Origin: a virus
Taxonomy: Duplodnaviria > Caudoviricetes
Virus record (IMG/VR): IMGVR_UViG_3300025018_000147
Location: 7,403-71,402 of that record
Length of the DNA: 64,000 nt
Strand: one strand, 5' to 3'
Shown here: one piece after another, positions 1 to 64,000 of the stretch
Layout of the letters: every line of letters starts with the position of its first letter
Numbering within the stretch: the first letter of the stretch is position 1
The notes under the pieces: model-generated
Seen by the model: the letters and a program-made list of their open reading frames with translations, nothing else
Told to the model about the DNA's origin: nothing
Databases searched by the model: none
Made by a program: the position numbers and the translations under genes

Positions 1-245
1 GTGCTTCCGCAGTTGTGTGCTTGAAAGGCAATGCTCTTATTGAAGAGAAAGAACTTGCCGCAGCCGAACCAAAGAAAGTAACCCCTGTTGCAGATAAGCC
101 TAAAAAGGTAGCAAAGAGCTTAGTTGATGACCAAGTAGAGACTCTCTTTGCCGCTGCGGCAGAACCTGATCCGCAGCCAGTCAAAGAAGAAGCAGTCGAA
201 GAGACTAAGGCTGATGAGGAAATGGAATCACTATTCCAGGTCTAA
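1..245 (+). CDS. Hypothetical protein, C-terminal part (open at window start), Lys/Glu-rich with acidic tail
   Basis: Frame 3 is open from the window start; acidic tail ...EETKADEEMESLFQV; the next gene starts 2 nt after the stop. Confidence 0.6.
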   Translation, partial: ASAVVCLKGNALIEEKELAAAEPKKVTPVADKPKKVAKSLVDDQVETLFAAAAEPDPQPVKEEAVEETKADEEMESLFQV

Positions 246-247
246 TC

Positions 248-430
248 GTGTTCAAGAGTATAAAGGATGCATGTATTGCACTACTTATTGTAGGAGGTGC
301 ATGTCTGATAGTAGTCCTGATCCCGATCCTATCCACAGTCCTGACGGGATTGCTTGTAGTTTTTATTCTTGGTTTAGTCCTGGCGGTTGTTTACCAGGCT
401 ATACGGGATAAAGAGGATGAAGAGAAATAG
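248..430 (+). CDS. Small membrane protein (about 2 TM helices)
   Basis: 60 aa with a long hydrophobic stretch and a charged C-tail; tightly follows the upstream gene. Confidence 0.6.
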   Translation: MFKSIKDACIALLIVGGACLIVVLIPILSTVLTGLLVVFILGLVLAVVYQAIRDKEDEEK

Positions 431-563
431 CTCAATGGGGTGTTCCCGTTGAGTTAGCCAGCCGGAGGATCTTATAATAGTATATTACTGCCGGGTAATG
501 TGCATAGAGATAATTACACCCTCCGGCTGGCGTTTTATTTACTATGAAGTATAAAGGAATACC

Positions 564-731
564 ATGAACGAAATGATTGAACAACTTGATGTACTGTACC
601 AGAAATTTATCTCGGATGTCCGTCTTCGTGCAATTAAAGGCAATAAAGCTGCTGGAGTACGTAGCCGAAAGAGTAGCCTGGAGCTGACTAAATTGATGAA
701 GACGTGGCGGGCAGAATCGGTTAAAGAATAG
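564..731 (+). CDS. Histone H1-like nucleoid protein (Hc1 family), 55 aa, not in the ORF track
   Basis: Manual translation MNEMIEQLDVLYQKFISDVRLRAIKGNKAAGVRSRKSSLELTKLMKTWRAESVKE; carries the GNKAAG-R-RK-SLEL-K-MK signature; RBS aagga upstream. Confidence 0.75.
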   Translation: MNEMIEQLDVLYQKFISDVRLRAIKGNKAAGVRSRKSSLELTKLMKTWRAESVKE

Positions 732-756
732 ATAATTTAGAAAATACATTATACCT

Positions 757-795
757 AAAATACCCCGTAGCCTTATTATAGGTACGGGGTATTTT
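757..795. terminator. Bidirectional intrinsic terminator between convergent units
   Basis: aaaataccccgta...tacggggtatttt inverted repeat with A/T tails on both sides. Confidence 0.8.
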
Positions 796-798
796 TAT

Positions 799-3700
799 TT
801 AGAGCTGATCTAATACCCACTCTCCACTGGTAGCGGTAAGGATCTCATCGCTACTGTCCGTCAGTGCCGATAGCGGATTACCAAAGACATTGAGTGGATT
901 TTTGCTGATAAACGGTATCGACTCAAAGACCGAAGGCAAGGCATACACCGAAGCAAAGACCAGTGTCATGATCGCCTGGAAAGGTTTCTCCTTTACCATA
1001 TCTTTTATTGGTTTAAGTATACGCAGAGCATATTTACTGAACCAGATTAAACCAATCTGATTACCATATTCAATCATCTTGTGTGACGGAAGATTAAAGT
1101 TGACGAAATCATGCAGTACCTGAGCAACAGCCTCATTATGATCCATTTTCAGATCACCCTTTTCTACCGTGGTGTACTGCTTGTACATGATGTATCTACC
1201 GATGAAATCAGTCGTCTTCACTAAATTGTTGAGGATCTTATAGGATTGGGTGTCTTCAGCCATAACGATCTCCTTGCCTATGGTAGCGAGCTTATCCGGG
1301 GTATATTTAGCAAGCTGTTCTCCGAGCTGCTCAAACATACCTGGATAGGGCGACTGCACACTAGTAGTCTCGATATCATCAATAATTGACTGCATCAACC
1401 CTGCATCTACCACATCCGTTACTGGATTGAGTGCTATAGTATTCTCCAGTCGAACGATGTCATCCTTGATTTTTTGTGTTGTTTTGTCCAAGGTAACTTG
1501 AGTAAGCGTAGCCGTTGGTTTATGATTCTGTGCAGCGATGAGCTTTAACTTTGCCTGTTCAAGATTTTTCTTGTCAGTAACATAGCGTATAATGCCTGCC
1601 ATAGCTTCATTATGCCATTTATGAATATTGGCGTTAGTGACACCCTTAGCCTTACAGAAGAGCACATTACTGACGTAGTTACCAATTGTTACCTGTAGTC
1701 CACGAACAATGATATTGTTCTTGGCAACCTTAGTAGCCTGTATCATAAATTCTTCTACCTGCTTAGCTCGGGTAATACCCTTATTCTTGAAGATACTCTG
1801 AAAGATATTGACGATCATTTTCTCTATGAATGCTCTATCTTCCGGATTCTTATTGAACGCCTGAGTAATGCTGTACTTCCTGAAACCAAAGGCAAGATCC
1901 ACCACATCTTGAGCAACCATCATGGTATCATCTCCCCATATTTCAGCGATGTCTATTCTCGCTTGCTCAGGAAGCATGTAATACAGTTCCCGGTGCTTGA
2001 GATCTCTAGCATTAGGGCCGATCTCCACATAGTTACGAAACCGGTCCTTATATTCGCTATTGTACATGTCCTTCAGAGCACTAACCAATTCCCGGTTGAT
2101 ATAGGTAGTTCCTACCTTATCCAGTATCTGTCCAGCCATTGCCGACAACACTGCGTCATATTCGTTATGTTTTTTGAGGACATCATCCTTGGTATCCTCG
2201 TTCATCATGTAGCGATATTTGACAACATGCCCATCGGTATTTACCAGAGGAAGCATGGCATTACCATATTCCCTGTCTCTATTGTACGGCACCATTGGCG
2301 CATTGAATTGATCGTTAAGGGCATCCTGTTTCTTCTGTACTAGTCTTTTATGGTTTGCCCTGGCGTCAGTACCGTTATTATCTAACTGGGCATAAACATC
2401 GAATACATCGGTACCCTTATGCCCATTACCAGTAAGAGAAGCAATCGTTGCGTGCCAGTCATTGATACTGCCTGTATCTGAGGTATAGACATAAATAGGA
2501 GTCTGCTCCTTGTCATCCTTGTCCCGCTTGATGGGTAGCTTACTCTTGGTGTATCCTTGCGCTACAAGCTCTGCCTCGGTAACTGCATCTCCTGCTGCAG
2601 CAAGGATATTCACCTTGGTATCGGTAATTTCCTTGGTGTAGCCCTTGATGATCATATTAGGATTATCAAAGAACAGATCCTTCTTGGCTTGACGTTGGAT
2701 CTCCCTATGTTGAACCAAGACATCTCTGACTGCATCTGGATCTTCCTTTAACAGCTTTGTAAAAATAAGTTTATGGGAAGATGGGGTGAACTTTAGAGCA
2801 TACAGCGTAGCCAGCTTATCCACCAATTGCTCTGCTGCCAGAGCTTGTTCTGTAGTTAGTTTACCCTCATGCTTAGTATTCTTTAATGAACCAATAAGGT
2901 GTGCATTGAGTAGAGTGTTACCTTCCGTGGTTTTACCATGAGACATGTATAAACCAAGAGACTGCGCCTGTCTCTGATAGAAATTGATATGTGATTGGAG
3001 TGCCTTGTTACTCTTTATTAGACGAATGATCTCAAAGATTGCCGAGTCAAGAGTCTTCTCATTATCCATCATGGCAGTAATGTCGTTCATACTATAGTCT
3101 TCCAACAGAACAGACATATCTGTTTTGATAGCTCCCTTGAGAAGAGCTATCTTTTCAGTTGGAATAAGATCTCGTTGCCAGAGACTCTTTAAATGTTCCA
3201 TGTATGTGGACACTGCTTCCATACGTGCTTTATCAACAATGATGTCCTTGGTATTGATTAATCGATGTATTGGTGCAAGACGATCTGTCAGTCCTCGTAC
3301 CTCGCGAACGATGTATTTACCAAAACCCATATGAATGCCATCGATGTGATTACGAATATCCCGCATCATCTGTCCTGCCTTGGAATCTTGATCCTCCAAC
3401 ATAGCAGTCAGATTCTTTACAGTACGATTGACCTTACCTACCGGAGTCTTGGCAACAATAGCTTTTATCTTTTCGTTTGACCATTCAGCGATCTTACTAT
3501 ACGTACCATCATACTTATCCATGGCTTTACCGATCATGGTCTTGTGCTTGCTGTCTACTGTAGCCAGACGCATAGCTAGTCTCTCCAGTTCAGTAGCCAC
3601 ATTGTCCGTTGGTTTGCTTTTACCGTAGTTATTCATTACAACATCCATGATTCTGTTGAATAAATTAACTAGCGTTTCATAGAAGTTACTACCAATAATA

Positions 3701-6700
3701 CCCTGCCAAGTACCTCTGGTGAAGAGTGCTTTCTTTTTAGTATCAATGGGTAATCGAGCTAAAGCTCGAACTAGGTTCGGATCGGTTAAACCATGAGAAA
3801 TAAACTCATCCAGATGACTGGAGTATTTCTTGGTTTGCTTTAATCCAGTAGCTGTATTAACAGTCGTGACTTCTTTTACTGTTTGATTTCCAAAGATATA
3901 ATCCCACTTCGCCTGTGCCTCGGGAGTAACAACACCTGTTGGATCGTCGAGGAAGTCTTCCGGTCGGATTACCTCTTTTGCCATATCATAGAGCACTTGT
4001 GCTTGACGATTCAGATAAGAAGACATCTTCAAACCAGAATGTGTAATCGCATGAATAAGCTCATGGATGTATACCTGTTCTGCTGGAGTATTCGGATCAA
4101 GTCCCATGGCTTGAGCACGAAGGAATATTTTGTTCTGTTCCGGAACGAAGACACCATTCGTATTATTTGTTACTTGGGTCTTCAGGTAGAGATCAACCGG
4201 ATTCATTACCTTAGTGAGAATATTATTCATGATATGGCGCAGATGACTATCATGGGAATCGGTTACTCTATCGAGTCCTATAGTCTTCAAGCGATCATAC
4301 ACACCTACTGCATTCTCTTGGTTTAATTCGATATGTTCATCGTATTCATTTGAATCCAGGGATACTGGATCATCCGCATTACCAAGTACAGTATGCGCTT
4401 CACCCTCTGTGCGAGATTGCATGGATACATAGGTATCCCTTGCTGCATAGTCATAAGGCTTACGGGAAACAACAGGTTTATTTGGTAATGTATCACTGAC
4501 ATAGGTTGGATAGCTACTTTCCCATAGGTCTGCTATCTCATCAGCAGATTTCTGCATAGCCTCTATTACAGCTTTCTGTGCAGTTTCCGCTTGTGCATCA
4601 AGAGTAGAAGTATCAATTGCTGCAGGCTCAAATGATCCTTTAACCTCTTTAGGCTTAGCCTTTTTCTTGGTTTTGGGTACTGTATAACCTTTTGGTCCCC
4701 AATTATAGTGGTTCAAGCCAGTAACCATATCCATCAAGATAGCTTTATTCTTTACAGCTCGATCTGCAATATCGTCCATACGAGAAGATACTATTTGTGC
4801 AATTATCTCTTCATCAGAGAGTTTGGATTCTGGTTGTGTTTCTCTAAATTCATATATTACTTTATCATAAGGCCGTACAACTGTTCCATCAGATTTTGTA
4901 TATCGAGAGATACCTATTCGTTGAAATTCTGCCAGCATATCTAAAGCAAACTGTATCTTGCTGTCTTCATCAGTGATATTTGTTTCCTTGAATTCATTAA
5001 AAGCAGCAATAGTCTTGTGCAACGATGCATTCACTTCATGCGGAATACTGTAGTCTCTGAGTGTCTCAAACATGATCTCATTGAGTGCTTCATTCAGAGC
5101 AACTACTCCATCAATACCTGTGTAGAAGCCGTCATGTACATTCAGTATAGCTATCCCTCTACGCTGCATAAGCGTAGATATACTAGCATCCACCATCTGT
5201 GTGAGTGCTACCATCGGTGACACACCAACAGAACCAAGAATACCCTTCTCAGCAAGATGACTGGACTTCTTATGGAGTTTCTTAGATGCATATTGTTGTT
5301 CAACAGATTCACCGGTATAGCTCTTGGTAGGATCTTCAGTAGCCATATCCAACAGACCACCTTCAAACGGAGTAGCTACCGATGGGTACATATCTTTAAG
5401 CTGTTCGTCTATCTCTGCGTACTGTTCCTTGGATAAATCAACATAATGGTCTACGTCTTCCTTTGTCTTTTTATTTTTCTTTATGTAGAGTATACCTAGC
5501 TGCTTTGCATCGATGAGTTCCTGCTTCTTCTTTGCTACCAGATGAGCACGAACTACATTGTATAGAGCTGCAGCCACATTCATAGAATTGTTTACGGCAT
5601 TCTTCGCATATTTGATATTGCCGTAAAGCTCGTCTATACCATTGACTAATGCTCTACCATGATTTGCTTCAATATGATTGTGAATAGCTGCTTTTGTAGC
5701 ATCTGGAAGAGTGAGTTTCAATACGGCTGCTGGAATGAGTACTCCTTTACTATCTTTGAGTTTATCCACATCCACGGTAAACACATTTTTTGCGTCACTG
5801 TTTAGAGGGAGATTAGCTAATCTTCGCATATCATCAACTAAGTTGATAAGATCGTCTATTTTATTGTTCGCTGCTATGTCTTCCAGTTTAGCTGTGAAGA
5901 TGTCTTCTATGAGTGTTCTGGATAAACCATTGATAATAGATTCTTCTCCTGCGCTATAGCCGGTTTGCATTACCGGATCTTTCATTAACTTTCGTAGTGT
6001 ATCAGTAGCATACCCGTCATTATCCACCATGGAACCAAACAGTCTTTCCGCAATATGCAATCGAGTTAATTCTTGCTTAACTGCCCTGCTTCTTGGAGAA
6101 TTCTCATTTTTGATTTCATTAAATTCATCAGTAAGTACTTTCTCTCTTGCCAGGAGTGCTCTCCGCCAAGCAATACCTCCTGATTTGTACACATCCATGT
6201 TCCATGGTTTTTGGAGATGCTTGGCTACTTCTCCCTGCAGTTTATCAAAAGAGAAACCACCATTACGTAAGGCAAAGAGTATTTCCGGAGAGATATTATT
6301 GACCAGCATCTGTACCATCAAGATTACCGGACCATTAGACATACCATCTATTTCTATAGGAATATCTGTTGTAAATTCCAGAATGTTATTACCATGCAGA
6401 TTTGACTGATCTGATTTAGCTCGCATATAACGAGTGTACTCTACAAGACCTTTCAGAGTACTTATCTTCTTACCACCAGCACGAACACCAGTCATGATAT
6501 CATCAAGAGCTTGTGGGTGCTTTTCACCAAGCTCGGCGAGAGCTTCCATGTCTAATTCCTTAGAACCAGTAAAATTAAGCAGTAAGTCTATTGCTGCTCT
6601 AGCCTTGAAAAATACTTCCTTCTCCATAGCTTCTTTGACTAAGCGAAGTACTTCATCCTTGCCGCCTTTCTTGCTATGCTCTAAACCAATAGACAAAGCT

Positions 6701-9700
6701 ACTGCATCGAGGAACAGTGTCTCCTTGAATGTTTCGATTTCGTTATCACTATCGAGGGCAAAGGTAGATTTCCACTCAGACATGGTAAAAACATATCTGT
6801 GAAACTTATCTCCCTGTGAATTTATTTTTCCTACCTGGTGTACCCGTAAATTCTTGACTATTTTAGCCGGGATATAGAAGAGTGATTTAAGTCCTTTAGG
6901 CTGCTTTGCAGCCTCTTCCATCCAATCCAGCCAAATATCTAAAGAACGCTCTCTATCCTTATTTGCACTTGCAATAGATGCTGCTTTAGAGATGTGTTTC
7001 TTCGATGGATCTTCATTACCAATGAGTTCCAGTAAACGCTTTCTACCAAACAGCATAGCTATGTTTGCTGTGTTATGGCTCAGTTCGTAGCTTTTGTTCA
7101 CATTGTTTATGACTGCTCTGCTTTGTGCTACTGTAGCCAGATTCTTCGTCTTTTCTATAGCCATGCGAAACTTCTTACCAATCTTATACTTCTCCCAGGA
7201 ATGACCTTCCTTGGCAGCTTCACCAGTAAACAGTCTATCCCATAGCTTTGGTGATGCTTTCCAGGCTTGCTGGATACGATATATTGGTTCTATTGGTTTA
7301 CGTTCTTGATTCTGTTTACCCGGTACTGGTTTAGCCACTTTGACATGGTAAAAATTGCTCTTGGTTTTACCGTTGTTTGCTTCATTTCGATTATGTGAGG
7401 TAAAGAATTTATTACTTGAACGAGTGATCTGTCTCAGCGGATTACTTGTTATTCTTTTTTCATAATCCAGATCATCCAAGACGCTTTGTTTCAGTCCCTC
7501 TATACCGAAAGTACCGGGAGCAAAATCCTGTTTAGCAGTCTCTGAATATAAACCAGTATACGCTACCTTCTGCTCTACCATGTTCATCTCTTCTAAGGTA
7601 GCCAGTGCAGTCATAGCCAATGCTCGTTGCATACGTTCAGTGTAGTCTACAGGTGCATCCTTTGTCGTTGTGATGCCTACAAGTTTAAGAATGTCTCTAC
7701 CAAGAGTTTCAATAAGGAATGTCTCTGATACACCGATATCGTGCAGAATACTTCTTGCTTGAGCATTGAGTTCAGTGCCATCTTTTAAACCAAGAAGACT
7801 GGTCATAGCCTTATCTTCATTCTCCAGTGTTCCTTCACCTTGGGTAGCCAGCCACTTATAGGTAACTGTTGCCATGGCTCCACGGACATTCTCCGGGATA
7901 ATTCCATCAGGAGCGAACCATTGTAAGAAATCCTCATAGTAAAACATCTGTTTAGACTTCGGTTTAAACACTGATTTCTGTACTGTTTCACTGAAATATG
8001 AAGCATACCTTTGCATATGGTCAAGCATGAATCTATCATCAGCAGTGACGAATCGTTTACCGTTAAAGACAGAAGTTAGTTCTGCCAGCTTACCTTCAGT
8101 AATGAGTTGTTTCAATGTCGGGAAGAAGTTATCGATCATCTGCAGGACATTGTTCTTGGCGTTACCTGCTGCCTGGAAGAAATAGTGCAGAGGATTAATG
8201 GTCTGATAGTCTTTTGGTTTGAGTTTATCTACTGGAGTACTATTCTCGGGAAGTGTGGTCAGATCCTTTGCTACGGGAGATTTACGGTAGAGTTCTACAG
8301 GAGCTTCCTCTTCAACTTTGTCGCTCACTTTTTCAGTATTCTGAGCCTCAACCGTATTTGTCTCTATTTGCTGAGACTCAACGAGAGCTGCAGGAGTTTT
8401 TTCACTTGGTTCAACAGGTTTATCGACCGATACATTATCCCCGAGCTGCTCTGTTGAATCTTTTTGAAAAGTCTTTGCATAGACACTTTCAATAGCTTTT
8501 TTACCTACAGTACTAAGTTTTCTAGTACCTATACCTGCAAAATTAGGGGTAAGAATAGGCGTATCTATTTTCTCCCAACCTTTATTACTTTTCTTGAACC
8601 AAGACTCTTTAGTCTGATCGAAAACATAAACAGGTTTTCTTTCTCGAATAGCCATAGCTACAGCGTAGCCAGTACCACCATCTGTGTATTCGCCCTTAAT
8701 AGTTCCTACGGCAAAGACGGCATCAGCGTTTTTAACCTGCTGCCAGTTACGGGCAAGCAGCCCTTGTACATAAGGCTTGTTACTCCAGTATTTACCTAAA
8801 TCTTTAGCTGCCTGTTTAGCTTTAACCAGACCTTCTTTAAGCTGTTCTGGTGTAATTTTTACATTACCCTTGGGAGTTTTATCTTGATAGTAATGATTAC
8901 TGATAACTCCGTAGGGTTTGCCTACATCTCCCCAAGCAGAATCCGAACCAAGAGCACCTCCTGAATGATTGGTGTATTTTACTGTTTCTGGTGTAAACTT
9001 TGTTTGAGTATTGCTTGGAGTTATTTTAGGTTCAGTATTCTCTTCTGTCTTTTCTTTTGTATCTCCCTGCGTTCCTTGAGATATACTTCCCTCTTTTCCT
9101 TGAGGGTTAACCAAGACAGTGGTTTTGGCAGCAGTCGTATCGGCCACCGTATTTCCAGTCGCTTGAATAGAATCATTTATTTCTCCTTCAACGGTAGGAA
9201 TTTCATTTTCATAGGAATCTACTGGTGGACCTTCCGGTATAACATCTACCTGTTTAGGAGCTGTATTTGCTGTTGTAGAAGGAGTTACCTCCTCGGCAGT
9301 AGGATTGGGTGTCTTGGTTTGCTCTTGTCGTACAGGAACTGTTATAGGTGATTTCCTGCCATACTGAGGAAACAACCCATTAGCTACAACGACTGCTTGT
9401 TCCAGCGCATTAGCTTCTTCTTCAATATCATTGAGAGTATTCAACCAACCTTGTGTATTTGGATTGATATCATAAGGCTTACCCCCGCGTTGTTTCGCTA
9501 GTTTGCCATTAAGCAGAGCTACATCTTCCGGATTACGCGGTATGCCCTTAGCGTCTGCTTCGGTAAGTCTACGTAGTGTACTAGCCTTAATACGATGCCC
9601 AGCAGCAAAAGAAGACAGCCCATCTAATGCTTTAGCGGCTGCGGGTTCATTCGTTGCTTTTAGATTCTGTGCTATACTGCTTATATATGAATTAATACCA

Positions 9701-11970
9701 ATGAAACCATCACTCTTGATACCAGTAAAAACATCTGCCTTGACATGTTTACTGGTTTTATTGGCTTGGTTAATTTTCTTGGTTTTATCCGTTATTTGCT
9801 GCTCGAATTTACCAAGAGTATTCATTTCCTCGACTAACTGTTTTGTTTCCGGAGAAGTATGAGGATTGCTACGTATGGAATTTAAAGTAGAACCAAGAAC
9901 TTTAATATTCGTCTTACCCGTGTTTTCGTAGATATCCTTAATGATACTACTGATCTCTTCCGGATCTTTACTATTGGCTTTTTCCACTACCTTATCAAAG
10001 ATCTCCGAGACAGTCATCTCTGTTGGATGCATGGCTTTAATGGTACGATCCATGTATTCCAGGGTATCTTCTGATTTAATGATTTCAGTGTTCAGCTCTT
10101 TACGTCTGGCAGTCTCCGTAGCACTGAGTCCTTCGGGAGTCTTGGATTTTTCAGTAAGAACATCTATCTCTCGATACTTCTCCCCGATAGTGCTAGTGTG
10201 TCTACCGTACACTTTCACTGCTTGTTCAAGATTATTGAACTTCTCTTCCGAAGTAACATTTTCTCTATCAGAGAATTTCTTCAGACTATCAATAGCAACT
10301 ACCGGATCATAGTCCTTGCTGGTTGGATCGATGAATTTTGTGATGTCTCCTGTCTCTTCAACCTCTTTCATCCTAGGCTTGTAGGTAGGACTGGCAGAGG
10401 TACGATTAATGTTTTCTTCTTGCTTCTGCTCGGGAGTCTTCTCTTTGAATGCACCAGTTATAGCTTTACCGGTACCCTTTACAATAGCAGAACCAACAAG
10501 ACCAACTCCTGCTGCCCCAAGTATTGCTGCTTTAGCTGCGGTTGTACCGACAGATGCTGCCGGCCCCATACTTCCACCGATAGCTGCGCCAAGACCTGTC
10601 TGCAGCAGAGCACTTTCAGTAGAGTCTACTGGTTTAAATTTAGAGGTATAGTCCTCGATGATGGATTGAGCACCTTCGGTTAGACCTTCGGTATGGGTGT
10701 TTACTACTCCAGCACCGAGCTTTTCAGTAGCTTTCATGGCTACCCTGGTGGTGAGCTTAGGAACACCCTCAGCAGCTTTATTGAGCTTATTCAGAAGCAT
10801 CTTCCCGCCCTTACTGGCACCACTGATAGTATAGTCGGAGAACATATCCAGACCGCCTGCGGCGTATGCCTGAGTCTTAATAGAAGATCTTTCCTTATCG
10901 GTAGGAATTCTACCCTTCTCGGTGATGAAAGACTTATAGGCATCTGCCTCTATCTGACCGGCTAAACCAAGAGATTCCAATGCACTCGCAGCAAGACCGG
11001 TTTTACCGAATCCAGCCAGCATAAGATCAACTGCTTCAGTGGATAATAACTGTAGAGCCTCGGTAGGATTCTTTGCCATCTCAAAGACAGAGCGAAATAC
11101 AGTATCAAGTACAGCAGGAGTACCTTTGACTAAACCGACAGCATAGTTGCCTTTAGAGAAATCATCCTTGGCGGCATCAGTCGCAGATACATTTTCCTTT
11201 GCTATCTTGCCGATACGTTCTTCCATCTTAGCACTGAGTGCTGGATTAAAATTCTTGGTTCCAGAGAGTACCTCATCAAATCCTTTGACCAGATCATTCG
11301 CCTTACCCGCGTAATAGTTCCCTCGTTCAATGAGTGTGCGGTTGCTTGAGTGTATTGGTTCAGGCGTACTCATTACCCCACTATCAAGTACTTTCGATTC
11401 TTCCGGAGTGAGTTTGTTCTGCAGCAGCATTGCTTTGAATTCAGCCTGCTTTTGTTTTACCTCTCCGGGAGCAAGCTCATTCTTTACCAGCATATCGGCA
11501 AGTTTTGCATTAAATTGTGGGGTAATACTCTCAAGCTCTTTGTATTTCTGTTCCTTCTGGTATGCCTCAATTGCCCCGTCTTCGATATAGCTACGGGCAT
11601 CACTGCTCAGGATATTCGGAATATAGCTTGCACCTCTGCCAGCCATTTCCGCAGCGTTCATTTTCAAACCTGCACCGATGTTCTTTACTTTAGGCCAGAT
11701 TCCACCGTATTCCAGATCTGCAGTGGTGACTGCTTTACCAGCATTCTGGGCACTGTTCGGATCGAACTTATCCGCTTCAAACTGGAGAGACTGTTGTATG
11801 TTTTGGTTCTGACGGAGTTGATCCTGCTCGTAACGTTTATTGATTGTTGCCAGCAGATCTGAACCACCCATATTGAGTTGTTTTTCTTTAGTAGCTGAGA
11901 CAAGGATTTTACTCTTTGCCTCAGTCAATGACGGTTTGCGTTCTTCTTTTATATCGTCAAAACCATACAT
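799..11970 (-). CDS. Virion-encapsidated RNA polymerase (N4 gp50-like), 3723 aa
   Basis: Single-subunit RNAP motifs A (IEIDGMSNG), B (RKLMKDPVMQTGY) and C (NVHDGFY); giant size; nearly Cys-free (one Cys seen by eye); N4-type synteny; contains an HExxH motif (HELIH) and a SLOG-like insert. Confidence 0.95.
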   Translation of the reverse strand: MYGFDDIKEERKPSLTEAKSKILVSATKEKQLNMGGSDLLATINKRYEQDQLRQNQNIQQSLQFEADKFDPNSAQNAGKAVTTADLEYGGIWPKVKNIGAGLKMNAAEMAGRGASYIPNILSSDARSYIEDGAIEAYQKEQKYKELESITPQFNAKLADMLVKNELAPGEVKQKQAEFKAMLLQNKLTPEESKVLDSGVMSTPEPIHSSNRTLIERGNYYAGKANDLVKGFDEVLSGTKNFNPALSAKMEERIGKIAKENVSATDAAKDDFSKGNYAVGLVKGTPAVLDTVFRSVFEMAKNPTEALQLLSTEAVDLMLAGFGKTGLAASALESLGLAGQIEADAYKSFITEKGRIPTDKERSSIKTQAYAAGGLDMFSDYTISGASKGGKMLLNKLNKAAEGVPKLTTRVAMKATEKLGAGVVNTHTEGLTEGAQSIIEDYTSKFKPVDSTESALLQTGLGAAIGGSMGPAASVGTTAAKAAILGAAGVGLVGSAIVKGTGKAITGAFKEKTPEQKQEENINRTSASPTYKPRMKEVEETGDITKFIDPTSKDYDPVVAIDSLKKFSDRENVTSEEKFNNLEQAVKVYGRHTSTIGEKYREIDVLTEKSKTPEGLSATETARRKELNTEIIKSEDTLEYMDRTIKAMHPTEMTVSEIFDKVVEKANSKDPEEISSIIKDIYENTGKTNIKVLGSTLNSIRSNPHTSPETKQLVEEMNTLGKFEQQITDKTKKINQANKTSKHVKADVFTGIKSDGFIGINSYISSIAQNLKATNEPAAAKALDGLSSFAAGHRIKASTLRRLTEADAKGIPRNPEDVALLNGKLAKQRGGKPYDINPNTQGWLNTLNDIEEEANALEQAVVVANGLFPQYGRKSPITVPVRQEQTKTPNPTAEEVTPSTTANTAPKQVDVIPEGPPVDSYENEIPTVEGEINDSIQATGNTVADTTAAKTTVLVNPQGKEGSISQGTQGDTKEKTEENTEPKITPSNTQTKFTPETVKYTNHSGGALGSDSAWGDVGKPYGVISNHYYQDKTPKGNVKITPEQLKEGLVKAKQAAKDLGKYWSNKPYVQGLLARNWQQVKNADAVFAVGTIKGEYTDGGTGYAVAMAIRERKPVYVFDQTKESWFKKSNKGWEKIDTPILTPNFAGIGTRKLSTVGKKAIESVYAKTFQKDSTEQLGDNVSVDKPVEPSEKTPAALVESQQIETNTVEAQNTEKVSDKVEEEAPVELYRKSPVAKDLTTLPENSTPVDKLKPKDYQTINPLHYFFQAAGNAKNNVLQMIDNFFPTLKQLITEGKLAELTSVFNGKRFVTADDRFMLDHMQRYASYFSETVQKSVFKPKSKQMFYYEDFLQWFAPDGIIPENVRGAMATVTYKWLATQGEGTLENEDKAMTSLLGLKDGTELNAQARSILHDIGVSETFLIETLGRDILKLVGITTTKDAPVDYTERMQRALAMTALATLEEMNMVEQKVAYTGLYSETAKQDFAPGTFGIEGLKQSVLDDLDYEKRITSNPLRQITRSSNKFFTSHNRNEANNGKTKSNFYHVKVAKPVPGKQNQERKPIEPIYRIQQAWKASPKLWDRLFTGEAAKEGHSWEKYKIGKKFRMAIEKTKNLATVAQSRAVINNVNKSYELSHNTANIAMLFGRKRLLELIGNEDPSKKHISKAASIASANKDRERSLDIWLDWMEEAAKQPKGLKSLFYIPAKIVKNLRVHQVGKINSQGDKFHRYVFTMSEWKSTFALDSDNEIETFKETLFLDAVALSIGLEHSKKGGKDEVLRLVKEAMEKEVFFKARAAIDLLLNFTGSKELDMEALAELGEKHPQALDDIMTGVRAGGKKISTLKGLVEYTRYMRAKSDQSNLHGNNILEFTTDIPIEIDGMSNGPVILMVQMLVNNISPEILFALRNGGFSFDKLQGEVAKHLQKPWNMDVYKSGGIAWRRALLAREKVLTDEFNEIKNENSPRSRAVKQELTRLHIAERLFGSMVDNDGYATDTLRKLMKDPVMQTGYSAGEESIINGLSRTLIEDIFTAKLEDIAANNKIDDLINLVDDMRRLANLPLNSDAKNVFTVDVDKLKDSKGVLIPAAVLKLTLPDATKAAIHNHIEANHGRALVNGIDELYGNIKYAKNAVNNSMNVAAALYNVVRAHLVAKKKQELIDAKQLGILYIKKNKKTKEDVDHYVDLSKEQYAEIDEQLKDMYPSVATPFEGGLLDMATEDPTKSYTGESVEQQYASKKLHKKSSHLAEKGILGSVGVSPMVALTQMVDASISTLMQRRGIAILNVHDGFYTGIDGVVALNEALNEIMFETLRDYSIPHEVNASLHKTIAAFNEFKETNITDEDSKIQFALDMLAEFQRIGISRYTKSDGTVVRPYDKVIYEFRETQPESKLSDEEIIAQIVSSRMDDIADRAVKNKAILMDMVTGLNHYNWGPKGYTVPKTKKKAKPKEVKGSFEPAAIDTSTLDAQAETAQKAVIEAMQKSADEIADLWESSYPTYVSDTLPNKPVVSRKPYDYAARDTYVSMQSRTEGEAHTVLGNADDPVSLDSNEYDEHIELNQENAVGVYDRLKTIGLDRVTDSHDSHLRHIMNNILTKVMNPVDLYLKTQVTNNTNGVFVPEQNKIFLRAQAMGLDPNTPAEQVYIHELIHAITHSGLKMSSYLNRQAQVLYDMAKEVIRPEDFLDDPTGVVTPEAQAKWDYIFGNQTVKEVTTVNTATGLKQTKKYSSHLDEFISHGLTDPNLVRALARLPIDTKKKALFTRGTWQGIIGSNFYETLVNLFNRIMDVVMNNYGKSKPTDNVATELERLAMRLATVDSKHKTMIGKAMDKYDGTYSKIAEWSNEKIKAIVAKTPVGKVNRTVKNLTAMLEDQDSKAGQMMRDIRNHIDGIHMGFGKYIVREVRGLTDRLAPIHRLINTKDIIVDKARMEAVSTYMEHLKSLWQRDLIPTEKIALLKGAIKTDMSVLLEDYSMNDITAMMDNEKTLDSAIFEIIRLIKSNKALQSHINFYQRQAQSLGLYMSHGKTTEGNTLLNAHLIGSLKNTKHEGKLTTEQALAAEQLVDKLATLYALKFTPSSHKLIFTKLLKEDPDAVRDVLVQHREIQRQAKKDLFFDNPNMIIKGYTKEITDTKVNILAAAGDAVTEAELVAQGYTKSKLPIKRDKDDKEQTPIYVYTSDTGSINDWHATIASLTGNGHKGTDVFDVYAQLDNNGTDARANHKRLVQKKQDALNDQFNAPMVPYNRDREYGNAMLPLVNTDGHVVKYRYMMNEDTKDDVLKKHNEYDAVLSAMAGQILDKVGTTYINRELVSALKDMYNSEYKDRFRNYVEIGPNARDLKHRELYYMLPEQARIDIAEIWGDDTMMVAQDVVDLAFGFRKYSITQAFNKNPEDRAFIEKMIVNIFQSIFKNKGITRAKQVEEFMIQATKVAKNNIIVRGLQVTIGNYVSNVLFCKAKGVTNANIHKWHNEAMAGIIRYVTDKKNLEQAKLKLIAAQNHKPTATLTQVTLDKTTQKIKDDIVRLENTIALNPVTDVVDAGLMQSIIDDIETTSVQSPYPGMFEQLGEQLAKYTPDKLATIGKEIVMAEDTQSYKILNNLVKTTDFIGRYIMYKQYTTVEKGDLKMDHNEAVAQVLHDFVNFNLPSHKMIEYGNQIGLIWFSKYALRILKPIKDMVKEKPFQAIMTLVFASVYALPSVFESIPFISKNPLNVFGNPLSALTDSSDEILTATSGEWVLDQL

Positions 11971-11999
11971 ATTTCAATTCTCCATATGTAGCCAAGTTA

Positions 12000-13757
12000 T
12001 TAGCGAATACGATTAGTTTTAGCTATGCCGTTTACAGCATTATTAGCCTTGGCTATTCCGTCCAGTATAGCCTGGATAGATGTCATGTCTTCACCGTGTG
12101 CTGGTACAGTATCAAGTGGCGGAGGAGGTGCATTTGGCTTAGTTTTAAGCTGTTTCTCACGAGCAGCTACATACTTTTTGAGTTCTGCTACTTGGGAAGT
12201 GTCTACATTATTCTTCGCACCCCAAGTTTTAAAATTAAACTTTTGGTTATTTAGTTTTGCTTGATTAAAAGATTCCATAAGATTAACTGCGTCATTCGTA
12301 GTAAGTTCTGCTACTTTAAGTTTATCCTTGGCAATAGCAGTTTCCGATTCTAGCTTATGTTGAGACAGCATATTTAGAGCATTCTGTCTTTGAGCGTTTT
12401 CCACAATACGTTGTTTCATTTCAGGTGCGCTATAACTGGCTGCTCCACGCCAGGTTTCAGTTGTTCCGCCATGGGCATCTGCCGCACCAAGTACGATGCG
12501 ATTAGCATCGGCTACACTGAAACCTTGTTTGACTAATGCGTCAGCTTCTTTCGTAAAAAACTCTCTTGCACCCGTATCAAGTACAGCAGCAGACCACCAA
12601 CCTTTGTTACCTAGGAAACCTTCGTCATCTGTAGTGTCTTTAATCTTACCAAGTATTGATCCTATATTGCCTTCCATATTGATTTTTTCAAATCGTCCGG
12701 CGGGCATATACTCATTTTGAGTTATTTGATGATCAAGATTAGCCAGATATGCATTACCTTCAGCTAATGCAGCAGTACCTTCATTCTGTATAGCCTGGTT
12801 TTCTGCAGCAAACTTCATCTGTTCTTCTGGAGTCTGTTGTGTTAACAGATTAATTCTGTTACTTAGCGCTAAATTAGCTTTATCACTAGCCGAACCAGGA
12901 AGACTCATAAGATGTGCTCTAGCTGCACCTTCATCTCCTGTTGCTGCAATAGCTTGAGCTTCACCTAAGACTTTTTCATAGAGCAGCTCTCTATTACGGT
13001 CACCCTGATTCTGTTTAAATAGTGTCTGACTATTGGCAAATGATTGCGCTTGTTGACCTCGACTAACATCAGCATAACGTTCTGCTTTCTCACCCCGAGC
13101 AACATCGTAGAGTTCCTTGACATTGATCTTGGTACCATACAGCTTGTTCTGTTCGGCTACAAAGGCATCCTGCTCCTTGGCAGACATACCTTGCATCTGA
13201 CCTATTAACTGGTTGTTTAAAAGTGTTCTGGCTGCATCTTCTTTCTGTTTATAGAGAGCCAAACCATTCTGCAGGAAGTTAGCTGATTGATCTTGATTAA
13301 AGGATTCCTTGGCTCCTGCCTCACGCAACGAATTACTAAATGCTTCAGCAGCAGATACAGTAGAACCAGATTTATTTGCTACATTCTGTCCAGTAAGCAT
13401 TGCCTGGTCTACAGCATCACTTCGAAGTTTACCTTGCAGAGTACTCTTCAGAGCATCAATAGCACTTTGGTCATATTGAGTACCAAGCTGACCTCTATTT
13501 GTTGCAGCGTCAAAAAGTTGCTCATTATTATTGAAATCACCAATGGTACCCATCCTGCCCTTTAAATTAGCTATTAGGTCATCAGTATTTATTTTTGCTT
13601 GATTATCCCAATTTGCATCACCGATTGTACGTTGATCAGTAGCAAGTTGTTTAATACCTGTGGTAGCATTATCAAAATTTTTACCTGCCTGAGCAAAACC
13701 AAGCATGGAATCCCTGAAATCCGGTAGTGCAATGTTGTCCCAGCGTATTATTGACAT
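12000..13757 (-). CDS. Internal virion/ejection protein (N4 gp51-like position)
   Basis: 585 aa, helical Gln/Ala-rich, no Cys seen; sits directly upstream of vRNAP as in N4. Confidence 0.6.
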   Translation of the reverse strand: MSIIRWDNIALPDFRDSMLGFAQAGKNFDNATTGIKQLATDQRTIGDANWDNQAKINTDDLIANLKGRMGTIGDFNNNEQLFDAATNRGQLGTQYDQSAIDALKSTLQGKLRSDAVDQAMLTGQNVANKSGSTVSAAEAFSNSLREAGAKESFNQDQSANFLQNGLALYKQKEDAARTLLNNQLIGQMQGMSAKEQDAFVAEQNKLYGTKINVKELYDVARGEKAERYADVSRGQQAQSFANSQTLFKQNQGDRNRELLYEKVLGEAQAIAATGDEGAARAHLMSLPGSASDKANLALSNRINLLTQQTPEEQMKFAAENQAIQNEGTAALAEGNAYLANLDHQITQNEYMPAGRFEKINMEGNIGSILGKIKDTTDDEGFLGNKGWWSAAVLDTGAREFFTKEADALVKQGFSVADANRIVLGAADAHGGTTETWRGAASYSAPEMKQRIVENAQRQNALNMLSQHKLESETAIAKDKLKVAELTTNDAVNLMESFNQAKLNNQKFNFKTWGAKNNVDTSQVAELKKYVAAREKQLKTKPNAPPPPLDTVPAHGEDMTSIQAILDGIAKANNAVNGIAKTNRIR

Positions 13758-14332
13758 GAGGCGCTCCTTATTAGTTGTTGACCTAACAAAATCAGATTAC
13801 CTTTTATTACAGCAGGAGCGTCTTTAGCACTAGCAGCAGCTATTAAATAAGCACCCTTTGCTTTTTGGTATGCCGCTTTAGCCAGAGCAACAGTAGTAAA
13901 CACACCTAAGTATACACTTTTACCATGACAACTGAATCTAGCTTGGTATTTACCCGATTTATAACTAACACCCATAGGAAATGGTCCTCTCTTTCCTTTA
14001 CTGTCGAGCAATACGTTGTTTAACCATCGGGGAACAAATACACACGTACTGGCAGAATACACTTTGTTACCTGATATTATTAAATCTTTGTCCAAGTGGT
14101 ACCCTTCTACATAGTTAGCCTCAAACCAAGGGACAAAATTTTGAAAATTATGCCATGTAGTGCACACGGTGCATTCTTTGTATGTAGGGTGCTTTTCATG
14201 AGACTTACTGGAATAACATCTCTCTAACATACCAGCCCACAAACTATACGCTTTAGGGTGGGTTAAACTGTCATATTCACCGTAGTTCATAACACCAACA
14301 CCATATAATGTTTTAAGCTTATTGGGTGCCAT
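13748..14332 (-). CDS. Free-standing HNH-type homing endonuclease with C-terminal AP2-like domain
   Basis: W..MLERCY...YKECTVC..WHNFQNF..W...LDKD motif followed by GVSY...YQARF...KSVYLGVF; inserted between conserved virion genes. Confidence 0.8.
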   Translation of the reverse strand: MAPNKLKTLYGVGVMNYGEYDSLTHPKAYSLWAGMLERCYSSKSHEKHPTYKECTVCTTWHNFQNFVPWFEANYVEGYHLDKDLIISGNKVYSASTCVFVPRWLNNVLLDSKGKRGPFPMGVSYKSGKYQARFSCHGKSVYLGVFTTVALAKAAYQKAKGAYLIAAASAKDAPAVIKGNLILLGQQLIRSASCQ

Positions 14333-14335
14333 CTC

Positions 14336-14908
14336 TTACCCCACCTTGTTTTGTTTCATGTATTCATCCGGACTCTGGTATCTGTTCGGATCACGAGCGT
14401 ATCGTACTGCTTGGCGATCACGTAGTGACGCATTGGTCAAAGTTGCCTGATTATTAAACTGCCTGCTGAAGGCATCCTTTTGAAAGTCAAGAGTATCTTC
14501 CGCCAATCCTACTTGCTTACCACCAAGCCATGCTTGAGCGCCTGAACCAAGTAAACTAGCTATTGGTGATATCATTCCAGAAGTTTGAAAACCGGTCTTT
14601 GTGTTCTTACCACCAAAAAGCGCGGTGAATAGCCCATTACCGGTATAACTTGTATCTCCTCCACCATCCGGGACAAGACCACCTAATGCTGCCATAGGAC
14701 TGACTGCACCGGGAAGATTAAAACCCTGATTGGCAGGCATACCTGAAGCATAACTGGGAGCCTGATACATAGTATTGAACGCCATACTATTTAATGAATT
14801 ATCCGTAGCTCCAGCAATAGGCTGAAATACGCTAGGTGAATTGTTAGTTGTATTGGGTTGTCCCCAACCCTTCATACTGGCAACTAGTTTATCTAACCAT
14901 TCTGACAT
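14336..14908 (-). CDS. Structural protein (N4 gp52-like)
   Basis: C-terminus FQKDAFSRQFNNQATLTNASLRDRQ..R; synteny. Confidence 0.7.
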   Translation of the reverse strand: MSEWLDKLVASMKGWGQPNTTNNSPSVFQPIAGATDNSLNSMAFNTMYQAPSYASGMPANQGFNLPGAVSPMAALGGLVPDGGGDTSYTGNGLFTALFGGKNTKTGFQTSGMISPIASLLGSGAQAWLGGKQVGLAEDTLDFQKDAFSRQFNNQATLTNASLRDRQAVRYARDPNRYQSPDEYMKQNKVG

Positions 14909-14926
14909 GTGCTTCTCCTTCTTGGT

Positions 14927-17170
14927 TTAAGTGTAATCTGGTTCAGGTAATTTTAGCATTATATCATAGTAATTGCTAATTACATCTAAGGCGACAGTAC
15001 CTATATTTCCTTGGTGTACTGTTCGCTGGTAAAACTCACCGGGAGTTTCATTAAAATTAGTATATTCAAGCGGCTTTTGAATAAAGTAAAGAGGATTAAA
15101 ATCACTGCGGGTATCAAGTAATGCTTGAGCTTCTTCCAGTTCTTTTGTCTTCGCGTCTGCTTCTGACTGAAAAGCGATGTATTCATTCTGAACTTCTTGG
15201 AGTTGTTCCAGAACAAATCCCCTAGCTGCTTCCATTAAAGACATCGCCGCAGACATACACATCTGTGCAGTCGTTGTACCAGTAATAGGATTCATACCGG
15301 TACTACCCATACCCATTTTAAAAATGCTGAATATAGCTAATACTGCCCCAAGAATCATTGCTGCATCAACACCAATAAGATTAACCACTAATTTAAACGC
15401 AAAACTAAGTGCTACAGCTATTAAGGCTTTAAAGACTAAATTCATTAATAGTTGACCTACACCTTTAGCAAATGCCGCAGACAATCCTGCCATCCAACCA
15501 GTTGTACCACCTGCGGAAATTACAGTAACAATAACACCTACAGCCATAACTAAAAATTTAAAAAATGAACTTTCATACCACTCTAATTTTACTACTTCAT
15601 AAGAGTTTATTACTAAAACCAAAGAATTATTAAAGAGTTGGTTTCGAACCAATAAAGGTAATCCTTGGGCTATACCATAGTGTACAGGTATGATAAAATT
15701 TTTATCTAAAGGGTCCATAATTGATAGTGCATCAGATACAACTGCGTGCCGAGTATAGATGTAATTTCTATGACTAGGATCGTATATACATACTTCTTTA
15801 TATTGTGTTGGCGTAATTTGTAAACGGTATGTAATAGAATGACGTGTAACAGTAACAAACTCTTCAGTACCAGCATCTCCGGTATAGTTTCCAGTAGCTA
15901 TATTATATGATTCAGAAAAATGTTCTTTAGTAGCATGATACAGGGGTCCAATAACACCAACTTTAATAATAGAAGAAATATAACTGAAACTTATTTCTAT
16001 GTTTAGACTGTACTCCAGTAAACTAAGATCTGTTACTTGATTAGTTGCCGATCTATAAATTGCTGGGCGTACTATTGTAGCTGGAATAAGTTTACCTGTA
16101 GCCAAAGCATTGCTATAGTCAAACTGAGTATATTTTTGTACATCAGAAAGATAATCAAAGTATTCTATTAAATAACGTAAATCAGTTAAATCTTCCGATC
16201 CAGCGTCAATACCAAACATAATATAGGCGTGATCAATATCGGCAATACTTGGATTAGCATTTAATTGAGTAGCTAAGGCATCTATATCAAGTTTAATCTT
16301 CTTTAGTAGTTTTTTACTAGTTTGGTAAAGTTCATCATCAATAGTTGTAAGATCAATATTATTGCGGCGTATAGGAATAACCGGCATAAACGCGTCTGAA
16401 CCAAAAGACTCTAAATCTACTTCTAGTGTGGGGTGTACATTAGTGTACATTTGGTAGAACCAAAAAGATCCACTATCTGGATCAAGTTCACCAAGTGCAT
16501 TGAAAGTAAAGTAATAACAAATAACATATCTTCCACCGAGAACAAGATCAGCGGGTACAGCCACTACTTCAGAAAAGTTTTCTGTGTGTGCATACTCCAT
16601 ATACTGTCCGTCATTTTCAGTATACGTGTGGTACTCATGCGTGTAATACAGGGTTACTTGCGTACCTTCTGCATCCATATCTACATTTTGTAGTAAGACC
16701 GGATATGTTTTTTCTAAACTAAGCATATCCTCACCGACAAGTACCGGTATTTCAAAGGTAGGCGTAAGAGTAAATGGGTGAGTCAGTATAGCATTATCTG
16801 TTCTACCATATCCTCTGGTATTGACTAGAAAAGGTAGCATAACAGTTTTTGCATTGAGTATGTCTATGAAGGCATAATCAATAGCAACTTCTTTACCAAG
16901 TTCTGCAACAATAACTTCACGGATGACATCATCTGGAATAGATTGTAGACCACCGAGTTGACCTGAAGGTAAACCAAGAGTGTAGTAATCTTTAGCATAC
17001 CTATATGCTTTTCCAGCAACATTGGCCATATTACCTAAGGATTCATTAACAAGATTTGCAGCTATGCTTTCTCCAGATATAACAGCACCAAGCACAATAT
17101 CAGCACTACGGTTTTTCTGCTCAACCATCAGTGGCATAGTTACAGCGGAAATATATGTTTTTTTGCCCAT
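14927..17170 (-). CDS. Structural protein (N4 gp53-like)
   Basis: 747 aa with hydrophobic segments near the C-terminus; synteny between gp52- and gp54-like genes. Confidence 0.65.
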   Translation of the reverse strand: MGKKTYISAVTMPLMVEQKNRSADIVLGAVISGESIAANLVNESLGNMANVAGKAYRYAKDYYTLGLPSGQLGGLQSIPDDVIREVIVAELGKEVAIDYAFIDILNAKTVMLPFLVNTRGYGRTDNAILTHPFTLTPTFEIPVLVGEDMLSLEKTYPVLLQNVDMDAEGTQVTLYYTHEYHTYTENDGQYMEYAHTENFSEVVAVPADLVLGGRYVICYYFTFNALGELDPDSGSFWFYQMYTNVHPTLEVDLESFGSDAFMPVIPIRRNNIDLTTIDDELYQTSKKLLKKIKLDIDALATQLNANPSIADIDHAYIMFGIDAGSEDLTDLRYLIEYFDYLSDVQKYTQFDYSNALATGKLIPATIVRPAIYRSATNQVTDLSLLEYSLNIEISFSYISSIIKVGVIGPLYHATKEHFSESYNIATGNYTGDAGTEEFVTVTRHSITYRLQITPTQYKEVCIYDPSHRNYIYTRHAVVSDALSIMDPLDKNFIIPVHYGIAQGLPLLVRNQLFNNSLVLVINSYEVVKLEWYESSFFKFLVMAVGVIVTVISAGGTTGWMAGLSAAFAKGVGQLLMNLVFKALIAVALSFAFKLVVNLIGVDAAMILGAVLAIFSIFKMGMGSTGMNPITGTTTAQMCMSAAMSLMEAARGFVLEQLQEVQNEYIAFQSEADAKTKELEEAQALLDTRSDFNPLYFIQKPLEYTNFNETPGEFYQRTVHQGNIGTVALDVISNYYDIMLKLPEPDYT

Positions 17171-17182
17171 GATTTATCCATA

Positions 17183-17209
17183 AAAAAAGGGAGGCAAAAG
17201 CCTCCCCGG
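17183..17209 (-). terminator. Intrinsic terminator
   Basis: Minus strand ggggaggc-tttt-gcctccc followed by a T run. Confidence 0.75.
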
Positions 17210-17239
17210 TAATAATTAGTGTTTCCCCATGGTATGAGG

Positions 17240-18448
17240 TTACACGCCTATACCTTGCTTGGCTTTAGCAATAACAACATCTATATGATCGCTTGTTATT
17301 CCAGTAGGATCGTATGCATTTTCGTCTACAGTTTTTAAAACCGACCAACCGTTAAGTAGTGTAGTTAACACTTTTTGCTCGGCATCTCTAGCGTAACCAG
17401 CAGTTTGTGCCGCATAGAGTAATTTCTGTTTATCTACTACTCCAGTAACTCCAGTAGAACCATTTAAGGCAATACCCAAAGGAATAGTATCAGAAGTACT
17501 TGCTAGTTCGGTTATTGCTTTTTGGTTCAACAACTGTGTCTCGGCTTCAGTCTTGGTAATAGAAGCCGTGAGCATAGTCAGCTCGCCATTGATCTTATCG
17601 ATGTTTGCCTGAATTAAATCCGTCTGAGCTGCTACCTGAAGAATCTCCGCACTAATTTTATCAATCTCTGCTGCAATCTTACTGGAGTCACTATTGGTTT
17701 TAGCAACCTGAGCTATGATGAGATCAACTTCATGCCCTATACGCGCAGTCTCAGCCAGTGTCTTGTCTAGATTAGCATTAATAATAGCGAGTGACGCGGC
17801 TGTATTAGCAGTCTCAGCAATAATTTTTAGGGTATCTGCTGCAGTGTGTTCTACCTGTGTAGCAATAGCACTAGTTTCTGCTTTTACTTTTAAGGTATCC
17901 GCTTCAGTATTTAATACCTGTGCTGTAATAGCATTAGTCTCAGCAGTTATCTTTAAAGTATTCGCCTCAGTATTTAATACCTGTGCTGTAATAGCACTAG
18001 TCTCAGCAGTTACCTTTAGGGTACTCGCTTCAGTATTTAGTACCTGTGCTGCAACAGCACTAGTTTCAGCTTTTATCTTTAAAGTATCCGCTTCAGTATT
18101 TAATACTTGCGTAGCAACAGCATTAGTCTCAGCGTCTATCTTACGCGTTGATGCTTCTGTATTTAGTACTTGTGCTGCAATGGCATTTGTTTCAGCGACT
18201 GTCTTGGCAATATTTGCCTCAATCTGCTCTTCACGAGGAGCACTGACTAGGAATTGAACCGAAGCCTGCATTACTGCAGTCATTGCCCCCAAATATACTG
18301 TAGCGTACTCTTTACCGGTAATTCGACCAAGAGTGAATTCCTGCTCCAGATGCGCTTTGGCGGCAGTCATAAGATTGTCGAATACACCTGTACCGTCAAC
18401 TGTTGTTGTAGTTAGTTTAGTTACATCTATATCTGCTAGCATGGTCAA
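17240..18448 (-). CDS. Structural protein (N4 gp54-like) with internal 21-aa repeats
   Basis: N-terminus GTGVFDNLMTAAKAHLEQEF..GRITGKEYATVYLG; C-terminus KQKLLYAAQTAGYARDAEQK. Confidence 0.75.
   Translation of the reverse strand: MTMLADIDVTKLTTTTVDGTGVFDNLMTAAKAHLEQEFTLGRITGKEYATVYLGAMTAVMQASVQFLVSAPREEQIEANIAKTVAETNAIAAQVLNTEASTRKIDAETNAVATQVLNTEADTLKIKAETSAVAAQVLNTEASTLKVTAETSAITAQVLNTEANTLKITAETNAITAQVLNTEADTLKVKAETSAIATQVEHTAADTLKIIAETANTAASLAIINANLDKTLAETARIGHEVDLIIAQVAKTNSDSSKIAAEIDKISAEILQVAAQTDLIQANIDKINGELTMLTASITKTEAETQLLNQKAITELASTSDTIPLGIALNGSTGVTGVVDKQKLLYAAQTAGYARDAEQKVLTTLLNGWSVLKTVDENAYDPTGITSDHIDVVIAKAKQGIGV
17800..18200 (-). repeat. About six tandem 63-nt coding repeats (AETxAIxAQVLNTEAxTLKIx)
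   Basis: cagtatttaatacctgtgctgtaatagca recurs with a 63-nt period (e.g. near 17905 and 17968). Confidence 0.85.
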
Positions 18449-18463
18449 TTCCTAATCAGAATA

Positions 18464-19036
18464 TTAGTCAATACTGCGAGTAGCTGCCTGCAACGCAGCT
18501 AATTCGTGCAATTCTTTCTGTGTGAGTGAGGGAAGAACCACTACATTGAACTCCTTAATCAGCTTCCCTCTACGAGTCTTACTACCTGTTTTCGGGTCAG
18601 TGACAGTGTAAAATACCTGACACTGCCGATCCAATAAATACTCGTAAATGACATGTGGGATGTGATAACCTGCTTCTTGATTGAAAGGTACGAATTTCTT
18701 AGCAGTGCCTATAACTCTATTGGATATGGTAAATATTTCACCTTCCCAGAGTTGCTTATTAGGGTTCATACAATTGACTACTACTCGTACTAATTTCAGT
18801 GCTTCCTGGCGTTTTCTATTGGCTACTTCCTGAGTAGTTTCTTTTATTGGATTAGGTTGTACCGCAGTATCAGCAGCTTCTTTTATAGCTTTCGCTTCAG
18901 CCATGGCAGTCAAAAGTCTTTCTCTGAGTTTGGTAACACCAATACTCGGATGGTATTCCAGTCCCATTATATCAGCTTGTTCTTTCAAGAGAAGTAGCTC
19001 TTCATTCTCTACTTCAAGAGTATTGGTTTCAGGCAT
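18464..19036 (-). CDS. N4 gp55-like protein
   Basis: LLKEQADIMGLEYHPSIG..KLRE; LVRVVVNCMNPNK..WEGEIFT motifs; synteny. Confidence 0.75.
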   Translation of the reverse strand: MPETNTLEVENEELLLLKEQADIMGLEYHPSIGVTKLRERLLTAMAEAKAIKEAADTAVQPNPIKETTQEVANRKRQEALKLVRVVVNCMNPNKQLWEGEIFTISNRVIGTAKKFVPFNQEAGYHIPHVIYEYLLDRQCQVFYTVTDPKTGSKTRRGKLIKEFNVVVLPSLTQKELHELAALQAATRSID

Positions 19037-19066
19037 TGGTAGTTCCTTTTAATATATATATGAAAG

Positions 19067-19092
19067 AGTCCTCCCTGTTGCCAGGGAGGACG
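19067..19092 (-). terminator. Terminator downstream of the major capsid gene
   Basis: gtcctccctg-ttgc-cagggaggac 10-bp stem. Confidence 0.7.
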
Positions 19093-19110
19093 AGATTATA
19101 AAACGTGCTT

Positions 19111-20577
19111 TTACTGCTCGGCGACAGTCTTGATCAGACCAATACGTTCAGGACGTAAAGCCATAAAACCATAAAACCATTTGATCGACATAAATCCTTC
19201 TTCACCAAAAGGATTGGTTTTGTCGGCAACAGCTTCACCTGGTTTTTTATGGAAGATGCGGAATTTTACAGTTTTACCGTCTGTCTGAAAACCAATGGTA
19301 GTAAAAGAACCCTCACCAACAGTCAGCATGGGGAAAACATCATATCGACCGTTTGTTGCGCTATAGCCAGCATTGACTCCCTCGGCAGCACCAACACCTG
19401 CCCAGTGAAGCATCTCAGGAACGACACAGATACGGAAGGGTCCAATAGTACCAATCTCACCGTTCAGCGTTGTACCGCCGGAAGAATAATGTTGCACCGC
19501 AGTGAAGGCGGGTTCATCGAAATAATCCTTCATCTTCTCGCATACAGATTGCAGTTCAGAACCAATATACATAACCCGTGCAGCAGGAATGGTTTTGGTA
19601 TCAATCAAGCGAGTACCGGTAATAACTTTAGTTTGCTTCGGTGTACGGTTGTTATCCAACTCCAAGGACAAACGTTTAATATCAGCGTAATCCACCAGAG
19701 TAAGATCAGCAGCAACACCAGAGATAGTGGCATTATTGGTAGCAGCACCGGCATAACGTACCGTACCAGCAGAGTTGAGCAGATCAATCTGCAGAGCATC
19801 TTCCGTCATCTCGGCGGCACCATTGAGCATCTCACGATGAATATGCATTTCCAGCTCTTCATCGGTGTCAAAGTTGAGACTGTCTTCGGTGTACTCTTCA
19901 AAGAAACCAAACTTCTCAAAGGTACCTTCCAGGTCTAAACGTTTAAAACCAACCCGGTTAACCCGTCCACCAGTCTCGGAGAGTGCGGGAAGTTTAGAGG
20001 TAATGGTACCAATATCTTTGGAAGAACCATAAAGATTACCTGAACCCTGTTGCAGAGTAACACCAAGGTTTAGATCAACAACAACAGTAGCTTTAGCAAT
20101 AGTGGCATACTTCACATTACTCTGAGACATAGTGATAGTTGCATAACCCGTACCACCACTGTCGTCAGCTCCAGCAACAGCAACAATTCGTGCAGCACCG
20201 GCATCATCAATGTTGTCATTGATAGCAGCGGTGGCAGCTACTTTTGTAATGTTGGTTACCTTAAGGACTGCGGGTACAAGTAAACCACTGGAAATTTCTG
20301 TAGGAAATTGGGCAAAATATTGCGTGCTAAGAATAGTTATACCGGCTGCATCAATACCCTGATCATTGATGTTACGCTCATCGAGCATAGGCATGTAATG
20401 ATAGAGTTTGATTTTCTTACCAAAGTGCTTGGGCATATTGGTAACGTCAGCAAGCTGAGAGAAAAACTGGACTTTTTTCTGCTCAATAAGTGCGGTCTTT
20501 CGATAGAAATCGGTACGAATCTGTGATCCAATCGTCGAAGGCGCACCATTGACGGGATCATTATAAATCTGGGACAT
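19111..20577 (-). CDS. Major capsid protein (N4 gp56-like)
   Basis: F.QLADVTNMPKHFGKKIKLYHY.P.LD; ETGGRVNRVGF; KPG...AD..NPFGEEGFMSIKWFYG motifs. Confidence 0.92.
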   Translation of the reverse strand: MSQIYNDPVNGAPSTIGSQIRTDFYRKTALIEQKKVQFFSQLADVTNMPKHFGKKIKLYHYMPMLDERNINDQGIDAAGITILSTQYFAQFPTEISSGLLVPAVLKVTNITKVAATAAINDNIDDAGAARIVAVAGADDSGGTGYATITMSQSNVKYATIAKATVVVDLNLGVTLQQGSGNLYGSSKDIGTITSKLPALSETGGRVNRVGFKRLDLEGTFEKFGFFEEYTEDSLNFDTDEELEMHIHREMLNGAAEMTEDALQIDLLNSAGTVRYAGAATNNATISGVAADLTLVDYADIKRLSLELDNNRTPKQTKVITGTRLIDTKTIPAARVMYIGSELQSVCEKMKDYFDEPAFTAVQHYSSGGTTLNGEIGTIGPFRICVVPEMLHWAGVGAAEGVNAGYSATNGRYDVFPMLTVGEGSFTTIGFQTDGKTVKFRIFHKKPGEAVADKTNPFGEEGFMSIKWFYGFMALRPERIGLIKTVAEQ

Positions 20578-20609
20578 GGGTAAATCTCCTTATAAATTCA
20601 ATGAGGTAG

Positions 20610-21734
20610 TTATTTATATTTTGTAAAGTTTGAAACAGACATCTTACTGAACTCGTCATCAGACATGCCCAGTGGACTAATTTTTGGAACTGCCGTGGAA
20701 GAAGCCGGTTTACCCGAGGTAATTGCCGCTGCTTTCTTTTGGTTTTTCCGTTGTTCATCTACTTTCTCCTGCCCGTGATTGGCATTGACTGTAGCAGGTG
20801 CCACTGGATTGAGTTGCCCTTGTGCATGGAGGTAATCTCCCACGGTTTTATAGGCTTCAATATCAGACACGCCTTTCAGCTTACCAAAGCTACGCGCTCT
20901 AATTACTTCGCTATATACCTTGTCGAATACACCGTTACCTATCTGCTCATTGATTATTGAAATAATGTGAGGATTAGTAGCGATAGCGTTACGACTGGCG
21001 TCATCCCAGGTTTCAGAAATAACAGAGAGAGTTTTACTATAGGAAGGGGTATCCTGGATTGACTCCAGTACCTCATCCAGTATCATCTCTGTTTCACTAA
21101 CCTGTGCCGCTTGAGGTGTATAGTTATTCTCTGCATCCGTATCGATAGCCATGGGATCAATACCACTGTCCTTGACCATCTTCGTGATTGCATCAGGATT
21201 CTTATTATTCAGATCAATAAGGAAATTGATCTTGGTTTCATTAAGTAAACCGTGTTTTTCCAGTGTCTTGACTATTTTTAATGCTGGTTTAAGACTAGCC
21301 ATCTTCTTTTCATACCCAGCACCCTTTTGCATCAGAGTAATAATCTCTTCACTGTTATTGACCTGCATCATCATGCCATTGGCTTTGAATGGTGCAGTCA
21401 ATTTGTCATATTCAGCTTTATAATTAATTGTTGAATCTGTCTTAGTATCTTCTCCGACAGGGTCAACTTTATCCCCTGTTGGTTTAGCAATTTTGGGGAC
21501 TTCAATGTCAGGATCAACTGTTGTCGTGTCGGAAACCTCCGAATTATCAGCAGGATCACTGTCGTCACTATCATCGGACTTAACAATAACAGGGTCAGTG
21601 TCATTAATGGTCACGTCAGTAGAAGTTTCATCGGCAACTACAGGTGTAGGCATAGCGAGAAAATCATCATCAGATAAACCAAGAACACTCTCTTCAGGAA
21701 TCTCTTCTTCTTCTTTATCCAAAGTATCGCTCAT
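20610..21734 (-). CDS. N4 gp57-like protein (acidic N-terminus; scaffold or tape-measure-like)
   Basis: Y..LTAPFKANG..MQV...II.LMQKGAGYEKKM..LKP motif; lies between capsid and portal. Confidence 0.75.
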   Translation of the reverse strand: MSDTLDKEEEEIPEESVLGLSDDDFLAMPTPVVADETSTDVTINDTDPVIVKSDDSDDSDPADNSEVSDTTTVDPDIEVPKIAKPTGDKVDPVGEDTKTDSTINYKAEYDKLTAPFKANGMMMQVNNSEEIITLMQKGAGYEKKMASLKPALKIVKTLEKHGLLNETKINFLIDLNNKNPDAITKMVKDSGIDPMAIDTDAENNYTPQAAQVSETEMILDEVLESIQDTPSYSKTLSVISETWDDASRNAIATNPHIISIINEQIGNGVFDKVYSEVIRARSFGKLKGVSDIEAYKTVGDYLHAQGQLNPVAPATVNANHGQEKVDEQRKNQKKAAAITSGKPASSTAVPKISPLGMSDDEFSKMSVSNFTKYK

Positions 21735-21737
21735 GAT

Positions 21738-22085
21738 CTATGCTTCCTCGGCAAGAATTGCTTCTCTAGCTTGTTCATTATCCAGAATAGCCTTTTGTGC
21801 CTCTTCTGCTAGGCGCTGTATTGCCATGAGAAATTGTGAGAATTCGCCTACTGCGGCAATACGTCGCTGCAGTCCTGCCTGAACATCCGGATGCTTATTT
21901 GCCGGAGAAGCTAAAGCATGTACAATGCGTACCACTTCATCCTTCATGTAGTGCTCAATAATAACTTTCTTAAAATCTCTATTTTTATACAGACGCTCTA
22001 TACTCTCCAAGAGAGCAATTTGTTCCTTAGCGTGTTCAATAGAGATATCAATGTATTCAATCTGTTCTGCTGGTGTTATGCTCAT
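21738..22085 (-). CDS. N4 gp58-like protein
   Basis: L.RL..NRDFKKVI...Y..DE motif; synteny. Confidence 0.7.
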   Translation of the reverse strand: MSITPAEQIEYIDISIEHAKEQIALLESIERLYKNRDFKKVIIEHYMKDEVVRIVHALASPANKHPDVQAGLQRRIAAVGEFSQFLMAIQRLAEEAQKAILDNEQAREAILAEEA

Positions 22086-22132
22086 GTAGTTCCTTGTGTC
22101 CTCTCAATGTGAGATAGAGAGATAGTTAGAGT

Positions 22133-24316
22133 TTATGCTTTAGCTGGCTGTGTTTGCTCTTTCAACGCAGCTTCTATAATTTTGGTTTGAGCTTGAGCCT
22201 TGGACTGTTCCCGCATCTTCTGCAGATCACGTTCTTGTTTAACTCCTGCTTCTTGCTCGACATAATCAAGATCCTGCAGATCGCTACCACTCATCAGGTG
22301 TCTTGCCTTGGCTTGTTCAGTAGCGGTCTTGGCTTGAGTAAGAGCAATTTCTGCCTGCTTGAGCATGGCTTCAATCTGCGTAAGACCGGCACTGGCAGCA
22401 TTGTCCTGAGCAATGGAGGCTTCCTTCTGTGCCTGAGCTTCGAGTAAAGCCAGTTCCAATTCCTGCTTCTTCTGCAGCATGGGATCTGGTTTAGGCTCAT
22501 ATTCACGAATGGACTTGGCTAGATCAGGCATCTTCCGCAGGACAGCAATATCAGAGAGAATCATCCGAGATAATTCCGGGTCCATGTTATTACCCATGGT
22601 CTGCAGCATGAACGCCAATTCCTTGGCTTTCATATCATCTTCTTCCGCAGTGGTAATAGTTAGCTTGAGATCAAAGTTACCTGCTAAATCATCACGACGA
22701 ACAGAAGTGTATTCTTCCTCGGAGATACGGACTATCTCTTCATCAGAGAGAAAGACCGCATTGAGGCTGATAATCTTTCGACCAATAGCAATGATTCCCG
22801 CAGCCAATCTTCTGAGGATAGTTAGCTCACGCTTGGCTGCTGCATCGAGGACACCTTTGATACCAGTAGCCACGTCACCAAGAGCGGCACTATTGATACC
22901 ACTACTAAATGCCTTTACCCCGGAAAAGGACTCTGCCTCGTTATTCTGCATGGAGATCATGTTATAGGCGGACTGAGGGATCTCCGGATAGTTATGTTGA
23001 AACACTCCTAAACGCGGGTCAACATTACCGTTGAACTCGTAGTCCAGGCCATTCTTGTATTTTCGTGCATTACCAATATCAAGAAAGTCCTTCCGCATAC
23101 CAGTTTGACCAGCAGCGGCTTTACCCATGAGATCAATCATTCCTCTGGTTACCGCACCAATAATCTTTTGATTATCAATAAGTAATTCACAGTCGGGTTC
23201 TCCATAAGATGACCTGCGAACAGGTAGTAATTGTGCAGCTACAAAGGGTAGTTTTTTATCAGGAAATGGGCTCTCTTCCATACGGATCAATGTTGAACCA
23301 ACCCAAGTAGCAACAATGGGTACTGTTCGACCTGTCTTATGAATATCCCAGAATCCCCAATATTCCCGAGCAACAAATTTGACTCTTGCATCATCCTTGA
23401 ATTCAAAGGAAGTATTATCCTCACCTTCCTTGTAATCCGGATGTGCTAAAGGAGACTCACTTCCTTGAACTATCTTCTCAATATTGAAATATCTCCCCGC
23501 TTTAATTAATTCCGCTTTGGAAGTTTCAAAAGAGAAGATAATGAAATTGGCTTTCTCAAGATTACCCTGACAGGTAGGATCAAGAACGATGTTCTCTAAA
23601 TCACAAACATCCAGCGTAGGTTTATTGACTGTCTCAACAGTCTTGGTTTCAACAGTAGTACCTGTCTGTTGTGGAATAACCACCTGACCTTGTGTAAAAA
23701 GAATCTCTAAAGCCTTCTCAATACCAGGATTACTATATTTTTCATATTCAGCAGGATTGCTTTGTTTCAGAGCAATGAGCGCGGTGTATTGCTGTAGGGC
23801 AGTTCCGGACATATCCGGAATAAATTCATAGGTTGGTATTTCTTCCTCAACTTCTTCTTCTTCCGTCTGCCAGCCTACTCTGACAATAACCGTACCTTCA
23901 TCAACAGCAGATCGAACGTAGTCATCAATAAAACGAACTTTATCAATCTGAGTATTGAATTGATTATTCAGGATCAAACCATTCTGATAGGCCCTCTCCC
24001 GATCATCTCTGGTTTGCGGTGATACCTTGAATAAGTTCTCCGCACTGAGAAAAGGTTCCGATAATGAGGGGTATTTCCACTCTGCCTGTTTTCGTATAGT
24101 TTTTGGTTGAACAGTTGATCTCGTTGTAGACGGTGCCATCTTAACCGCACCACGAATATATAAATGATCCAGCCAGGTCTTTACTTTGGATATCTGCGTT
24201 GCATGTTCTACTTGAGCATCAGTGAGATTCTGTTTCAACTCAGACAATTTTGGCGGATTTTCCCAACCTGTATCAATGTCAGTATCTTCTGTATTCAGAT
24301 CGTCGTATTCAGCCAT
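22133..24316 (-). CDS. Portal protein (N4 gp59-like)
   Basis: WENPPKL.ELKQ; IRKQAEWKY.SLSEPFL; FIDDYVR.AVDEGTVIVRVGW motifs; 727 aa. Confidence 0.92.
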   Translation of the reverse strand: MAEYDDLNTEDTDIDTGWENPPKLSELKQNLTDAQVEHATQISKVKTWLDHLYIRGAVKMAPSTTRSTVQPKTIRKQAEWKYPSLSEPFLSAENLFKVSPQTRDDRERAYQNGLILNNQFNTQIDKVRFIDDYVRSAVDEGTVIVRVGWQTEEEEVEEEIPTYEFIPDMSGTALQQYTALIALKQSNPAEYEKYSNPGIEKALEILFTQGQVVIPQQTGTTVETKTVETVNKPTLDVCDLENIVLDPTCQGNLEKANFIIFSFETSKAELIKAGRYFNIEKIVQGSESPLAHPDYKEGEDNTSFEFKDDARVKFVAREYWGFWDIHKTGRTVPIVATWVGSTLIRMEESPFPDKKLPFVAAQLLPVRRSSYGEPDCELLIDNQKIIGAVTRGMIDLMGKAAAGQTGMRKDFLDIGNARKYKNGLDYEFNGNVDPRLGVFQHNYPEIPQSAYNMISMQNNEAESFSGVKAFSSGINSAALGDVATGIKGVLDAAAKRELTILRRLAAGIIAIGRKIISLNAVFLSDEEIVRISEEEYTSVRRDDLAGNFDLKLTITTAEEDDMKAKELAFMLQTMGNNMDPELSRMILSDIAVLRKMPDLAKSIREYEPKPDPMLQKKQELELALLEAQAQKEASIAQDNAASAGLTQIEAMLKQAEIALTQAKTATEQAKARHLMSGSDLQDLDYVEQEAGVKQERDLQKMREQSKAQAQTKIIEAALKEQTQPAKA

Positions 24317-24528
24317 TGTCTCTTCACGTAAAGTTCACATTAATTGCAGATAAATAATCAATTAGTGTGAGTTTAATATGTTAGAATACAAATAGCAACA
24401 TAGCTATATAAATAATTTAAGATTAAACCAAAAAAGATTAATCTTCTGGCACTTATTAAATTGGAGTGGTAATTTAATTCTGCGGTTATTATTGGATCGT
24501 TAACTTCAGATTAATTCTATTTAAGGAT

Positions 24529-25266
24529 GTGCACATGCCGAAGAGGAAATCCTTTGTTCGAGAAACGCGCGCTACTAAACAAGAGCGTAACTTCAATCCT
24601 CCTGCACCACTAATACCAAAGAATCCCACCCAGAGAGAGTACATACAGGCTATCTATGACTACCCCATAGTTATTGCTACCGGCTATCCAGGCACTGGAA
24701 AAACCTATATACCTGCAAGAATATCGGCACAAATGTTCAATAAGAACGCTATTAATAATATCGTTCTCAGTAGACCTTCCGTATCTACTTCAGCTTCTAT
24801 TGGTTTTTTCAAGGGAACCAAGAATGAGAAGATGCTCTCCTGGTTAGCACCAGTACTCGGAGCACTTCGGGAAGAACTCTCTCCAGCACAACTAGAATAT
24901 ATGATGAAAGACGAGGTAGATCAGATGGTCTTCTGTCCTTTAGAAACTATCAAGGGTCTTAGTTGGAAGAGAAGTTTTATCATTATTGATGAAGCAGAAG
25001 ATCTTACCCTGAAAGAATTACGTTCCATACTTACACGAATAGGGAAATCCTCCACTGTTGTACTCTGTGGAGATATGGATCAAACTGACGTACATAATCC
25101 AGGATTATGCCAGCTTCTGGCGATACTCCTAAATGACCCACAAATGCAGTCAGCGGTTAAACATATTCATTTTGATAGACCAGATGAGATTGTCCGTTCC
25201 CCGGCCTGTAAGGAAATAGTATTAGCGTTTGAACGTTATAATACGCAGCTTAAACGAGCTGCTTAA
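24529..25266 (+). CDS. phoH: PhoH family ATPase
   Basis: ATGYPGTGKTY Walker A; GFFKGT..EKM..WLAP; IIIDEAEDLT; GDMDQTD. Confidence 0.9.
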   Translation: MHMPKRKSFVRETRATKQERNFNPPAPLIPKNPTQREYIQAIYDYPIVIATGYPGTGKTYIPARISAQMFNKNAINNIVLSRPSVSTSASIGFFKGTKNEKMLSWLAPVLGALREELSPAQLEYMMKDEVDQMVFCPLETIKGLSWKRSFIIIDEAEDLTLKELRSILTRIGKSSTVVLCGDMDQTDVHNPGLCQLLAILLNDPQMQSAVKHIHFDRPDEIVRSPACKEIVLAFERYNTQLKRAA

Positions 25267-25284
25267 ACCAAGAGGAAATACCCT

Positions 25285-25677
25285 ATGCAACGCGGAAATG
25301 TGCTCGATGAAGCAAAAACTATTATCAACGGTTACAGGCAAGACACCTACGGTAACCCAGAAGATTCTTTCCATACTATTGGCGAGATGTGGAACAGTTA
25401 TATCAACGCTAAATATCCTGGGAATAACAGTAGTATCACTGCAAAGGATGTTGCCTTGATGATGACTCTCTTTAAAATTGTCCGTGAAGCTGGACAAGGC
25501 AAGAAAGATAACCTGGTTGATGCGGCAGGATATATTGGTATTGCCGGAGATTTCTATAACGAGGAGGAACCACATAAAACTGCAGCACCTTCTTCGTTTA
25601 TAAAACAGGACGAGTTTCAAACTTTACAGAAGACGTATGATCGCTTTGTTGAAGAGGAGGTAGTAAATTATGGGTGA
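25285..25677 (+). CDS. DUF6378-like phage protein (putative nucleotide-metabolism fold)
   Basis: L.EA..IING.RQ..YGNPEDSF..I..MW..Y....DVA.MM.L.KI.R....DN..D.AGY pattern. Confidence 0.75.
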   Translation: MQRGNVLDEAKTIINGYRQDTYGNPEDSFHTIGEMWNSYINAKYPGNNSSITAKDVALMMTLFKIVREAGQGKKDNLVDAAGYIGIAGDFYNEEEPHKTAAPSSFIKQDEFQTLQKTYDRFVEEEVVNYG

Positions 25678-26035
25678 TCTCTCGGCAAATTTTAGTAAAA
25701 AGGAATTTGCCTGTAAGTGTGGCTGTGGCATGATTACCATGCATCCTGGAATTATACCTATATTACAGGATCTTCGTGATCATTTTGGAAGAATACAGAT
25801 TGTGAGTGGGAATAGGTGCAGGGTGCATAATACCCGTGTAGGCGGTGCACCACGTTCGTATCATATGCTAAGTATGGCCGCTGATTGTAAGTTTCTTGAT
25901 CTAGAAGAAACTCTACCAAAAGCGGCGTATGAATATGCTTGTATTACATATGAGGGAAAATGTGGATTTATATTGTACCCTACTTTCCTTCATGTGGATA
26001 TCCGCATACATCCATATCGAAAAATACAGATTTAA
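25670..26035 (+). CDS. Peptidase M15A family, probable endolysin
   Basis: NFSKKEFACKCGC; SGNRC..HN..VGGA..SYH...AAD; FLHVDIR Zn ligands. Confidence 0.85.
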   Translation: MGDLSANFSKKEFACKCGCGMITMHPGIIPILQDLRDHFGRIQIVSGNRCRVHNTRVGGAPRSYHMLSMAADCKFLDLEETLPKAAYEYACITYEGKCGFILYPTFLHVDIRIHPYRKIQI

Positions 26036-26072
26036 ACCAACAAGCCCCAACCATTACGGAAGGGGCTTGTTT

Positions 26073-26432
26073 CTACTTTAGCGCTTCTAATTTAGAGGGC
26101 ATTCTCACTTCCAATCCCATTGCCCTCTTCACATCATTGACACTTTGCACTAAGTACTCATTTTGCATTTTTGAGGTAGCAGCAATAATATTTAAATTAT
26201 TAATATCACCTCGATTAACAATAGTAATACTCGCTAAAGTACCAATGGTACTTATGGCAAGTATAGCTCCAGTGAGAATCCATTTCACTTGAAGCTGCAT
26301 CTTAAGACAAACAGGACAATTATGAGGGCAAGCTCCTGCGGGTGTAGTATCCGTTATCCGTCGCCCATAGTTATCATCCATTGCATCCTGCTGTTTTTGT
26401 ACACTGTGCATACACCGTGTAATCCATAACAT
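26073..26432 (-). CDS. Single-TM membrane protein (lysis-cassette position); true start probably MDDNYGRR
   Basis: One hydrophobic helix followed by a coiled-coil tail. Confidence 0.5.
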   Translation of the reverse strand: MLWITRCMHSVQKQQDAMDDNYGRRITDTTPAGACPHNCPVCLKMQLQVKWILTGAILAISTIGTLASITIVNRGDINNLNIIAATSKMQNEYLVQSVNDVKRAMGLEVRMPSKLEALK

Positions 26433-26517
26433 TCACCTAATAGAAATTAATACTAAACCAATAAAATAAACTACTCTTAGTTTACAAATTAAAGTGCTAT
26501 TAAGCAAGACTTGCTCC

Positions 26518-26751
26518 TCAGTACCACTGCTGTAAATATGTCTTTATTCGCCATATCCAGCCAAAAGAACGAACCAAAACATACATACTTTTAGCTACCT
26601 CTTTAGAGGTATGTCGTAATAAACACGTATAGAATATCTCGTCGGCTGCTTTACGTGAAACACTTAAATCCGCATATAATTCATCGTGCAGACAACAGCA
26701 GTCCTGCACTTCGGCACTGACACTGTTTTTAGGTATAAGCGAGCAGCACAT
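26518..26751 (-). CDS. DUF1353/phospholipase A2-like small protein
   Basis: CC.LHDELY...RK.ADEIF...L.......MY..VRSFG pattern. Confidence 0.6.
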   Translation of the reverse strand: MCCSLIPKNSVSAEVQDCCCLHDELYADLSVSRKAADEIFYTCLLRHTSKEVAKSMYVLVRSFGWIWRIKTYLQQWY

Positions 26752-27027
26752 TTACTTAGCCTTGAGCTTCACGACAGCAGCTTCCAGAGCAAGATTGATC
26801 ACAGAAGCAGTCATCTGAATACCCTCATTAGCCAATCTCTGAGTGATGATGCCCAGAGCAGCATCCCTTTTAGCTGCTCCCGGTTGACCCTGCATGTCTG
26901 TTGCTACTGCCTGAACTGCCTGCATACTGGCGTGGATGAGTAGAGTACCTCCCTGAGCCATCAATACTTTGATGAAAGGTTGAAGGAACGACCACACACC
27001 TGACATAATAAATTTAAACTTATCCAT
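26752..27027 (-). CDS. Holin-like protein (LL-H-type)
   Basis: KR..A...I...L...GI......IN..LEAAV..LK pattern. Confidence 0.55.
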   Translation of the reverse strand: MDKFKFIMSGVWSFLQPFIKVLMAQGGTLLIHASMQAVQAVATDMQGQPGAAKRDAALGIITQRLANEGIQMTASVINLALEAAVVKLKAK

Positions 27028-27295
27028 TGTCTTTCATCCCTATTTTCTTTGTCGTGGCTACCGTCAGGTAGCCGTTTACACCGGCAAGTCCGGTAGCTAT
27101 CCAGCCAGCTACAGCAACAAGCTGATCCGTGGTGAAATACACATCCGGCCACATAAGCTGAACCAATGAAACCAATAAACCTAAGATAACTGCCAAGGCA
27201 TTACCGGTAGCTTGAATATTCTTCCAACCGGTAACATTTTTCAGCTCCTGTCCGGCATGCAGTGCTGGCAGTATTTTCAGCAAAATCTTCCACAT
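27020..27295 (-). CDS. Holin-like 2-TM protein
   Basis: Two hydrophobic helices and a basic C-terminus; lysis-cassette context. Confidence 0.5.
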   Translation of the reverse strand: MWKILLKILPALHAGQELKNVTGWKNIQATGNALAVILGLLVSLVQLMWPDVYFTTDQLVAVAGWIATGLAGVNGYLTVATTKKIGMKDNG

Positions 27296-27438
27296 ACTAT
27301 CTCCTTACTAATTTCTTGATCCATTTACGTAATACAGTCAGAGTTACAGTGTAACGTACCAGATACTTAATCGGTCTATAATTGGGTCCGCTATCCATAC
27401 GGTAATGAATATCATCCACTGGGTCAGTATTCGTCGGT

Positions 27439-27591
27439 TTAGTCACGCTTCTCGGTAAGTTCTTTAATAGTTGCTTCAAGTTGTTTGATCTTTTGCTGGT
27501 ATTGAGCTGCTTCTACATCCCGGACGACAACCAATTCACCTATTTTTTGTAAGAGTAATTCAGGGGATACATGTTGTTTTTCTTGGTTCAT
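27439..27591 (-). CDS. Small coiled-coil protein (50 aa), not in the ORF track
   Basis: Manual translation MNQEKQHVSPELLLQKIGELVVVRDVEAAQYQQKIKQLEATIKELTEKRD; overlaps the tail fibre stop; RBS aagga. Confidence 0.55.
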   Translation of the reverse strand: MNQEKQHVSPELLLQKIGELVVVRDVEAAQYQQKIKQLEATIKELTEKRD

Positions 27592-30284
27592 ATTTCTTTT
27601 CCTTGAGTGAGTATTTTAACTTTATTTTCTAAGTGAGTTATCCTTGCAGCCATAAGTTCAACAAGTTCTTTCATTTCGATGTCTAATTGTCTAACTGCGC
27701 CGTTGGTTAGATCGTTAAATGCGGACACATCTCTACTAAGCATCCATCCTGCTTCATCATAATCTAAAAGATATTCTTCGATGTCCGCATCCGTTAACAG
27801 TTCGCCACTATCCGCTTTTAATTTAACACGGACAGCATCCTTATTTATCATCCAGTCCGGTAATGAGTGGAGATCCAGATACTGGGCATTACTTTTACCT
27901 CCTGTAATAATCGCAAGACTTTCCGCGCCTTTAGAATCTTTAACTTTCTTTGTTCTTGGTTTGAATTCAGCAAGTAATGCAAGATCGTCATAGGTATCAA
28001 GTAACTGGACACCGCTATCATAAAATTTATCTGCATACACACTGCCCCAGTTATTACTTGTACCGCCTAAATTATAACTCGTGCTGTAGGGATAAAGGCC
28101 AGCAGAACCAAATACAAAAGCAGTTGTACCGTTACGTTTTATGTAAGTACCATAAGTACTTGTACCTGAGTCAAGTACGACATTCTGAATAGCTCCTACA
28201 TAAGTGCTTGATAGTAAAGATCCTATTGTTGCACTACCATTCGCTACAAGATCAATGGTAGCACTAGAAGATGCCTTGGAGGACATATATATTCTGTTTG
28301 TCCACACACCTAATTGTTGTGACACACCAGCAAGGACGGTAATTCCAGAGCTGTTCCCATAAATATACTGACTACTATTGTAGAAGGATATTTCACCTGC
28401 ATCGGTAAAGTGTAGCCGCCCAGTCATAGCACCCAGTTTATCGATAAGAATACTTCCTGTTTGCAGTAAACTTGTTCGAATATAGCCGCCGCTTATAAGT
28501 GTTGTTCCATTGACCGTGGCATAATATATGCTCGCACCATTATCTAGTTCGGTTTGCGTCTTGTCCGCTCCGTAATCAGCCCATCCTTCGGTATAAGCGT
28601 TGGCCGCAGCTTTTGCTGCATTAGCTTTTGCGGTAGCATCAGCAATAGCCCGAGCCTCTTCAGTATCAACTATACCGTCTGCATAGGCTGCAGCCGTTAT
28701 TACAGCAAGTGATTTTTGTGCATCGGCATATGTCTTCGCAGCATTAATAGCATCTGTTTCCGCAGCAGTAGCTACACCATCAGCGTATGCTAGTGATTCT
28801 ACATATTTTGAATAAGCGTATGCATTTGCCGCAGCTATTGCTGCGGCTTCCACGGCAGTGACAATATTATCTGCATATGCGTCAGCTCGGGTAGATTCCG
28901 CTGCAACTTGCGCTGCGGCAAATGCGGTAGCCGCTGCTTGTGCTATATCCGCCCTTGCTTGAGTAATATTGTTTGTTACACTGGAGATAGTTTTGTAAAA
29001 AGTCTCTACCTTGCTTTTAAGATCTCCTGGGGATAACGAGGTTTCCATTAGAGGTGTATTAAAAATACCGTGAGTAATATTCAGAAAATTATACACACTA
29101 TTCCGAGCGGAATCGAGCAATGCAACAGACACTCCCAAGGACGCAGCATTGGCTCGCAGGGTGTTGTACTCTCCGTCCATGGCTTGCCATTGCACACGCC
29201 ATGTAACTTTTTCGGCTACTGAAAACACGCTGTCTGCTTCCATAGCCTCGACAGACGCTATGGCATGTGCAGCATTATTCACAAGAGTATCCAGGGTTAC
29301 TGCAGGTGTCGCACCTGCACCACCAACAAGAAGTGTGCCGTTAATATAGACAACACCATCTTTTATTACGAATGGAATGGATTTGCTACCAGAGGCAGAC
29401 TGGACAAAAAAACTATCTGCCAGTACACCGAACGCGGATTTAGAGCCGTAGGGTTTATGCTCCCAGTAGGTAGTATTCGGAGGAGCATTAGCAATACTGC
29501 TGGTATGGCTTATCTTTGGATTGTAGGCTTCACCGTTGTACCAGACAAACTCTCCAGGTACTTGAACAATACCAGGCACCCAATCCGGATAAACCATTAA
29601 ACCAACACCAGCTACATAAGAAGAACCGTCACCGTTATCTTGTGTTTTAACTGTCCAACTGTTGGATGTGATGTCCATCTGAGTTACTAGACGGACTTCC
29701 TGTGAATTAATAAAACCTTCCGCAGCCTCTAATCGTATAAGAGCTGCTTCAACACTTATTCTAGACGTATCAATAGAACCTTCTGCTATATTTAAACGCG
29801 AAGCCATAAGTAGTATTTGTTCATCTGTTAGCTCTATACTTGAAGCATACGCGTCCATATCAAGCATACCAGCATTGAATAGCAAAATAGCATCTTCAAG
29901 CGCTTTCTTGGCATCGACTAAACCAGTAGAATTGTAACTAATTGTACTTTGTAAATCCAAAGAGAGTTGGCTAAATTGTATGGCTCCAAGCATACCCCAC
30001 AGCATATTTATATCGATAGAAGAGGTATCAAATGGATCGATATCACCTACTTCAACATAAACACCACTGTGTGTATGGTAGAGCGGACTGTATAACCCAT
30101 CATGAAGATGTGTGACAATACTGTTCACTCCCGTGTGTGTATGAGTAACTAGACTGTATTCGTAGTGTGTATGACCAAGAAGGCTATACTGACCATCGGG
30201 GTCGCCCCATGAATAGGCTAAATCCCATTGTGCTATGCGCAGATCTCGTTCAATATCACCAAAAGGAAAAAGAGATGTAGCCAT
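27588..30284 (-). CDS. Tail fibre/tail spike protein
   Basis: N-terminal HxH repeats, CBM5/12-like W....Y..G..V.YNG..Y motif, DUF1983-like segment (FGVLADSF...PFVIKDGVVYIN), Ala-rich coiled coil, chaperone-like C-terminus. Confidence 0.75.
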   Translation of the reverse strand: MATSLFPFGDIERDLRIAQWDLAYSWGDPDGQYSLLGHTHYEYSLVTHTHTGVNSIVTHLHDGLYSPLYHTHSGVYVEVGDIDPFDTSSIDINMLWGMLGAIQFSQLSLDLQSTISYNSTGLVDAKKALEDAILLFNAGMLDMDAYASSIELTDEQILLMASRLNIAEGSIDTSRISVEAALIRLEAAEGFINSQEVRLVTQMDITSNSWTVKTQDNGDGSSYVAGVGLMVYPDWVPGIVQVPGEFVWYNGEAYNPKISHTSSIANAPPNTTYWEHKPYGSKSAFGVLADSFFVQSASGSKSIPFVIKDGVVYINGTLLVGGAGATPAVTLDTLVNNAAHAIASVEAMEADSVFSVAEKVTWRVQWQAMDGEYNTLRANAASLGVSVALLDSARNSVYNFLNITHGIFNTPLMETSLSPGDLKSKVETFYKTISSVTNNITQARADIAQAAATAFAAAQVAAESTRADAYADNIVTAVEAAAIAAANAYAYSKYVESLAYADGVATAAETDAINAAKTYADAQKSLAVITAAAYADGIVDTEEARAIADATAKANAAKAAANAYTEGWADYGADKTQTELDNGASIYYATVNGTTLISGGYIRTSLLQTGSILIDKLGAMTGRLHFTDAGEISFYNSSQYIYGNSSGITVLAGVSQQLGVWTNRIYMSSKASSSATIDLVANGSATIGSLLSSTYVGAIQNVVLDSGTSTYGTYIKRNGTTAFVFGSAGLYPYSTSYNLGGTSNNWGSVYADKFYDSGVQLLDTYDDLALLAEFKPRTKKVKDSKGAESLAIITGGKSNAQYLDLHSLPDWMINKDAVRVKLKADSGELLTDADIEEYLLDYDEAGWMLSRDVSAFNDLTNGAVRQLDIEMKELVELMAARITHLENKVKILTQGKEI

Positions 30285-31003
30285 TAAATCCAGCCTCCAC
30301 GACTAAAAGCAGAATTAAGGGAACGGGTATCACTCTCTAAATCAAGATTTTGCTGTTCAAGTTTCTGACATTCCAACTCATAGTTAGCTGCAAAGATACG
30401 ATGGAGATTGGTTTCGCCTTCACCGTTACCAATAGGTGCAAACACCCTAGCTGCAATGTGCAACAATAGGGCTTCTAGAATAAAATTAGGGATATGCAAC
30501 TGAACAGATGCAGGATCAAAACCAAGAGTATAAACAATCTTTTTATGCCCGCTGCGGTAGGCTACCGTAAGCAACTCAGGAATAACTGGAACCATTTCCA
30601 ATACATCAAACTTGGTAGTAAAAATAGGTACTTCAGCAGAAGCATCATTCAAGGGGTACTCCGTACCCTCGGCGCTAAATACTTGCTCTACCTTAAAGAG
30701 GTTATCTTCAAAAGGAATAGCTACGCTATCTACGATATACTTAGGTATGAGTAGGGAATCAGCATTAGACACGGCATAGTCAGAACGAAGATAATATATA
30801 TTGGTTCCAACATATTGCTGTAAAAGGAGTTTTTCCTTAGCAAGTAAAAATTTTTGATGCAATGCAGTAAGAGCACGATTAACAAAGCTAATTGCCTTAG
30901 GGTAATCTTGATCAGCTATGAAGCCATTAGCCCCTCCACCGATAGCTACCTGAGCCAACTCACCATATGTGAGATGGTTGAATATTTCTTGGAGAGTAAT
31001 CAT
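30284..31003 (-). CDS. Head completion/adaptor protein (N4 gp67-like)
   Basis: M.TL.EIF..LTYGEL.Q start; Y..ECQ.L..; F...GW. end; synteny. Confidence 0.75.
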   Translation of the reverse strand: MITLQEIFNHLTYGELAQVAIGGGANGFIADQDYPKAISFVNRALTALHQKFLLAKEKLLLQQYVGTNIYYLRSDYAVSNADSLLIPKYIVDSVAIPFEDNLFKVEQVFSAEGTEYPLNDASAEVPIFTTKFDVLEMVPVIPELLTVAYRSGHKKIVYTLGFDPASVQLHIPNFILEALLLHIAARVFAPIGNGEGETNLHRIFAANYELECQKLEQQNLDLESDTRSLNSAFSRGGWI

Positions 31004-31064
31004 ATAGCTCCTTAATTAATCTAAGATTAACAATCTATTAATGAATTTAAACTAAATTAAAGAA

Positions 31065-33677
31065 TTATACAATGTATGATCCTAATCCAGAAACAGTTTC
31101 TTCCTCTGCTTCCATTTCCCAGATGCTGTCTGAATTAATAGAAACATTGAACTCCTCGCTTGGCTTCCAGGTAGTAAGACTTCCTAGCATGGAAATAGTG
31201 TCAATAAAATCGTCTTTCTTGCTTTTGAAACCCATATGGGTAGCAAGACTCAACTCATTAATCAACTCAATCATGATAGCGTTCTGTTTCATCTCAACAG
31301 GAAAGAAAATCTGATGCGTCTTGAAGTAAGGCAAGACAATATTGAACCGGACCATTTTATTAGTATTCGGCCTAATACCTGCTTTGCCTTTATTGCCCTC
31401 GGAGGCAAGAGTGAAATAGATATTACGTACCAGCATCTGCTCCTCGATCCAGGAGATAAATCCTGTCTGCTGGCCGCTGACCTCGACACCTACCTGCTGT
31501 GGCTTATACATCTGTGCTAAACGAAATAGATCATCAATATTTTTATTCATGAGCTGTCGCTTGCAGATACCATCAACCCAGAACCAATATCCTTTATTAT
31601 TTAAGGCCCATACCGAAATCACGGAGAAATCATTATGTTGTTTCTCCTCCACGGCAAAGTCCGTGGTAATATAGAAATTGAATCTTCCTTTATTCATCAA
31701 TACATGGTTGCGTTTGTACCAACCAATCTCATCATCTAGGATCAGTCTTTCTTCCTCGGATATAATGCGTAGCATAAGTTCCTGATTAAATGTGTTGATC
31801 TTACCCATTTTCATAGCCTTATCATACTTACCCTTGACGTATTCATAAGGAAATCGATCCGGCCAAATACTACTGAATTCTTCTTTAGTACAAGGAAACT
31901 TCTCACAAATAGGAAAGACATTGACTGCCCAGGCTCCTGACTCAACTGCCTTATACAAAGGATCTCTGGCATTGAATGGGGTACCTGACCAGATGATCTT
32001 CTGATGGGTAGGATGAAGTGCATAATCAATAGCCTTATAGACAGTATCTTCAATAGAACCAATAACAGTTGCTGACCTGGCATCCTCATCGGACAGGAGA
32101 TCGTCTAGTATGGCGAGCTGTGGACGGGTATTCAGCTCGACAGTACCCCTAACCCCAGTGTTGTGAGTGCGAGTATAGTCATTCGTCAAGAACTCTTTGC
32201 TCTGATTGTCTACAGCAATACACTGACTTGGTTCATCCGCAATACGACAGACATTTATAATGGAAACGTTGCAGCTCTTAAAACCATGCTGTCTGAGTTG
32301 TTTTCTAGGCAACCTGAACAATCGAGCGTTTAACCAGATACCTACCTTCCATGATACAGAATGTTGCTTTTCAACTTGAGTAGCCTTCCACCGTTTAGCC
32401 GTACCACCCAGAGATCGAACCAAACGAATAATGTCAGCTATTAACTGAGGAGATGTAGAACAAAAGGATACTTTACCCTCTCCGCTAATAGTACCGTCAG
32501 TATCAAGTAGACCTTGTAGAACGGACAAACGTTGATCTGCTGATCCAGTAAAATACACCTCGGGGATGTGTTTAGTAGCCATGGAACAGCCCCTTAAACC
32601 AATCTCCTCCATCTCAGAGTAAATATTTAATAAGCCGATTGATAGAACATTATCGTTACGTAAATCCAAATACTGCTTGCCTTTAAGGTAGGGGATGTTG
32701 TGCAGGTAGTGCATCATGTCTTCCCTATGGGCATGCAGTATGTTTGACCCATCACTTTTCATAGAACCATCACCTAACAATAGACCTAGAGTGTACGGGT
32801 CTATGGGAAAGTGTTTCTCACTGAATTCTACAGGTTCTGTGTTTACTATCTGATATGTAAATCTTTTAGTACCGTTAGGTGCTGTGTGATATATAGGTGA
32901 GTCTAGTATCTCCAACGTGGTTAGCACACGAGGTATCCCATATTTTTGAACAGAATTTAAATGATCCTCACTCACTTTGATCTCTCGCCCATCGGATAGT
33001 CTTATGACGTACATTGGCTTATTGAAGATTTCACTCTTTGCCAGTATGCGCGTACTCTTTCCGTCAGGTCCGTATACAAGATCGCCTACACAGCATTCAC
33101 CTATAGTCGTTGTACCCGTGTCAGTGTAAAGCGTACTGTCCAATGCTAGTGCTTTTGCGCCGTGGCTTGAAACGACGAACTCATTGCCATCCCTGTTCTT
33201 GAAGTACCATCTGATGTCGGTAAAGCGTACGTTAGGCACATAATGCATGAGAAACTCACTGTTCTCTCTCCTACGCTCCAATCTCAGACGCATCTTCTTC
33301 ACCCCATTCTCGATGCTATCCGAGACATACAGGGCGTAGTTGACTCTTCCGAAGTTAGGGAGCTTGCCGTACACAGCCAGGTAGAGAAACAAGTATTCCC
33401 CCATGACGGAGGTCTTAGCAGTCCCACGGGCGCACATATTGGCTATATTCGCCATTGGTCCGACTATCTGATCAAGCATCTGAAAATGCACTACGGGAGA
33501 AGCATGCTCCTCGCCCTTCACTCCGTTCACCAGCTTGATGAAGTTGATAAACTCAAGAGCGAAGTCACTCGGAACATAATTCGGATCGACCGCGTAGGAC
33601 ACTCTGTTCAGGTAATCCTCAACAGCGATTACCTTTGTCTCCCCCTCAGTCATGGACTTCCTCCAGGGAGCCTTCAA
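31065..33677 (-). CDS. Terminase large subunit (N4 gp68-like) containing an intein
   Basis: CARGTAKT Walker A; RPQLAILDD Walker B; nuclease motifs ITTDFA and DDFIDTISML. Confidence 0.93.
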   Translation of the reverse strand: MKAPWRKSMTEGETKVIAVEDYLNRVSYAVDPNYVPSDFALEFINFIKLVNGVKGEEHASPVVHFQMLDQIVGPMANIANMCARGTAKTSVMGEYLFLYLAVYGKLPNFGRVNYALYVSDSIENGVKKMRLRLERRRENSEFLMHYVPNVRFTDIRWYFKNRDGNEFVVSSHGAKALALDSTLYTDTGTTTIGECCVGDLVYGPDGKSTRILAKSEIFNKPMYVIRLSDGREIKVSEDHLNSVQKYGIPRVLTTLEILDSPIYHTAPNGTKRFTYQIVNTEPVEFSEKHFPIDPYTLGLLLGDGSMKSDGSNILHAHREDMMHYLHNIPYLKGKQYLDLRNDNVLSIGLLNIYSEMEEIGLRGCSMATKHIPEVYFTGSADQRLSVLQGLLDTDGTISGEGKVSFCSTSPQLIADIIRLVRSLGGTAKRWKATQVEKQHSVSWKVGIWLNARLFRLPRKQLRQHGFKSCNVSIINVCRIADEPSQCIAVDNQSKEFLTNDYTRTHNTGVRGTVELNTRPQLAILDDLLSDEDARSATVIGSIEDTVYKAIDYALHPTHQKIIWSGTPFNARDPLYKAVESGAWAVNVFPICEKFPCTKEEFSSIWPDRFPYEYVKGKYDKAMKMGKINTFNQELMLRIISEEERLILDDEIGWYKRNHVLMNKGRFNFYITTDFAVEEKQHNDFSVISVWALNNKGYWFWVDGICKRQLMNKNIDDLFRLAQMYKPQQVGVEVSGQQTGFISWIEEQMLVRNIYFTLASEGNKGKAGIRPNTNKMVRFNIVLPYFKTHQIFFPVEMKQNAIMIELINELSLATHMGFKSKKDDFIDTISMLGSLTTWKPSEEFNVSINSDSIWEMEAEEETVSGLGSYIV
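32160..33152 (-). mobile_element. 331-aa intein with LAGLIDADG endonuclease in the terminase
   Basis: Begins K|ALALDSTL, ends YTRTHN|T; LAGLIDADG motifs LGLLLGDGS and LQGLLDTDG; removal joins SHGAK-TGVRG and leaves about 539 aa. Confidence 0.92.
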
Positions 33678-34344
33678 TTAACAGGGTACTCTGGGCGATA
33701 TCCAGTGCGGTAGCTCCAGCAGCAAGCAACTTCTTCTGCTGCTCCACCAGAGCCATGGTTGATTCGTGTAATGCCTGAATGCTGCCATTCTCTTTTAAAC
33801 CAAGATCAAGTTCAATCTTCTTGGTTTCTGGCGGCTTCAGATGGGTCATCAAACTATTGGCTGCAGAGAACCTGACCATCTCCGATTTAGCACTCATCAT
33901 CAATTCCGCTTGGACATTGATTGCCTTCTGAAACATTGGGGCATTAAGTATATGTATCGGAATCAGTGCCTGTTCAAATATGAGCATGACCAGCTTACTC
34001 TTATTATATGCAGAAACATAACTGGCTATATCCTTTTCTTCTATCCCTTCACGAAGAAACCGTTGGTACTTATCTGGAAAAGTTTTTATGTAAGCATCAA
34101 TATTAGTAGACCCGGTAATCTTAAAACCAACATACCGCACGGCATTAATATAATTAGTCAGTTTAAACTTTCCCTGCTTAAGCACACTGGTAAAGCTAAT
34201 GAGATTTTCTTTGTATATCTCCATGGCTTCTCTATCCGCCAGTGACGTGTTGATCATATCGATCAACTCAGGGTTAACTGATTTACGTATCTGCGCAGGT
34301 AAAGCATCCTTAAATTCTGCTTCAGTGATCATAAAATAATACAT
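33646..34344 (-). CDS. Terminase small subunit candidate (N4 gp69-like)
   Basis: F..ALP...RK.V; L..GKFK...Y..AV.YV.FK..G; S.YNK.KLV..I.EQ..IP motifs. Confidence 0.75.
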   Translation of the reverse strand: MYYFMITEAEFKDALPAQIRKSVNPELIDMINTSLADREAMEIYKENLISFTSVLKQGKFKLTNYINAVRYVGFKITGSTNIDAYIKTFPDKYQRFLREGIEEKDIASYVSAYNKSKLVMLIFEQALIPIHILNAPMFQKAINVQAELMMSAKSEMVRFSAANSLMTHLKPPETKKIELDLGLKENGSIQALHESTMALVEQQKKLLAAGATALDIAQSTLLIEGSLEEVHD

Positions 34345-34447
34345 CCTTATTTATTTTTTGGTTTAACTATTAAAGTATCAGGTGTATATAATAAACTATT
34401 ATACGTTAATAATCTTTCAAATTAAACCAATAAATAAAGGATCGTTA

Positions 34448-34636
34448 ATGCACGTGGTTACAGAAGCTATACTTGAAGCAAATGATACAGACGCTCTTAT
34501 TGAAAGTATTGAGCGAGCAAGAGAAGCAGTGACAACAACCCTCCTAATCAAGAAGATTCTTACTTGTGGGCAGAAACTCTCCTCGAAAGAGAGAGCTATT
34601 GTTGTTGATGAATTGATGGAATATCTTGGTGTCTAA
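34448..34636 (+). CDS. Hypothetical protein
   Basis: ATG after the RBS aagga; in frame with track ORF 34382..34636. Confidence 0.55.
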   Translation: MHVVTEAILEANDTDALIESIERAREAVTTTLLIKKILTCGQKLSSKERAIVVDELMEYLGV

Positions 34637-35121
34637 ACCAAGAAAAGAAACACAGGTACCGTTGATCCGAACTAACAACACCACTGGTAAATACCTCCTC
34701 AGTAGACATATCTAGGACTCCGCCAGTACGTCTTGTACCCCCGGCAAGCCAATCAACGGACGGGGATTGTTTTTCAATTAAACCAATAAGAATAACCGGA
34801 TCGCCTCTGTGAAGTTATTTCCAAATCAGGAAAGCTGCATATGCGCACCATCGACCTGAATCAACAGGTATCGCCGGGAGGATACTCTCGGAGTCGGTTG
34901 TTACATTTGAACCAATAAAATAAACCAAGAAGGATAATCCCTATGATATCGCATAAAATAACTCTCAAATTAGCGCCTAGCTTCGCATTAGGATTCACTC
35001 TGATGGCACCTAAATGGAATGGATTCTGCTTAGAGCTGCATGTAGCATATTTCACATTATCCCTATGGAATCGGGGAGAAGGGTTATTCACCTTTCAAAA
35101 CTATTGGAACGGGTGATTCCT

Positions 35122-35319
35122 ATGGATAATAAACTATTTCTTTGCGCTGCCTGTGGCAAGCTCATTAAATCCATTACCTCTCCGGAGGTTATTGAGAAAG
35201 AGTATCAAAGACTCTATGGACATTCTCAAGCAGAGAGTGAAGATGAAAATGTATCTATCTGCGGTAACTGTTACCAAGAACTGCTAAGCAATGACATACA
35301 AGCGGAGGAGTATAATTAA
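35122..35319 (+). CDS. Small Zn-finger protein
   Basis: CAAC...CGNC. Confidence 0.55.
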   Translation: MDNKLFLCAACGKLIKSITSPEVIEKEYQRLYGHSQAESEDENVSICGNCYQELLSNDIQAEEYN

Positions 35320-35528
35320 TGCATGAGTGGATTTATGTAACCAAAAAAGAACAGGATGATGACACGTATACCATGGCATTAGAGATTGTTGGTTCAGGTT
35401 GTTTGATGCGTATACGTAGCAGAAATGCTTATAAGGATACTCGTTGTATAGCTGAAGCTATTACCTTTGTCCCGAGAGTACGGATCACCGGAGATGGTAA
35501 CGGTGGACATATGCTGGTTGGCTACTAA
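35319..35528 (+). CDS. Hypothetical protein
   Basis: RBS ggagga; start coupled to the upstream stop. Confidence 0.55.
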   Translation: MHEWIYVTKKEQDDDTYTMALEIVGSGCLMRIRSRNAYKDTRCIAEAITFVPRVRITGDGNGGHMLVGY

Positions 35529-35570
35529 ACAATAAGTAAATTTTAATATAATTTTTGGGAGGAAACTACA

Positions 35571-35750
35571 ATGAAATTAAATGTATGGGTGAATACTGGA
35601 TATGTTGGTTCAAAGCGAGAGTCTACTGTTGAGATTGACGACATAGACTTTGAGGGAATGGATGACTACGCGAAAGATGTATATGTCGAAGAGTGTTGCC
35701 AGAATCAGATGTACGAGATGATTGAATGGGGATTTGAAGAGATTAAGTAG
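35571..35750 (+). CDS. Small acidic phage protein (59 aa), not in the ORF track
   Basis: Manual translation MKLNVWVNTGYVGSKRESTVEIDD...EMIEWGFEEIK; RBS ggagg. Confidence 0.6.
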   Translation: MKLNVWVNTGYVGSKRESTVEIDDIDFEGMDDYAKDVYVEECCQNQMYEMIEWGFEEIK

Positions 35751-36072
35751 ACTTAGATAAGAAAAGCTACAGGAAAACTATAATGAGAAAGAAGATTGTT
35801 TACATGACAGATCACGAGTTACAAAACATAATGAACAAAGAACGAGAGATAATAGATGTTATTTATTAAGACCTGTGCGATGGGAAATGATAGGGAAAGT
35901 AATAATAATTTTGAGAGAGGGAATTTACTTTTTAGATAAAAATATAAAGTAGGTACCCACGTAGTGCATGATGTACCACATCGGAAACTCAAGCATACCC
36001 CCCCTCTGGTATTCTTGTAGTGTCCCCCACTACCTATACTACCACCCCTATCGTGTAGCTTCGCTACACTCT

Positions 36073-36093
36073 TGACCTGCCGGTCATAATGGT
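36073..36093 (+). promoter_or_regulatory. Candidate vRNAP hairpin promoter (TGCC loop variant)
   Basis: tgacc-TGCC-ggtca then t-aat-GGT; immediately preceded by a triloop hairpin gtgtagc-TTC-gctacac (36053-36069). Confidence 0.55.
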
Positions 36094-36144
36094 GGATGCA
36101 TTTAGTATCCTCTCGCACTATCACCCTGATCAGGAGGTCGTACC

Positions 36145-36417
36145 ATGTCTATACCTACCACAGTAGTAGCATCAGCAGTAAAGCCAGGCTTGTTCGCAGC
36201 ATTAGCATCCGTATACGGTGCTGTTATAAGCCTTGCTAACCTTGCACCTCAGTTGACCCAAGTGGTGTCAACCAACGTCAGTGCAGTACAGCACCTCAGC
36301 AATGCTGGGGCTCTCTATTGCGAAGACATCGAGACTGCCTCGCAGTACGAGCATAAGACTCGTGTACTTGAATTGGAAGCCAAATTCCGGACACTTGAGT
36401 TAAGTCTCAATCCGTAA
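36145..36417 (+). CDS. First early gene, hypothetical
   Basis: RBS aggagg; follows the first hairpin promoter. Confidence 0.6.
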   Translation: MSIPTTVVASAVKPGLFAALASVYGAVISLANLAPQLTQVVSTNVSAVQHLSNAGALYCEDIETASQYEHKTRVLELEAKFRTLELSLNP

Positions 36418-36422
36418 TCCTC

Positions 36423-36458
36423 AGTGGATCCCAGAGCATCGGGGTCCACTATCGTTTT
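36423..36458 (+). terminator. Terminator hairpin with AGAGCATC loop
   Basis: agtggatccc-agagcatc-ggggtccact then atcgtttt. Confidence 0.6.
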
Positions 36459-36921
36459 ACACAAACACAACACAAACACATCTAAGATAGCCTAGTCTAC
36501 CTGAAAGAGTATCACCTCATGTACTCTACTCATCGTAGTTCACTACATACAACACACATGAGATAGCCTGTCTACTGGTAGTGAACACTACCATTCTCAT
36601 TCAGATGAGGGGTAGTTTACATAGGGGAAAAGTAGAGGGAAGGTAGATCATCGACGCTATCATCTAGTTAATCCTATAGGAGAAAAGTAGAGGGAAGATA
36701 GATCAGAACAGTGTTAATTGGTACATTGGTACATATCAGAGTAGGTTAAGGTACTTTTCCTTATCTTCACTACTGCTACCCTTTCCATAATATCTCCTAC
36801 CATTCCACTACCAATAAACTACCATTTTCCTGCCATTTTAAATAACGTTGACAATTTGTCGGTATTCTACCTATATAATATCCCTCTATAAACCTATCTA
36901 ATGCATACCTCTTTAATGGAG

Positions 36922-36944
36922 TATGTCTTACCAGACATAACAGT
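36922..36944 (+). promoter_or_regulatory. Candidate vRNAP hairpin promoter
   Basis: tatgtct-TACC-agacata, then ac-AGT. Confidence 0.7.
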
Positions 36945-37002
36945 AGAAGTATTGGTTCTATTTTGAGCACTCTTGCTCACTCACTCTTTCAAGGAGGTCG
37001 TT

Positions 37003-37242
37003 ATGTCTTACGCACGTAGATGTTCTATTTGTGGTGTAGTTGACTGTGAAAATCCTGCATGTTCTGCATACATCGATGCAGTCTATTGCTATGAGGATTC
37101 TGACGAGTACCTCGACAGTCTTGAGAAAGAGACTGTCTGCATTATCTGCGGTCAGCCTGCAGAGTATGGCTTATGTCATGATCCTGCTTGCACCATTCGG
37201 TGCATACAAGATGACGAGTCCTGCGAAGACTGTGAATTCTAG
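37003..37242 (+). CDS. Cys-rich acidic metal-binding protein
   Basis: RBS aaggagg; about 12 Cys in 79 aa. Confidence 0.65.
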   Translation: MSYARRCSICGVVDCENPACSAYIDAVYCYEDSDEYLDSLEKETVCIICGQPAEYGLCHDPACTIRCIQDDESCEDCEF

Positions 37243-37297
37243 TCATTCCCTGAGCCAGTGTGTTTACCTGGCTCATTTCTATTTATAGGAGGTTGTT

Positions 37298-37456
37298 ATG
37301 TTTGATACTGTCCATTTTCAATGTCAGCTCTGTGGTGAAATCTGGCCTGAGTACCACATCCAGTGTCCGGAGTGTAGTGCAACGGACACTGAAGTATCGC
37401 CTCTGTACGAGGTGCTGCACGGTGAGTTGTTAGATATAAGAGGAGACTTAATATGA
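37298..37456 (+). CDS. Small Zn-ribbon protein (52 aa), not in the ORF track
   Basis: Manual translation MFDTVHFQCQLCGEIWPEYHIQCPECSAT...; RBS aggagg. Confidence 0.6.
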   Translation: MFDTVHFQCQLCGEIWPEYHIQCPECSATDTEVSPLYEVLHGELLDIRGDLI

Positions 37457-37629
37457 AATCTCTCCTCGTATCTATTATCACCTGTACTCTCATATGTGCA
37501 GGTGTCATCAGCTTTATCATCACACTTGCTCGTACAGTGTGATTCAAGGGATCTTCCATACACTTGTATGGTTGATCCCTTTTTTCTTGCTATGGGCCAA
37601 TTATGTTGTTTCTATTGGTTCAGTGCTGT

Positions 37630-37651
37630 ATGGCTTACCAGCCATGATAGT
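37630..37651 (+). promoter_or_regulatory. Candidate vRNAP hairpin promoter
   Basis: atggct-TACC-agccat, then gat-AGT. Confidence 0.7.
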
Positions 37652-37703
37652 GATAGTTTAAAGATATTGGGCATTTTGCCCACAGAAATAAAAGGAGTTC
37701 AAT

Positions 37704-37979
37704 ATGCTGAATAAAACCGACCGTGAACTAGCCAAAGCCTATATCAAGCCACTGTTAGAGGAAAACCTGCGTCTGTACCGTGCCGCATGGCACGGTTCCA
37801 CAGATCAAGAAGAGATACTCCGCAAGGAGTACCAAGTCTTCTGTAGAAAAACAGAAGACTTGATATCATCCATTCTTGAGGATTTTGGCCTCGAGAATAC
37901 CAAAATATCGTTAGCGGGTACGTCACCGACGTACCTACACAACTCCAAAGTGAAGTATTTAACTTCACTTTGGGTATAG
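37704..37979 (+). CDS. Early hypothetical protein
   Basis: RBS aaggag within a duplicated leader. Confidence 0.6.
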   Translation: MLNKTDRELAKAYIKPLLEENLRLYRAAWHGSTDQEEILRKEYQVFCRKTEDLISSILEDFGLENTKISLAGTSPTYLHNSKVKYLTSLWV

Positions 37980-38037
37980 CGTGATAGAGCCAGCCAGGGA
38001 GAGAGGAACACGTTCTATGTGCTGTACTCCTGTGTTG

Positions 38038-38150
38038 ACTCAACCCACATCCAGAACATCGGATGTGGGTATTTTTTTGTCCTACATCTATCTTCTTGAT
38101 AATCTCTTCGAGATAGTAAGATAGTCTGGTGTGTATGTCCTACCGGACAT
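38038..38150 (+). repeat. Terminator-plus-promoter cassette, copy 1 (copy 2 at 38552-38669)
   Basis: actcaacccacatccagaacatcggatgtgggtattttttt...gagatagt.agatagtct...atgtcctaccggacat in both copies. Confidence 0.85.
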
Positions 38151-38156
38151 GATAGT
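38135..38156 (+). promoter_or_regulatory. Candidate vRNAP hairpin promoter
   Basis: atgtcc-TACC-ggacat, then gat-AGT. Confidence 0.7.
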
Positions 38157-38208
38157 GGTAGTTCAAAGATATTGGGCATTTTGCCCACAGAAATAAAAGG
38201 AGTTCAAT

Positions 38209-38499
38209 ATGAGAACCATTAGGTTCTGTAATACCTGCGGATCAGAAGAACTGACCCGCGTAGAGGGTGACGGTTTCTTCGCCCCCACAGTATGTGTTGC
38301 TTGCGGGAGTTCCGACCTTGCTTCCCGCAAGCAACAGGAATGGTTTGACCTGGCTGATTGGTCAGGTCTTCCAGAAGGCTTAAAGGTAAATCCCCATGGG
38401 TGGGTTGAAGACCCGTGGGGTAATGCACTTTTCCCTCTTAGGGAAAGTGATACTGTCGCTTCTATAACTGAGCGACTTAACCAAGAACAAGAGGATTAA
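38209..38499 (+). CDS. Zn-ribbon early protein
   Basis: CNTCGS...CVACGS. Confidence 0.6.
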   Translation: MRTIRFCNTCGSEELTRVEGDGFFAPTVCVACGSSDLASRKQQEWFDLADWSGLPEGLKVNPHGWVEDPWGNALFPLRESDTVASITERLNQEQED

Positions 38500-38551
38500 T
38501 TATAGAACTTGGCCGGGATAGAGGAGCAAAACACGCGCTTTACTCCGGTCA

Positions 38552-38669
38552 ACTCAACCCACATCCAGAACATCGGATGTGGGTATTTTTTTTTTGTCCT
38601 ACCTCTGTCTTCTTGATAGTCCTGCTCCGAGATAGTCAGATAGTCTACCTTGGATGTCCTACCGGACAT
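38552..38669 (+). repeat. Terminator-plus-promoter cassette, copy 2 (includes hairpin atgtcc-TACC-ggacat at 38654-38669)
   Basis: Near-identical to 38038-38150. Confidence 0.85.
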
Positions 38670-38798
38670 AAAGATAGGAAGATACTAACGTCTTCCATAT
38701 CTTAAACCAAGGAGATATGATATGAGGTATGTACTAATGATACTGCCGGCATCATTGATGCTGATTCCCTATTTAATACAACTACTGGAGGTTTTACC

Positions 38799-39128
38799 AT
38801 GAGCATAGGTGAGATAACTGTTGTGAATAAACACACCTACAGAGGTAAATCTACCGGTGTAGTATACATCGGTAGAGGTTCTGTCTTCGGAAATCCATAT
38901 CCACTTCCAAAGTATACCCGAGAAGCCTCAATTGCCAAGTACAAGAAAGACTTCCTTGTACTAATGACATGGGAATCACCCATGAAGATAGCTCTGCGTA
39001 AGATCGCACAAGAGATATTACATGGGAGAGATGTAAAGTTGATGTGTTACTGTGCTCCTCGTGCTTGCCACGGTGATGTACTGAAACAGTACATCGATGA
39101 GGCGATAGCCAAGCGCCTCAACCAATAA
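38799..39128 (+). CDS. DUF4326 family protein
   Basis: VYIGRGSVFGNPY...REASIAKYK...L.CYCAPRACHGDVL. Confidence 0.85.
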   Translation: MSIGEITVVNKHTYRGKSTGVVYIGRGSVFGNPYPLPKYTREASIAKYKKDFLVLMTWESPMKIALRKIAQEILHGRDVKLMCYCAPRACHGDVLKQYIDEAIAKRLNQ

Positions 39129-39166
39129 ACAAATGCCCTGGGTAACCGGGGCTAGGAGACACTGCC

Positions 39167-39352
39167 ATGAGTATAGTCCAGTACACCAATATCTGGTGTG
39201 ATCGCTGTGCAAGAGTGATCATAGCCGAAACGAATAGTATCAGATCCGCTACGCGGATCGCTCGGAGGAGTGGTTGGAAGCATAAAACATCGGAGAGAAT
39301 ACATCTCTGTCCAAAGTGTAAATCAACAGGAGAGCATGATGAAAGATTTTGA
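39167..39352 (+). CDS. Small Zn-finger protein
   Basis: CDRC...ARRSGW...HLCPKC. Confidence 0.65.
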   Translation: MSIVQYTNIWCDRCARVIIAETNSIRSATRIARRSGWKHKTSERIHLCPKCKSTGEHDERF

Positions 39353-39485
39353 TACATGGTATGAGGAAAATGAAGATGAAATTTACATCTCTGCTGCGGA
39401 ATCTGGAGCAGATAGAGAACTTGATTACGATGCAGAAGCATATGCTGAGCGTATGTACGATCAGTACTGTTTACTAAACATTTGA
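39337..39485 (+). CDS. Small acidic protein (MMKDFDTWYEENED...)
   Basis: RBS aggag; C-terminal part of track ORF 39270..39485. Confidence 0.5.
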
Positions 39486-39527
39486 ACCAATAAACAAATG
39501 CCCTCTTCGGAGGGCTAGGAGATTTAC

Positions 39528-39809
39528 ATGGGTAAGCATACACCTGGACCATGGAAAAACAAGGAGATTTGCATATGTGGACAAAGAGAATCTGGACTAG
39601 ATATATCTTTCCTAAGCACAAGCAATGAGGAGAGAATAATAGAAGGGCTTGCTAATGCCAAGCTCATTGTTGCTGCTCCAGATCTACTGGCTATATTGGA
39701 GGAAATAGTAGCTCAGTATGCTGACTTCCCTGAAGAAGTGATAGAGGAAATAGCTCCGGATTGGTACCCAAAAGCTACTGAAATACTCAAAAGAATCAAA
39801 GTAAGATAA
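39528..39809 (+). CDS. Phage hypothetical protein of the 'ANA.LIAAAPDLL' type
   Basis: KHTPGPW...ANAKLIVAAPDLL. Confidence 0.7.
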   Translation: MGKHTPGPWKNKEICICGQRESGLDISFLSTSNEERIIEGLANAKLIVAAPDLLAILEEIVAQYADFPEEVIEEIAPDWYPKATEILKRIKVR

Positions 39810-39827
39810 AAACGTACGCATTGCTGG

Positions 39828-39849
39828 ATGTCCTACCGGACATAATGGT
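39828..39849 (+). promoter_or_regulatory. Candidate vRNAP hairpin promoter
   Basis: atgtcc-TACC-ggacat, then aat-GGT. Confidence 0.7.
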
Positions 39850-40280
39850 GAAAGCAGTTCCACTCATCAATTCAACCGGAGGTATCCACAATGATTTTAA
39901 GAAACAAATTCTACGTAAAGTCCAAGTATATTCGAGTTATATATAAAGACACTCGGAAGCCTGAGTTCACTTTTATTGGTTTAAACTGTCGGCAGGAACT
40001 GCTGGCTAAACCAATAAAACAAGAACCCACTCGACCTCTATACTGGTAATCCCTCTCAATTGGTAGTCTGTCTTCATGGCAGACTACCAGTTAAGCTCAT
40101 CTGCATTAATCTCACCTAAAGATAGTATAATTATTTCTGTTGGTTCTATACCTTTTCCTTTATGCCTGGTTAAGCTCGTTTGGGATTAACCATTGTGTTC
40201 TTTCTGTTTTTACAGGATAAACACGTCATGCGGTAGGCATAGCTGTGGCTAAGAATTGCTTTAATTCTTAGTCCGTGCTG

Positions 40281-40303
40281 TATGCGTTACCACGCATAAA
40301 TGT
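40281..40303 (+). promoter_or_regulatory. Candidate vRNAP hairpin promoter upstream of the transcription-factor/RNAP II cluster
   Basis: tatgcgt-TACC-acgcata. Confidence 0.65.
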
Positions 40304-40361
40304 GGGTGGCAATAGAGCCATTCCTCAACGTATCACTAACTCATTTCAAAGGAGAACTACC

Positions 40362-40631
40362 ATGGCATTAGCAAAACGACAGATTACAACAATCGCAACT
40401 CCCTCAAATGATTCTTGGAAAGCTCAAGGATTTCTGAACTTTTACCTTCCGAGTAAAGATGGTTCTACTCGTAAGCTCGGAGCAATTCCTTTGCGTAATA
40501 GTAAACCAGCAGAAATGACTCTTCTTGAGTGGTTAAAAGAAGATCCAACTAGAGCAGAGAATATCCTGCTCAAGCTCTCCATTGACTTCCGTGAAGTCAA
40601 TGATGAGGCATCCTCGTTCGATCTGTTCTAA
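40362..40631 (+). CDS. Conserved N4-like early protein, possibly a gp2-like ssDNA-binding RNAP II cofactor
   Basis: WKAQGFLNFYLPSKDG..RKLGAIPL motif; RBS aaggag; upstream of the RNAP II genes. Confidence 0.55.
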   Translation: MALAKRQITTIATPSNDSWKAQGFLNFYLPSKDGSTRKLGAIPLRNSKPAEMTLLEWLKEDPTRAENILLKLSIDFREVNDEASSFDLF

Positions 40632-40705
40632 ATCATCCTCGGGGATACCTGCTTATACAGAGGTATCCCTTTTCTTTACTATCCTAAATTACATGGAGAT
40701 ATTCA

Positions 40706-41062
40706 ATGATCAAGAAAGTACGTGAAGGCAGAGCTGCGTGGTCTATAACCAGGCCACATGCCAAACCAGAGACACTCTGTCCTTATCAGGTTCCTATGTC
40801 CATGGAACAACTGGCATGGTTACTGGGCTACACCAAGGCTCAGAAGGAATATCTAGAGGAGAAGATCTCTCAGTATAGCCAAGAGGATAATGTCCTCATG
40901 GCTACCAACATCAAGAATGCTCAGCTACAAGCAGAACATGATTGGAAGCCTAATGTCAATCCAGTGACTGTATGTCCCTTCATGGGTAATCACCTGGTCA
41001 TTGCCTACGTTATGGCATGGAGGAAGAAAGACTTGAACCAAGAACCAATAACAGAGGAATAG
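40706..41062 (+). CDS. Hypothetical protein preceding RNAP II subunit 1
   Basis: RBS ggag; coupled to the next gene. Confidence 0.6.
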   Translation: MIKKVREGRAAWSITRPHAKPETLCPYQVPMSMEQLAWLLGYTKAQKEYLEEKISQYSQEDNVLMATNIKNAQLQAEHDWKPNVNPVTVCPFMGNHLVIAYVMAWRKKDLNQEPITEE

Positions 41063-41064
41063 AT

Positions 41065-41937
41065 ATGCTCAGGTCAGAAGAGTTCTTTGTTCAGAAAGAG
41101 ATAGCCAGAACAGGTGGTATGCCTGAGCTTGATCAGGCAGTACGACTGGTACATGACTATGCCACCAAGTACTACGAATACACCCTCAAGGATGGCACAG
41201 TCAAGCCATTCACCAGCAAGAACAGAAGACTCTCCGATTGGAATCCAAATAAAGGGGAAATCTACGAGATAGTCCTGGCAGCCTTCACCATTACCCTCAC
41301 AATAGGACAACTTACCTATCAAGCAATAGCGGGTATGCTCGCTGGAAGAATAGGTCTGGAAGATACTATAGACAGGGTAAAGACTGCTGCAGAGGTACTG
41401 GCAGTCATCTCTCGTACTGGACTCATCACCATTACTCGTAATGGCTCAGGAGAGTACATCACAGTATGTACAGAGTACACGCTGAATGATCTCCCCGAGC
41501 TGGAGAGGCATGAGATATTCACAAAAAGGCTGCCTTTGTTCACCACCAATAAACATGAGGAACACGGTTCCTTCATACTTGGAGGAAGGCAGAACCATCA
41601 TAAGCAAGATATATGCTTAGACCATCTTAACCGCATGAATGCTATTGAGCTAAAACTCAATAGAGCTGTGCTTAGAAAGTATGAAGAGAAGCCTACGTAT
41701 GCCTTCGAGACTGATGGCAGGCATGACCAGAAAAAAGAGGATCAATGGAAACGGTTTGTTACGCAGAGCTACAGAGCGTACATCAAATTGGTTCGGGGAG
41801 GGAATCGATTTCACCTGTTACATCGGGTGGATAAGAGAGGTAGATGCTACGCTGAGGGATACCATATAAATACTCAGGGTTCATCGTTTAAAAAGTCAAT
41901 AATTCAGCTTGCTGCTGCTGAATTAGTGGAAATGTAA
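41065..41937 (+). CDS. RNA polymerase II subunit 1 (N4 gp15-like)
   Basis: H..DKRGRCYAEGYHINTQG..FKKSIIQL; ATG at 41065 follows the RBS gagga. Confidence 0.9.
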   Translation: MLRSEEFFVQKEIARTGGMPELDQAVRLVHDYATKYYEYTLKDGTVKPFTSKNRRLSDWNPNKGEIYEIVLAAFTITLTIGQLTYQAIAGMLAGRIGLEDTIDRVKTAAEVLAVISRTGLITITRNGSGEYITVCTEYTLNDLPELERHEIFTKRLPLFTTNKHEEHGSFILGGRQNHHKQDICLDHLNRMNAIELKLNRAVLRKYEEKPTYAFETDGRHDQKKEDQWKRFVTQSYRAYIKLVRGGNRFHLLHRVDKRGRCYAEGYHINTQGSSFKKSIIQLAAAELVEM

Positions 41938-42093
41938 TGGGTATATTCATCCTATTATTAACAATAAGCGTGTTTATTGATTCTCCCACAAAAGAACCGA
42001 TAGAACCTGGTTGCACAACTTTTGAATTAAGTCAGCTTATTCGACTAGAAATACCTGATAATAAAATCACTCAGATATGTAAGGAGGAAACCA

Positions 42094-42303
42094 ATGAATG
42101 AAACACTTACTATTAAAAATGTTGATCTCAAGGGCCTAGAGCAACAGAGGTTAGTACTACCCAACATAGTAACATACGACGCTATTCTCAGTACCATGAC
42201 AATCGAGGAGCAGTACACCTTAAAAAACATTTTAAACATGCTGAATAGTTGGTCGGCTGACATCTATTTCATGATGCGTGACTTAAAGGAGATGAACCAA
42301 TGA
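42094..42303 (+). CDS. Hypothetical protein inserted between the RNAP II subunits
   Basis: RBS aaggagg. Confidence 0.55.
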   Translation: MNETLTIKNVDLKGLEQQRLVLPNIVTYDAILSTMTIEEQYTLKNILNMLNSWSADIYFMMRDLKEMNQ

Positions 42304-42542
42304 GAACAGTAGAACTGCACTATGACGAAGAACAATTGATGGATGTACCCACTATGCAGCTCCAACAAGCCATCGGTAGATTGTCTCTCTGGGCATATAG
42401 TGGGTACCCCAAAGTGCGTATATACAACGATGGTAAGAACGATCTCATTGCCTTCTACACTGACACTAATGATGACAGCATCAGATACACCATCGGTGCT
42501 GTATGGCGACCGGAGAGTAAGGAATATACCTTCCACAGTTAA
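42300..42542 (+). CDS. Hypothetical protein
   Basis: ATGA overlap; RBS aaggag. Confidence 0.55.
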   Translation: MRTVELHYDEEQLMDVPTMQLQQAIGRLSLWAYSGYPKVRIYNDGKNDLIAFYTDTNDDSIRYTIGAVWRPESKEYTFHS

Positions 42543-42612
42543 GGAGAACAAGTAATATATCAATCCATGTCGCTGGTGTCACGGATTGAAAATAAAATCA
42601 AAGGAATAGACT

Positions 42613-43038
42613 ATGCCAAATGAACCAAGAATAGTTCCACAGTATGTCGTACAGGTAATTCGCCATATAACTGGACACGAGCGACAATGGGTTGACGTAC
42701 AACCTTTTGGCGGGCGATTGACTTTCAGGTCATCTAGCGATGCAAAAGCATTTGCTGCTAATCATGCAGCAAAGCATAGCATTCTTGCTAAAGAAATTCG
42801 AGTAGAGCCGTTAATGGAGTGCAATATGACACTGGACGAAGCAATTTGCCAAGCTAGAAAAAATCATCATATGCGGGATGGTAAATGTGCTATGTGCGCA
42901 TCTGGCGATATACCAAAAAATGGCTTACACCATAATAAATATTGGTGCGGAAACAATGATACATGTGTGTTGTGCCATAATTCAGGAATGGAATATGGAG
43001 AACAATGCAAAGCATGTGGAAGAATCGAAAAACTATGA
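42613..43038 (+). CDS. Hypothetical protein with Cys-rich Zn-finger C-terminus
   Basis: CAMC...CVLC...CKAC. Confidence 0.55.
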   Translation: MPNEPRIVPQYVVQVIRHITGHERQWVDVQPFGGRLTFRSSSDAKAFAANHAAKHSILAKEIRVEPLMECNMTLDEAICQARKNHHMRDGKCAMCASGDIPKNGLHHNKYWCGNNDTCVLCHNSGMEYGEQCKACGRIEKL

Positions 43039-43051
43039 AAGAGGTGGCATT

Positions 43052-44275
43052 TTGATTCAATTTACCGGCGGACAATACCTAATGATCGACATTGCCTCAC
43101 AATATGGGCATGGCTTAGATAAATCTCAATTCGAGGATCGTCTGGCCTGGACGAAAGAACATGAGGATGAACTGGAATCACTGGTAGATGATGCCAAGAA
43201 ACCGTTCCAGTACATCGCTGCAGTACTGGCTTATAGGGATGCCCAGAATGGTATCCCTACCGGTCATATTGTTGAACTTGATGCTGCAGCTTCAGGTCCA
43301 CAGATCATGGCAGCATTGACCGGATGCAAGGATACAGCAAGAAATACCGGTCTGATTGGAGATAAGTGTAATGACATCTACAGTATCACTCTCACTGAGG
43401 TAGGTAAAATACTCGGTGAGAGTATGGAAGGTATATCACGTACAGAGATAAAATATGCCCAGATGACATATTATTATGGGTCAAATCAAAAGCCTAAAGC
43501 CCTGTTCGGTGAGGACACTCCAGCGTATAAAGCCTTTCATAAGGCTAATTTCATAGTAGCACCTGGTGCCTGTGAGATGCGTGAGCTGTTACTGTCTCTC
43601 TGGCCTGCGTATGAACTGAGCTATGAATTCACCATGCCAGATGGCTTCCACGCATACATTCCGATTATGCAACAAACTGAGGCAGAGATCGAAGTGGATG
43701 AGCTGGACCATGCCAGCTTCACATACACCTACAGCGTGAATGAAGGCAGTGAGACAGGTAAGAGTACAGCAGCTAACACGATTCACGCATGTGATTCGTT
43801 AGTCTGCAGAGAGCTAGGAAGACGTTGTAATTATGATGGTATGGGGCTGGCGTACATTGCAATGGTGATATCGGATCATCTTGCAAATGGCACATATGCT
43901 GAACCAAAAGAAATACCACGTATTGAACGTCTTGCCGTAGAGTCTGGTTTCTACTCTCTTGTCGGCGTGGAATCAATAGGCAAGATATCCGTCACAAACT
44001 TCAGTAAAGAGTATCTGACTAGAATTCTTGGTTTAATCGATGACACTCTCAAGCACAAGAGCTTTCCAGTAGTGTTCATTCACGATGCTTTCCGAGCACA
44101 TCCGAACAACTGTAACCGAGTTAGACAGGTCTACAAGGACATCATGGCAGAGATTGCCGAGTCGAACATGCTGGAATTCATCTTGAACCAGATCAGCTCT
44201 ACACCAATCAAGATTCAGAAATACTCCGACGATCTCGGGGATGAAATCAGAAATGGGAGCTATGCTATCTCCTAG
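43052..44275 (+). CDS. RNA polymerase II subunit 2 (N4 gp16-like); probable TTG start
   Basis: FTGGQYLMIDIASQYG.GLDK; ELDAAASGPQ (motif A); R.EIKYAQMTYYYGS (motif B); IHDAF (motif C). Confidence 0.9.
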   Translation: MIQFTGGQYLMIDIASQYGHGLDKSQFEDRLAWTKEHEDELESLVDDAKKPFQYIAAVLAYRDAQNGIPTGHIVELDAAASGPQIMAALTGCKDTARNTGLIGDKCNDIYSITLTEVGKILGESMEGISRTEIKYAQMTYYYGSNQKPKALFGEDTPAYKAFHKANFIVAPGACEMRELLLSLWPAYELSYEFTMPDGFHAYIPIMQQTEAEIEVDELDHASFTYTYSVNEGSETGKSTAANTIHACDSLVCRELGRRCNYDGMGLAYIAMVISDHLANGTYAEPKEIPRIERLAVESGFYSLVGVESIGKISVTNFSKEYLTRILGLIDDTLKHKSFPVVFIHDAFRAHPNNCNRVRQVYKDIMAEIAESNMLEFILNQISSTPIKIQKYSDDLGDEIRNGSYAIS

Positions 44276-44339
44276 CAAGTAACAGAAGTATAGAGAACCT
44301 TCTCACAACTTCTATAGGGAAAACCAGTTGAACAATTAG

Positions 44340-44388
44340 CACTCACTTGAGAATCCCCTCCGGGGATCTCTTGTGAGTGTTTTTTTGT
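44340..44388 (+). terminator. Intrinsic terminator after RNAP II
   Basis: cactcac...gatccc-type extended stem ending gtgagtg, followed by a T run. Confidence 0.65.
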
Positions 44389-44528
44389 CAGGCATTTTAC
44401 AAAGTTCTCCGATCTCAAAAACGGTACGTCAACTTTGCTAAAATGACCCTTTTTCGAGGGTGTCTCCCGATACTCTAACCCCTGTTTTTGAACCAATAAA
44501 ATATACTAAATAAGAGAGGTATTTTGCC

Positions 44529-46556
44529 ATGTTTGCACCATCACCAATAGTCACCAATGACATACGAGTAAATATTAAAGAAGCTGCTGAGTTCATCACC
44601 ATGTGCATGTTCTCTCGTCTGGTTCCCATGATGCATGGGAACCCTGGAATTTGACTTTTACTAGATTCCTTTGGGGAGTAATCCCCTCAAAATAAATCCC
44701 TTTAATTGCTGGAAACCCACGAAAGCATTAAAACCACAATAATGGAGAAATCACATTATGAGGGTTTAACAATTTAATGTTATGTGACAATCAGCAACCA
44801 AGCCTCTAAGTAGAAATATATGAGGAAGGTTCAACGACTAGCCGAAAGGCGTACACTCAAGTGAGTGGAAATGGGGGACTCCTTACATTATGCTTGATTT
44901 ACCTTACGATTAATGCCATATTAACGGATACATTAATTTTAATGAGGTAAGTATAATGACAGAAGAAATTAGAGACATACCGGGTTACGAGGGTAAATAT
45001 CAAGTGACAAGCCTAGGTAGAATTTTATCTTTGCCTAATACAAGTCGCTCAGGAATACGTGAATTAAAGATTGATATCTTTAAATCAAAAAATGCTCGAT
45101 ACGCACGAGTTACATTAAGTAACAACTCAAAAATTGAGCGTATAAGTGTCCATCGTATAGTGTGTAAAGTGTTTCACGCAAATCCTGATAATAAAACTCA
45201 AGTAAACCATATTGACAATAATACATTAAATAACACCGCAGCTAATTTAGAATGGTGTACTCCAAAAGAAAACATGAAACATTCTTCTGATCAAGGAAGA
45301 CAGGAACATGTTAAACGTTTGGGTACTGCAGCCGCAGCTAAAGCTAACGAAATAAGAGCTATAACTGAGTTGAACAGTCTACTAGGGAGTAATCTAATAG
45401 ACACCATGATAAAGGCTAGTGGCAGTAAAAGAAAACGTTATGTTATTTTTCGATGTAAATATTGTCAAAATATCCACACTAAACGCCGAGATTCTATAAG
45501 TATTTATCGCGGTGGCGTGTGCTCTGATTGTGCTAAGGATGAAGATATAGTCTTGACTGCATAGTGATATGCAGCAGTTCATAAGAGAACGGGTAAGGTA
45601 TAACGCACCTTATTGAAAATACGGGAAAAAGTGAGTTAATACAACAGCTTGCTGCTAAGTATAAGCTCAAGCTGATTGACATTCGTCTGTCTCAATTAGA
45701 ACCAGTAGATATAAATGGCTTTCCTAAAGTATCTGGACGGAGAGCAGAATATCTTCCCATGAACATATTTCCCCTGGAAGATGACCCTATCCCCGACGGG
45801 TATGACGGCTTTCTGATTTCCTTTGATGAATTTAACGCAGCAGGACTTCAAACCCAAGCAGCAGCCTATCAGGTTGTCTTGGATCGCTGTATAGGACAGC
45901 ATAAACTTCATCCCAAGACAGCCATGGTCTGTGCAGGTAATTTGATGTCTGATGGGGCGATAGTTAATCGATTATCCACTGCTATGCAGTCACGTTTGAT
46001 TCATTTGGAGTTAACAGTAAACCCTGAACTATGGTCACTGTGGGCCAGTGCCAATCATCTCAGACATGAGGTGATTTCTTACATCAACCATCGTCCACAG
46101 AATCTCCATGTCTTCGATCCGAATCATCATGATAAGACCTTTGCATCGCCACGAACATGGGAATTTGCTTCTCGTATAGTTGCTTACCCGAAGATGGCAT
46201 TGAAAAACAAACTCCCCATTCTTGCTGGTACTATCAGTGAAAGTATTGCTCGAGAGTTCCTTACCTATTGTGAGATTTATCCACATATCCCTACTTATGC
46301 ACAGATCAAGCAGGCACCAAAAGTCATAGCTGTACCCAGTGAACCATCGATGCTGGCAGCTACTTCAGGAATGATTGGTGCGCATATTACCCTGGCTGAT
46401 ATTGATCAGGTCATGCCATACATCCACCGGATGCCTATTGAGTTCCAGGTATTTACATTAAAGGATGCCGTCAAGCGTACTCCGAAGCTGATGACTGTAC
46501 CAAGTGTCAGTGAATGGATAACTGTGAATAGTGCGCATATCTCGTTAGGGATTTAA
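44529..46556 (+). CDS. MoxR-like AAA+ ATPase (N4 gp24-like), spliced: exon 1 44529-44651, exon 2 45624-46556, about 351 aa
   Basis: Joining the exons restores Walker A HGNPGI|GKS; then DIRLSQLEPVD, FDEFN (Walker B), AGN, LSTAMQSR, FASPRTW. Confidence 0.9.
44652..45623 (+). mobile_element. Group I intron (972 nt) carrying an HNH gene
   Basis: P1 helix ggaatt/gattcc with a U.G pair at the 5' splice site; core elements aattgctggaaa (P), aatcagca (Q), gttcaacgacta (R), aagatatagtct (S); terminal G at 45623. Confidence 0.92.
44956..45564 (+). CDS. Intron-encoded NUMOD4-HNH homing endonuclease
   Basis: IRDIPGYEGKYQVTSLGRI; VHRIV; VNHIDNNTLNN.AANLEWCT..EN..H. Confidence 0.88.
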   Translation: MTEEIRDIPGYEGKYQVTSLGRILSLPNTSRSGIRELKIDIFKSKNARYARVTLSNNSKIERISVHRIVCKVFHANPDNKTQVNHIDNNTLNNTAANLEWCTPKENMKHSSDQGRQEHVKRLGTAAAAKANEIRAITELNSLLGSNLIDTMIKASGSKRKRYVIFRCKYCQNIHTKRRDSISIYRGGVCSDCAKDEDIVLTA

Positions 46557-46613
46557 ACCAATAAATAATATCGTCAGGCAGTAGATCTGGCGGAAAAGGA
46601 TTAAAATAGACAA

Positions 46614-46787
46614 ATGAATGGATACATTGCCTTCTACAAGAATAGAAAAATAGAGGTCTATGCAGAGACTTCTTATGAAGCTCAACAGAAAGCTGCAGAA
46701 ATATTCAAAGCTAAAAAGAGCTACCAAGTTACCGTTGTTCTCGCTGAGAAAGACGGTCAACAGGTAGTTCATAAACCTCTAATGTAA
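46614..46787 (+). CDS. Small phage protein (57 aa), not in the ORF track
   Basis: Manual translation MNGYIAFYKNRKIEVYAETSYEAQQKAAEIFKAKKSYQVTVVLAEKDGQQVVHKPLM. Confidence 0.65.
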   Translation: MNGYIAFYKNRKIEVYAETSYEAQQKAAEIFKAKKSYQVTVVLAEKDGQQVVHKPLM

Positions 46788-46796
46788 TAGGCCATA

Positions 46797-47009
46797 ATGG
46801 GATACTTAGATGAAGATACAATAAAGCAAAGCATTATCTGTGTCATCAATCAATTGACGGATAAACTCGGAATATACTATGAGTTTAATGATCTATGGCA
46901 ATCCACTTATGCAGAACTGGAAGAAACTAGAAATGAACTCATAGAGGAATACAATCTTTCTATTAAAACCAAGAAGAAAAATAAACAAGGAGTAGCTGAT
47001 GGAATATGA
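46797..47009 (+). CDS. Hypothetical protein
   Basis: Fills the gap and overlaps the next gene start. Confidence 0.5.
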   Translation: MGYLDEDTIKQSIICVINQLTDKLGIYYEFNDLWQSTYAELEETRNELIEEYNLSIKTKKKNKQGVADGI

Positions 47010-48186
47010 AAAGATACTCTCCACCGCCAAGATAGGTTTAATGGACCCATCTAATAAACCTCCCGAAGCCAATCCAGTATTCTATTCTTCTGTTCTTTTC
47101 TCTCTGCGTCACAAATGGGCTACAGCTCAAGAGGGGACAGCTACTGCTGGAATAGATGGAAAGACACTCTATCTCAATCCTGATTGGTTCAAATCTCTTA
47201 GACCCGATGCTCGGGTTGGTTTGCTGGCCCATGAAGTAGGACACATATTATACCGTCATATTGAATCATTTCCACTAGTCAATATGAAGGTTTATTCAGA
47301 GAAAGTTGAACATCAACTCTATAATAGAGCGGGAGATCATCGTATCAATCTGGATCTTCTCAAAGCGGGGTACACTCTGCCTGATGATGGATTGTGGGAT
47401 AATAGGTTCATAGACTGCTCTACTCTAGAAATATATCACATTCTGCATAAAGAGTATGATCCAGCTACCAGTAATCTCGACGAGCAGGACTGTGATATCA
47501 TCTTACAGAAAGCAAACACCTCTACTGCGGAAGGAGAGGAAGTTGTTAAAGATCTTACTGCACATATCAATGCTATAATTTGTAAAGCTAGATGCATAAC
47601 AGAGATGAGTGGCAAAAGTATTGGTTCTCTCCCTGGAGAAGTACGCGGTCTTATGGAAGAAATACTCAATCCTCGGTTAAACTTTGAAACTATTCTAGCT
47701 AATCATATGCAAGCATATGCTCAGACAGAGTACAGCTTTAAAAGACCGTCACGTAGGTTTCTACCAGAGATATTGCCAAGCTGCTATGGCATATCTCTTA
47801 GTAATATTGCTTGTGCTTTTGATGTTAGCATATCCGTTACCCAGGAAGAACTTAGTTCTTTTGGTGGCGGAATACGTATGATCAAAGATCAGCTTTTACC
47901 CGAGAAAATTACTCTTATTGAGTTTGACACTACTATAACGGCTATACAGGATATAACTCAAAACACTCGTGTAGAAGATATTGCATATACTGGTGGTGGA
48001 GGAACGGATCTCACTGAACTAATGCAATGGGTAGAAGAAAATCAACCTCCTGTGATACTCATTTTCACTGATGGGTATTTTCGTATTCCTGTTAAACCAA
48101 AAACAAATACTGATATTATTTGGATCATTCATGATAATCTGCAATTTGATACTCCTTATGGGAGAGTGATCCACTATAAACTTTAA
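46999..48186 (+). CDS. Metallopeptidase-vWA protein (N4 gp25-like), partner of the ATPase
   Basis: TAGIDG...YLNP; LLAHEVGH (HExxH); N.AGDHRIN; MIDAS DVSIS; GGGGTD; IFTDG. Confidence 0.85.
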   Translation: MEYEKILSTAKIGLMDPSNKPPEANPVFYSSVLFSLRHKWATAQEGTATAGIDGKTLYLNPDWFKSLRPDARVGLLAHEVGHILYRHIESFPLVNMKVYSEKVEHQLYNRAGDHRINLDLLKAGYTLPDDGLWDNRFIDCSTLEIYHILHKEYDPATSNLDEQDCDIILQKANTSTAEGEEVVKDLTAHINAIICKARCITEMSGKSIGSLPGEVRGLMEEILNPRLNFETILANHMQAYAQTEYSFKRPSRRFLPEILPSCYGISLSNIACAFDVSISVTQEELSSFGGGIRMIKDQLLPEKITLIEFDTTITAIQDITQNTRVEDIAYTGGGGTDLTELMQWVEENQPPVILIFTDGYFRIPVKPKTNTDIIWIIHDNLQFDTPYGRVIHYKL

Positions 48187-48205
48187 ACCAATAAGGATAA
48201 ACCAT

Positions 48206-49531
48206 ATGACAACCTTCAAACTAACGGAGGATCAAGAAAAAGCGAATGTAGCATTTACTGATTTCTTACTTGATAAAGAACAGAACTTTCTAGTTATATC
48301 TGGAAGTGCTGGAACTGGTAAGAGTACTCTTGTACGTCATTTACTTGATACTCTTCACGCGAGAATGCAACTCTTTTCTCTACTTCTAGCAGATGATGAG
48401 AATCATCAATTAGACATTTGTGTTGCAGCAACTACAAATAAAGCTGCTTCAGTACTGGCTGATTTCCTTGGTTATGACGTAAGTACTGTGCACAATAAAC
48501 TAGGACTGGTTCCCAGACCAAACTATACTACTGGAGAAACAGACTTCATTAAAGGGAGAAACCATCAAATAATTCACAATACTTTGTTCATTATTGATGA
48601 AGCAAGTTTTATCAGTAACTCTCTTTTCGAAGATATTAAATCCTCGACGGTAAACTGCAAGATCGTCTTGATTGGTGATCAGTATCAATTGGCACCTGTA
48701 AAGCAAAAGATACCTATCATGAACAATCCTGCCTTTACTCGTGTTTCACTCAATCAGATCATGCGTCATGGCGGGGCCATAGCTGAAGCAGGAGCCAGAT
48801 TCAAGGAGACAGTGGAAACGGGTATATTCACTCCCATCGTACCAAATGGTGAAGATATTCTCCATGTAGATGGACCTACTTTCCAGCAGATGATTGATGA
48901 GGAATTCACCCATCCGGAATATACCCCAGAAAAAGCGAGAATCCTCGCCTGGACCAATTCCAGAGTGAACCAATACAATGCACATATTAGAGAGATAAAC
49001 GGCTTAGATGAGCATCCTACAGCAGGGGAAACACTGATTACCAACAAACCAATAATCAGCAATAAAGGACAGACTTTATATTGCACCGATTCATTGGTAA
49101 AAATAGAATACACAGGGTATTCCTGCGCACAACAGGGTGTTATGGGAAGATACATAGCCATAAAAGGAATAAATGAAGCCTTTCTGCCGGATAATCAAAT
49201 AGACACTATGCATCTTTTGAAGAGTTTAGCTAAAGAAAAAAAATGGCCGAACTATTTTGCTATTAAACAGGAGTGGTTAGATCTCCGGCCAATCTTTGCC
49301 AGTACGGTTCATAAAAGTCAAGGAAGCACATATGATACGGTATACATTGATCTTACTGATATCGGTAAATGTAATATCGCTAGTGACGTAGCACGTTTAC
49401 TCTATGTTGCAATAACACGTGCTTCTAAAAAGGTGGTCCTATATGGACAGTTGCCATTACGCTATAGGGGAGAACAGAATGAACGATTCACGATCACTGA
49501 AGCAGAGGCAACTGCACCTGCTTCAACTTAA
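48206..49531 (+). CDS. Dda/RecD-like SF1 DNA helicase (N4 gp37-like)
   Basis: GSAGTGKS; IIDEAS; IGDQYQLAPV; STVHKSQGSTY; LYVAITRA. Confidence 0.92.
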   Translation: MTTFKLTEDQEKANVAFTDFLLDKEQNFLVISGSAGTGKSTLVRHLLDTLHARMQLFSLLLADDENHQLDICVAATTNKAASVLADFLGYDVSTVHNKLGLVPRPNYTTGETDFIKGRNHQIIHNTLFIIDEASFISNSLFEDIKSSTVNCKIVLIGDQYQLAPVKQKIPIMNNPAFTRVSLNQIMRHGGAIAEAGARFKETVETGIFTPIVPNGEDILHVDGPTFQQMIDEEFTHPEYTPEKARILAWTNSRVNQYNAHIREINGLDEHPTAGETLITNKPIISNKGQTLYCTDSLVKIEYTGYSCAQQGVMGRYIAIKGINEAFLPDNQIDTMHLLKSLAKEKKWPNYFAIKQEWLDLRPIFASTVHKSQGSTYDTVYIDLTDIGKCNIASDVARLLYVAITRASKKVVLYGQLPLRYRGEQNERFTITEAEATAPAST

Positions 49532-50009
49532 GAATAACTTAGAACTTACGATATATGAAAAATCACGCGTAGACTACTACGATAGCATTAGCAAACTCGC
49601 TGCAAAAAATGCACAGATGCTTAATAAACCCGAAGCAACTTTTATGTATAATGGTGTGATGTATCACGCGTGGTATGCAAATATATACACAGGATGTAAT
49701 AAAGTATTACATCCTGATTTAATAAAAGAAGCAAAAGAGCTGATTGATAGCCCTAATTTTGACAGAGTAAGAGCAGAAAGAAATGTTCTTAATTATGTAG
49801 AAAATGCCTTGATATTTGCTGAACACACAGAAGATATATACAAGCTCATACCGAGTCGATTACGCTCAGGATTAAATACACTGAACCGAAGTGTATTTAA
49901 TATTAGTCAACCAAAAACAGAAGAAGAACTCAATACTTTCAAAGAGAAGAATAAGAATGGTATACTTGCCTTTCAGAAACTCTTCTTAGAGAGAATTCTA
50001 TTGAATTAA
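49479..50009 (+). CDS. N4 gp38-like protein
   Basis: Synteny between helicase and DNA polymerase; RBS ggggaga. Confidence 0.6.
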   Translation: MNDSRSLKQRQLHLLQLKNNLELTIYEKSRVDYYDSISKLAAKNAQMLNKPEATFMYNGVMYHAWYANIYTGCNKVLHPDLIKEAKELIDSPNFDRVRAERNVLNYVENALIFAEHTEDIYKLIPSRLRSGLNTLNRSVFNISQPKTEEELNTFKEKNKNGILAFQKLFLERILLN

Positions 50010-50020
50010 GGAAATATTTC

Positions 50021-52057
50021 ATGAGGCATATTCTATTTGGTTCAAATGCTGAAAGTTTAAGCATTGCTCTCTTGGTGAAAGAATCCTGCTTCCGTAAACA
50101 AGCAATTGAAGAGAATTATATTCGACAGCTTACGGAAGCAGGCGTTAAACCAAAAGAAATAATCGCTTTCACTCTTGCATACAAAACTCCAAAGAGTGCT
50201 CCGGCAGCACTGAGAAAAAAGTATCTTGCTGAGTTACTCCCGGAGATAGATCAACTCGGGATAAAAATACTCTATTGCACTGACGGAGAATACTTCAAGA
50301 CCCTCACCAAGAATGCTAAGGCAGAACCTCATTACGGATATGTTTGTCCTTGTGCTATCGAGGGCTACGAGCATCTTGGCGTAATCATCGGTGTGAACTA
50401 TCAAGCACTGTCTTATAACCCGACTCTGCAGGGGAAACTGGAACTCTCTCTGCAGGCACTGATTAAATTTAACAAGGATACCTACTCTGAACCAGGAACA
50501 GAAATCATCCACTCGGAGTACTATCCGGATAACTTACACGACATCGAGGAAGCTCTACAGGCGCTACACCAATATGACCAACTCACTTGTGACATAGAGG
50601 CATTCAGCCTCAAGTTCTATGATGCGGGTATAGGTACCATAGCATTTGCTTGGGACGAACATAACGGTATTGCCTTTGCTGTAGATTATACAGATGGAAA
50701 GCAGGTATTCAATGCTCCAGTACGAGAGCTGCTTAAGCAATTCCTCACGGAGTATCGGGGAACGCTTACATACCACAACATATTTTATGACGCTAAGGTT
50801 CTCATCTACAATCTGTGGATGAATGACCTCGGTGATAATGTCAGTATGCTAGACGGTATTGAGCTGCTACACAGCAAGTTTGATGACACCAAGCTGATAG
50901 CCTACCTTGCTACCAATAACACCGTGAAGAATGAACTGGGGCTTAAAATCTTGGCTCAACCGTTTGCCGGGAATTACGCTGAGGATGACATCAAGGATAT
51001 CCGGTTGATTCCCTTGGTTCAATTGCTGCGCTACAATTTAATCGACACACTTTCAACATGGTACGTTTACAAGAAGTATAAACCAATAATGATTGAGGAG
51101 GATCAATTACACGTTTATCTTGATACCTTCAAGCCTTCAGTCAAATTGATCCTGCAGACTGAGCTTACTGGTATGCCTATTTCTCCAGAGAAGGTACAAG
51201 AAGCTAAGATCATTCTGACGGATATTGTCAAGGAGCACAGTGATGCTCTGCAGAACTCACATATCATCAAGGATTTTCACTATATCCAATTAGAAGATCT
51301 GGCAGCGGAGATGACTCATAAAGCAGTGAAGAAGGTCTATACTGCTGACGATCAGATCATTGCTAGGAATATATTTAATCCTGGTTCAGATAAACAGCTT
51401 CAAGAACTCATTTACAATTACCTTGGCTATGAGGTCATTGATACTACCGATTCAGGCTTGCCAGCAACTGGTGCAAAGACTTTAGAGAAACTCATCAATC
51501 ATGCAAAATCGGATTCTCACAAAGAAATCTTTGAACACCTTATCGGACTTAGCAAGGCAAATAAAATACTCACCAGCTTCATTCCAGCCTTCGAGAAGGC
51601 ACAGCAGCTACCGGATGGAAGTTACCGAGTATACGGTAATTTTAATCTTTCTGGAACGCAGAGTGGAAGACTTTCTAGTTCGGATAGCAATATGCAAAAC
51701 TTACCCAGCGGATCAAAATTCGGAAAGCTCATAAAATCATGCTTTGTATCTGACCATGGGTGGTTATTCACTGGAGCAGACTTTGCTAGCCTGGAGGACC
51801 GTATTAATGCATTACTCACATCTGATCCAAATAAACTCCGTGTATACACAGACGGATATGACGCACATAGTTTAAGAGCTTACTATTATTTTGGTGATCA
51901 AATGCCAGATATAAAAGAAGCCCTACCTACAGAAAGAGTATTTAAAATAATAGTAGACAACCGTGTTGTATATGGCAAAAGTGGAGATTTTATTATAGAC
52001 TTACATAATAATAAAATTCCAATAGAGGACTACTATGAAACTAGTAAAAGGATTTGA
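50021..52057 (+). CDS. Family A DNA polymerase, fragment 1 (3'-5' exonuclease through motif A)
   Basis: TCDIEAFS; HNIFYD; RYNLID exonuclease motifs; GTQSGRLSSSDSNMQNLP; GADFASLEDRI; DAHSLRA. Confidence 0.92.
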   Translation: MRHILFGSNAESLSIALLVKESCFRKQAIEENYIRQLTEAGVKPKEIIAFTLAYKTPKSAPAALRKKYLAELLPEIDQLGIKILYCTDGEYFKTLTKNAKAEPHYGYVCPCAIEGYEHLGVIIGVNYQALSYNPTLQGKLELSLQALIKFNKDTYSEPGTEIIHSEYYPDNLHDIEEALQALHQYDQLTCDIEAFSLKFYDAGIGTIAFAWDEHNGIAFAVDYTDGKQVFNAPVRELLKQFLTEYRGTLTYHNIFYDAKVLIYNLWMNDLGDNVSMLDGIELLHSKFDDTKLIAYLATNNTVKNELGLKILAQPFAGNYAEDDIKDIRLIPLVQLLRYNLIDTLSTWYVYKKYKPIMIEEDQLHVYLDTFKPSVKLILQTELTGMPISPEKVQEAKIILTDIVKEHSDALQNSHIIKDFHYIQLEDLAAEMTHKAVKKVYTADDQIIARNIFNPGSDKQLQELIYNYLGYEVIDTTDSGLPATGAKTLEKLINHAKSDSHKEIFEHLIGLSKANKILTSFIPAFEKAQQLPDGSYRVYGNFNLSGTQSGRLSSSDSNMQNLPSGSKFGKLIKSCFVSDHGWLFTGADFASLEDRINALLTSDPNKLRVYTDGYDAHSLRAYYYFGDQMPDIKEALPTERVFKIIVDNRVVYGKSGDFIIDLHNNKIPIEDYYETSKRI

Positions 52058-52742
52058 AAACAACTATGAAATTGATCAAGACGGCAACGTGTTTAACCTT
52101 AAAACAGGTAGGCAAAAAATGCCTACTTTACTACCTGTAGGCTACTATTCTTTAAATTTGTATATCAATAATGTGGGTCATTGGCGATACATACATAGAA
52201 TGGTAGCTGAAGCCTATCTGGAGAATCCAGATAATAAACCGGAAGTAAATCATATCGACGGAGTAAAAACAAATAATACTGTCAGTAATCTAGAATGGGT
52301 AACAAGACAAGAGAACTCTCTACATGCCTATAAACTAGGTTTGAGCTACCAAGAAAAAAATTTGAACCAAGCACAGTTAATGAGAATACTAATTGATTTC
52401 CTTGGAGGAAAAACACTTACAGAACTGGCTGTAGAATACAAAACAGGTATATCCCGGCTGTCTATCAATATACGCAATTTTGCTAAAATAACTAATTTAG
52501 AAGATGCGTATGAACAAATGATTTACAATCAAAAAGTAAATAGAAATATTGTAACTGCTACAGCAAAACGCAGAATGGTTGATCAATTTAATAGTGATGG
52601 GGTATTCCTAGCAACCCATGCGTCTTTAACTGCTGCAGCACGAGCATTAGGTAAAGATAGTTCGGGTACTATATCAAATGCACTAAATCCAAGTAAAGAC
52701 CAATCAATGGCCTATGGCTATATATGGAGGTATTCTAATTGA
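52035..52742 (+). CDS. HNH homing endonuclease with C-terminal NUMOD1-like domain, splitting the DNA polymerase
   Basis: YIHRMVAEAY; VNHIDGVKTNN.VSNLEWVT..EN..H; C-terminal VDQF..DG.FL..H.S...AAR.LG. Confidence 0.88.
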   Translation: MKLVKGFENNYEIDQDGNVFNLKTGRQKMPTLLPVGYYSLNLYINNVGHWRYIHRMVAEAYLENPDNKPEVNHIDGVKTNNTVSNLEWVTRQENSLHAYKLGLSYQEKNLNQAQLMRILIDFLGGKTLTELAVEYKTGISRLSINIRNFAKITNLEDAYEQMIYNQKVNRNIVTATAKRRMVDQFNSDGVFLATHASLTAAARALGKDSSGTISNALNPSKDQSMAYGYIWRYSN

Positions 52743-52870
52743 GTGAATTCAATTTGAAAGACATTGTTTCAATAGAAGAAGTAACTACCAAAGAATACAA
52801 TATTAATGTAATAAATTCTATTGCAGGGAGGTATGGGGCTTTGAGACAAAAATCAAAAGCCCCAACTTAA
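52739..52870 (+). CDS. DNA polymerase fragment 2 (43 aa, TTG start), ending at a TAA inside motif B
   Basis: RBS ggaggt; MSEFNLKDIVSIEEVTTKEYNINVINSIAGRYGALRQKSKAPT*. Confidence 0.75.
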   Translation: MSEFNLKDIVSIEEVTTKEYNINVINSIAGRYGALRQKSKAPT

Positions 52871-52872
52871 TT

Positions 52873-53502
52873 TTTGCTCTCACTTACGCAGGTACATGGC
52901 GAACCATCATGCAATCCGCAGGATTAAGTGAAGAGGTTTCAAAACGAGTAGAGAGTAACTACCACAAACTTTACCATGTTTCAGACACCTGGATTGATGG
53001 AATACTCAATCAAGCACACACAGACGGCTATATACTTGGTGCTTTTGGCATTAAGATCAGAACACCCATCCTGGCCAAGACTCCTCTTGGTTCAAACAGA
53101 CTCCCCTATCCAGCCACTGCTGAACGTAGATCCGCAGGCAATGCCAAGACACAGAGCTACGGCTTATTGAACAACAGAGCTGCTGTGGAGTTTATGAGTA
53201 GGGTACATGCTTCTCCCTATCGATATGACATTCTCCCCTCAGCACTGATTCATGACGCAATCTACTGCTTAGCCAAGGATCGTCCGGATGTAGTAAAATG
53301 GGTCAATGATAATCTCATCGACTGTATGCGTTGGCAGGAACTGCCTGAGCTACAACATGATGTAGTTAAACTCTCAGCCCAACTGGACGTGTTCTTTCCC
53401 GATTGGGGACACGCCATGACTCTAAAGAATGGTATATCCAAAGCAGAAATACGTGCTGCGGCAAAGGCACATATAGATAAATTAAAGGAACCAAAACAAT
53501 GA
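52873..53502 (+). CDS. DNA polymerase fragment 3 (rest of motif B and motif C), out of frame with fragment 2
   Basis: FALTYAGTW in frame with track ORF 52909; A..RSAGNA..QSYGLLN; LIHDAIY (motif C). Confidence 0.85.
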   Translation, partial: FALTYAGTWRTIMQSAGLSEEVSKRVESNYHKLYHVSDTWIDGILNQAHTDGYILGAFGIKIRTPILAKTPLGSNRLPYPATAERRSAGNAKTQSYGLLNNRAAVEFMSRVHASPYRYDILPSALIHDAIYCLAKDRPDVVKWVNDNLIDCMRWQELPELQHDVVKLSAQLDVFFPDWGHAMTLKNGISKAEIRAAAKAHIDKLKEPKQ

Positions 53503-53729
53503 AATACAATGATGAAAAAGAGCTTGCACTACAGGGCATAACCATTTCCAGTGACGGGTTACTCCGTGACTGGTTAACCAGGGGATTGTTAAAACCTTCC
53601 CTGCTGGCAATAAATGAAGCCATTCACAAGAGACAAAGGGAAATAACTTTCCTGTGTAAACTGCATCAGGAATTGTTTGAAACTATAGGCGAATCTGAAA
53701 AGGAATCAGTAGATGCAGATACCAACTAA
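53499..53729 (+). CDS. Hypothetical protein
   Basis: ATGA overlap; RBS aagga. Confidence 0.5.
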   Translation: MKYNDEKELALQGITISSDGLLRDWLTRGLLKPSLLAINEAIHKRQREITFLCKLHQELFETIGESEKESVDADTN

Positions 53730-54072
53730 AATGATAGGGGCTATCACTTCAAAAATTATCAACGGTAAACGTGTAAAATTATATCCAACCGATGCGGGTG
53801 TACTTACAGGTGAACAGATATTTGCTGTAACACATTTACGGGAGTGGAGAATTCTCGAACGCTATTATAAGTATGGAAGATATTCTCTTGAAATATTTGC
53901 ACCAATAGAACCATCAAAAGTAATACGAAAACATTCACAAGACTACGGATCGAGTATTGATCTAAGCCATATTGAACAAGGAAAGTATGCTCATCTTGGT
54001 ACAAAAGAACGGGCTAATAATAATTTACTCAATATGGCTATTGGTACTTGGGAAAGAGATAATCTAAACTAA
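53713..54072 (+). CDS. Hypothetical protein
   Basis: Overlapping operon arrangement. Confidence 0.5.
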   Translation: MQIPTKMIGAITSKIINGKRVKLYPTDAGVLTGEQIFAVTHLREWRILERYYKYGRYSLEIFAPIEPSKVIRKHSQDYGSSIDLSHIEQGKYAHLGTKERANNNLLNMAIGTWERDNLN

Positions 54073-54090
54073 ACCAATAAAGGAATAACC

Positions 54091-54708
54091 ATGAAAATAG
54101 TTGAACCGTCTGTAACACTTATGTGGGTAACACCAGAAGCAGAAAAGCAAATCGAGTTAGCGGGCAGAACTTGTTATAAATCAGAGGATAAGATCACTCT
54201 TGAATCATCTGCTGAGTTCTGCAAGCGGATGGTTAAATCAGGGCATCATGCCATGATTGAACATGCCTGTGCATCGTTTAAGATCATTACAGATAGAGGT
54301 GTAAGTCATGAGATCGTGAGACATCGTTTAGCCAGCTATGCTCAGGAGAGTACTAGATACTGCAATTATGGTGGGGAAAAGTTTGGTAATGAGTGCTCAT
54401 TTATTCTACCTCCTGGTATGAATAAAAAACAGTATGAACTGTGGTGTGGTGCTTGTCGTTATGCTGAAGCAGCATATATGAACGCACTTGATACAGGATG
54501 TCCTCCTCAGATTGCTCGATCAGTGTTACCGATATGTCTGAAGACTGAACTTGTTATGACCTGTAATTTTCGTGAATGGAGGCACTTCATTATTCTTAGA
54601 GCTAGTAAAGCAGCTCATCCTCAAATCAGACCTATTGCTCTCGAGATATACTCAATGCTGTACCAGATTGCTCCGAACATATTCGGTGATCTCGGTGCAG
54701 ACGCATGA
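54091..54708 (+). CDS. thyX: FAD-dependent thymidylate synthase
   Basis: GHHAMIEH; RGVSHEIVRHRLASYAQESTRY; ARSVLP; NFREWRHF..LR...AHPQIR. Confidence 0.93.
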   Translation: MKIVEPSVTLMWVTPEAEKQIELAGRTCYKSEDKITLESSAEFCKRMVKSGHHAMIEHACASFKIITDRGVSHEIVRHRLASYAQESTRYCNYGGEKFGNECSFILPPGMNKKQYELWCGACRYAEAAYMNALDTGCPPQIARSVLPICLKTELVMTCNFREWRHFIILRASKAAHPQIRPIALEIYSMLYQIAPNIFGDLGADA

Positions 54709-54887
54709 ATGAGTTTAGAACACGAATAGTAAAACTACAAGAAGCCTATCTTGAGTTTGCTGCGGACAGATATGCGGGTAAAGGTATCCGTCCAATAAGT
54801 GTAGAATCAAAGATCAAGGCAGATCTTTTGGATAATGTGTTAACTATATATGACAGTTGCTGTCCTATTAAACCAATAAAAAAATAG
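54705..54887 (+). CDS. Hypothetical protein
   Basis: ATGA overlap. Confidence 0.45.
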   Translation: MNEFRTRIVKLQEAYLEFAADRYAGKGIRPISVESKIKADLLDNVLTIYDSCCPIKPIKK

Positions 54888-55040
54888 AGGAATAATGGAA
54901 TTCACTACTCAGATAAAAAACTTCATTAATGAAGCATTACGTAAAGCATTCATCGATGGAGTGCGTGCAGGAAGAAGAGAGGTCAATGTACCCGATCATC
55001 GTTTGTTAAAGGAATGGCAGCATAAAGAGGAGAAGAAAGT

Positions 55041-55613
55041 ATGAATTTAATAAATGAATTAGTAAATGGATTAAAAAATAAAAATAATAATTTTCACTTT
55101 ACTGCTCTCCCTTGGAATGTGCGATCAGTTATAGCAGAACTGTGTACTCTCATTGATCGCAGAGATGTTGTACAACCTGAACCAATAGAAATTGATTATA
55201 TTAGCCCTTATCCTTTAAAACAGGCTAAACATGCAGATGCTGGTTATGATATTTCCAGCAATGAAACTAAACCTGTTTACGCACAAACTTCAGCAATATT
55301 CAGTACAGGCTTGTATATGGCTATTCCTGAAGGATATGTTGGTAAAGTAGTCTCTCGGTCAGGATTGTCTTTTACGCATAATATTGAAGTAGGTGCAGGG
55401 CTCATTGATTCAGGGTACAGAGGAGAAATCAGAATCCATCTGTACAATCATGGTACAAACAAATACACGGTCAACAAGGGTGACCGTATTGCACAGATTA
55501 TCTTACTTAAACATGAGACTCCAGAGTTTACTTTAGTCGATTCTCTCGATGAAACAGAGAGAGGTATCAACGGTTTTGGGCATACCGGGGTAGCTGTAGA
55601 AGAAGCGGTATGA
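55041..55613 (+). CDS. dut: Trimeric dUTPase with N-terminal extension
   Basis: AGYDI; SRSGL; GLIDSGYRGE; RIAQII; RGINGFGHTG. Confidence 0.93.
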   Translation: MNLINELVNGLKNKNNNFHFTALPWNVRSVIAELCTLIDRRDVVQPEPIEIDYISPYPLKQAKHADAGYDISSNETKPVYAQTSAIFSTGLYMAIPEGYVGKVVSRSGLSFTHNIEVGAGLIDSGYRGEIRIHLYNHGTNKYTVNKGDRIAQIILLKHETPEFTLVDSLDETERGINGFGHTGVAVEEAV

Positions 55614-56128
55614 TCAGGATACTCGCTCTCGATATGGCAACAAAGCTCGGGTGGGCAACGAATGTTGAGCTACCCGCATCATCTGGAGTTGCTACCTTTG
55701 ATGTTAAACGAGGAGCTTCACCAGGGATAAGATACTTCAAGTTCATTAAATGGCTGGAGGATAGAATTAAGGAAATTAAACCTGATATCATTATCTATGA
55801 ACAAGCAAGTCAAAGAGGTGGATCGGCTACGGAGATTCTTATTGGTTTTACTACACATTTGCAGAGTGTCTGCTACATGCGACATATCGATCATGAGGCT
55901 ATTCGTGCAGACACTATCAAAATCTTTGCTACGGGTAAAGGTAAAGCCGATAAGGATGAAATGATTAAAGCCTGTGTAAGCAAGATAGGAATTATACCTA
56001 TTGATGATAACCATGCAGATGCTCTATGGATATTGGAATTTGCTAAGGCAAATTATAGCTCTATTCCCTTGATTCCATATCAACAGTGCACTAAGGCACA
56101 GATAAAGAAGTGCAAAGAATTAATGTAA
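55610..56128 (+). CDS. RuvC-like Holliday junction resolvase
   Basis: ILALDMATKLGWA; IYEQ; K..ATGKGKADK.EM; DDNHADAL. Confidence 0.85.
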   Translation: MIRILALDMATKLGWATNVELPASSGVATFDVKRGASPGIRYFKFIKWLEDRIKEIKPDIIIYEQASQRGGSATEILIGFTTHLQSVCYMRHIDHEAIRADTIKIFATGKGKADKDEMIKACVSKIGIIPIDDNHADALWILEFAKANYSSIPLIPYQQCTKAQIKKCKELM

Positions 56129-56290
56129 TAATTAATGTAATTAATCCTAGTATATAGTATCCTTAATGTAGGTCGTTAGAAACCTGTTAAGAGATACTTT
56201 ATAAAAAGGCTGTAAGCATTCTGTCATGTCCCTCTCTTGGGAATTCTAACCATGACTAGTGTTTACAGCCTTTTTTATTAGGAATTTACT

Positions 56291-56830
56291 ATGGTTCAAC
56301 GTAAAAAAGTAGAAGATCACGTATTAATTAATGAGTATAAAAAGTTAAACAATGTCTGGAAAGTAGGAAAAGTAGTAGGGTTATGTGGGCAAAGCGTTCA
56401 TGAACGCTTGTGCAAGTTAAACGTAATTAATAAAATTAATGTGTTTAATACAGAAGATGATTTTGTATTAATACTAGATTATACCTTTTATCGAGATGAG
56501 GGTAAATTGTATATACTAGCAGAACGTTTAAGTAGAACAGTTCCTTTCATATGTAGACAAGCAAGACGCTTAGGTTTAACTAACCCAAAAAGAAAAGCTA
56601 AATGGCAAGAAATCCCAGGAACAAACCCATACTTTAAATATCATTATAGAGTTAGGGCTGATAGAGGTAGACCTAATGAGTGTTCTGTGTGTGGTATAAC
56701 AGATCCAACAATATGGTATGATTGGGCAAATTTAACAGGAAACTACGAAAACATATATGACTACAGTAGGATGTGCCGTATATGCCATAGGGCATATGAT
56801 AAAACTAGACCTGTGCAACATGCTTCTTAA
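56291..56830 (+). CDS. HNH-like endonuclease (divergent)
   Basis: HTH-like N-terminus; H..V....G.P..CSVCG...YDWAN......Y..MC..CH..YD. Confidence 0.65.
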   Translation: MVQRKKVEDHVLINEYKKLNNVWKVGKVVGLCGQSVHERLCKLNVINKINVFNTEDDFVLILDYTFYRDEGKLYILAERLSRTVPFICRQARRLGLTNPKRKAKWQEIPGTNPYFKYHYRVRADRGRPNECSVCGITDPTIWYDWANLTGNYENIYDYSRMCRICHRAYDKTRPVQHAS

Positions 56831-56971
56831 AGATTTATATGGACTGCATGACCAAGTTGGTATTCAGGGACGATACTCAGGTAGTAGGATTTGACGCCTG
56901 TGGAAAGAGGTGGGTGGATAAAAATAATACTGGAAGTGTAGTGATTAAACTACGAGAACTGCCTAATAATT

Positions 56972-57020
56972 AAACCAATAAGAAAAACACGTCAAGCTAG
57001 TGTGTTTTTCTTATTGGTTT
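56972..57020. terminator. Bidirectional terminator between convergent middle and tail units
   Basis: 19-bp inverted repeat aaaccaataagaaaaacac / gtgtttttcttattggttt. Confidence 0.8.
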
Positions 57021-57364
57021 TAATCTTTACTAATATCCATGGATATTAAAAAGGTACTCTTTGCTACTGTTCTCTTAGTGATACGCGGATCAGTAATAGA
57101 TATATCATAATAGTACAGTCCTGTGGGTTGATCAGTATCTGTACTACGGGGAGTAAACGTTACTCTTCCAGTTGTTGGATCAGGATCAATTATACCCTCT
57201 ACCTGGAATACTTGGGTTGTAGCATCCAGCGGTCCTCTGCGCTTATCAATAGTCATCGTGATAGTCGCATCCACCAGATTAATAGGTACCTTTGTCTGAC
57301 TATCCGTGAGGGTAAACAGTATAGGATAACTGTCTCCACGGTACATCTTTATCTGGTTTGCCAC
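57020..57364 (-). CDS. BppU-like baseplate/tail protein
   Basis: MYRGDS....FTL.D....INL..ATITM.....GRVTFTP..DT....G.YYYDI.I. Confidence 0.7.
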   Translation of the reverse strand: MANQIKMYRGDSYPILFTLTDSQTKVPINLVDATITMTIDKRRGPLDATTQVFQVEGIIDPDPTTGRVTFTPRSTDTDQPTGLYYYDISITDPRITKRTVAKSTFLISMDISKD

Positions 57365-57373
57365 GAGTATCTC

Positions 57374-58447
57374 CTAGTGTAAAGTAATAACAATTTTGCT
57401 TTCATTTAGTGTGGCAATTATGTTTCTCCACCTGAAAATTGCTGATAATAAGTCTACGTCAGTATCATGATTGATACTAACGCTTATGCTTATCTTACCC
57501 GCAGCATCAAAGGTGTATGTTACATTACTGCCCGAATACATTGCTGTGTCTACCAGTACTTCAAGTATGTTTGCTGCACCTACCTGCGTTGAGTAAGCCA
57601 TATCTTTAAAAATACTACTTTTAACGGCTGTATCAAATAATTCCTGTATAGCACTACTGATAGCGGTATTACTATCTGTAAGTATAGTAGTAATATTAGC
57701 TATTCTTGTTAAAGAATCAAATCCAGCAGCACTTTGTGCAGTGTTACTTATCATGCTTGCTGAATCAAATAATCTGTACAATGCATTATATATATCTGCT
57801 TGTGTATCCGCATACACTGTAACGACATTACCACTATTAACAGAACTATCCGCATAATATGTAATAGCATTTACAATAGAACTTTGTAGATCTCTCAAAC
57901 GAATAATACTATTAGCGGTATGCGCTTTACTGTCTATTCTAGTCTGCTTTAGTACATGATTTACTAAAAGCGTATCCGCTATTGATTTACGCATACGAGA
58001 TATTGATATACACACATCAGAAAGAATACTCCGCTTATTGTGAGTATTCACCTGGCTATCAAAAGTAACAGCAACACTCCACTGCGTTAATGCAGTGACA
58101 CTGGTATCCACATATCTATTGAGTGTATTTGCAATACCTATACTGCTATCGGTTACATTCTGTTGTGTGTTACTTACTTTAACTGTGCTATCAAATATGT
58201 CTAATACGTTATTGCTAGCTCTTACCCTGGTGTCAGGAGTAGTGATCTGAGCAACATGTATAGAGGTAAATGTGCCATACTCCCTTTGTCGAAGTATGCT
58301 GATAGCTGCATTTGTATTAATAGCTATAACCGGTTTATTGGTTATAGCCATGGTACTATCAGAAGTATATCCTACGACAATACTGATATCACCCGTAGTA
58401 AAAGGTGCTGAACCAAGAGAACTCTCTGCTAGTGCTCCGTAGTTCAT
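57374..58447 (-). CDS. Virion protein with degenerate D(S/T) beta-repeats
   Basis: Repeated DS/DT...I.N pattern; tail-module context. Confidence 0.55.
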   Translation of the reverse strand: MNYGALAESSLGSAPFTTGDISIVVGYTSDSTMAITNKPVIAINTNAAISILRQREYGTFTSIHVAQITTPDTRVRASNNVLDIFDSTVKVSNTQQNVTDSSIGIANTLNRYVDTSVTALTQWSVAVTFDSQVNTHNKRSILSDVCISISRMRKSIADTLLVNHVLKQTRIDSKAHTANSIIRLRDLQSSIVNAITYYADSSVNSGNVVTVYADTQADIYNALYRLFDSASMISNTAQSAAGFDSLTRIANITTILTDSNTAISSAIQELFDTAVKSSIFKDMAYSTQVGAANILEVLVDTAMYSGSNVTYTFDAAGKISISVSINHDTDVDLLSAIFRWRNIIATLNESKIVITLH

Positions 58448-59025
58448 TACTCAACCCACGCGGGTAACAAAGTGAGAAGATCATTGACAGAGGTAATAGC
58501 AACCGTACCTGCTAAGGCATCAGCCAGTATCTGCCGTGCTGCTTCCCATACTTGGACATTCCATGCCCATACATTAGTACAGAATGTTTGATGAGTATAG
58601 CCGCTTACAGTGGCATAATTAGCACAAGAATGCGCATCGCTAAATAGAGTATTATTAGCTGTGTTATATGCGTCGATAGGTGCTTGAATATAAGCCACTA
58701 CAGCAGATTCACAATGCTGTATTAATACTTGTTGCTGGCGTAGTGTTTCTGACACAATAGCCGCATCAACTTCTTCTTGAATGCTATATTTATTAACAAT
58801 ATTCCATGAACGATGATAGGTATTATTTACTTTAATCAATTCACCCGGTTCAGTATTCTGTAGTATTGTCACATCTGGTCGGGTTGTTTCTATAATAGGA
58901 TAAATATTAAATTGGATTACATCTTCTGCTGTCCATCCTTTACGCATTGATGTGTTTAAATATCCAGGTACTCTACTTCTGGTGAGTTCCTGTGCTGTGT
59001 TTTCTGCATACCATTTCTCTGCCAT
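58447..59025 (-). CDS. Tail fibre assembly chaperone-like protein
   Basis: C-terminus ...WN..VW....QIL.....G......LL..LP.WVE; directly downstream of the RBP/DGR cassette. Confidence 0.6.
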   Translation of the reverse strand: MAEKWYAENTAQELTRSRVPGYLNTSMRKGWTAEDVIQFNIYPIIETTRPDVTILQNTEPGELIKVNNTYHRSWNIVNKYSIQEEVDAAIVSETLRQQQVLIQHCESAVVAYIQAPIDAYNTANNTLFSDAHSCANYATVSGYTHQTFCTNVWAWNVQVWEAARQILADALAGTVAITSVNDLLTLLPAWVE

Positions 59026-59036
59026 TATGCGTGTCC

Positions 59037-59072
59037 TTATGAAAAGGTGTATAAATTATTGTATCGTATCAT
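59037..59072 (-). pseudogene. Stub of a DGR reverse transcriptase (MIRYNNLYTFS*)
   Basis: Sits at the canonical RT position after the TR and spacer; resembles the M(K/I)RYxNLY N-terminus of DGR RTs; truncated after about 9 codons. Confidence 0.65.
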
Positions 59073-59185
59073 AGTATTTACTTATGAGTCCCGGAATCTT
59101 CGGTTTCCCTACCAATACCTATGGGACATTCTTTTATATTTTGCCAAGAGGCATGGTCTTATGTCTGTACAACTTTAATAAGTAG

Positions 59186-59299
59186 AGCTGGCTGCTGATA
59201 TTAATCGAATCATTCGCTGAATCATTATTCAGATTCCAATAGAAAACCTCGGTATTCAAACCATTCGAGGTATTCCCGCTGAGTATACCTACCTGCCAA
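59186..59299 (-). repeat. DGR template repeat (TR)
   Basis: Gap-free 114-nt match to 59353-59466 with 23 mismatches, all at TR adenines. Confidence 0.93.
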
Positions 59300-59342
59300 T
59301 GAGGCATAAAACCGTATCTTTTATACTGTGTGCTACATGAAT

Positions 59343-60581
59343 TTAGTACGACAGCCGGCCGCCGATATAAATCGAAGCACCCGCCGAATCATCATTCAGA
59401 AGCCAACAGAAAACCCCGGCAGGCAAACCATACGAGGCAGACCCGCCGAGCATACCCACCTGCCAACCTGTACTCTGGTAATAATAATCAGGTATATAGG
59501 TGCTATCCGTACCACCGACACTGGCAGGTAAGAACCCCCGTGACTGCGCTTCGAGAGTTTTTACCCACCCGTTTGCGTTAGCTAAAGTTATGCCTAAACC
59601 AGTGTAATTTGTTGACGTATCATCGGCAAAATTATAATCGTCGTTACACACATAAGGGATATTCCCATTGATGTTAATACCATCAACCCATTTAAATAAA
59701 TTACCAAAGAAATTTTCAATACCCCGGTACGTCATGTACGCTGCATTGGTATTTCCACCTACACTGTTTGTACCATTACCATCACTGTTAGATTTACCTG
59801 AAACACCTATATAGGAGTCTTTTATCCATGTTCCTCCAGATATCTCAGTTCTACCTATGCCAATCATAGCTTGAGAGTTCCAGTTAGCGTACTCGACTAT
59901 ATAGAGCAACTGTACCGCAGAGACTAAATCATAATCCTGTTGTCTCCAGCCAGCTCCTCTATTTGCAGCGATAGTGCGAAACTCTGCTCGTGTTTCATCC
60001 ATCATCGGAGCCTTACCGGACACAGAGCCTAACTTGTCATTAGCCAGGTCTATAGATCCTCCCGCCCAGTTATTTGCTAACCCGGTACCGCAGTCAACAT
60101 AGCTGCTCGTTCCTGCGTCATAACCAATACCCTCGTATGCACCTATGTAACGATGCTCTACTGCTTCCCCATTCTTCATAAATGCAGGATGCAACGTATA
60201 TCCAACTTCCTCATAGGTTGCTATTTCCCATGTATGTGTTGTACCGGAGTAACTATATTTATAATAAAATGCAGGTATCTCTACCATCACCTGACCGTCA
60301 GCACCTGTCAGGTTAGCAGCAGTGACACCATCTTCTTTGAGTGTGGAATCATCCGCATCCAAGTAATATTGCACAACACCCGCATCACTTAAAATACATC
60401 TCCGCATTAAAGCATGTACAGGTAGCAGCTCATTGGATAGAGATGTGCCTACTGCCTGTCCTGCTGTATCCCCGGTTCTAGTATAGCCTCCAGTCGCTTG
60501 AGACTCATCCCAAGACACGCCATAGGTGGACATTACAGGACCACTTTTACCGCCTGATGCCAGTATTTTTAATATACTCAT
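59343..60581 (-). CDS. DGR target: receptor-binding tail protein with a C-terminal C-type-lectin (Mtd-like) fold
   Basis: YRGIENFFGNLFKWVDG; ends GG.A..G..AGVF.W.LN.DS......IGGRL with the VR in the last ~40 codons. Confidence 0.85.
   Translation of the reverse strand: MSILKILASGGKSGPVMSTYGVSWDESQATGGYTRTGDTAGQAVGTSLSNELLPVHALMRRCILSDAGVVQYYLDADDSTLKEDGVTAANLTGADGQVMVEIPAFYYKYSYSGTTHTWEIATYEEVGYTLHPAFMKNGEAVEHRYIGAYEGIGYDAGTSSYVDCGTGLANNWAGGSIDLANDKLGSVSGKAPMMDETRAEFRTIAANRGAGWRQQDYDLVSAVQLLYIVEYANWNSQAMIGIGRTEISGGTWIKDSYIGVSGKSNSDGNGTNSVGGNTNAAYMTYRGIENFFGNLFKWVDGININGNIPYVCNDDYNFADDTSTNYTGLGITLANANGWVKTLEAQSRGFLPASVGGTDSTYIPDYYYQSTGWQVGMLGGSASYGLPAGVFCWLLNDDSAGASIYIGGRLSY
59353..59466 (-). 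repeat. DGR variable repeat (VR)
   Basis: Codes WQVGMLGGSASYGLPAGVFCWLLNDDSAGASIYIGGRL; pairs with the TR. Confidence 0.93.
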
Positions 60582-61546
60582 TAAACAGCTCCTACTTCAG
60601 TTCCATAGATGGTTGACCCTTCTTTCCACAACATGATCCAGGTGTACCCTGTCTCTGCTAATACAGGTGGTTCAGCCGTACCCCCTGGAGTAACCCATGT
60701 AACACCAATACCTGTCCAGGTAATTGCATAAGCAATACCGTCATCAATACCAAGCAATACACATTGTCCTGCTGCAAAATTAGTAGCAAGAGGTGTACGC
60801 GCTGCACCAAGTATCACTGTTTGAATATTTCCATTTGCTGGATCAATTTCAAATGCTACACCATCAGTAATGGCATGTACGGTGTCTGCCGTTTCTTTAA
60901 ATGTCTGCTGTGCTACCCATGTTTGCACTACATCAAGTTTAGCGGTGTCAGCATCAAATGCCTGCACATTTGTACCAAGAACCAAACCAGTAATGACATG
61001 CCCATTGAGATCAAGATTCCCCCCAAGTTGAGGGGTAAGATCCTGTACAATATCGGTAAGACCGGCAAGTTCCCCTTTACTAGCAAATACTGTCCAGTTC
61101 GCTGAAGGAGGTTCACTGTTCGTGTTACCTATCTCACAGAGCCATGCACTACCGTTATGTGATACAAGATTATTTGGTACATATGCAGTAGCCGAAGACC
61201 ATGCACCAAGCCAGGACCAGTCATCCGGTACATTGTCACTGCTCTTTACAGTCTCTGCACCGAAGACAACAATCGTAGCTGTGCCTGTACCAACAACTTT
61301 TAATGTCTCTAGCTGGTTGAGGAAGATTTTAGAATTAAGATCAATACGTCCATTAGCAGCTAATATAAAATTAGTAGAAGATTTTAACGTACCTGCACTA
61401 CTATAAAATTTAAGTGTTATCGTATTACTACTGTTTGAAGTATCGACCAAATACCCACCGACTATACTTAGATGGTATCCATTAGGTGCTTGGCATACGC
61501 TACTCTCTACAGCAGTTATTGCTGCACTGTAGTTATTTAATTCCAT
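60581..61546 (-). CDS. Tail fibre protein with a CBM5/12-like module
   Basis: WLGAWSSATAYVPNNLVSHNGSAWLC; D..PQLGGNLDLNG motif. Confidence 0.7.
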   Translation of the reverse strand: MELNNYSAAITAVESSVCQAPNGYHLSIVGGYLVDTSNSSNTITLKFYSSAGTLKSSTNFILAANGRIDLNSKIFLNQLETLKVVGTGTATIVVFGAETVKSSDNVPDDWSWLGAWSSATAYVPNNLVSHNGSAWLCEIGNTNSEPPSANWTVFASKGELAGLTDIVQDLTPQLGGNLDLNGHVITGLVLGTNVQAFDADTAKLDVVQTWVAQQTFKETADTVHAITDGVAFEIDPANGNIQTVILGAARTPLATNFAAGQCVLLGIDDGIAYAITWTGIGVTWVTPGGTAEPPVLAETGYTWIMLWKEGSTIYGTEVGAV

Positions 61547-61555
61547 AATGTTTCC

Positions 61556-61906
61556 TTATCCGAATATGAGAGCATTAGTAAAAGCGATAGAATCAGCCTC
61601 TACCAGTGATGCCTTGCTGTCAATAGTTTCACCTACTAAAGTCTGAACCAATGTTTTATCACCTACAGGCCAGTTTATAGCTACACCCGCATTGCTACTA
61701 TCAAGTATCTGCGTACGCTCTAAACCAGTAGAAGTAATCGTACCTAGACCTATCTCCCAGGTATCCCCAGCTCTACATAAATAATGGCATGTTTCGCCTA
61801 CGCCGAGTTCTGCAAATGTCTGGTAGCTTGCTAGTGCACCACCACGGTCATAGGTACCAGTACCCACAGTGGTAGTTGTTTCAACAATCCTATTACCGTG
61901 TTTCAT
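61556..61906 (-). CDS. Tail-module virion protein
   Basis: NRI.ETTTT.GTG...Y......WEIG.GT......R..I..SSN.G..INW..G.K pattern. Confidence 0.6.
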   Translation of the reverse strand: MKHGNRIVETTTTVGTGTYDRGGALASYQTFAELGVGETCHYLCRAGDTWEIGLGTITSTGLERTQILDSSNAGVAINWPVGDKTLVQTLVGETIDSKASLVEADSIAFTNALIFG

Positions 61907-61916
61907 GGTTTATCCT

Positions 61917-62336
61917 TTATGCGGGATTCTCAACTGCGGCTATCTTCACATCCGCAGTTGTATAATTCGCTGTTAAAACAGACCCATCATTAATAGCAGA
62001 TGCTCTAGCATAAATTTGTGTTGCCGCATGAGTAACAGATACATCCATATTAGGTATGGAAATAGTTGGTCCCCATCCTGTAGCACCATCAAGAGAGAGT
62101 TCCCAGGTAATACCAGTATTACTACCAACAATGGAAATAACTATATTAGAATAATTATCGATATTAGTCGTACCGTCATTTGCCCATACAAAGGTACTGG
62201 CTAAAGGTGTACCAGTAATACTGGTTGGAGTACTAGTACCATCAAGAGTGAGTTCAACAGTAACCGGATCAGTACCAGTACCAGTGGAATAAACTGCGGG
62301 AGTAGCGGTGTTGTCTTTCGTTAGCTGAATAGCCAT
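61917..62336 (-). CDS. Thr/Gly-rich beta-sandwich virion protein
   Basis: Composition and context; RBS aagga. Confidence 0.55.
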   Translation of the reverse strand: MAIQLTKDNTATPAVYSTGTGTDPVTVELTLDGTSTPTSITGTPLASTFVWANDGTTNIDNYSNIVISIVGSNTGITWELSLDGATGWGPTISIPNMDVSVTHAATQIYARASAINDGSVLTANYTTADVKIAAVENPA

Positions 62337-62443
62337 TGTATCTTCCTTATACTAAATATTTAACATCGATAGTGTAACTCTTTAAGCGACATTATAAATT
62401 AAACCAATAAATATTAAAACATTAATACATCAAACCAATAAAA

Positions 62444-63022
62444 CTAAAATTCCGTTACTATTGCAGGTGTAGAGTTATCAACTGAATTGTCTACTGGACC
62501 TACTGATTCATCAGAGTTATCAACTGGACCTATTGAATTATCCACGGGTCCATTTGAATTATCTGTACGTGAGGCGTCTATTTCAGTATATCTGGAATTA
62601 TCCACCGCACCAACAGTATGGTCATCCGTGATGGTTGTATTACTTGATTTACTCGCTGCAATACCTGACTGCAAAACATCGGATGCGGCATTGATACCAA
62701 AGCCTATAACAGTCCCTTGAATAGCAGCTACCCCTATGCGTTCAACTGCCCGCCATGCTGGATGTTCTGTTGGTGTAGTAGGCAAGGGCTGGTTAAATTT
62801 AGCTTGTTCTTTATAAGAGATTTCTTGCGGCAATAATGCCTTCACTCCTGGAGCAACCTCGACCATGGCAAATGACATTTTGAAACCGTCATTAACATGC
62901 GCTTCGGATATCATCCTGTCCCGGTTCTGTAGTGTGTTGTGGATATACTGGCTCTGTCGTGCCTGGTCAGCGCACGAAGTTAGTGAAAGTGCCAGGACAG
63001 CTAAACAAATACCACGTGTCAT
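62444..63022 (-). CDS. Lipoprotein with C-terminal (GP)VDNS repeats
   Basis: Signal peptide with lipobox LTS-C; repeats DNSNGPVDNSIGPVDNSDESVGPVDNSVDNS. Confidence 0.7.
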   Translation of the reverse strand: MTRGICLAVLALSLTSCADQARQSQYIHNTLQNRDRMISEAHVNDGFKMSFAMVEVAPGVKALLPQEISYKEQAKFNQPLPTTPTEHPAWRAVERIGVAAIQGTVIGFGINAASDVLQSGIAASKSSNTTITDDHTVGAVDNSRYTEIDASRTDNSNGPVDNSIGPVDNSDESVGPVDNSVDNSTPAIVTEF

Positions 63023-63207
63023 AATAGCCTCTTTGGTAATGGTGATTCCAATCTGAAAATTAATCCATCCCGTGTAGCTTCAATATAGTGTACATCCCAG
63101 TCAGGATTTACAGATTTCCTAACTTTTTCTAGTGCCTCGGTAACAGTCATATCCAAGGGCAAATCATAGAGGCGGTATTCCCGCGTGTGCAGTAGTTCAC
63201 TTTTCAT
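63019..63207 (-). CDS. Hypothetical protein
   Basis: ATGA overlap with the lipoprotein gene. Confidence 0.5.
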   Translation of the reverse strand: MKSELLHTREYRLYDLPLDMTVTEALEKVRKSVNPDWDVHYIEATRDGLIFRLESPLPKRLL

Positions 63208-63538
63208 CGAAAATACCGCAGATAATCAACAATCATATCGTGCACAGCAGACACACCAACACCTGCAAAAAGTGCCATAATGAAGAGGAATATGCAGAAT
63301 GCGACTTTCATAACATGTTTATACGTGTTATCCCTTAGCAGTGTTACCACCTACTCCTGCAACGATAGCTCCGGTTACTGCAGAGAGCATTGGTGTCTTC
63401 ATCTTAATGCCCTTTGTCTACGGGTTAAACTGGCTAAGTAAAATACAATATGTATTAAACTAGAGTAGCTTAACATACATTAAGATATTAAACCAAGAAA
63501 GATAAAAGACCTATAAAAATTAAACCAAGGAGAATGAA

Positions 63539-63856
63539 ATGAAGAAGATCATTAATGGATTTCGTTATGACACGGACAAAGCTATTCTGATAGGGGAATA
63601 CTACACGCCGGGAATTGGTAGTAATGACTTCCACTATTGGGAAGCTGCCTTATACAAAACTCCTAAGGCAGGGAGATTCTTTCTCGCGGGAGAAGGCCAG
63701 GCTATGACCAGCTTCGCCAGTCATTCTGGCAATTCATCCGGATGGGGAGAGGATCTTATTCCTATGAGTAAAGGAGAAGCACTCGAATGGGCGGAGCAGT
63801 ATCTTGATGCGGATATCATCGAAGAACACTTTGCCGATGATATTCAGGAAGCATGA
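63539..63856 (+). CDS. Conserved mobile-element hypothetical protein
   Basis: MKKIING.RYDTDKA..IG; LYKT..GRFFL.GEG; RBS aaggag. Confidence 0.7.
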   Translation: MKKIINGFRYDTDKAILIGEYYTPGIGSNDFHYWEAALYKTPKAGRFFLAGEGQAMTSFASHSGNSSGWGEDLIPMSKGEALEWAEQYLDADIIEEHFADDIQEA

Positions 63857-63961
63857 AATTTATTGGTTCAGATTTACTGCACCTACTCATTGACTGTAGT
63901 CTGAGTAGGTGCGGCTGCAAAGATGCTTGGTTTTACTAGGGTTACAGCGGAGATAGCATCC

Positions 63962-64000
63962 TCCCGAACGCTGTGCTCTACCAGACTGAGCCACTCCCCG
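63962..64000 (-). pseudogene. 5' half of tRNA-Pro(CGG); no recognisable 3' half downstream
   Basis: CGGGGAG-TG-GCTC-AGTCTGGTA-GAGC-A-CAGCG-TTCGGGA; no GTTC T-loop follows. Confidence 0.65.

Follow-up and report, generated by a model that had tools for sequence, protein, structure and literature searches.

The DNA analysed here, referred to as the window, is a stretch of 64,000 nucleotides (nt) corresponding to bases 7403-71402 of a 71,402-nt IMG/VR record (IMGVR_UViG_3300025018_000147), which CheckV rates as 96% complete. All genes of the region considered lie on the minus strand. The cassette opens with the DGR target gene (59343..60581), which encodes a 412-aa tail protein matching phrog_5302 'tail protein' (E=2.6e-93) and carries the VR (59353..59466) within its last ~38 codons. 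The non-coding TR (59186..59299) lies 43 nt past the target stop codon; a sequence-only reading of this DNA had placed it correctly behind the target but put the distance at ~45 nt. A spacer of 113 nt (59073-59185) separates the TR from the ATG of an ORF of 11 codons, MIRYNNLYTFS* (59072..59037; ATG ATA CGA TAC AAT AAT TTA TAC ACC TTT TCA TAA), and reading the minus strand at these positions bears out the earlier description of an 11-codon stub that follows the TR and spacer and precedes the next gene. This next gene, w192 (58447..59025), starts 11 nt beyond the stub ORF and encodes a 192-aa protein with no match in Pfam or PHROG; it serves below as the right-hand synteny anchor.

The TR and VR align over 114 nt without gaps and differ at 23 positions, all 23 of them TR adenines (23 of the 33 present), and none of the 81 non-adenine positions is mismatched. 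This is a textbook DGR pair, with every mismatch at a template adenine. A GC-rich stretch, GGCGGCCGGCTG, which may be an IMH, is found at the end of the VR, and the TR has AGCAGCCAGCTC at the corresponding place. A hairpin downstream of the VR was not detected, as DNA folds of the window and of two related cassettes (L114 and L001) were no better than those of shuffled sequences, and a scan for promoters and terminators found nothing exceeding shuffle expectation. The window TR is homologous to the TRs of L114, from which it differs at 25 of 114 positions, and of L001.

The closest relatives of the target (L001-L003, L083-L088, L090, and L097; 64-75% amino acid identity) are followed directly downstream by a TR, an RT-17 RNA, and a reverse transcriptase (RT) of ~350 aa. 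Target homologues with an intact C-terminus are also found in L092, L094, L095, and L096 (61-68% identical), with no TR, spacer motif, or RT nearby. The target family thus ranges from intact cassettes (L001, L087, L088, L090, and L097) through the half-cassette of the window to DGR-free genes (L092 and L094-L096). The genes flanking the cassette in L001-L011 are unrelated to those flanking it in the window, and searching IMG/VR for backbone relatives by w192, w357, and w321 returned none or distant mosaic matches. The profile of the target-gene family matches the DGR variable protein TaqVP (PDB 5VF4; E=5e-7) at profile positions 151-293, upstream of the VR. The window target protein has no match to the Pfam family FGE-sulfatase, and an AlphaFold2 model built from a 13-sequence alignment reached a mean pLDDT of 46 and was unusable. 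A CLec fold of the target is therefore suggested only indirectly, through the family profile.

Spacer RNA and host phage

The spacer contains an RT-17 RNA (Rfam RF03020; 59072..59158, minus strand) scoring 41.8 bits, above the gathering threshold of 40.4 (E=5e-7). The match covers model positions 1-95 of 95 and ends at the ATG of the stub, and its score falls at the low end of, yet within, the range seen in intact cassettes (41.3-60.2 bits). [quoted passage not shown] Scanning IMG/VR for the 22-nt core of the spacer motif returned 47 viral stretches, 46 of which carry an RT homologue downstream, usually 50-130 nt further on and typically starting M-K-R-Y/H-x-N-L-Y/F. This survey confirms the statement in the sequence-only reading that DGR RTs typically start M(K)RYxNLY right after such a spacer. 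While the fold of the whole spacer RNA was uninformative alone (z = -0.7), the Rfam covariance model provided the useful test. The motifs RT-1 to RT-19 adjoin RT genes, and their membership in DGRs was only speculated upon when they were described (Weinberg et al. 2017, PMC5737381). Like the known RT-17 motif, the window copy is a full-length match above the gathering score and sits directly upstream of an RT start codon; unlike in the usual setting, it is orphaned, the RT behind it being gone.

Other sequences in the same communities carry parts of this RNA. A contig of depth 93 in sequencing run X1, from the probable source sample, and a 10-kb contig (depth 24.6) in X4 share only 28 nt of the RT-17 5' hairpin (window 59133-59160). 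These contigs belong to another element, probably another RT-17-type DGR in the same communities.

The phage itself, which comes from groundwater, encodes a 3,723-aa ORF whose match to phrog_2206 'virion RNA polymerase' scores 1,206 bits, and its portal and major head protein have matches as well. Judged by the giant virion RNA polymerase and the 71.4-kb record, where ~70 kb is expected, the phage is N4-like (Schitoviridae). Among GenBank phages, the region has no DNA relative beyond a 96-nt patch in Psychrobacillus phage Perkons. The large RT-17 records L053, L039, L044, and L077 gave no match to phrog_2206, a weak negative, as the control was silent too. The virion RNA polymerase (window 799-11970, minus strand) further holds a DprA-like segment at residues 996-1129 (phrog_768, E=2e-8).

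Loss of the RT and its companion ORF

No gene for an RT or Avd was found in this phage. Neither PF00078 (RT) nor PF05635 (Avd) has a match anywhere in the 71,402-nt record, of which the 7,402 nt beyond the window were covered too, and tblastn with the RTs of two relatives against the record gave a best E of 0.07. These searches uphold the earlier statement that the window lacks both genes, and extend it to the rest of the contig, where an intact RT would have meant a split cassette. Merely eight RT codons are left in the 71.4-kb record. No accessory gene of the Avd type is encoded, and the 99-aa ORF found behind the RT in relatives, here called orf99, is deleted save for its last three codons.

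What the locus looked like before the loss can be seen in L114, a Logan contig whose order is the 3' end of a VR, a TR, an RT-17 RNA, an RT, a 99-aa ORF, and, directly behind the RT-orf99 pair, a homologue of w192 (P0002, 60% amino acid identity). The L114 RT has 351 aa, starts MIRYNNLYSKIY... / MIRYNNLYSKIYAMEN..., and matches PF00078 at 51.6 bits and phrog_1423 at E=7e-118; its first eight residues, MIRYNNLY, are those of the stub. On one side of the gap, window 59429-59049 aligns with L114 1-383 at 81% identity (E=2e-99), up to exactly RT codon 8, and on the other side, window 59060-58505 aligns with L114 1688-2242 at 65% identity. The DNA homology between the window and L001 likewise ends after RT codon 8 (alignment A1). 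As L114 has the RT start and the orf99 ending ..YYTFA* at the two edges of the gap, the stub is a chimera, in which RT codons 1-8 (59049..59072, minus strand) continue in frame into the final three codons and the stop of orf99, T-F-S-* (59037..59048, minus strand). Given this alignment and the RT starts of the survey above, the match of the stub to the RT start is not due to chance.

The two parts meet at a shared TAC (59049-59051, minus strand). In the window, the sequence left of the joint is ...AATAATTTATAC and that to its right is ACCTTTTCATAAGGAC. The 5' end of the L114 RT reads ...AACAATCTATAC on the left and TCTAAG on the right, and the 3' end of the L114 orf99 reads ...AATAATAAGTACTAC and ACCTTCGCATAAGGAC. 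AATAAT occurs near the joint on either side, and TAAGGAC follows the orf99 tail in relatives as it does in the window. The Shine-Dalgarno-like AAGGA of w192, spanning the stop codon of orf99, has been retained. The deletion removed ~1,316 nt, joined at the shared TAC, and the exact ancestral sequence at the joint can only be approximated, because the DNA identity to L114 is merely 81% in the cassette and 65% in w192.

The syntenic L114, which matches the window on both sides of the gap and holds the RT and orf99 between the same neighbours, shows directly what had been proposed earlier, a deletion of the RT that spared the TR and spacer. The proposal needs amending in two respects. The stub was called an RT remnant, which fits codons 1-8, while T-F-S-stop comes from a second deleted gene, orf99. 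Moreover, the clade was without Avd from the outset, but it has the conserved 99-aa ORF behind the RT, which was deleted as well.

In relatives, orf99 is conserved behind the RT (L001-L003, L083-L087, and L065; 56% identity), and its start overlaps the RT stop codon. Its C-terminus reads ..YYTFA* in L114, ..YYTFT* in L001, and ..YYTFS* in L087. No Pfam family matches it, and the one PHROG match, to phrog_19665, is weak. From its position, orf99 may represent a candidate new DGR accessory protein of this Avd-less clade. The coordinates of the ORF are 1412-1711 in L114, 3350-3643 in L001, and 7577-7870 in L087, giving products of 98-99 aa that end ..KYYTF[S/A/T]*.

Independent assemblies contain the same junction. 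In X1, the probable source sample, one Logan unitig of 1,898 nt (depth 31) is identical to the window over 58510-60407; a 563-nt Logan contig from X2, a different sample, runs through the joint and matches 58558-59120 at every position; and an ENA contig of 801 nt seen in two samples (L115) is 99.9% identical to 59234-58434. Both the X2 and the ENA contig extend 31 nt or more beyond the joint in either direction. The contigs of X3 and X4 stop short of the joint and TR, and the X4 strain is ~5% divergent. Because independent assemblies from other samples share it, the RT-less junction is not an assembly artefact; the concern that the assembler had collapsed an RT-containing path does not hold at this junction, where the X1 unitig, the X2 contig, and the ENA contig are all RT-less. 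X1 also contains a low-depth (2.6x) variant contig over 59270-59367, from the end of the VR to the start of the TR, with seven substitutions, small indels, and a divergent TR; a related cassette or strain thus coexists in the source sample.

The TR/VR pairs also bear on the timing of the loss. Within the partial VR of L114, the two TRs differ at seven positions where neither TR base is A; at these, the window VR follows the window TR in seven of seven cases and the L114 VR follows the L114 TR in six of seven. Since the window VR follows its own TR, which is 22% diverged from that of L114, the comparison shows mutagenic homing to have been active in the window lineage after its split from L114 and until shortly before the loss. 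By the same kind of evidence, the last homing, and hence the deletion, is recent relative to this split, because TR and VR mismatch at 0 of 81 non-A positions although the TRs differ at 25 of 114.

Frozen remnant or use in trans

Taken together, these observations make it very likely that the locus is the DGR cassette of an N4-like phage that recently lost its enzymes. The ancestral minus-strand order was a tail-fibre target with a C-terminal VR, a TR, an RT-17 RNA, an RT of ~351 aa, a translationally coupled 99-aa ORF, and w192. Through a single in-frame deletion of ~1.3 kb, RT codon 8 became linked at the shared TAC to the fourth codon from the end of orf99. The RT was lost in this event together with orf99, which is a candidate accessory ORF; the target with its VR, the TR, the spacer RNA, and the sequence around the ribosome-binding site of w192 survived. 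As the phage genome is without an RT, the VR would now stay at the last sequence it acquired, with the TR and spacer as relics too young to have decayed. Since an encoded RT, the defining requirement, is missing, the cassette is better described as a DGR remnant, or as a DGR that is potentially non-autonomous, than as a DGR.

The second of these labels points to a rival reading, in which an RT made by another element in the same cell uses the TR and spacer and rewrites the VR; that element could be a prophage, a DGR of the host, or a co-infecting phage whose spacer is of the RT-17 type. The cis parts are all intact, with 0 non-A mismatches between TR and VR and an RT-17 match above threshold, and a cassette used in trans would look the same; yet a recent loss accounts for their intact state just as well. 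Both the TR and the spacer are located within the tail operon with no terminator-like site and would thus be transcribed, and RT-17 is common to DGRs whose RTs are only ~50% identical, making cross-recognition conceivable. When supplied in trans on a plasmid, the avd, TR, and brt of Bordetella phage BPP-1 are functional, and constructs deficient in the RT are open to trans complementation (PMC5758913). Use in trans was also considered by Paul et al. for partial DGRs that lack an RT (PMC4372165). The other RT-17-bearing element in run X1 (depth 93) and X4 is a candidate source of such an RT. Against use in trans, the VR is invariant between samples wherever contigs cover it, those of X2 (59378-59466) and X3 (59408-59466) being identical to the window, although contigs drop rare variants. 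The clade-specific, co-transcribed orf99 has also been lost. N4-like phages are not known to have a prophage state, so such a phage would need a compatible RT to be present already in each host cell. Rewriting of the VR by such a foreign RT is thus judged unlikely. The stronger version, in which a strictly lytic N4-like phage keeps just template, spacer RNA, and target and borrows the RT of a resident or co-infecting DGR recognising RT-17, the cassette being a working non-autonomous DGR, is judged improbable. If true, diversification of the tail fibre would be confined to hosts supplying the RT, and the unrelated stub cassette of L048, described below, would suggest that this strategy has arisen repeatedly, not that such cassettes have decayed more than once.

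Two further readings dispute the loss itself, and both are very improbable. The RT may never have been present, the module of target, TR, spacer, and eight RT codons having been recombined from a DGR-bearing phage. The cassette is mosaic, given the unrelated flanks in L001-L011 and tail-region neighbours in the window without close IMG/VR relatives, which would suit such an acquisition; against it, L114 shares w192 (60% amino acid identity), the TAAGGAC context, and the orf99 tail, so that the RT and orf99 must once have lain between the same neighbours. Alternatively, an RT may be present and have been missed, either through assembly collapse at 59040-59050 or because it lies on the unsequenced ~4% of the genome. 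The lack of terminal repeats in the record and its completeness of 96% leave some room for this idea. Against it, the depth-31 unitig of 1,898 nt crosses the whole cassette unchanged, the X2 and ENA contigs cross the joint, and in the 46 related stretches with an RT this gene sits directly downstream of the spacer, not elsewhere. Among 5.8 billion proteins, the only RT more than 70% identical to that of L114 is its own entry, the next being 70% identical, and no RT-bearing sibling allele was found. As between a frozen cassette and one used in trans, the evidence leans to the frozen one, pointing to a recent and probably terminal loss of the RT.

Known systems and other half-cassettes

Several known systems resemble the cassette in part. 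The DGRs of crAss-like phages (crAssphage LMMB, 'lineage 3'; PMC7290462) likewise comprise a target with VR, a TR, and an RT without avd at the end of a tail block, and the GenBank or named RTs closest to that of L114 come from crAss-like phages (cr52_1 and others) and from Psychrobacillus phage Perkons, at ~52% identity. Incomplete cassettes with a truncated RT, with or without VR and TR, occur in 73% of the crAss-like genus I genomes examined (PMC7290462). Unlike these, the window phage is N4-like, with its 3,723-aa virion RNA polymerase, its RT is cut to eight codons by one clean in-frame deletion that left TR and spacer untouched, and its clade has the extra 99-aa ORF behind the RT. The prototype, BPP-1 (mtd-avd-TR-brt), differs in that the window has no Avd, no RT, a spacer RNA of another family, and no hairpin detected downstream of its VR. 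RT-less loci with marks of adenine mutagenesis have also been described in DUSEL4 Nanoarchaeota and read as fossils or trans targets (Paul et al. 2015, PMC4372165). These partial DGRs share with the window cassette the missing RT, the adenine marks, and the dichotomy of fossil or trans use that the sequence-only reading had likewise proposed, whereas the window keeps its TR and spacer and its genome holds no RT.

As biology, the cassette is ordinary, a recently decayed known system that is unusually well resolved, because incomplete DGRs and the fossil-or-trans question have already been published (PMC7290462, PMC4372165). Modest extras are that the host phage is N4-like, that the RT-17 RNA is orphaned, and that a candidate accessory ORF was lost too, and in the literature searched, no report was found of a DGR-derived receptor-binding gene in an N4-like phage. 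The locus is a cleanly resolved snapshot of the death of a phage DGR, in which one microhomology-mediated in-frame deletion took the enzyme genes and left every cis element intact, caught so early that VR equals TR outside adenines. Surveys starting from the RT gene miss such half-cassettes, and a natural substrate with only template and spacer could be used for testing whether DGR RTs act across elements.

A second, unrelated RT-less cassette of the same design is found in L048:8713-9160 (IMGVR_UViG_3300033553_000804). Here, the VR (8713-8834) and TR (8880-9001) have 18 of 20 mismatches at TR adenines, and the RT-17 match of 45 bits is followed by an 11-codon stub, MKRLGILHIQL*, and then by an unrelated ORF; the 34-kb provirus record (44% complete) has no PF00078 match. 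In L052:4347-5338, the RT behind the RT-17 spacer seems frameshifted, as tblastn returns two pieces in different frames, which may be due to a sequencing error or to DGR decay by a different route. Finally, the RT of L040:3983-4990, and likewise those of L038, L044, L047, L051, L069, L071, L074, and L079, contain four in-frame TAG codons and end in TAA, with one TAG taking the place of the Gln in YLSQ of the L114 RT. This suggests that the large contigs with such RTs are TAG-to-Gln recoded phages carrying DGRs.

Follow-up and report, generated by a model that had tools for sequence, protein, structure and literature searches.

The right end of an N4-like phage genome recovered from aquifer metagenomes contains two closely similar repeats, one at the 3′ end of a tail protein gene and one in the non-coding DNA that follows it. 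An earlier note interpreted them as the template repeat (TR) and variable repeat (VR) of a diversity-generating retroelement (DGR) diversifying a receptor-binding protein. The locus raises three questions: whether the repeats form a true DGR pair, whether the element is able to operate at present, and how it came to be located in a genome of this type. The analysed DNA (hereafter, the window) comprises 64,000 nt and corresponds to bases 7403–71402 of a 71,402-bp linear IMG/VR record, estimated by CheckV to be 96% complete. All positions given below without further specification refer to the window, and the features of the locus are listed in Table 1.

Table 1. Features of the DGR locus and adjacent genes (window positions)
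Feature	Position	Strand	Description or basis
DGR target gene	59343..60581	minus	412-aa tail protein with a predicted C-terminal C-type-lectin-fold variable domain; phrog_5302 match and predicted structure
VR	59353..59466	minus	residues 372–410 of the 412-aa target; stop codon three codons further on
VR-TR interval	59300..59352	minus	last three target codons, stop codon, 43 nt of non-coding DNA between the stop and the start of TR
TR	59186..59299	minus	non-coding copy of VR, 33 adenines
Spacer RNA, Rfam RT-17 RNA (RF03020)	59072..59158	minus	between TR and the RT stub
RT stub	59037..59072 (59072-59037)	minus	MIRYNNLYTFS, 11 codons + stop; alignment with L023
192-aa ORF following the DGR	58447..59025	minus	60%-identical homologue located 3′ of RT and the 99-aa ORF in L023

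The TR/VR pair and its target protein

Alignment of the two repeats with MAFFT, followed by a scripted count, showed that TR (59299–59186) and VR (59466–59353), read on the minus strand, can be superimposed over 114 nt without gaps at an offset of 167 nt. The adenine-only divergence reported in the earlier note was reproduced exactly: all 23 mismatches fall on TR adenines of the minus strand, while the remaining 81 non-adenine positions are identical. Of the 33 TR adenines, 23 are altered in the VR (14 A>G, 5 A>C and 4 A>T) and 10 are unaltered. The changes are concentrated at codon positions 1 or 2 (20/23) and mostly affect AAT codons of the TR. The probability that 23 randomly placed mismatches would all coincide with adenines (33 of 114 positions) is 1.3e-16, which rules out chance or ordinary divergence of a duplicate. 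The repeats therefore constitute a genuine DGR pair, as proposed.

A GC-rich palindromic stretch at the 3′ end of the VR (59354–59372), inspected as an IMH/hairpin signal, does not contain a clear stem-loop. A scan of the whole genome, in which changes at adenines were allowed, detected no second VR, and a second VR or a remote target was thereby ruled out. A 57-aa ORF predicted over the TR was rejected as spurious, because it matches the C-terminus of phrog_5302 only through its VR-copy content.

The product of the target gene matched the phage family phrog_5302, annotated as “tail protein” (E 2.6e-93), with no match in Pfam or NCBIfam. This family has more than 3600 environmental matches, and the Mtd_N domain is present in some of the homologues. 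An AlphaFold2 model of the protein, built from 48 homologues (pLDDT 81, pTM 0.87), was compared with known structures. The best match was TaqVP, the variable protein of the Thermus aquaticus DGR (5vf4; Z 21.4, rmsd 3.1 over 255 residues, 21% identity; Foldseek E 1.7e-5), which covers most of the target; unlike TaqVP, a cellular protein, the target is a member of a family of phage tail proteins. Lower scores were obtained for Treponema TvpA (Z 8.6) and Bordetella phage Mtd (Z 6.9), and further matches included formylglycine-generating-enzyme (FGE)-type proteins and many C-type lectins. The C-terminus is thus predicted to have the C-type-lectin fold of DGR variable proteins, in agreement with the fold assumed in the earlier note, and the target is probably a receptor-binding protein.

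Homologues of the target (35–49% aa sequence identity) were also found in the phage genomes L005, L006, L007 and L008, two of which are 96–100% complete. These genomes contain neither a TR nor an RT; the protein family therefore occurs outside DGRs as well.

The deletion scar and the spacer RNA

A search with the RVT_1 profile gave no match at E≤10 across the whole 71.4-kb record, and tblastn with the reverse transcriptase (RT) of a close relative of the cassette (L001) also gave no match in the record; the presence of the RT gene elsewhere in this sequence was thereby ruled out. Profile searches of the window did not identify any Avd-like ORF.

The fate of the RT gene became apparent from the closest relative of the cassette, a 2455-bp contig (L023) found through its 194-aa, 60%-identical homologue of the 192-aa ORF downstream of the DGR of the window. 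The order of elements in L023 is: partial VR, TR, spacer, RT (RVT_1 match, 1.3e-13), 99-aa ORF and 194-aa ORF. Nucleotides 1–383 of this contig correspond to window positions 59429–59049 (the VR-TR-spacer region, 81% nt sequence identity) and nucleotides 1688–2242 to positions 59060–58505, with 1316 nt of the L023 layout (384–1699) missing from the window. In a three-way alignment of the window with both sides of L023, codon 8 of RT (TAC) is joined to codon 97 of the 99-aa ORF, which directly follows a TAC triplet. The deletion junction is placed between 59049 and 59048, with TAC as the microhomology. The resulting stub is composed of RT codons 1–8 in frame with the final three codons and the stop codon of the 99-aa ORF, and it is located where the RT gene begins in every relative. 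In IMG/VR, the contigs with the most closely related targets (L001–L003) gave a matching picture: homology with the window continues through VR, TR, approximately 110 nt of spacer and the first eight RT codons, and then ends. Contigs from two sequencing runs (depth 31 and 5.6) span the junction without differences. The 11-codon stub is a scar of a microhomology-mediated deletion, and neither a divergent nor a relocated RT gene.

An ORF of 98–99 codons, overlapping or abutting the RT stop codon, is conserved in several RT-bearing relatives (L001:3350–3646, L023:1412–1711, L026:12615–12911). Its product had no match in Pfam, NCBIfam or PHROG. Its neighbours in the Atlas of predicted structures are viral hypothetical proteins, including one cluster that is partly Phi29 SSB-like and may be taken as a lead only. 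This ORF, lost from the window together with the RT, may encode an accessory factor not yet described for DGRs of the RT-17 type.

The 192-aa ORF downstream of the scar had no match in Pfam, PHROG or NCBIfam and no relatives in IMG/VR; three homologues were found among 5.8 billion proteins, one of them adjoining an intact RT. Its Atlas structure neighbours were Phage_tail_APC and DUF4376 proteins (TM 0.5–0.65), and the product is possibly a tail-fibre assembly chaperone, which is again a lead only.

The spacer between the TR and the stub matched the Rfam family RT-17 RNA (RF03020) over the full length of the model (41.8 bits, gathering threshold 40.4; E 1.5e-6), at the expected site immediately 5′ of the RT start codon. 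RT-17 RNA directly precedes the RT ATG in L001, L015, L020 and L023, and RT-18 occupies the same place in L010. Unlike the usual setting of this RNA, the window copy is followed by the eight RT codons of the stub and by no RT gene. The spacer hairpin and the GUAUUGGUAGGG...CGAAGAUUC motifs are common to the window and its RT-bearing relatives, and sequence identity between the window and L023 amounts to 93% in the spacer, 78% in the TR and 62% in the gene that follows. The spacer as a whole showed no additional RNA stability relative to shuffled sequence (z -0.13), and its consensus fold contains few covarying pairs; the Rfam match is better evidence for the spacer RNA than the folding statistics. 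A literature search found no report of RT-17 together with a DGR. No terminator-like site was found between the target gene and the TR-spacer region, and continued production of the TR RNA is therefore probable.

Origin and history of the cassette

The backbone of the genome bears out its earlier description as N4-like. It encodes a virion RNA polymerase (3723-aa ORF, 799–11970, minus strand; phrog_2206, 1206 bits) and an N4-type portal protein (phrog_1216, 775 bits), and it is collinear with a 71.1-kb IMG/VR relative (G014, 96% complete) from the left end to position 55613. The structural proteins are 28–33% identical to those of Schitoviridae isolates (KPP21, Littlefix, BUCT194). No Phage_integrase match was found in the record, in a search whose control was positive in 14/14 genomes. 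The genome is that of an N4-like podovirus, and its gene content suggests a lifestyle of the virulent type.

Two other genes of the window may have an unusual structure. The ORF of the terminase large subunit (31065–33677, minus strand) encodes 870 aa, of which the N-terminal 500 residues match DnaC-like, primase and other terminase profiles; just 364 residues align with the G014 homologue (75% identity), and the ORF could contain an insertion or an intein, or represent a fusion. The DNA polymerase (50021–53502, plus strand) is apparently split into ORFs of 678, 235 and 197 aa.

The right-end ~8 kb of the genome (56000–64000), a tail module encoded on the minus strand, has no counterpart in G014. 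It contains (i) a 321-aa ORF with a CBM_5_12-like stretch, (ii) the DGR target gene, (iii) the 192-aa ORF, (iv) a 357-aa ORF and (v) a 114-aa BppU_N-like ORF. The product of the 357-aa ORF has a single distant relative in IMG/VR and no match besides itself among 5.8 billion proteins. Judging by its gene content, this region looks like a swapped host-recognition module.

The distribution of the cassette was examined in the 24 closest N4-like relatives, collected by means of the portal protein (51–63% identity; 6/24 at least 90% complete). Neither RT nor the target gene was found in any of these genomes. Since the right-end module is also absent from G014, the DGR appears to be a horizontally acquired part of the swapped tail module and no trait of the N4-like backbone, and its interpretation as a feature of the N4-like lineage had to be abandoned.

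Cassettes of the same type are frequent elsewhere. The target proteins of L001–L003 are 71–72% identical to that of the window, and the genes are arranged in the order target, VR, TR, spacer and RT (352 aa). The TRs and RTs of these three contigs are identical and their VRs differ at A positions, which indicates that this type of cassette is active where the RT is present. Tail tube, tape measure protein and integrase genes mark the long contigs with an intact cassette (L026–L028) as temperate siphoviruses. Isolates and RefSeq genomes that combine this target with this RT include crAss-like phages, Psychrobacillus phage Perkons and Yersinia phage fEV-1. The RTs of crAss-like phages, Perkons, fEV-1 and L026–L028 are 36–52% identical to the L023 RT and are encoded a few hundred nt downstream of the target gene. 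Unlike these cassettes, all of which are RT-bearing, the window has just the 11-codon scar; L001 and L026–L028 also keep the 98-aa ORF after RT, of which only the last three codons are left in the window. RT-bearing related cassettes are common in environmental samples.

In run X1 (depth 93) and run X4 (depth 24.6), a contig of ~10 kb outnumbers the phage. It contains short matches to the spacer hairpin (59133–59160) and to a motif of the target gene (59667–59687), 620 nt apart, and is probably another RT-17-type DGR that shares these aquifer and cold-spring samples with the phage. A different TR-like sequence was observed in a low-depth contig of X1.

These data weaken the argument of the earlier note that DGRs, being mostly described in temperate phages, would be novel here. 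DGRs in virulent podoviruses are already on record in crAss-like phages, which carry the same type of cassette. That part of the claim which concerns N4-like phages stands: a full-text literature search turned up no description of a DGR from either N4-like phages or Schitoviridae, and one Schitoviridae phage screened with MyDGR was negative (PMC13220884). The cassette is a common type, newly seen in an N4-like phage.

The element may also be compared with the DGR of Bordetella phage BPP-1 (mtd/TR/brt). The two share adenine-specific TR-to-VR differences, a VR at the C-terminus of a tail protein with a (here predicted) C-type-lectin fold, and a TR downstream of the target gene; the Mtd_N domain of some target homologues is a further link, and BPP-1 Brt is 31% identical to the RT of the window’s relatives. 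Unlike BPP-1, a temperate phage, the window phage is an N4-like podovirus lacking an integrase, and its DGR has neither RT nor Avd, a spacer of the RT-17 type and a target nearer to TaqVP than to Mtd.

Evidence that the cassette once functioned was provided by the VR itself. It shows 13 non-A mismatches to the TR of L023 and none to its own TR. The VR thus fits the resident TR and not that of L023, which indicates that the most recent retrohoming took place after the window and L023 lineages had separated, with the resident TR as template, and hence that an RT once served this very cassette. The statement, made in the past tense, that this lineage used a DGR is supported. The description of the pair as diversifying at present is not: with the RT and the conserved 99-aa neighbour gene deleted, the TR/VR pair cannot diversify autonomously.

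We propose that the cassette arrived horizontally in the right-end tail module, a variable part of the genome. While the RT was present, reverse transcription of TR RNA would have been accompanied by misincorporation at adenines and would have yielded a cDNA that took the place of the VR; ~38 codons at the C-terminal end, on the ligand-binding face of the C-type-lectin fold, would thereby have been rewritten. A later deletion of 1316 nt between two TAC triplets would have left RT codons 1–8 and the final three codons of the 99-aa gene, with the target, VR, TR and RT-17 spacer RNA staying intact. Without its RT the cassette would be unable to diversify alone, and the present VR would be a frozen allele. 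We consider it very probable that the locus represents a DGR cassette on a tail protein of an N4-like phage, disabled by this RT deletion, with the VR retained as a frozen receptor-binding allele.

Within this explanation, the deletion may have preceded the transfer. An RT-less block consisting of the target, VR, TR, spacer and 192-aa gene would then have been imported, and the DGR would never have run in an N4-like phage. The sequence of events is all that distinguishes this variant from the proposed history, and a minor share of our confidence in that history is assigned to it. It would account for the absence of the cassette from all 24 N4-like relatives, for an 8-kb module that is foreign in its entirety to the nearest relative, and for the temperate siphovirus background of the long contigs with an intact cassette; against it, the RT-less copy was found in no other background, and the very rare homologues of the 192-aa protein include one encoded beside an intact RT. 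Deletion ahead of transfer is regarded as possible, though rather unlikely.

Present state of the cassette and its significance

VR variation was viewed in assembled Logan contigs of public runs, in which rare variants are invisible and of which X2–X4 cover the region partially. A contig of depth 31, from the sample that is probably the source, continues unbroken through the VR. The parts of the VR covered in two further aquifer runs (59378–59466 and 59408–59466) are identical to the window. No A-site VR variants were thus present in the contigs of three runs, an observation limited by the fact that contigs hide rare variants, and this uniformity is loosely consistent with a frozen VR.

A cassette that cannot diversify autonomously might still be diversified with outside help. 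An RT-17-type RT, with an accessory protein, would in this case be supplied by a co-infecting phage or a host prophage and would use the resident TR-spacer RNA. The avd, TR and brt components of the Bordetella phage DGR do act when expressed in trans (PMC5758913), and potential donors may exist, given the frequency of RT-bearing related cassettes in environmental samples and the short match to the spacer hairpin in the more abundant contig of X1 and X4. The state of the element would also permit such use, with a spacer RNA that is intact, scores above the Rfam gathering threshold and is better conserved than its flanks, with no non-A mismatch between TR and VR, and with a TR-spacer region that is probably still transcribed. 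A very recent deletion would explain the preserved TR, spacer and non-A identity equally well. The VR segments are identical across the contigs of three runs, with no variant branches at depth 31; no cognate RT was linked to the same host, and a virulent phage would need co-infection or a matching prophage. Servicing in trans therefore seems improbable, and the more specific proposal of an RT-less “passenger” DGR in a virulent N4-like phage, diversified only when a cognate RT is provided in trans, is slightly more doubtful still. If true, it would represent a parasitic or shared-engine mode of DGR existence, invisible to RT-anchored surveys.

That the RT was simply missed, being encoded in the remaining ~4% of a linear record 96% complete and possibly acting on a non-adjacent target, as DGRs may do (PMC5758913), or that the form without RT arose in assembly or represents a defective minority variant, is very hard to reconcile with a stub placed exactly at the RT start of the relatives, with the in-frame fusion of two gene ends that marks a true deletion scar, with identical contigs over the junction in two runs, and with genome ends collinear with those of G014, itself without RT.

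The preferred reading, i.e. a DGR disabled by loss of its RT, has several consequences. In the searched literature, no DGR footprint in an N4-like phage precedes this one. RT-first surveys, performed with MyDGR-style tools, would overlook RT-less TR/VR pairs of this kind, which makes the abundance and the trans-servicing of such pairs a testable question. The locus provides an unusually clean natural case of DGR death, in which a single microhomology deletion left the target, TR and spacer RNA pristine. More generally, the distribution of the cassette suggests that DGRs travel with tail-fibre modules into virulent podoviruses beyond the crAss group, where the loss of RT would fix one receptor-binding allele.
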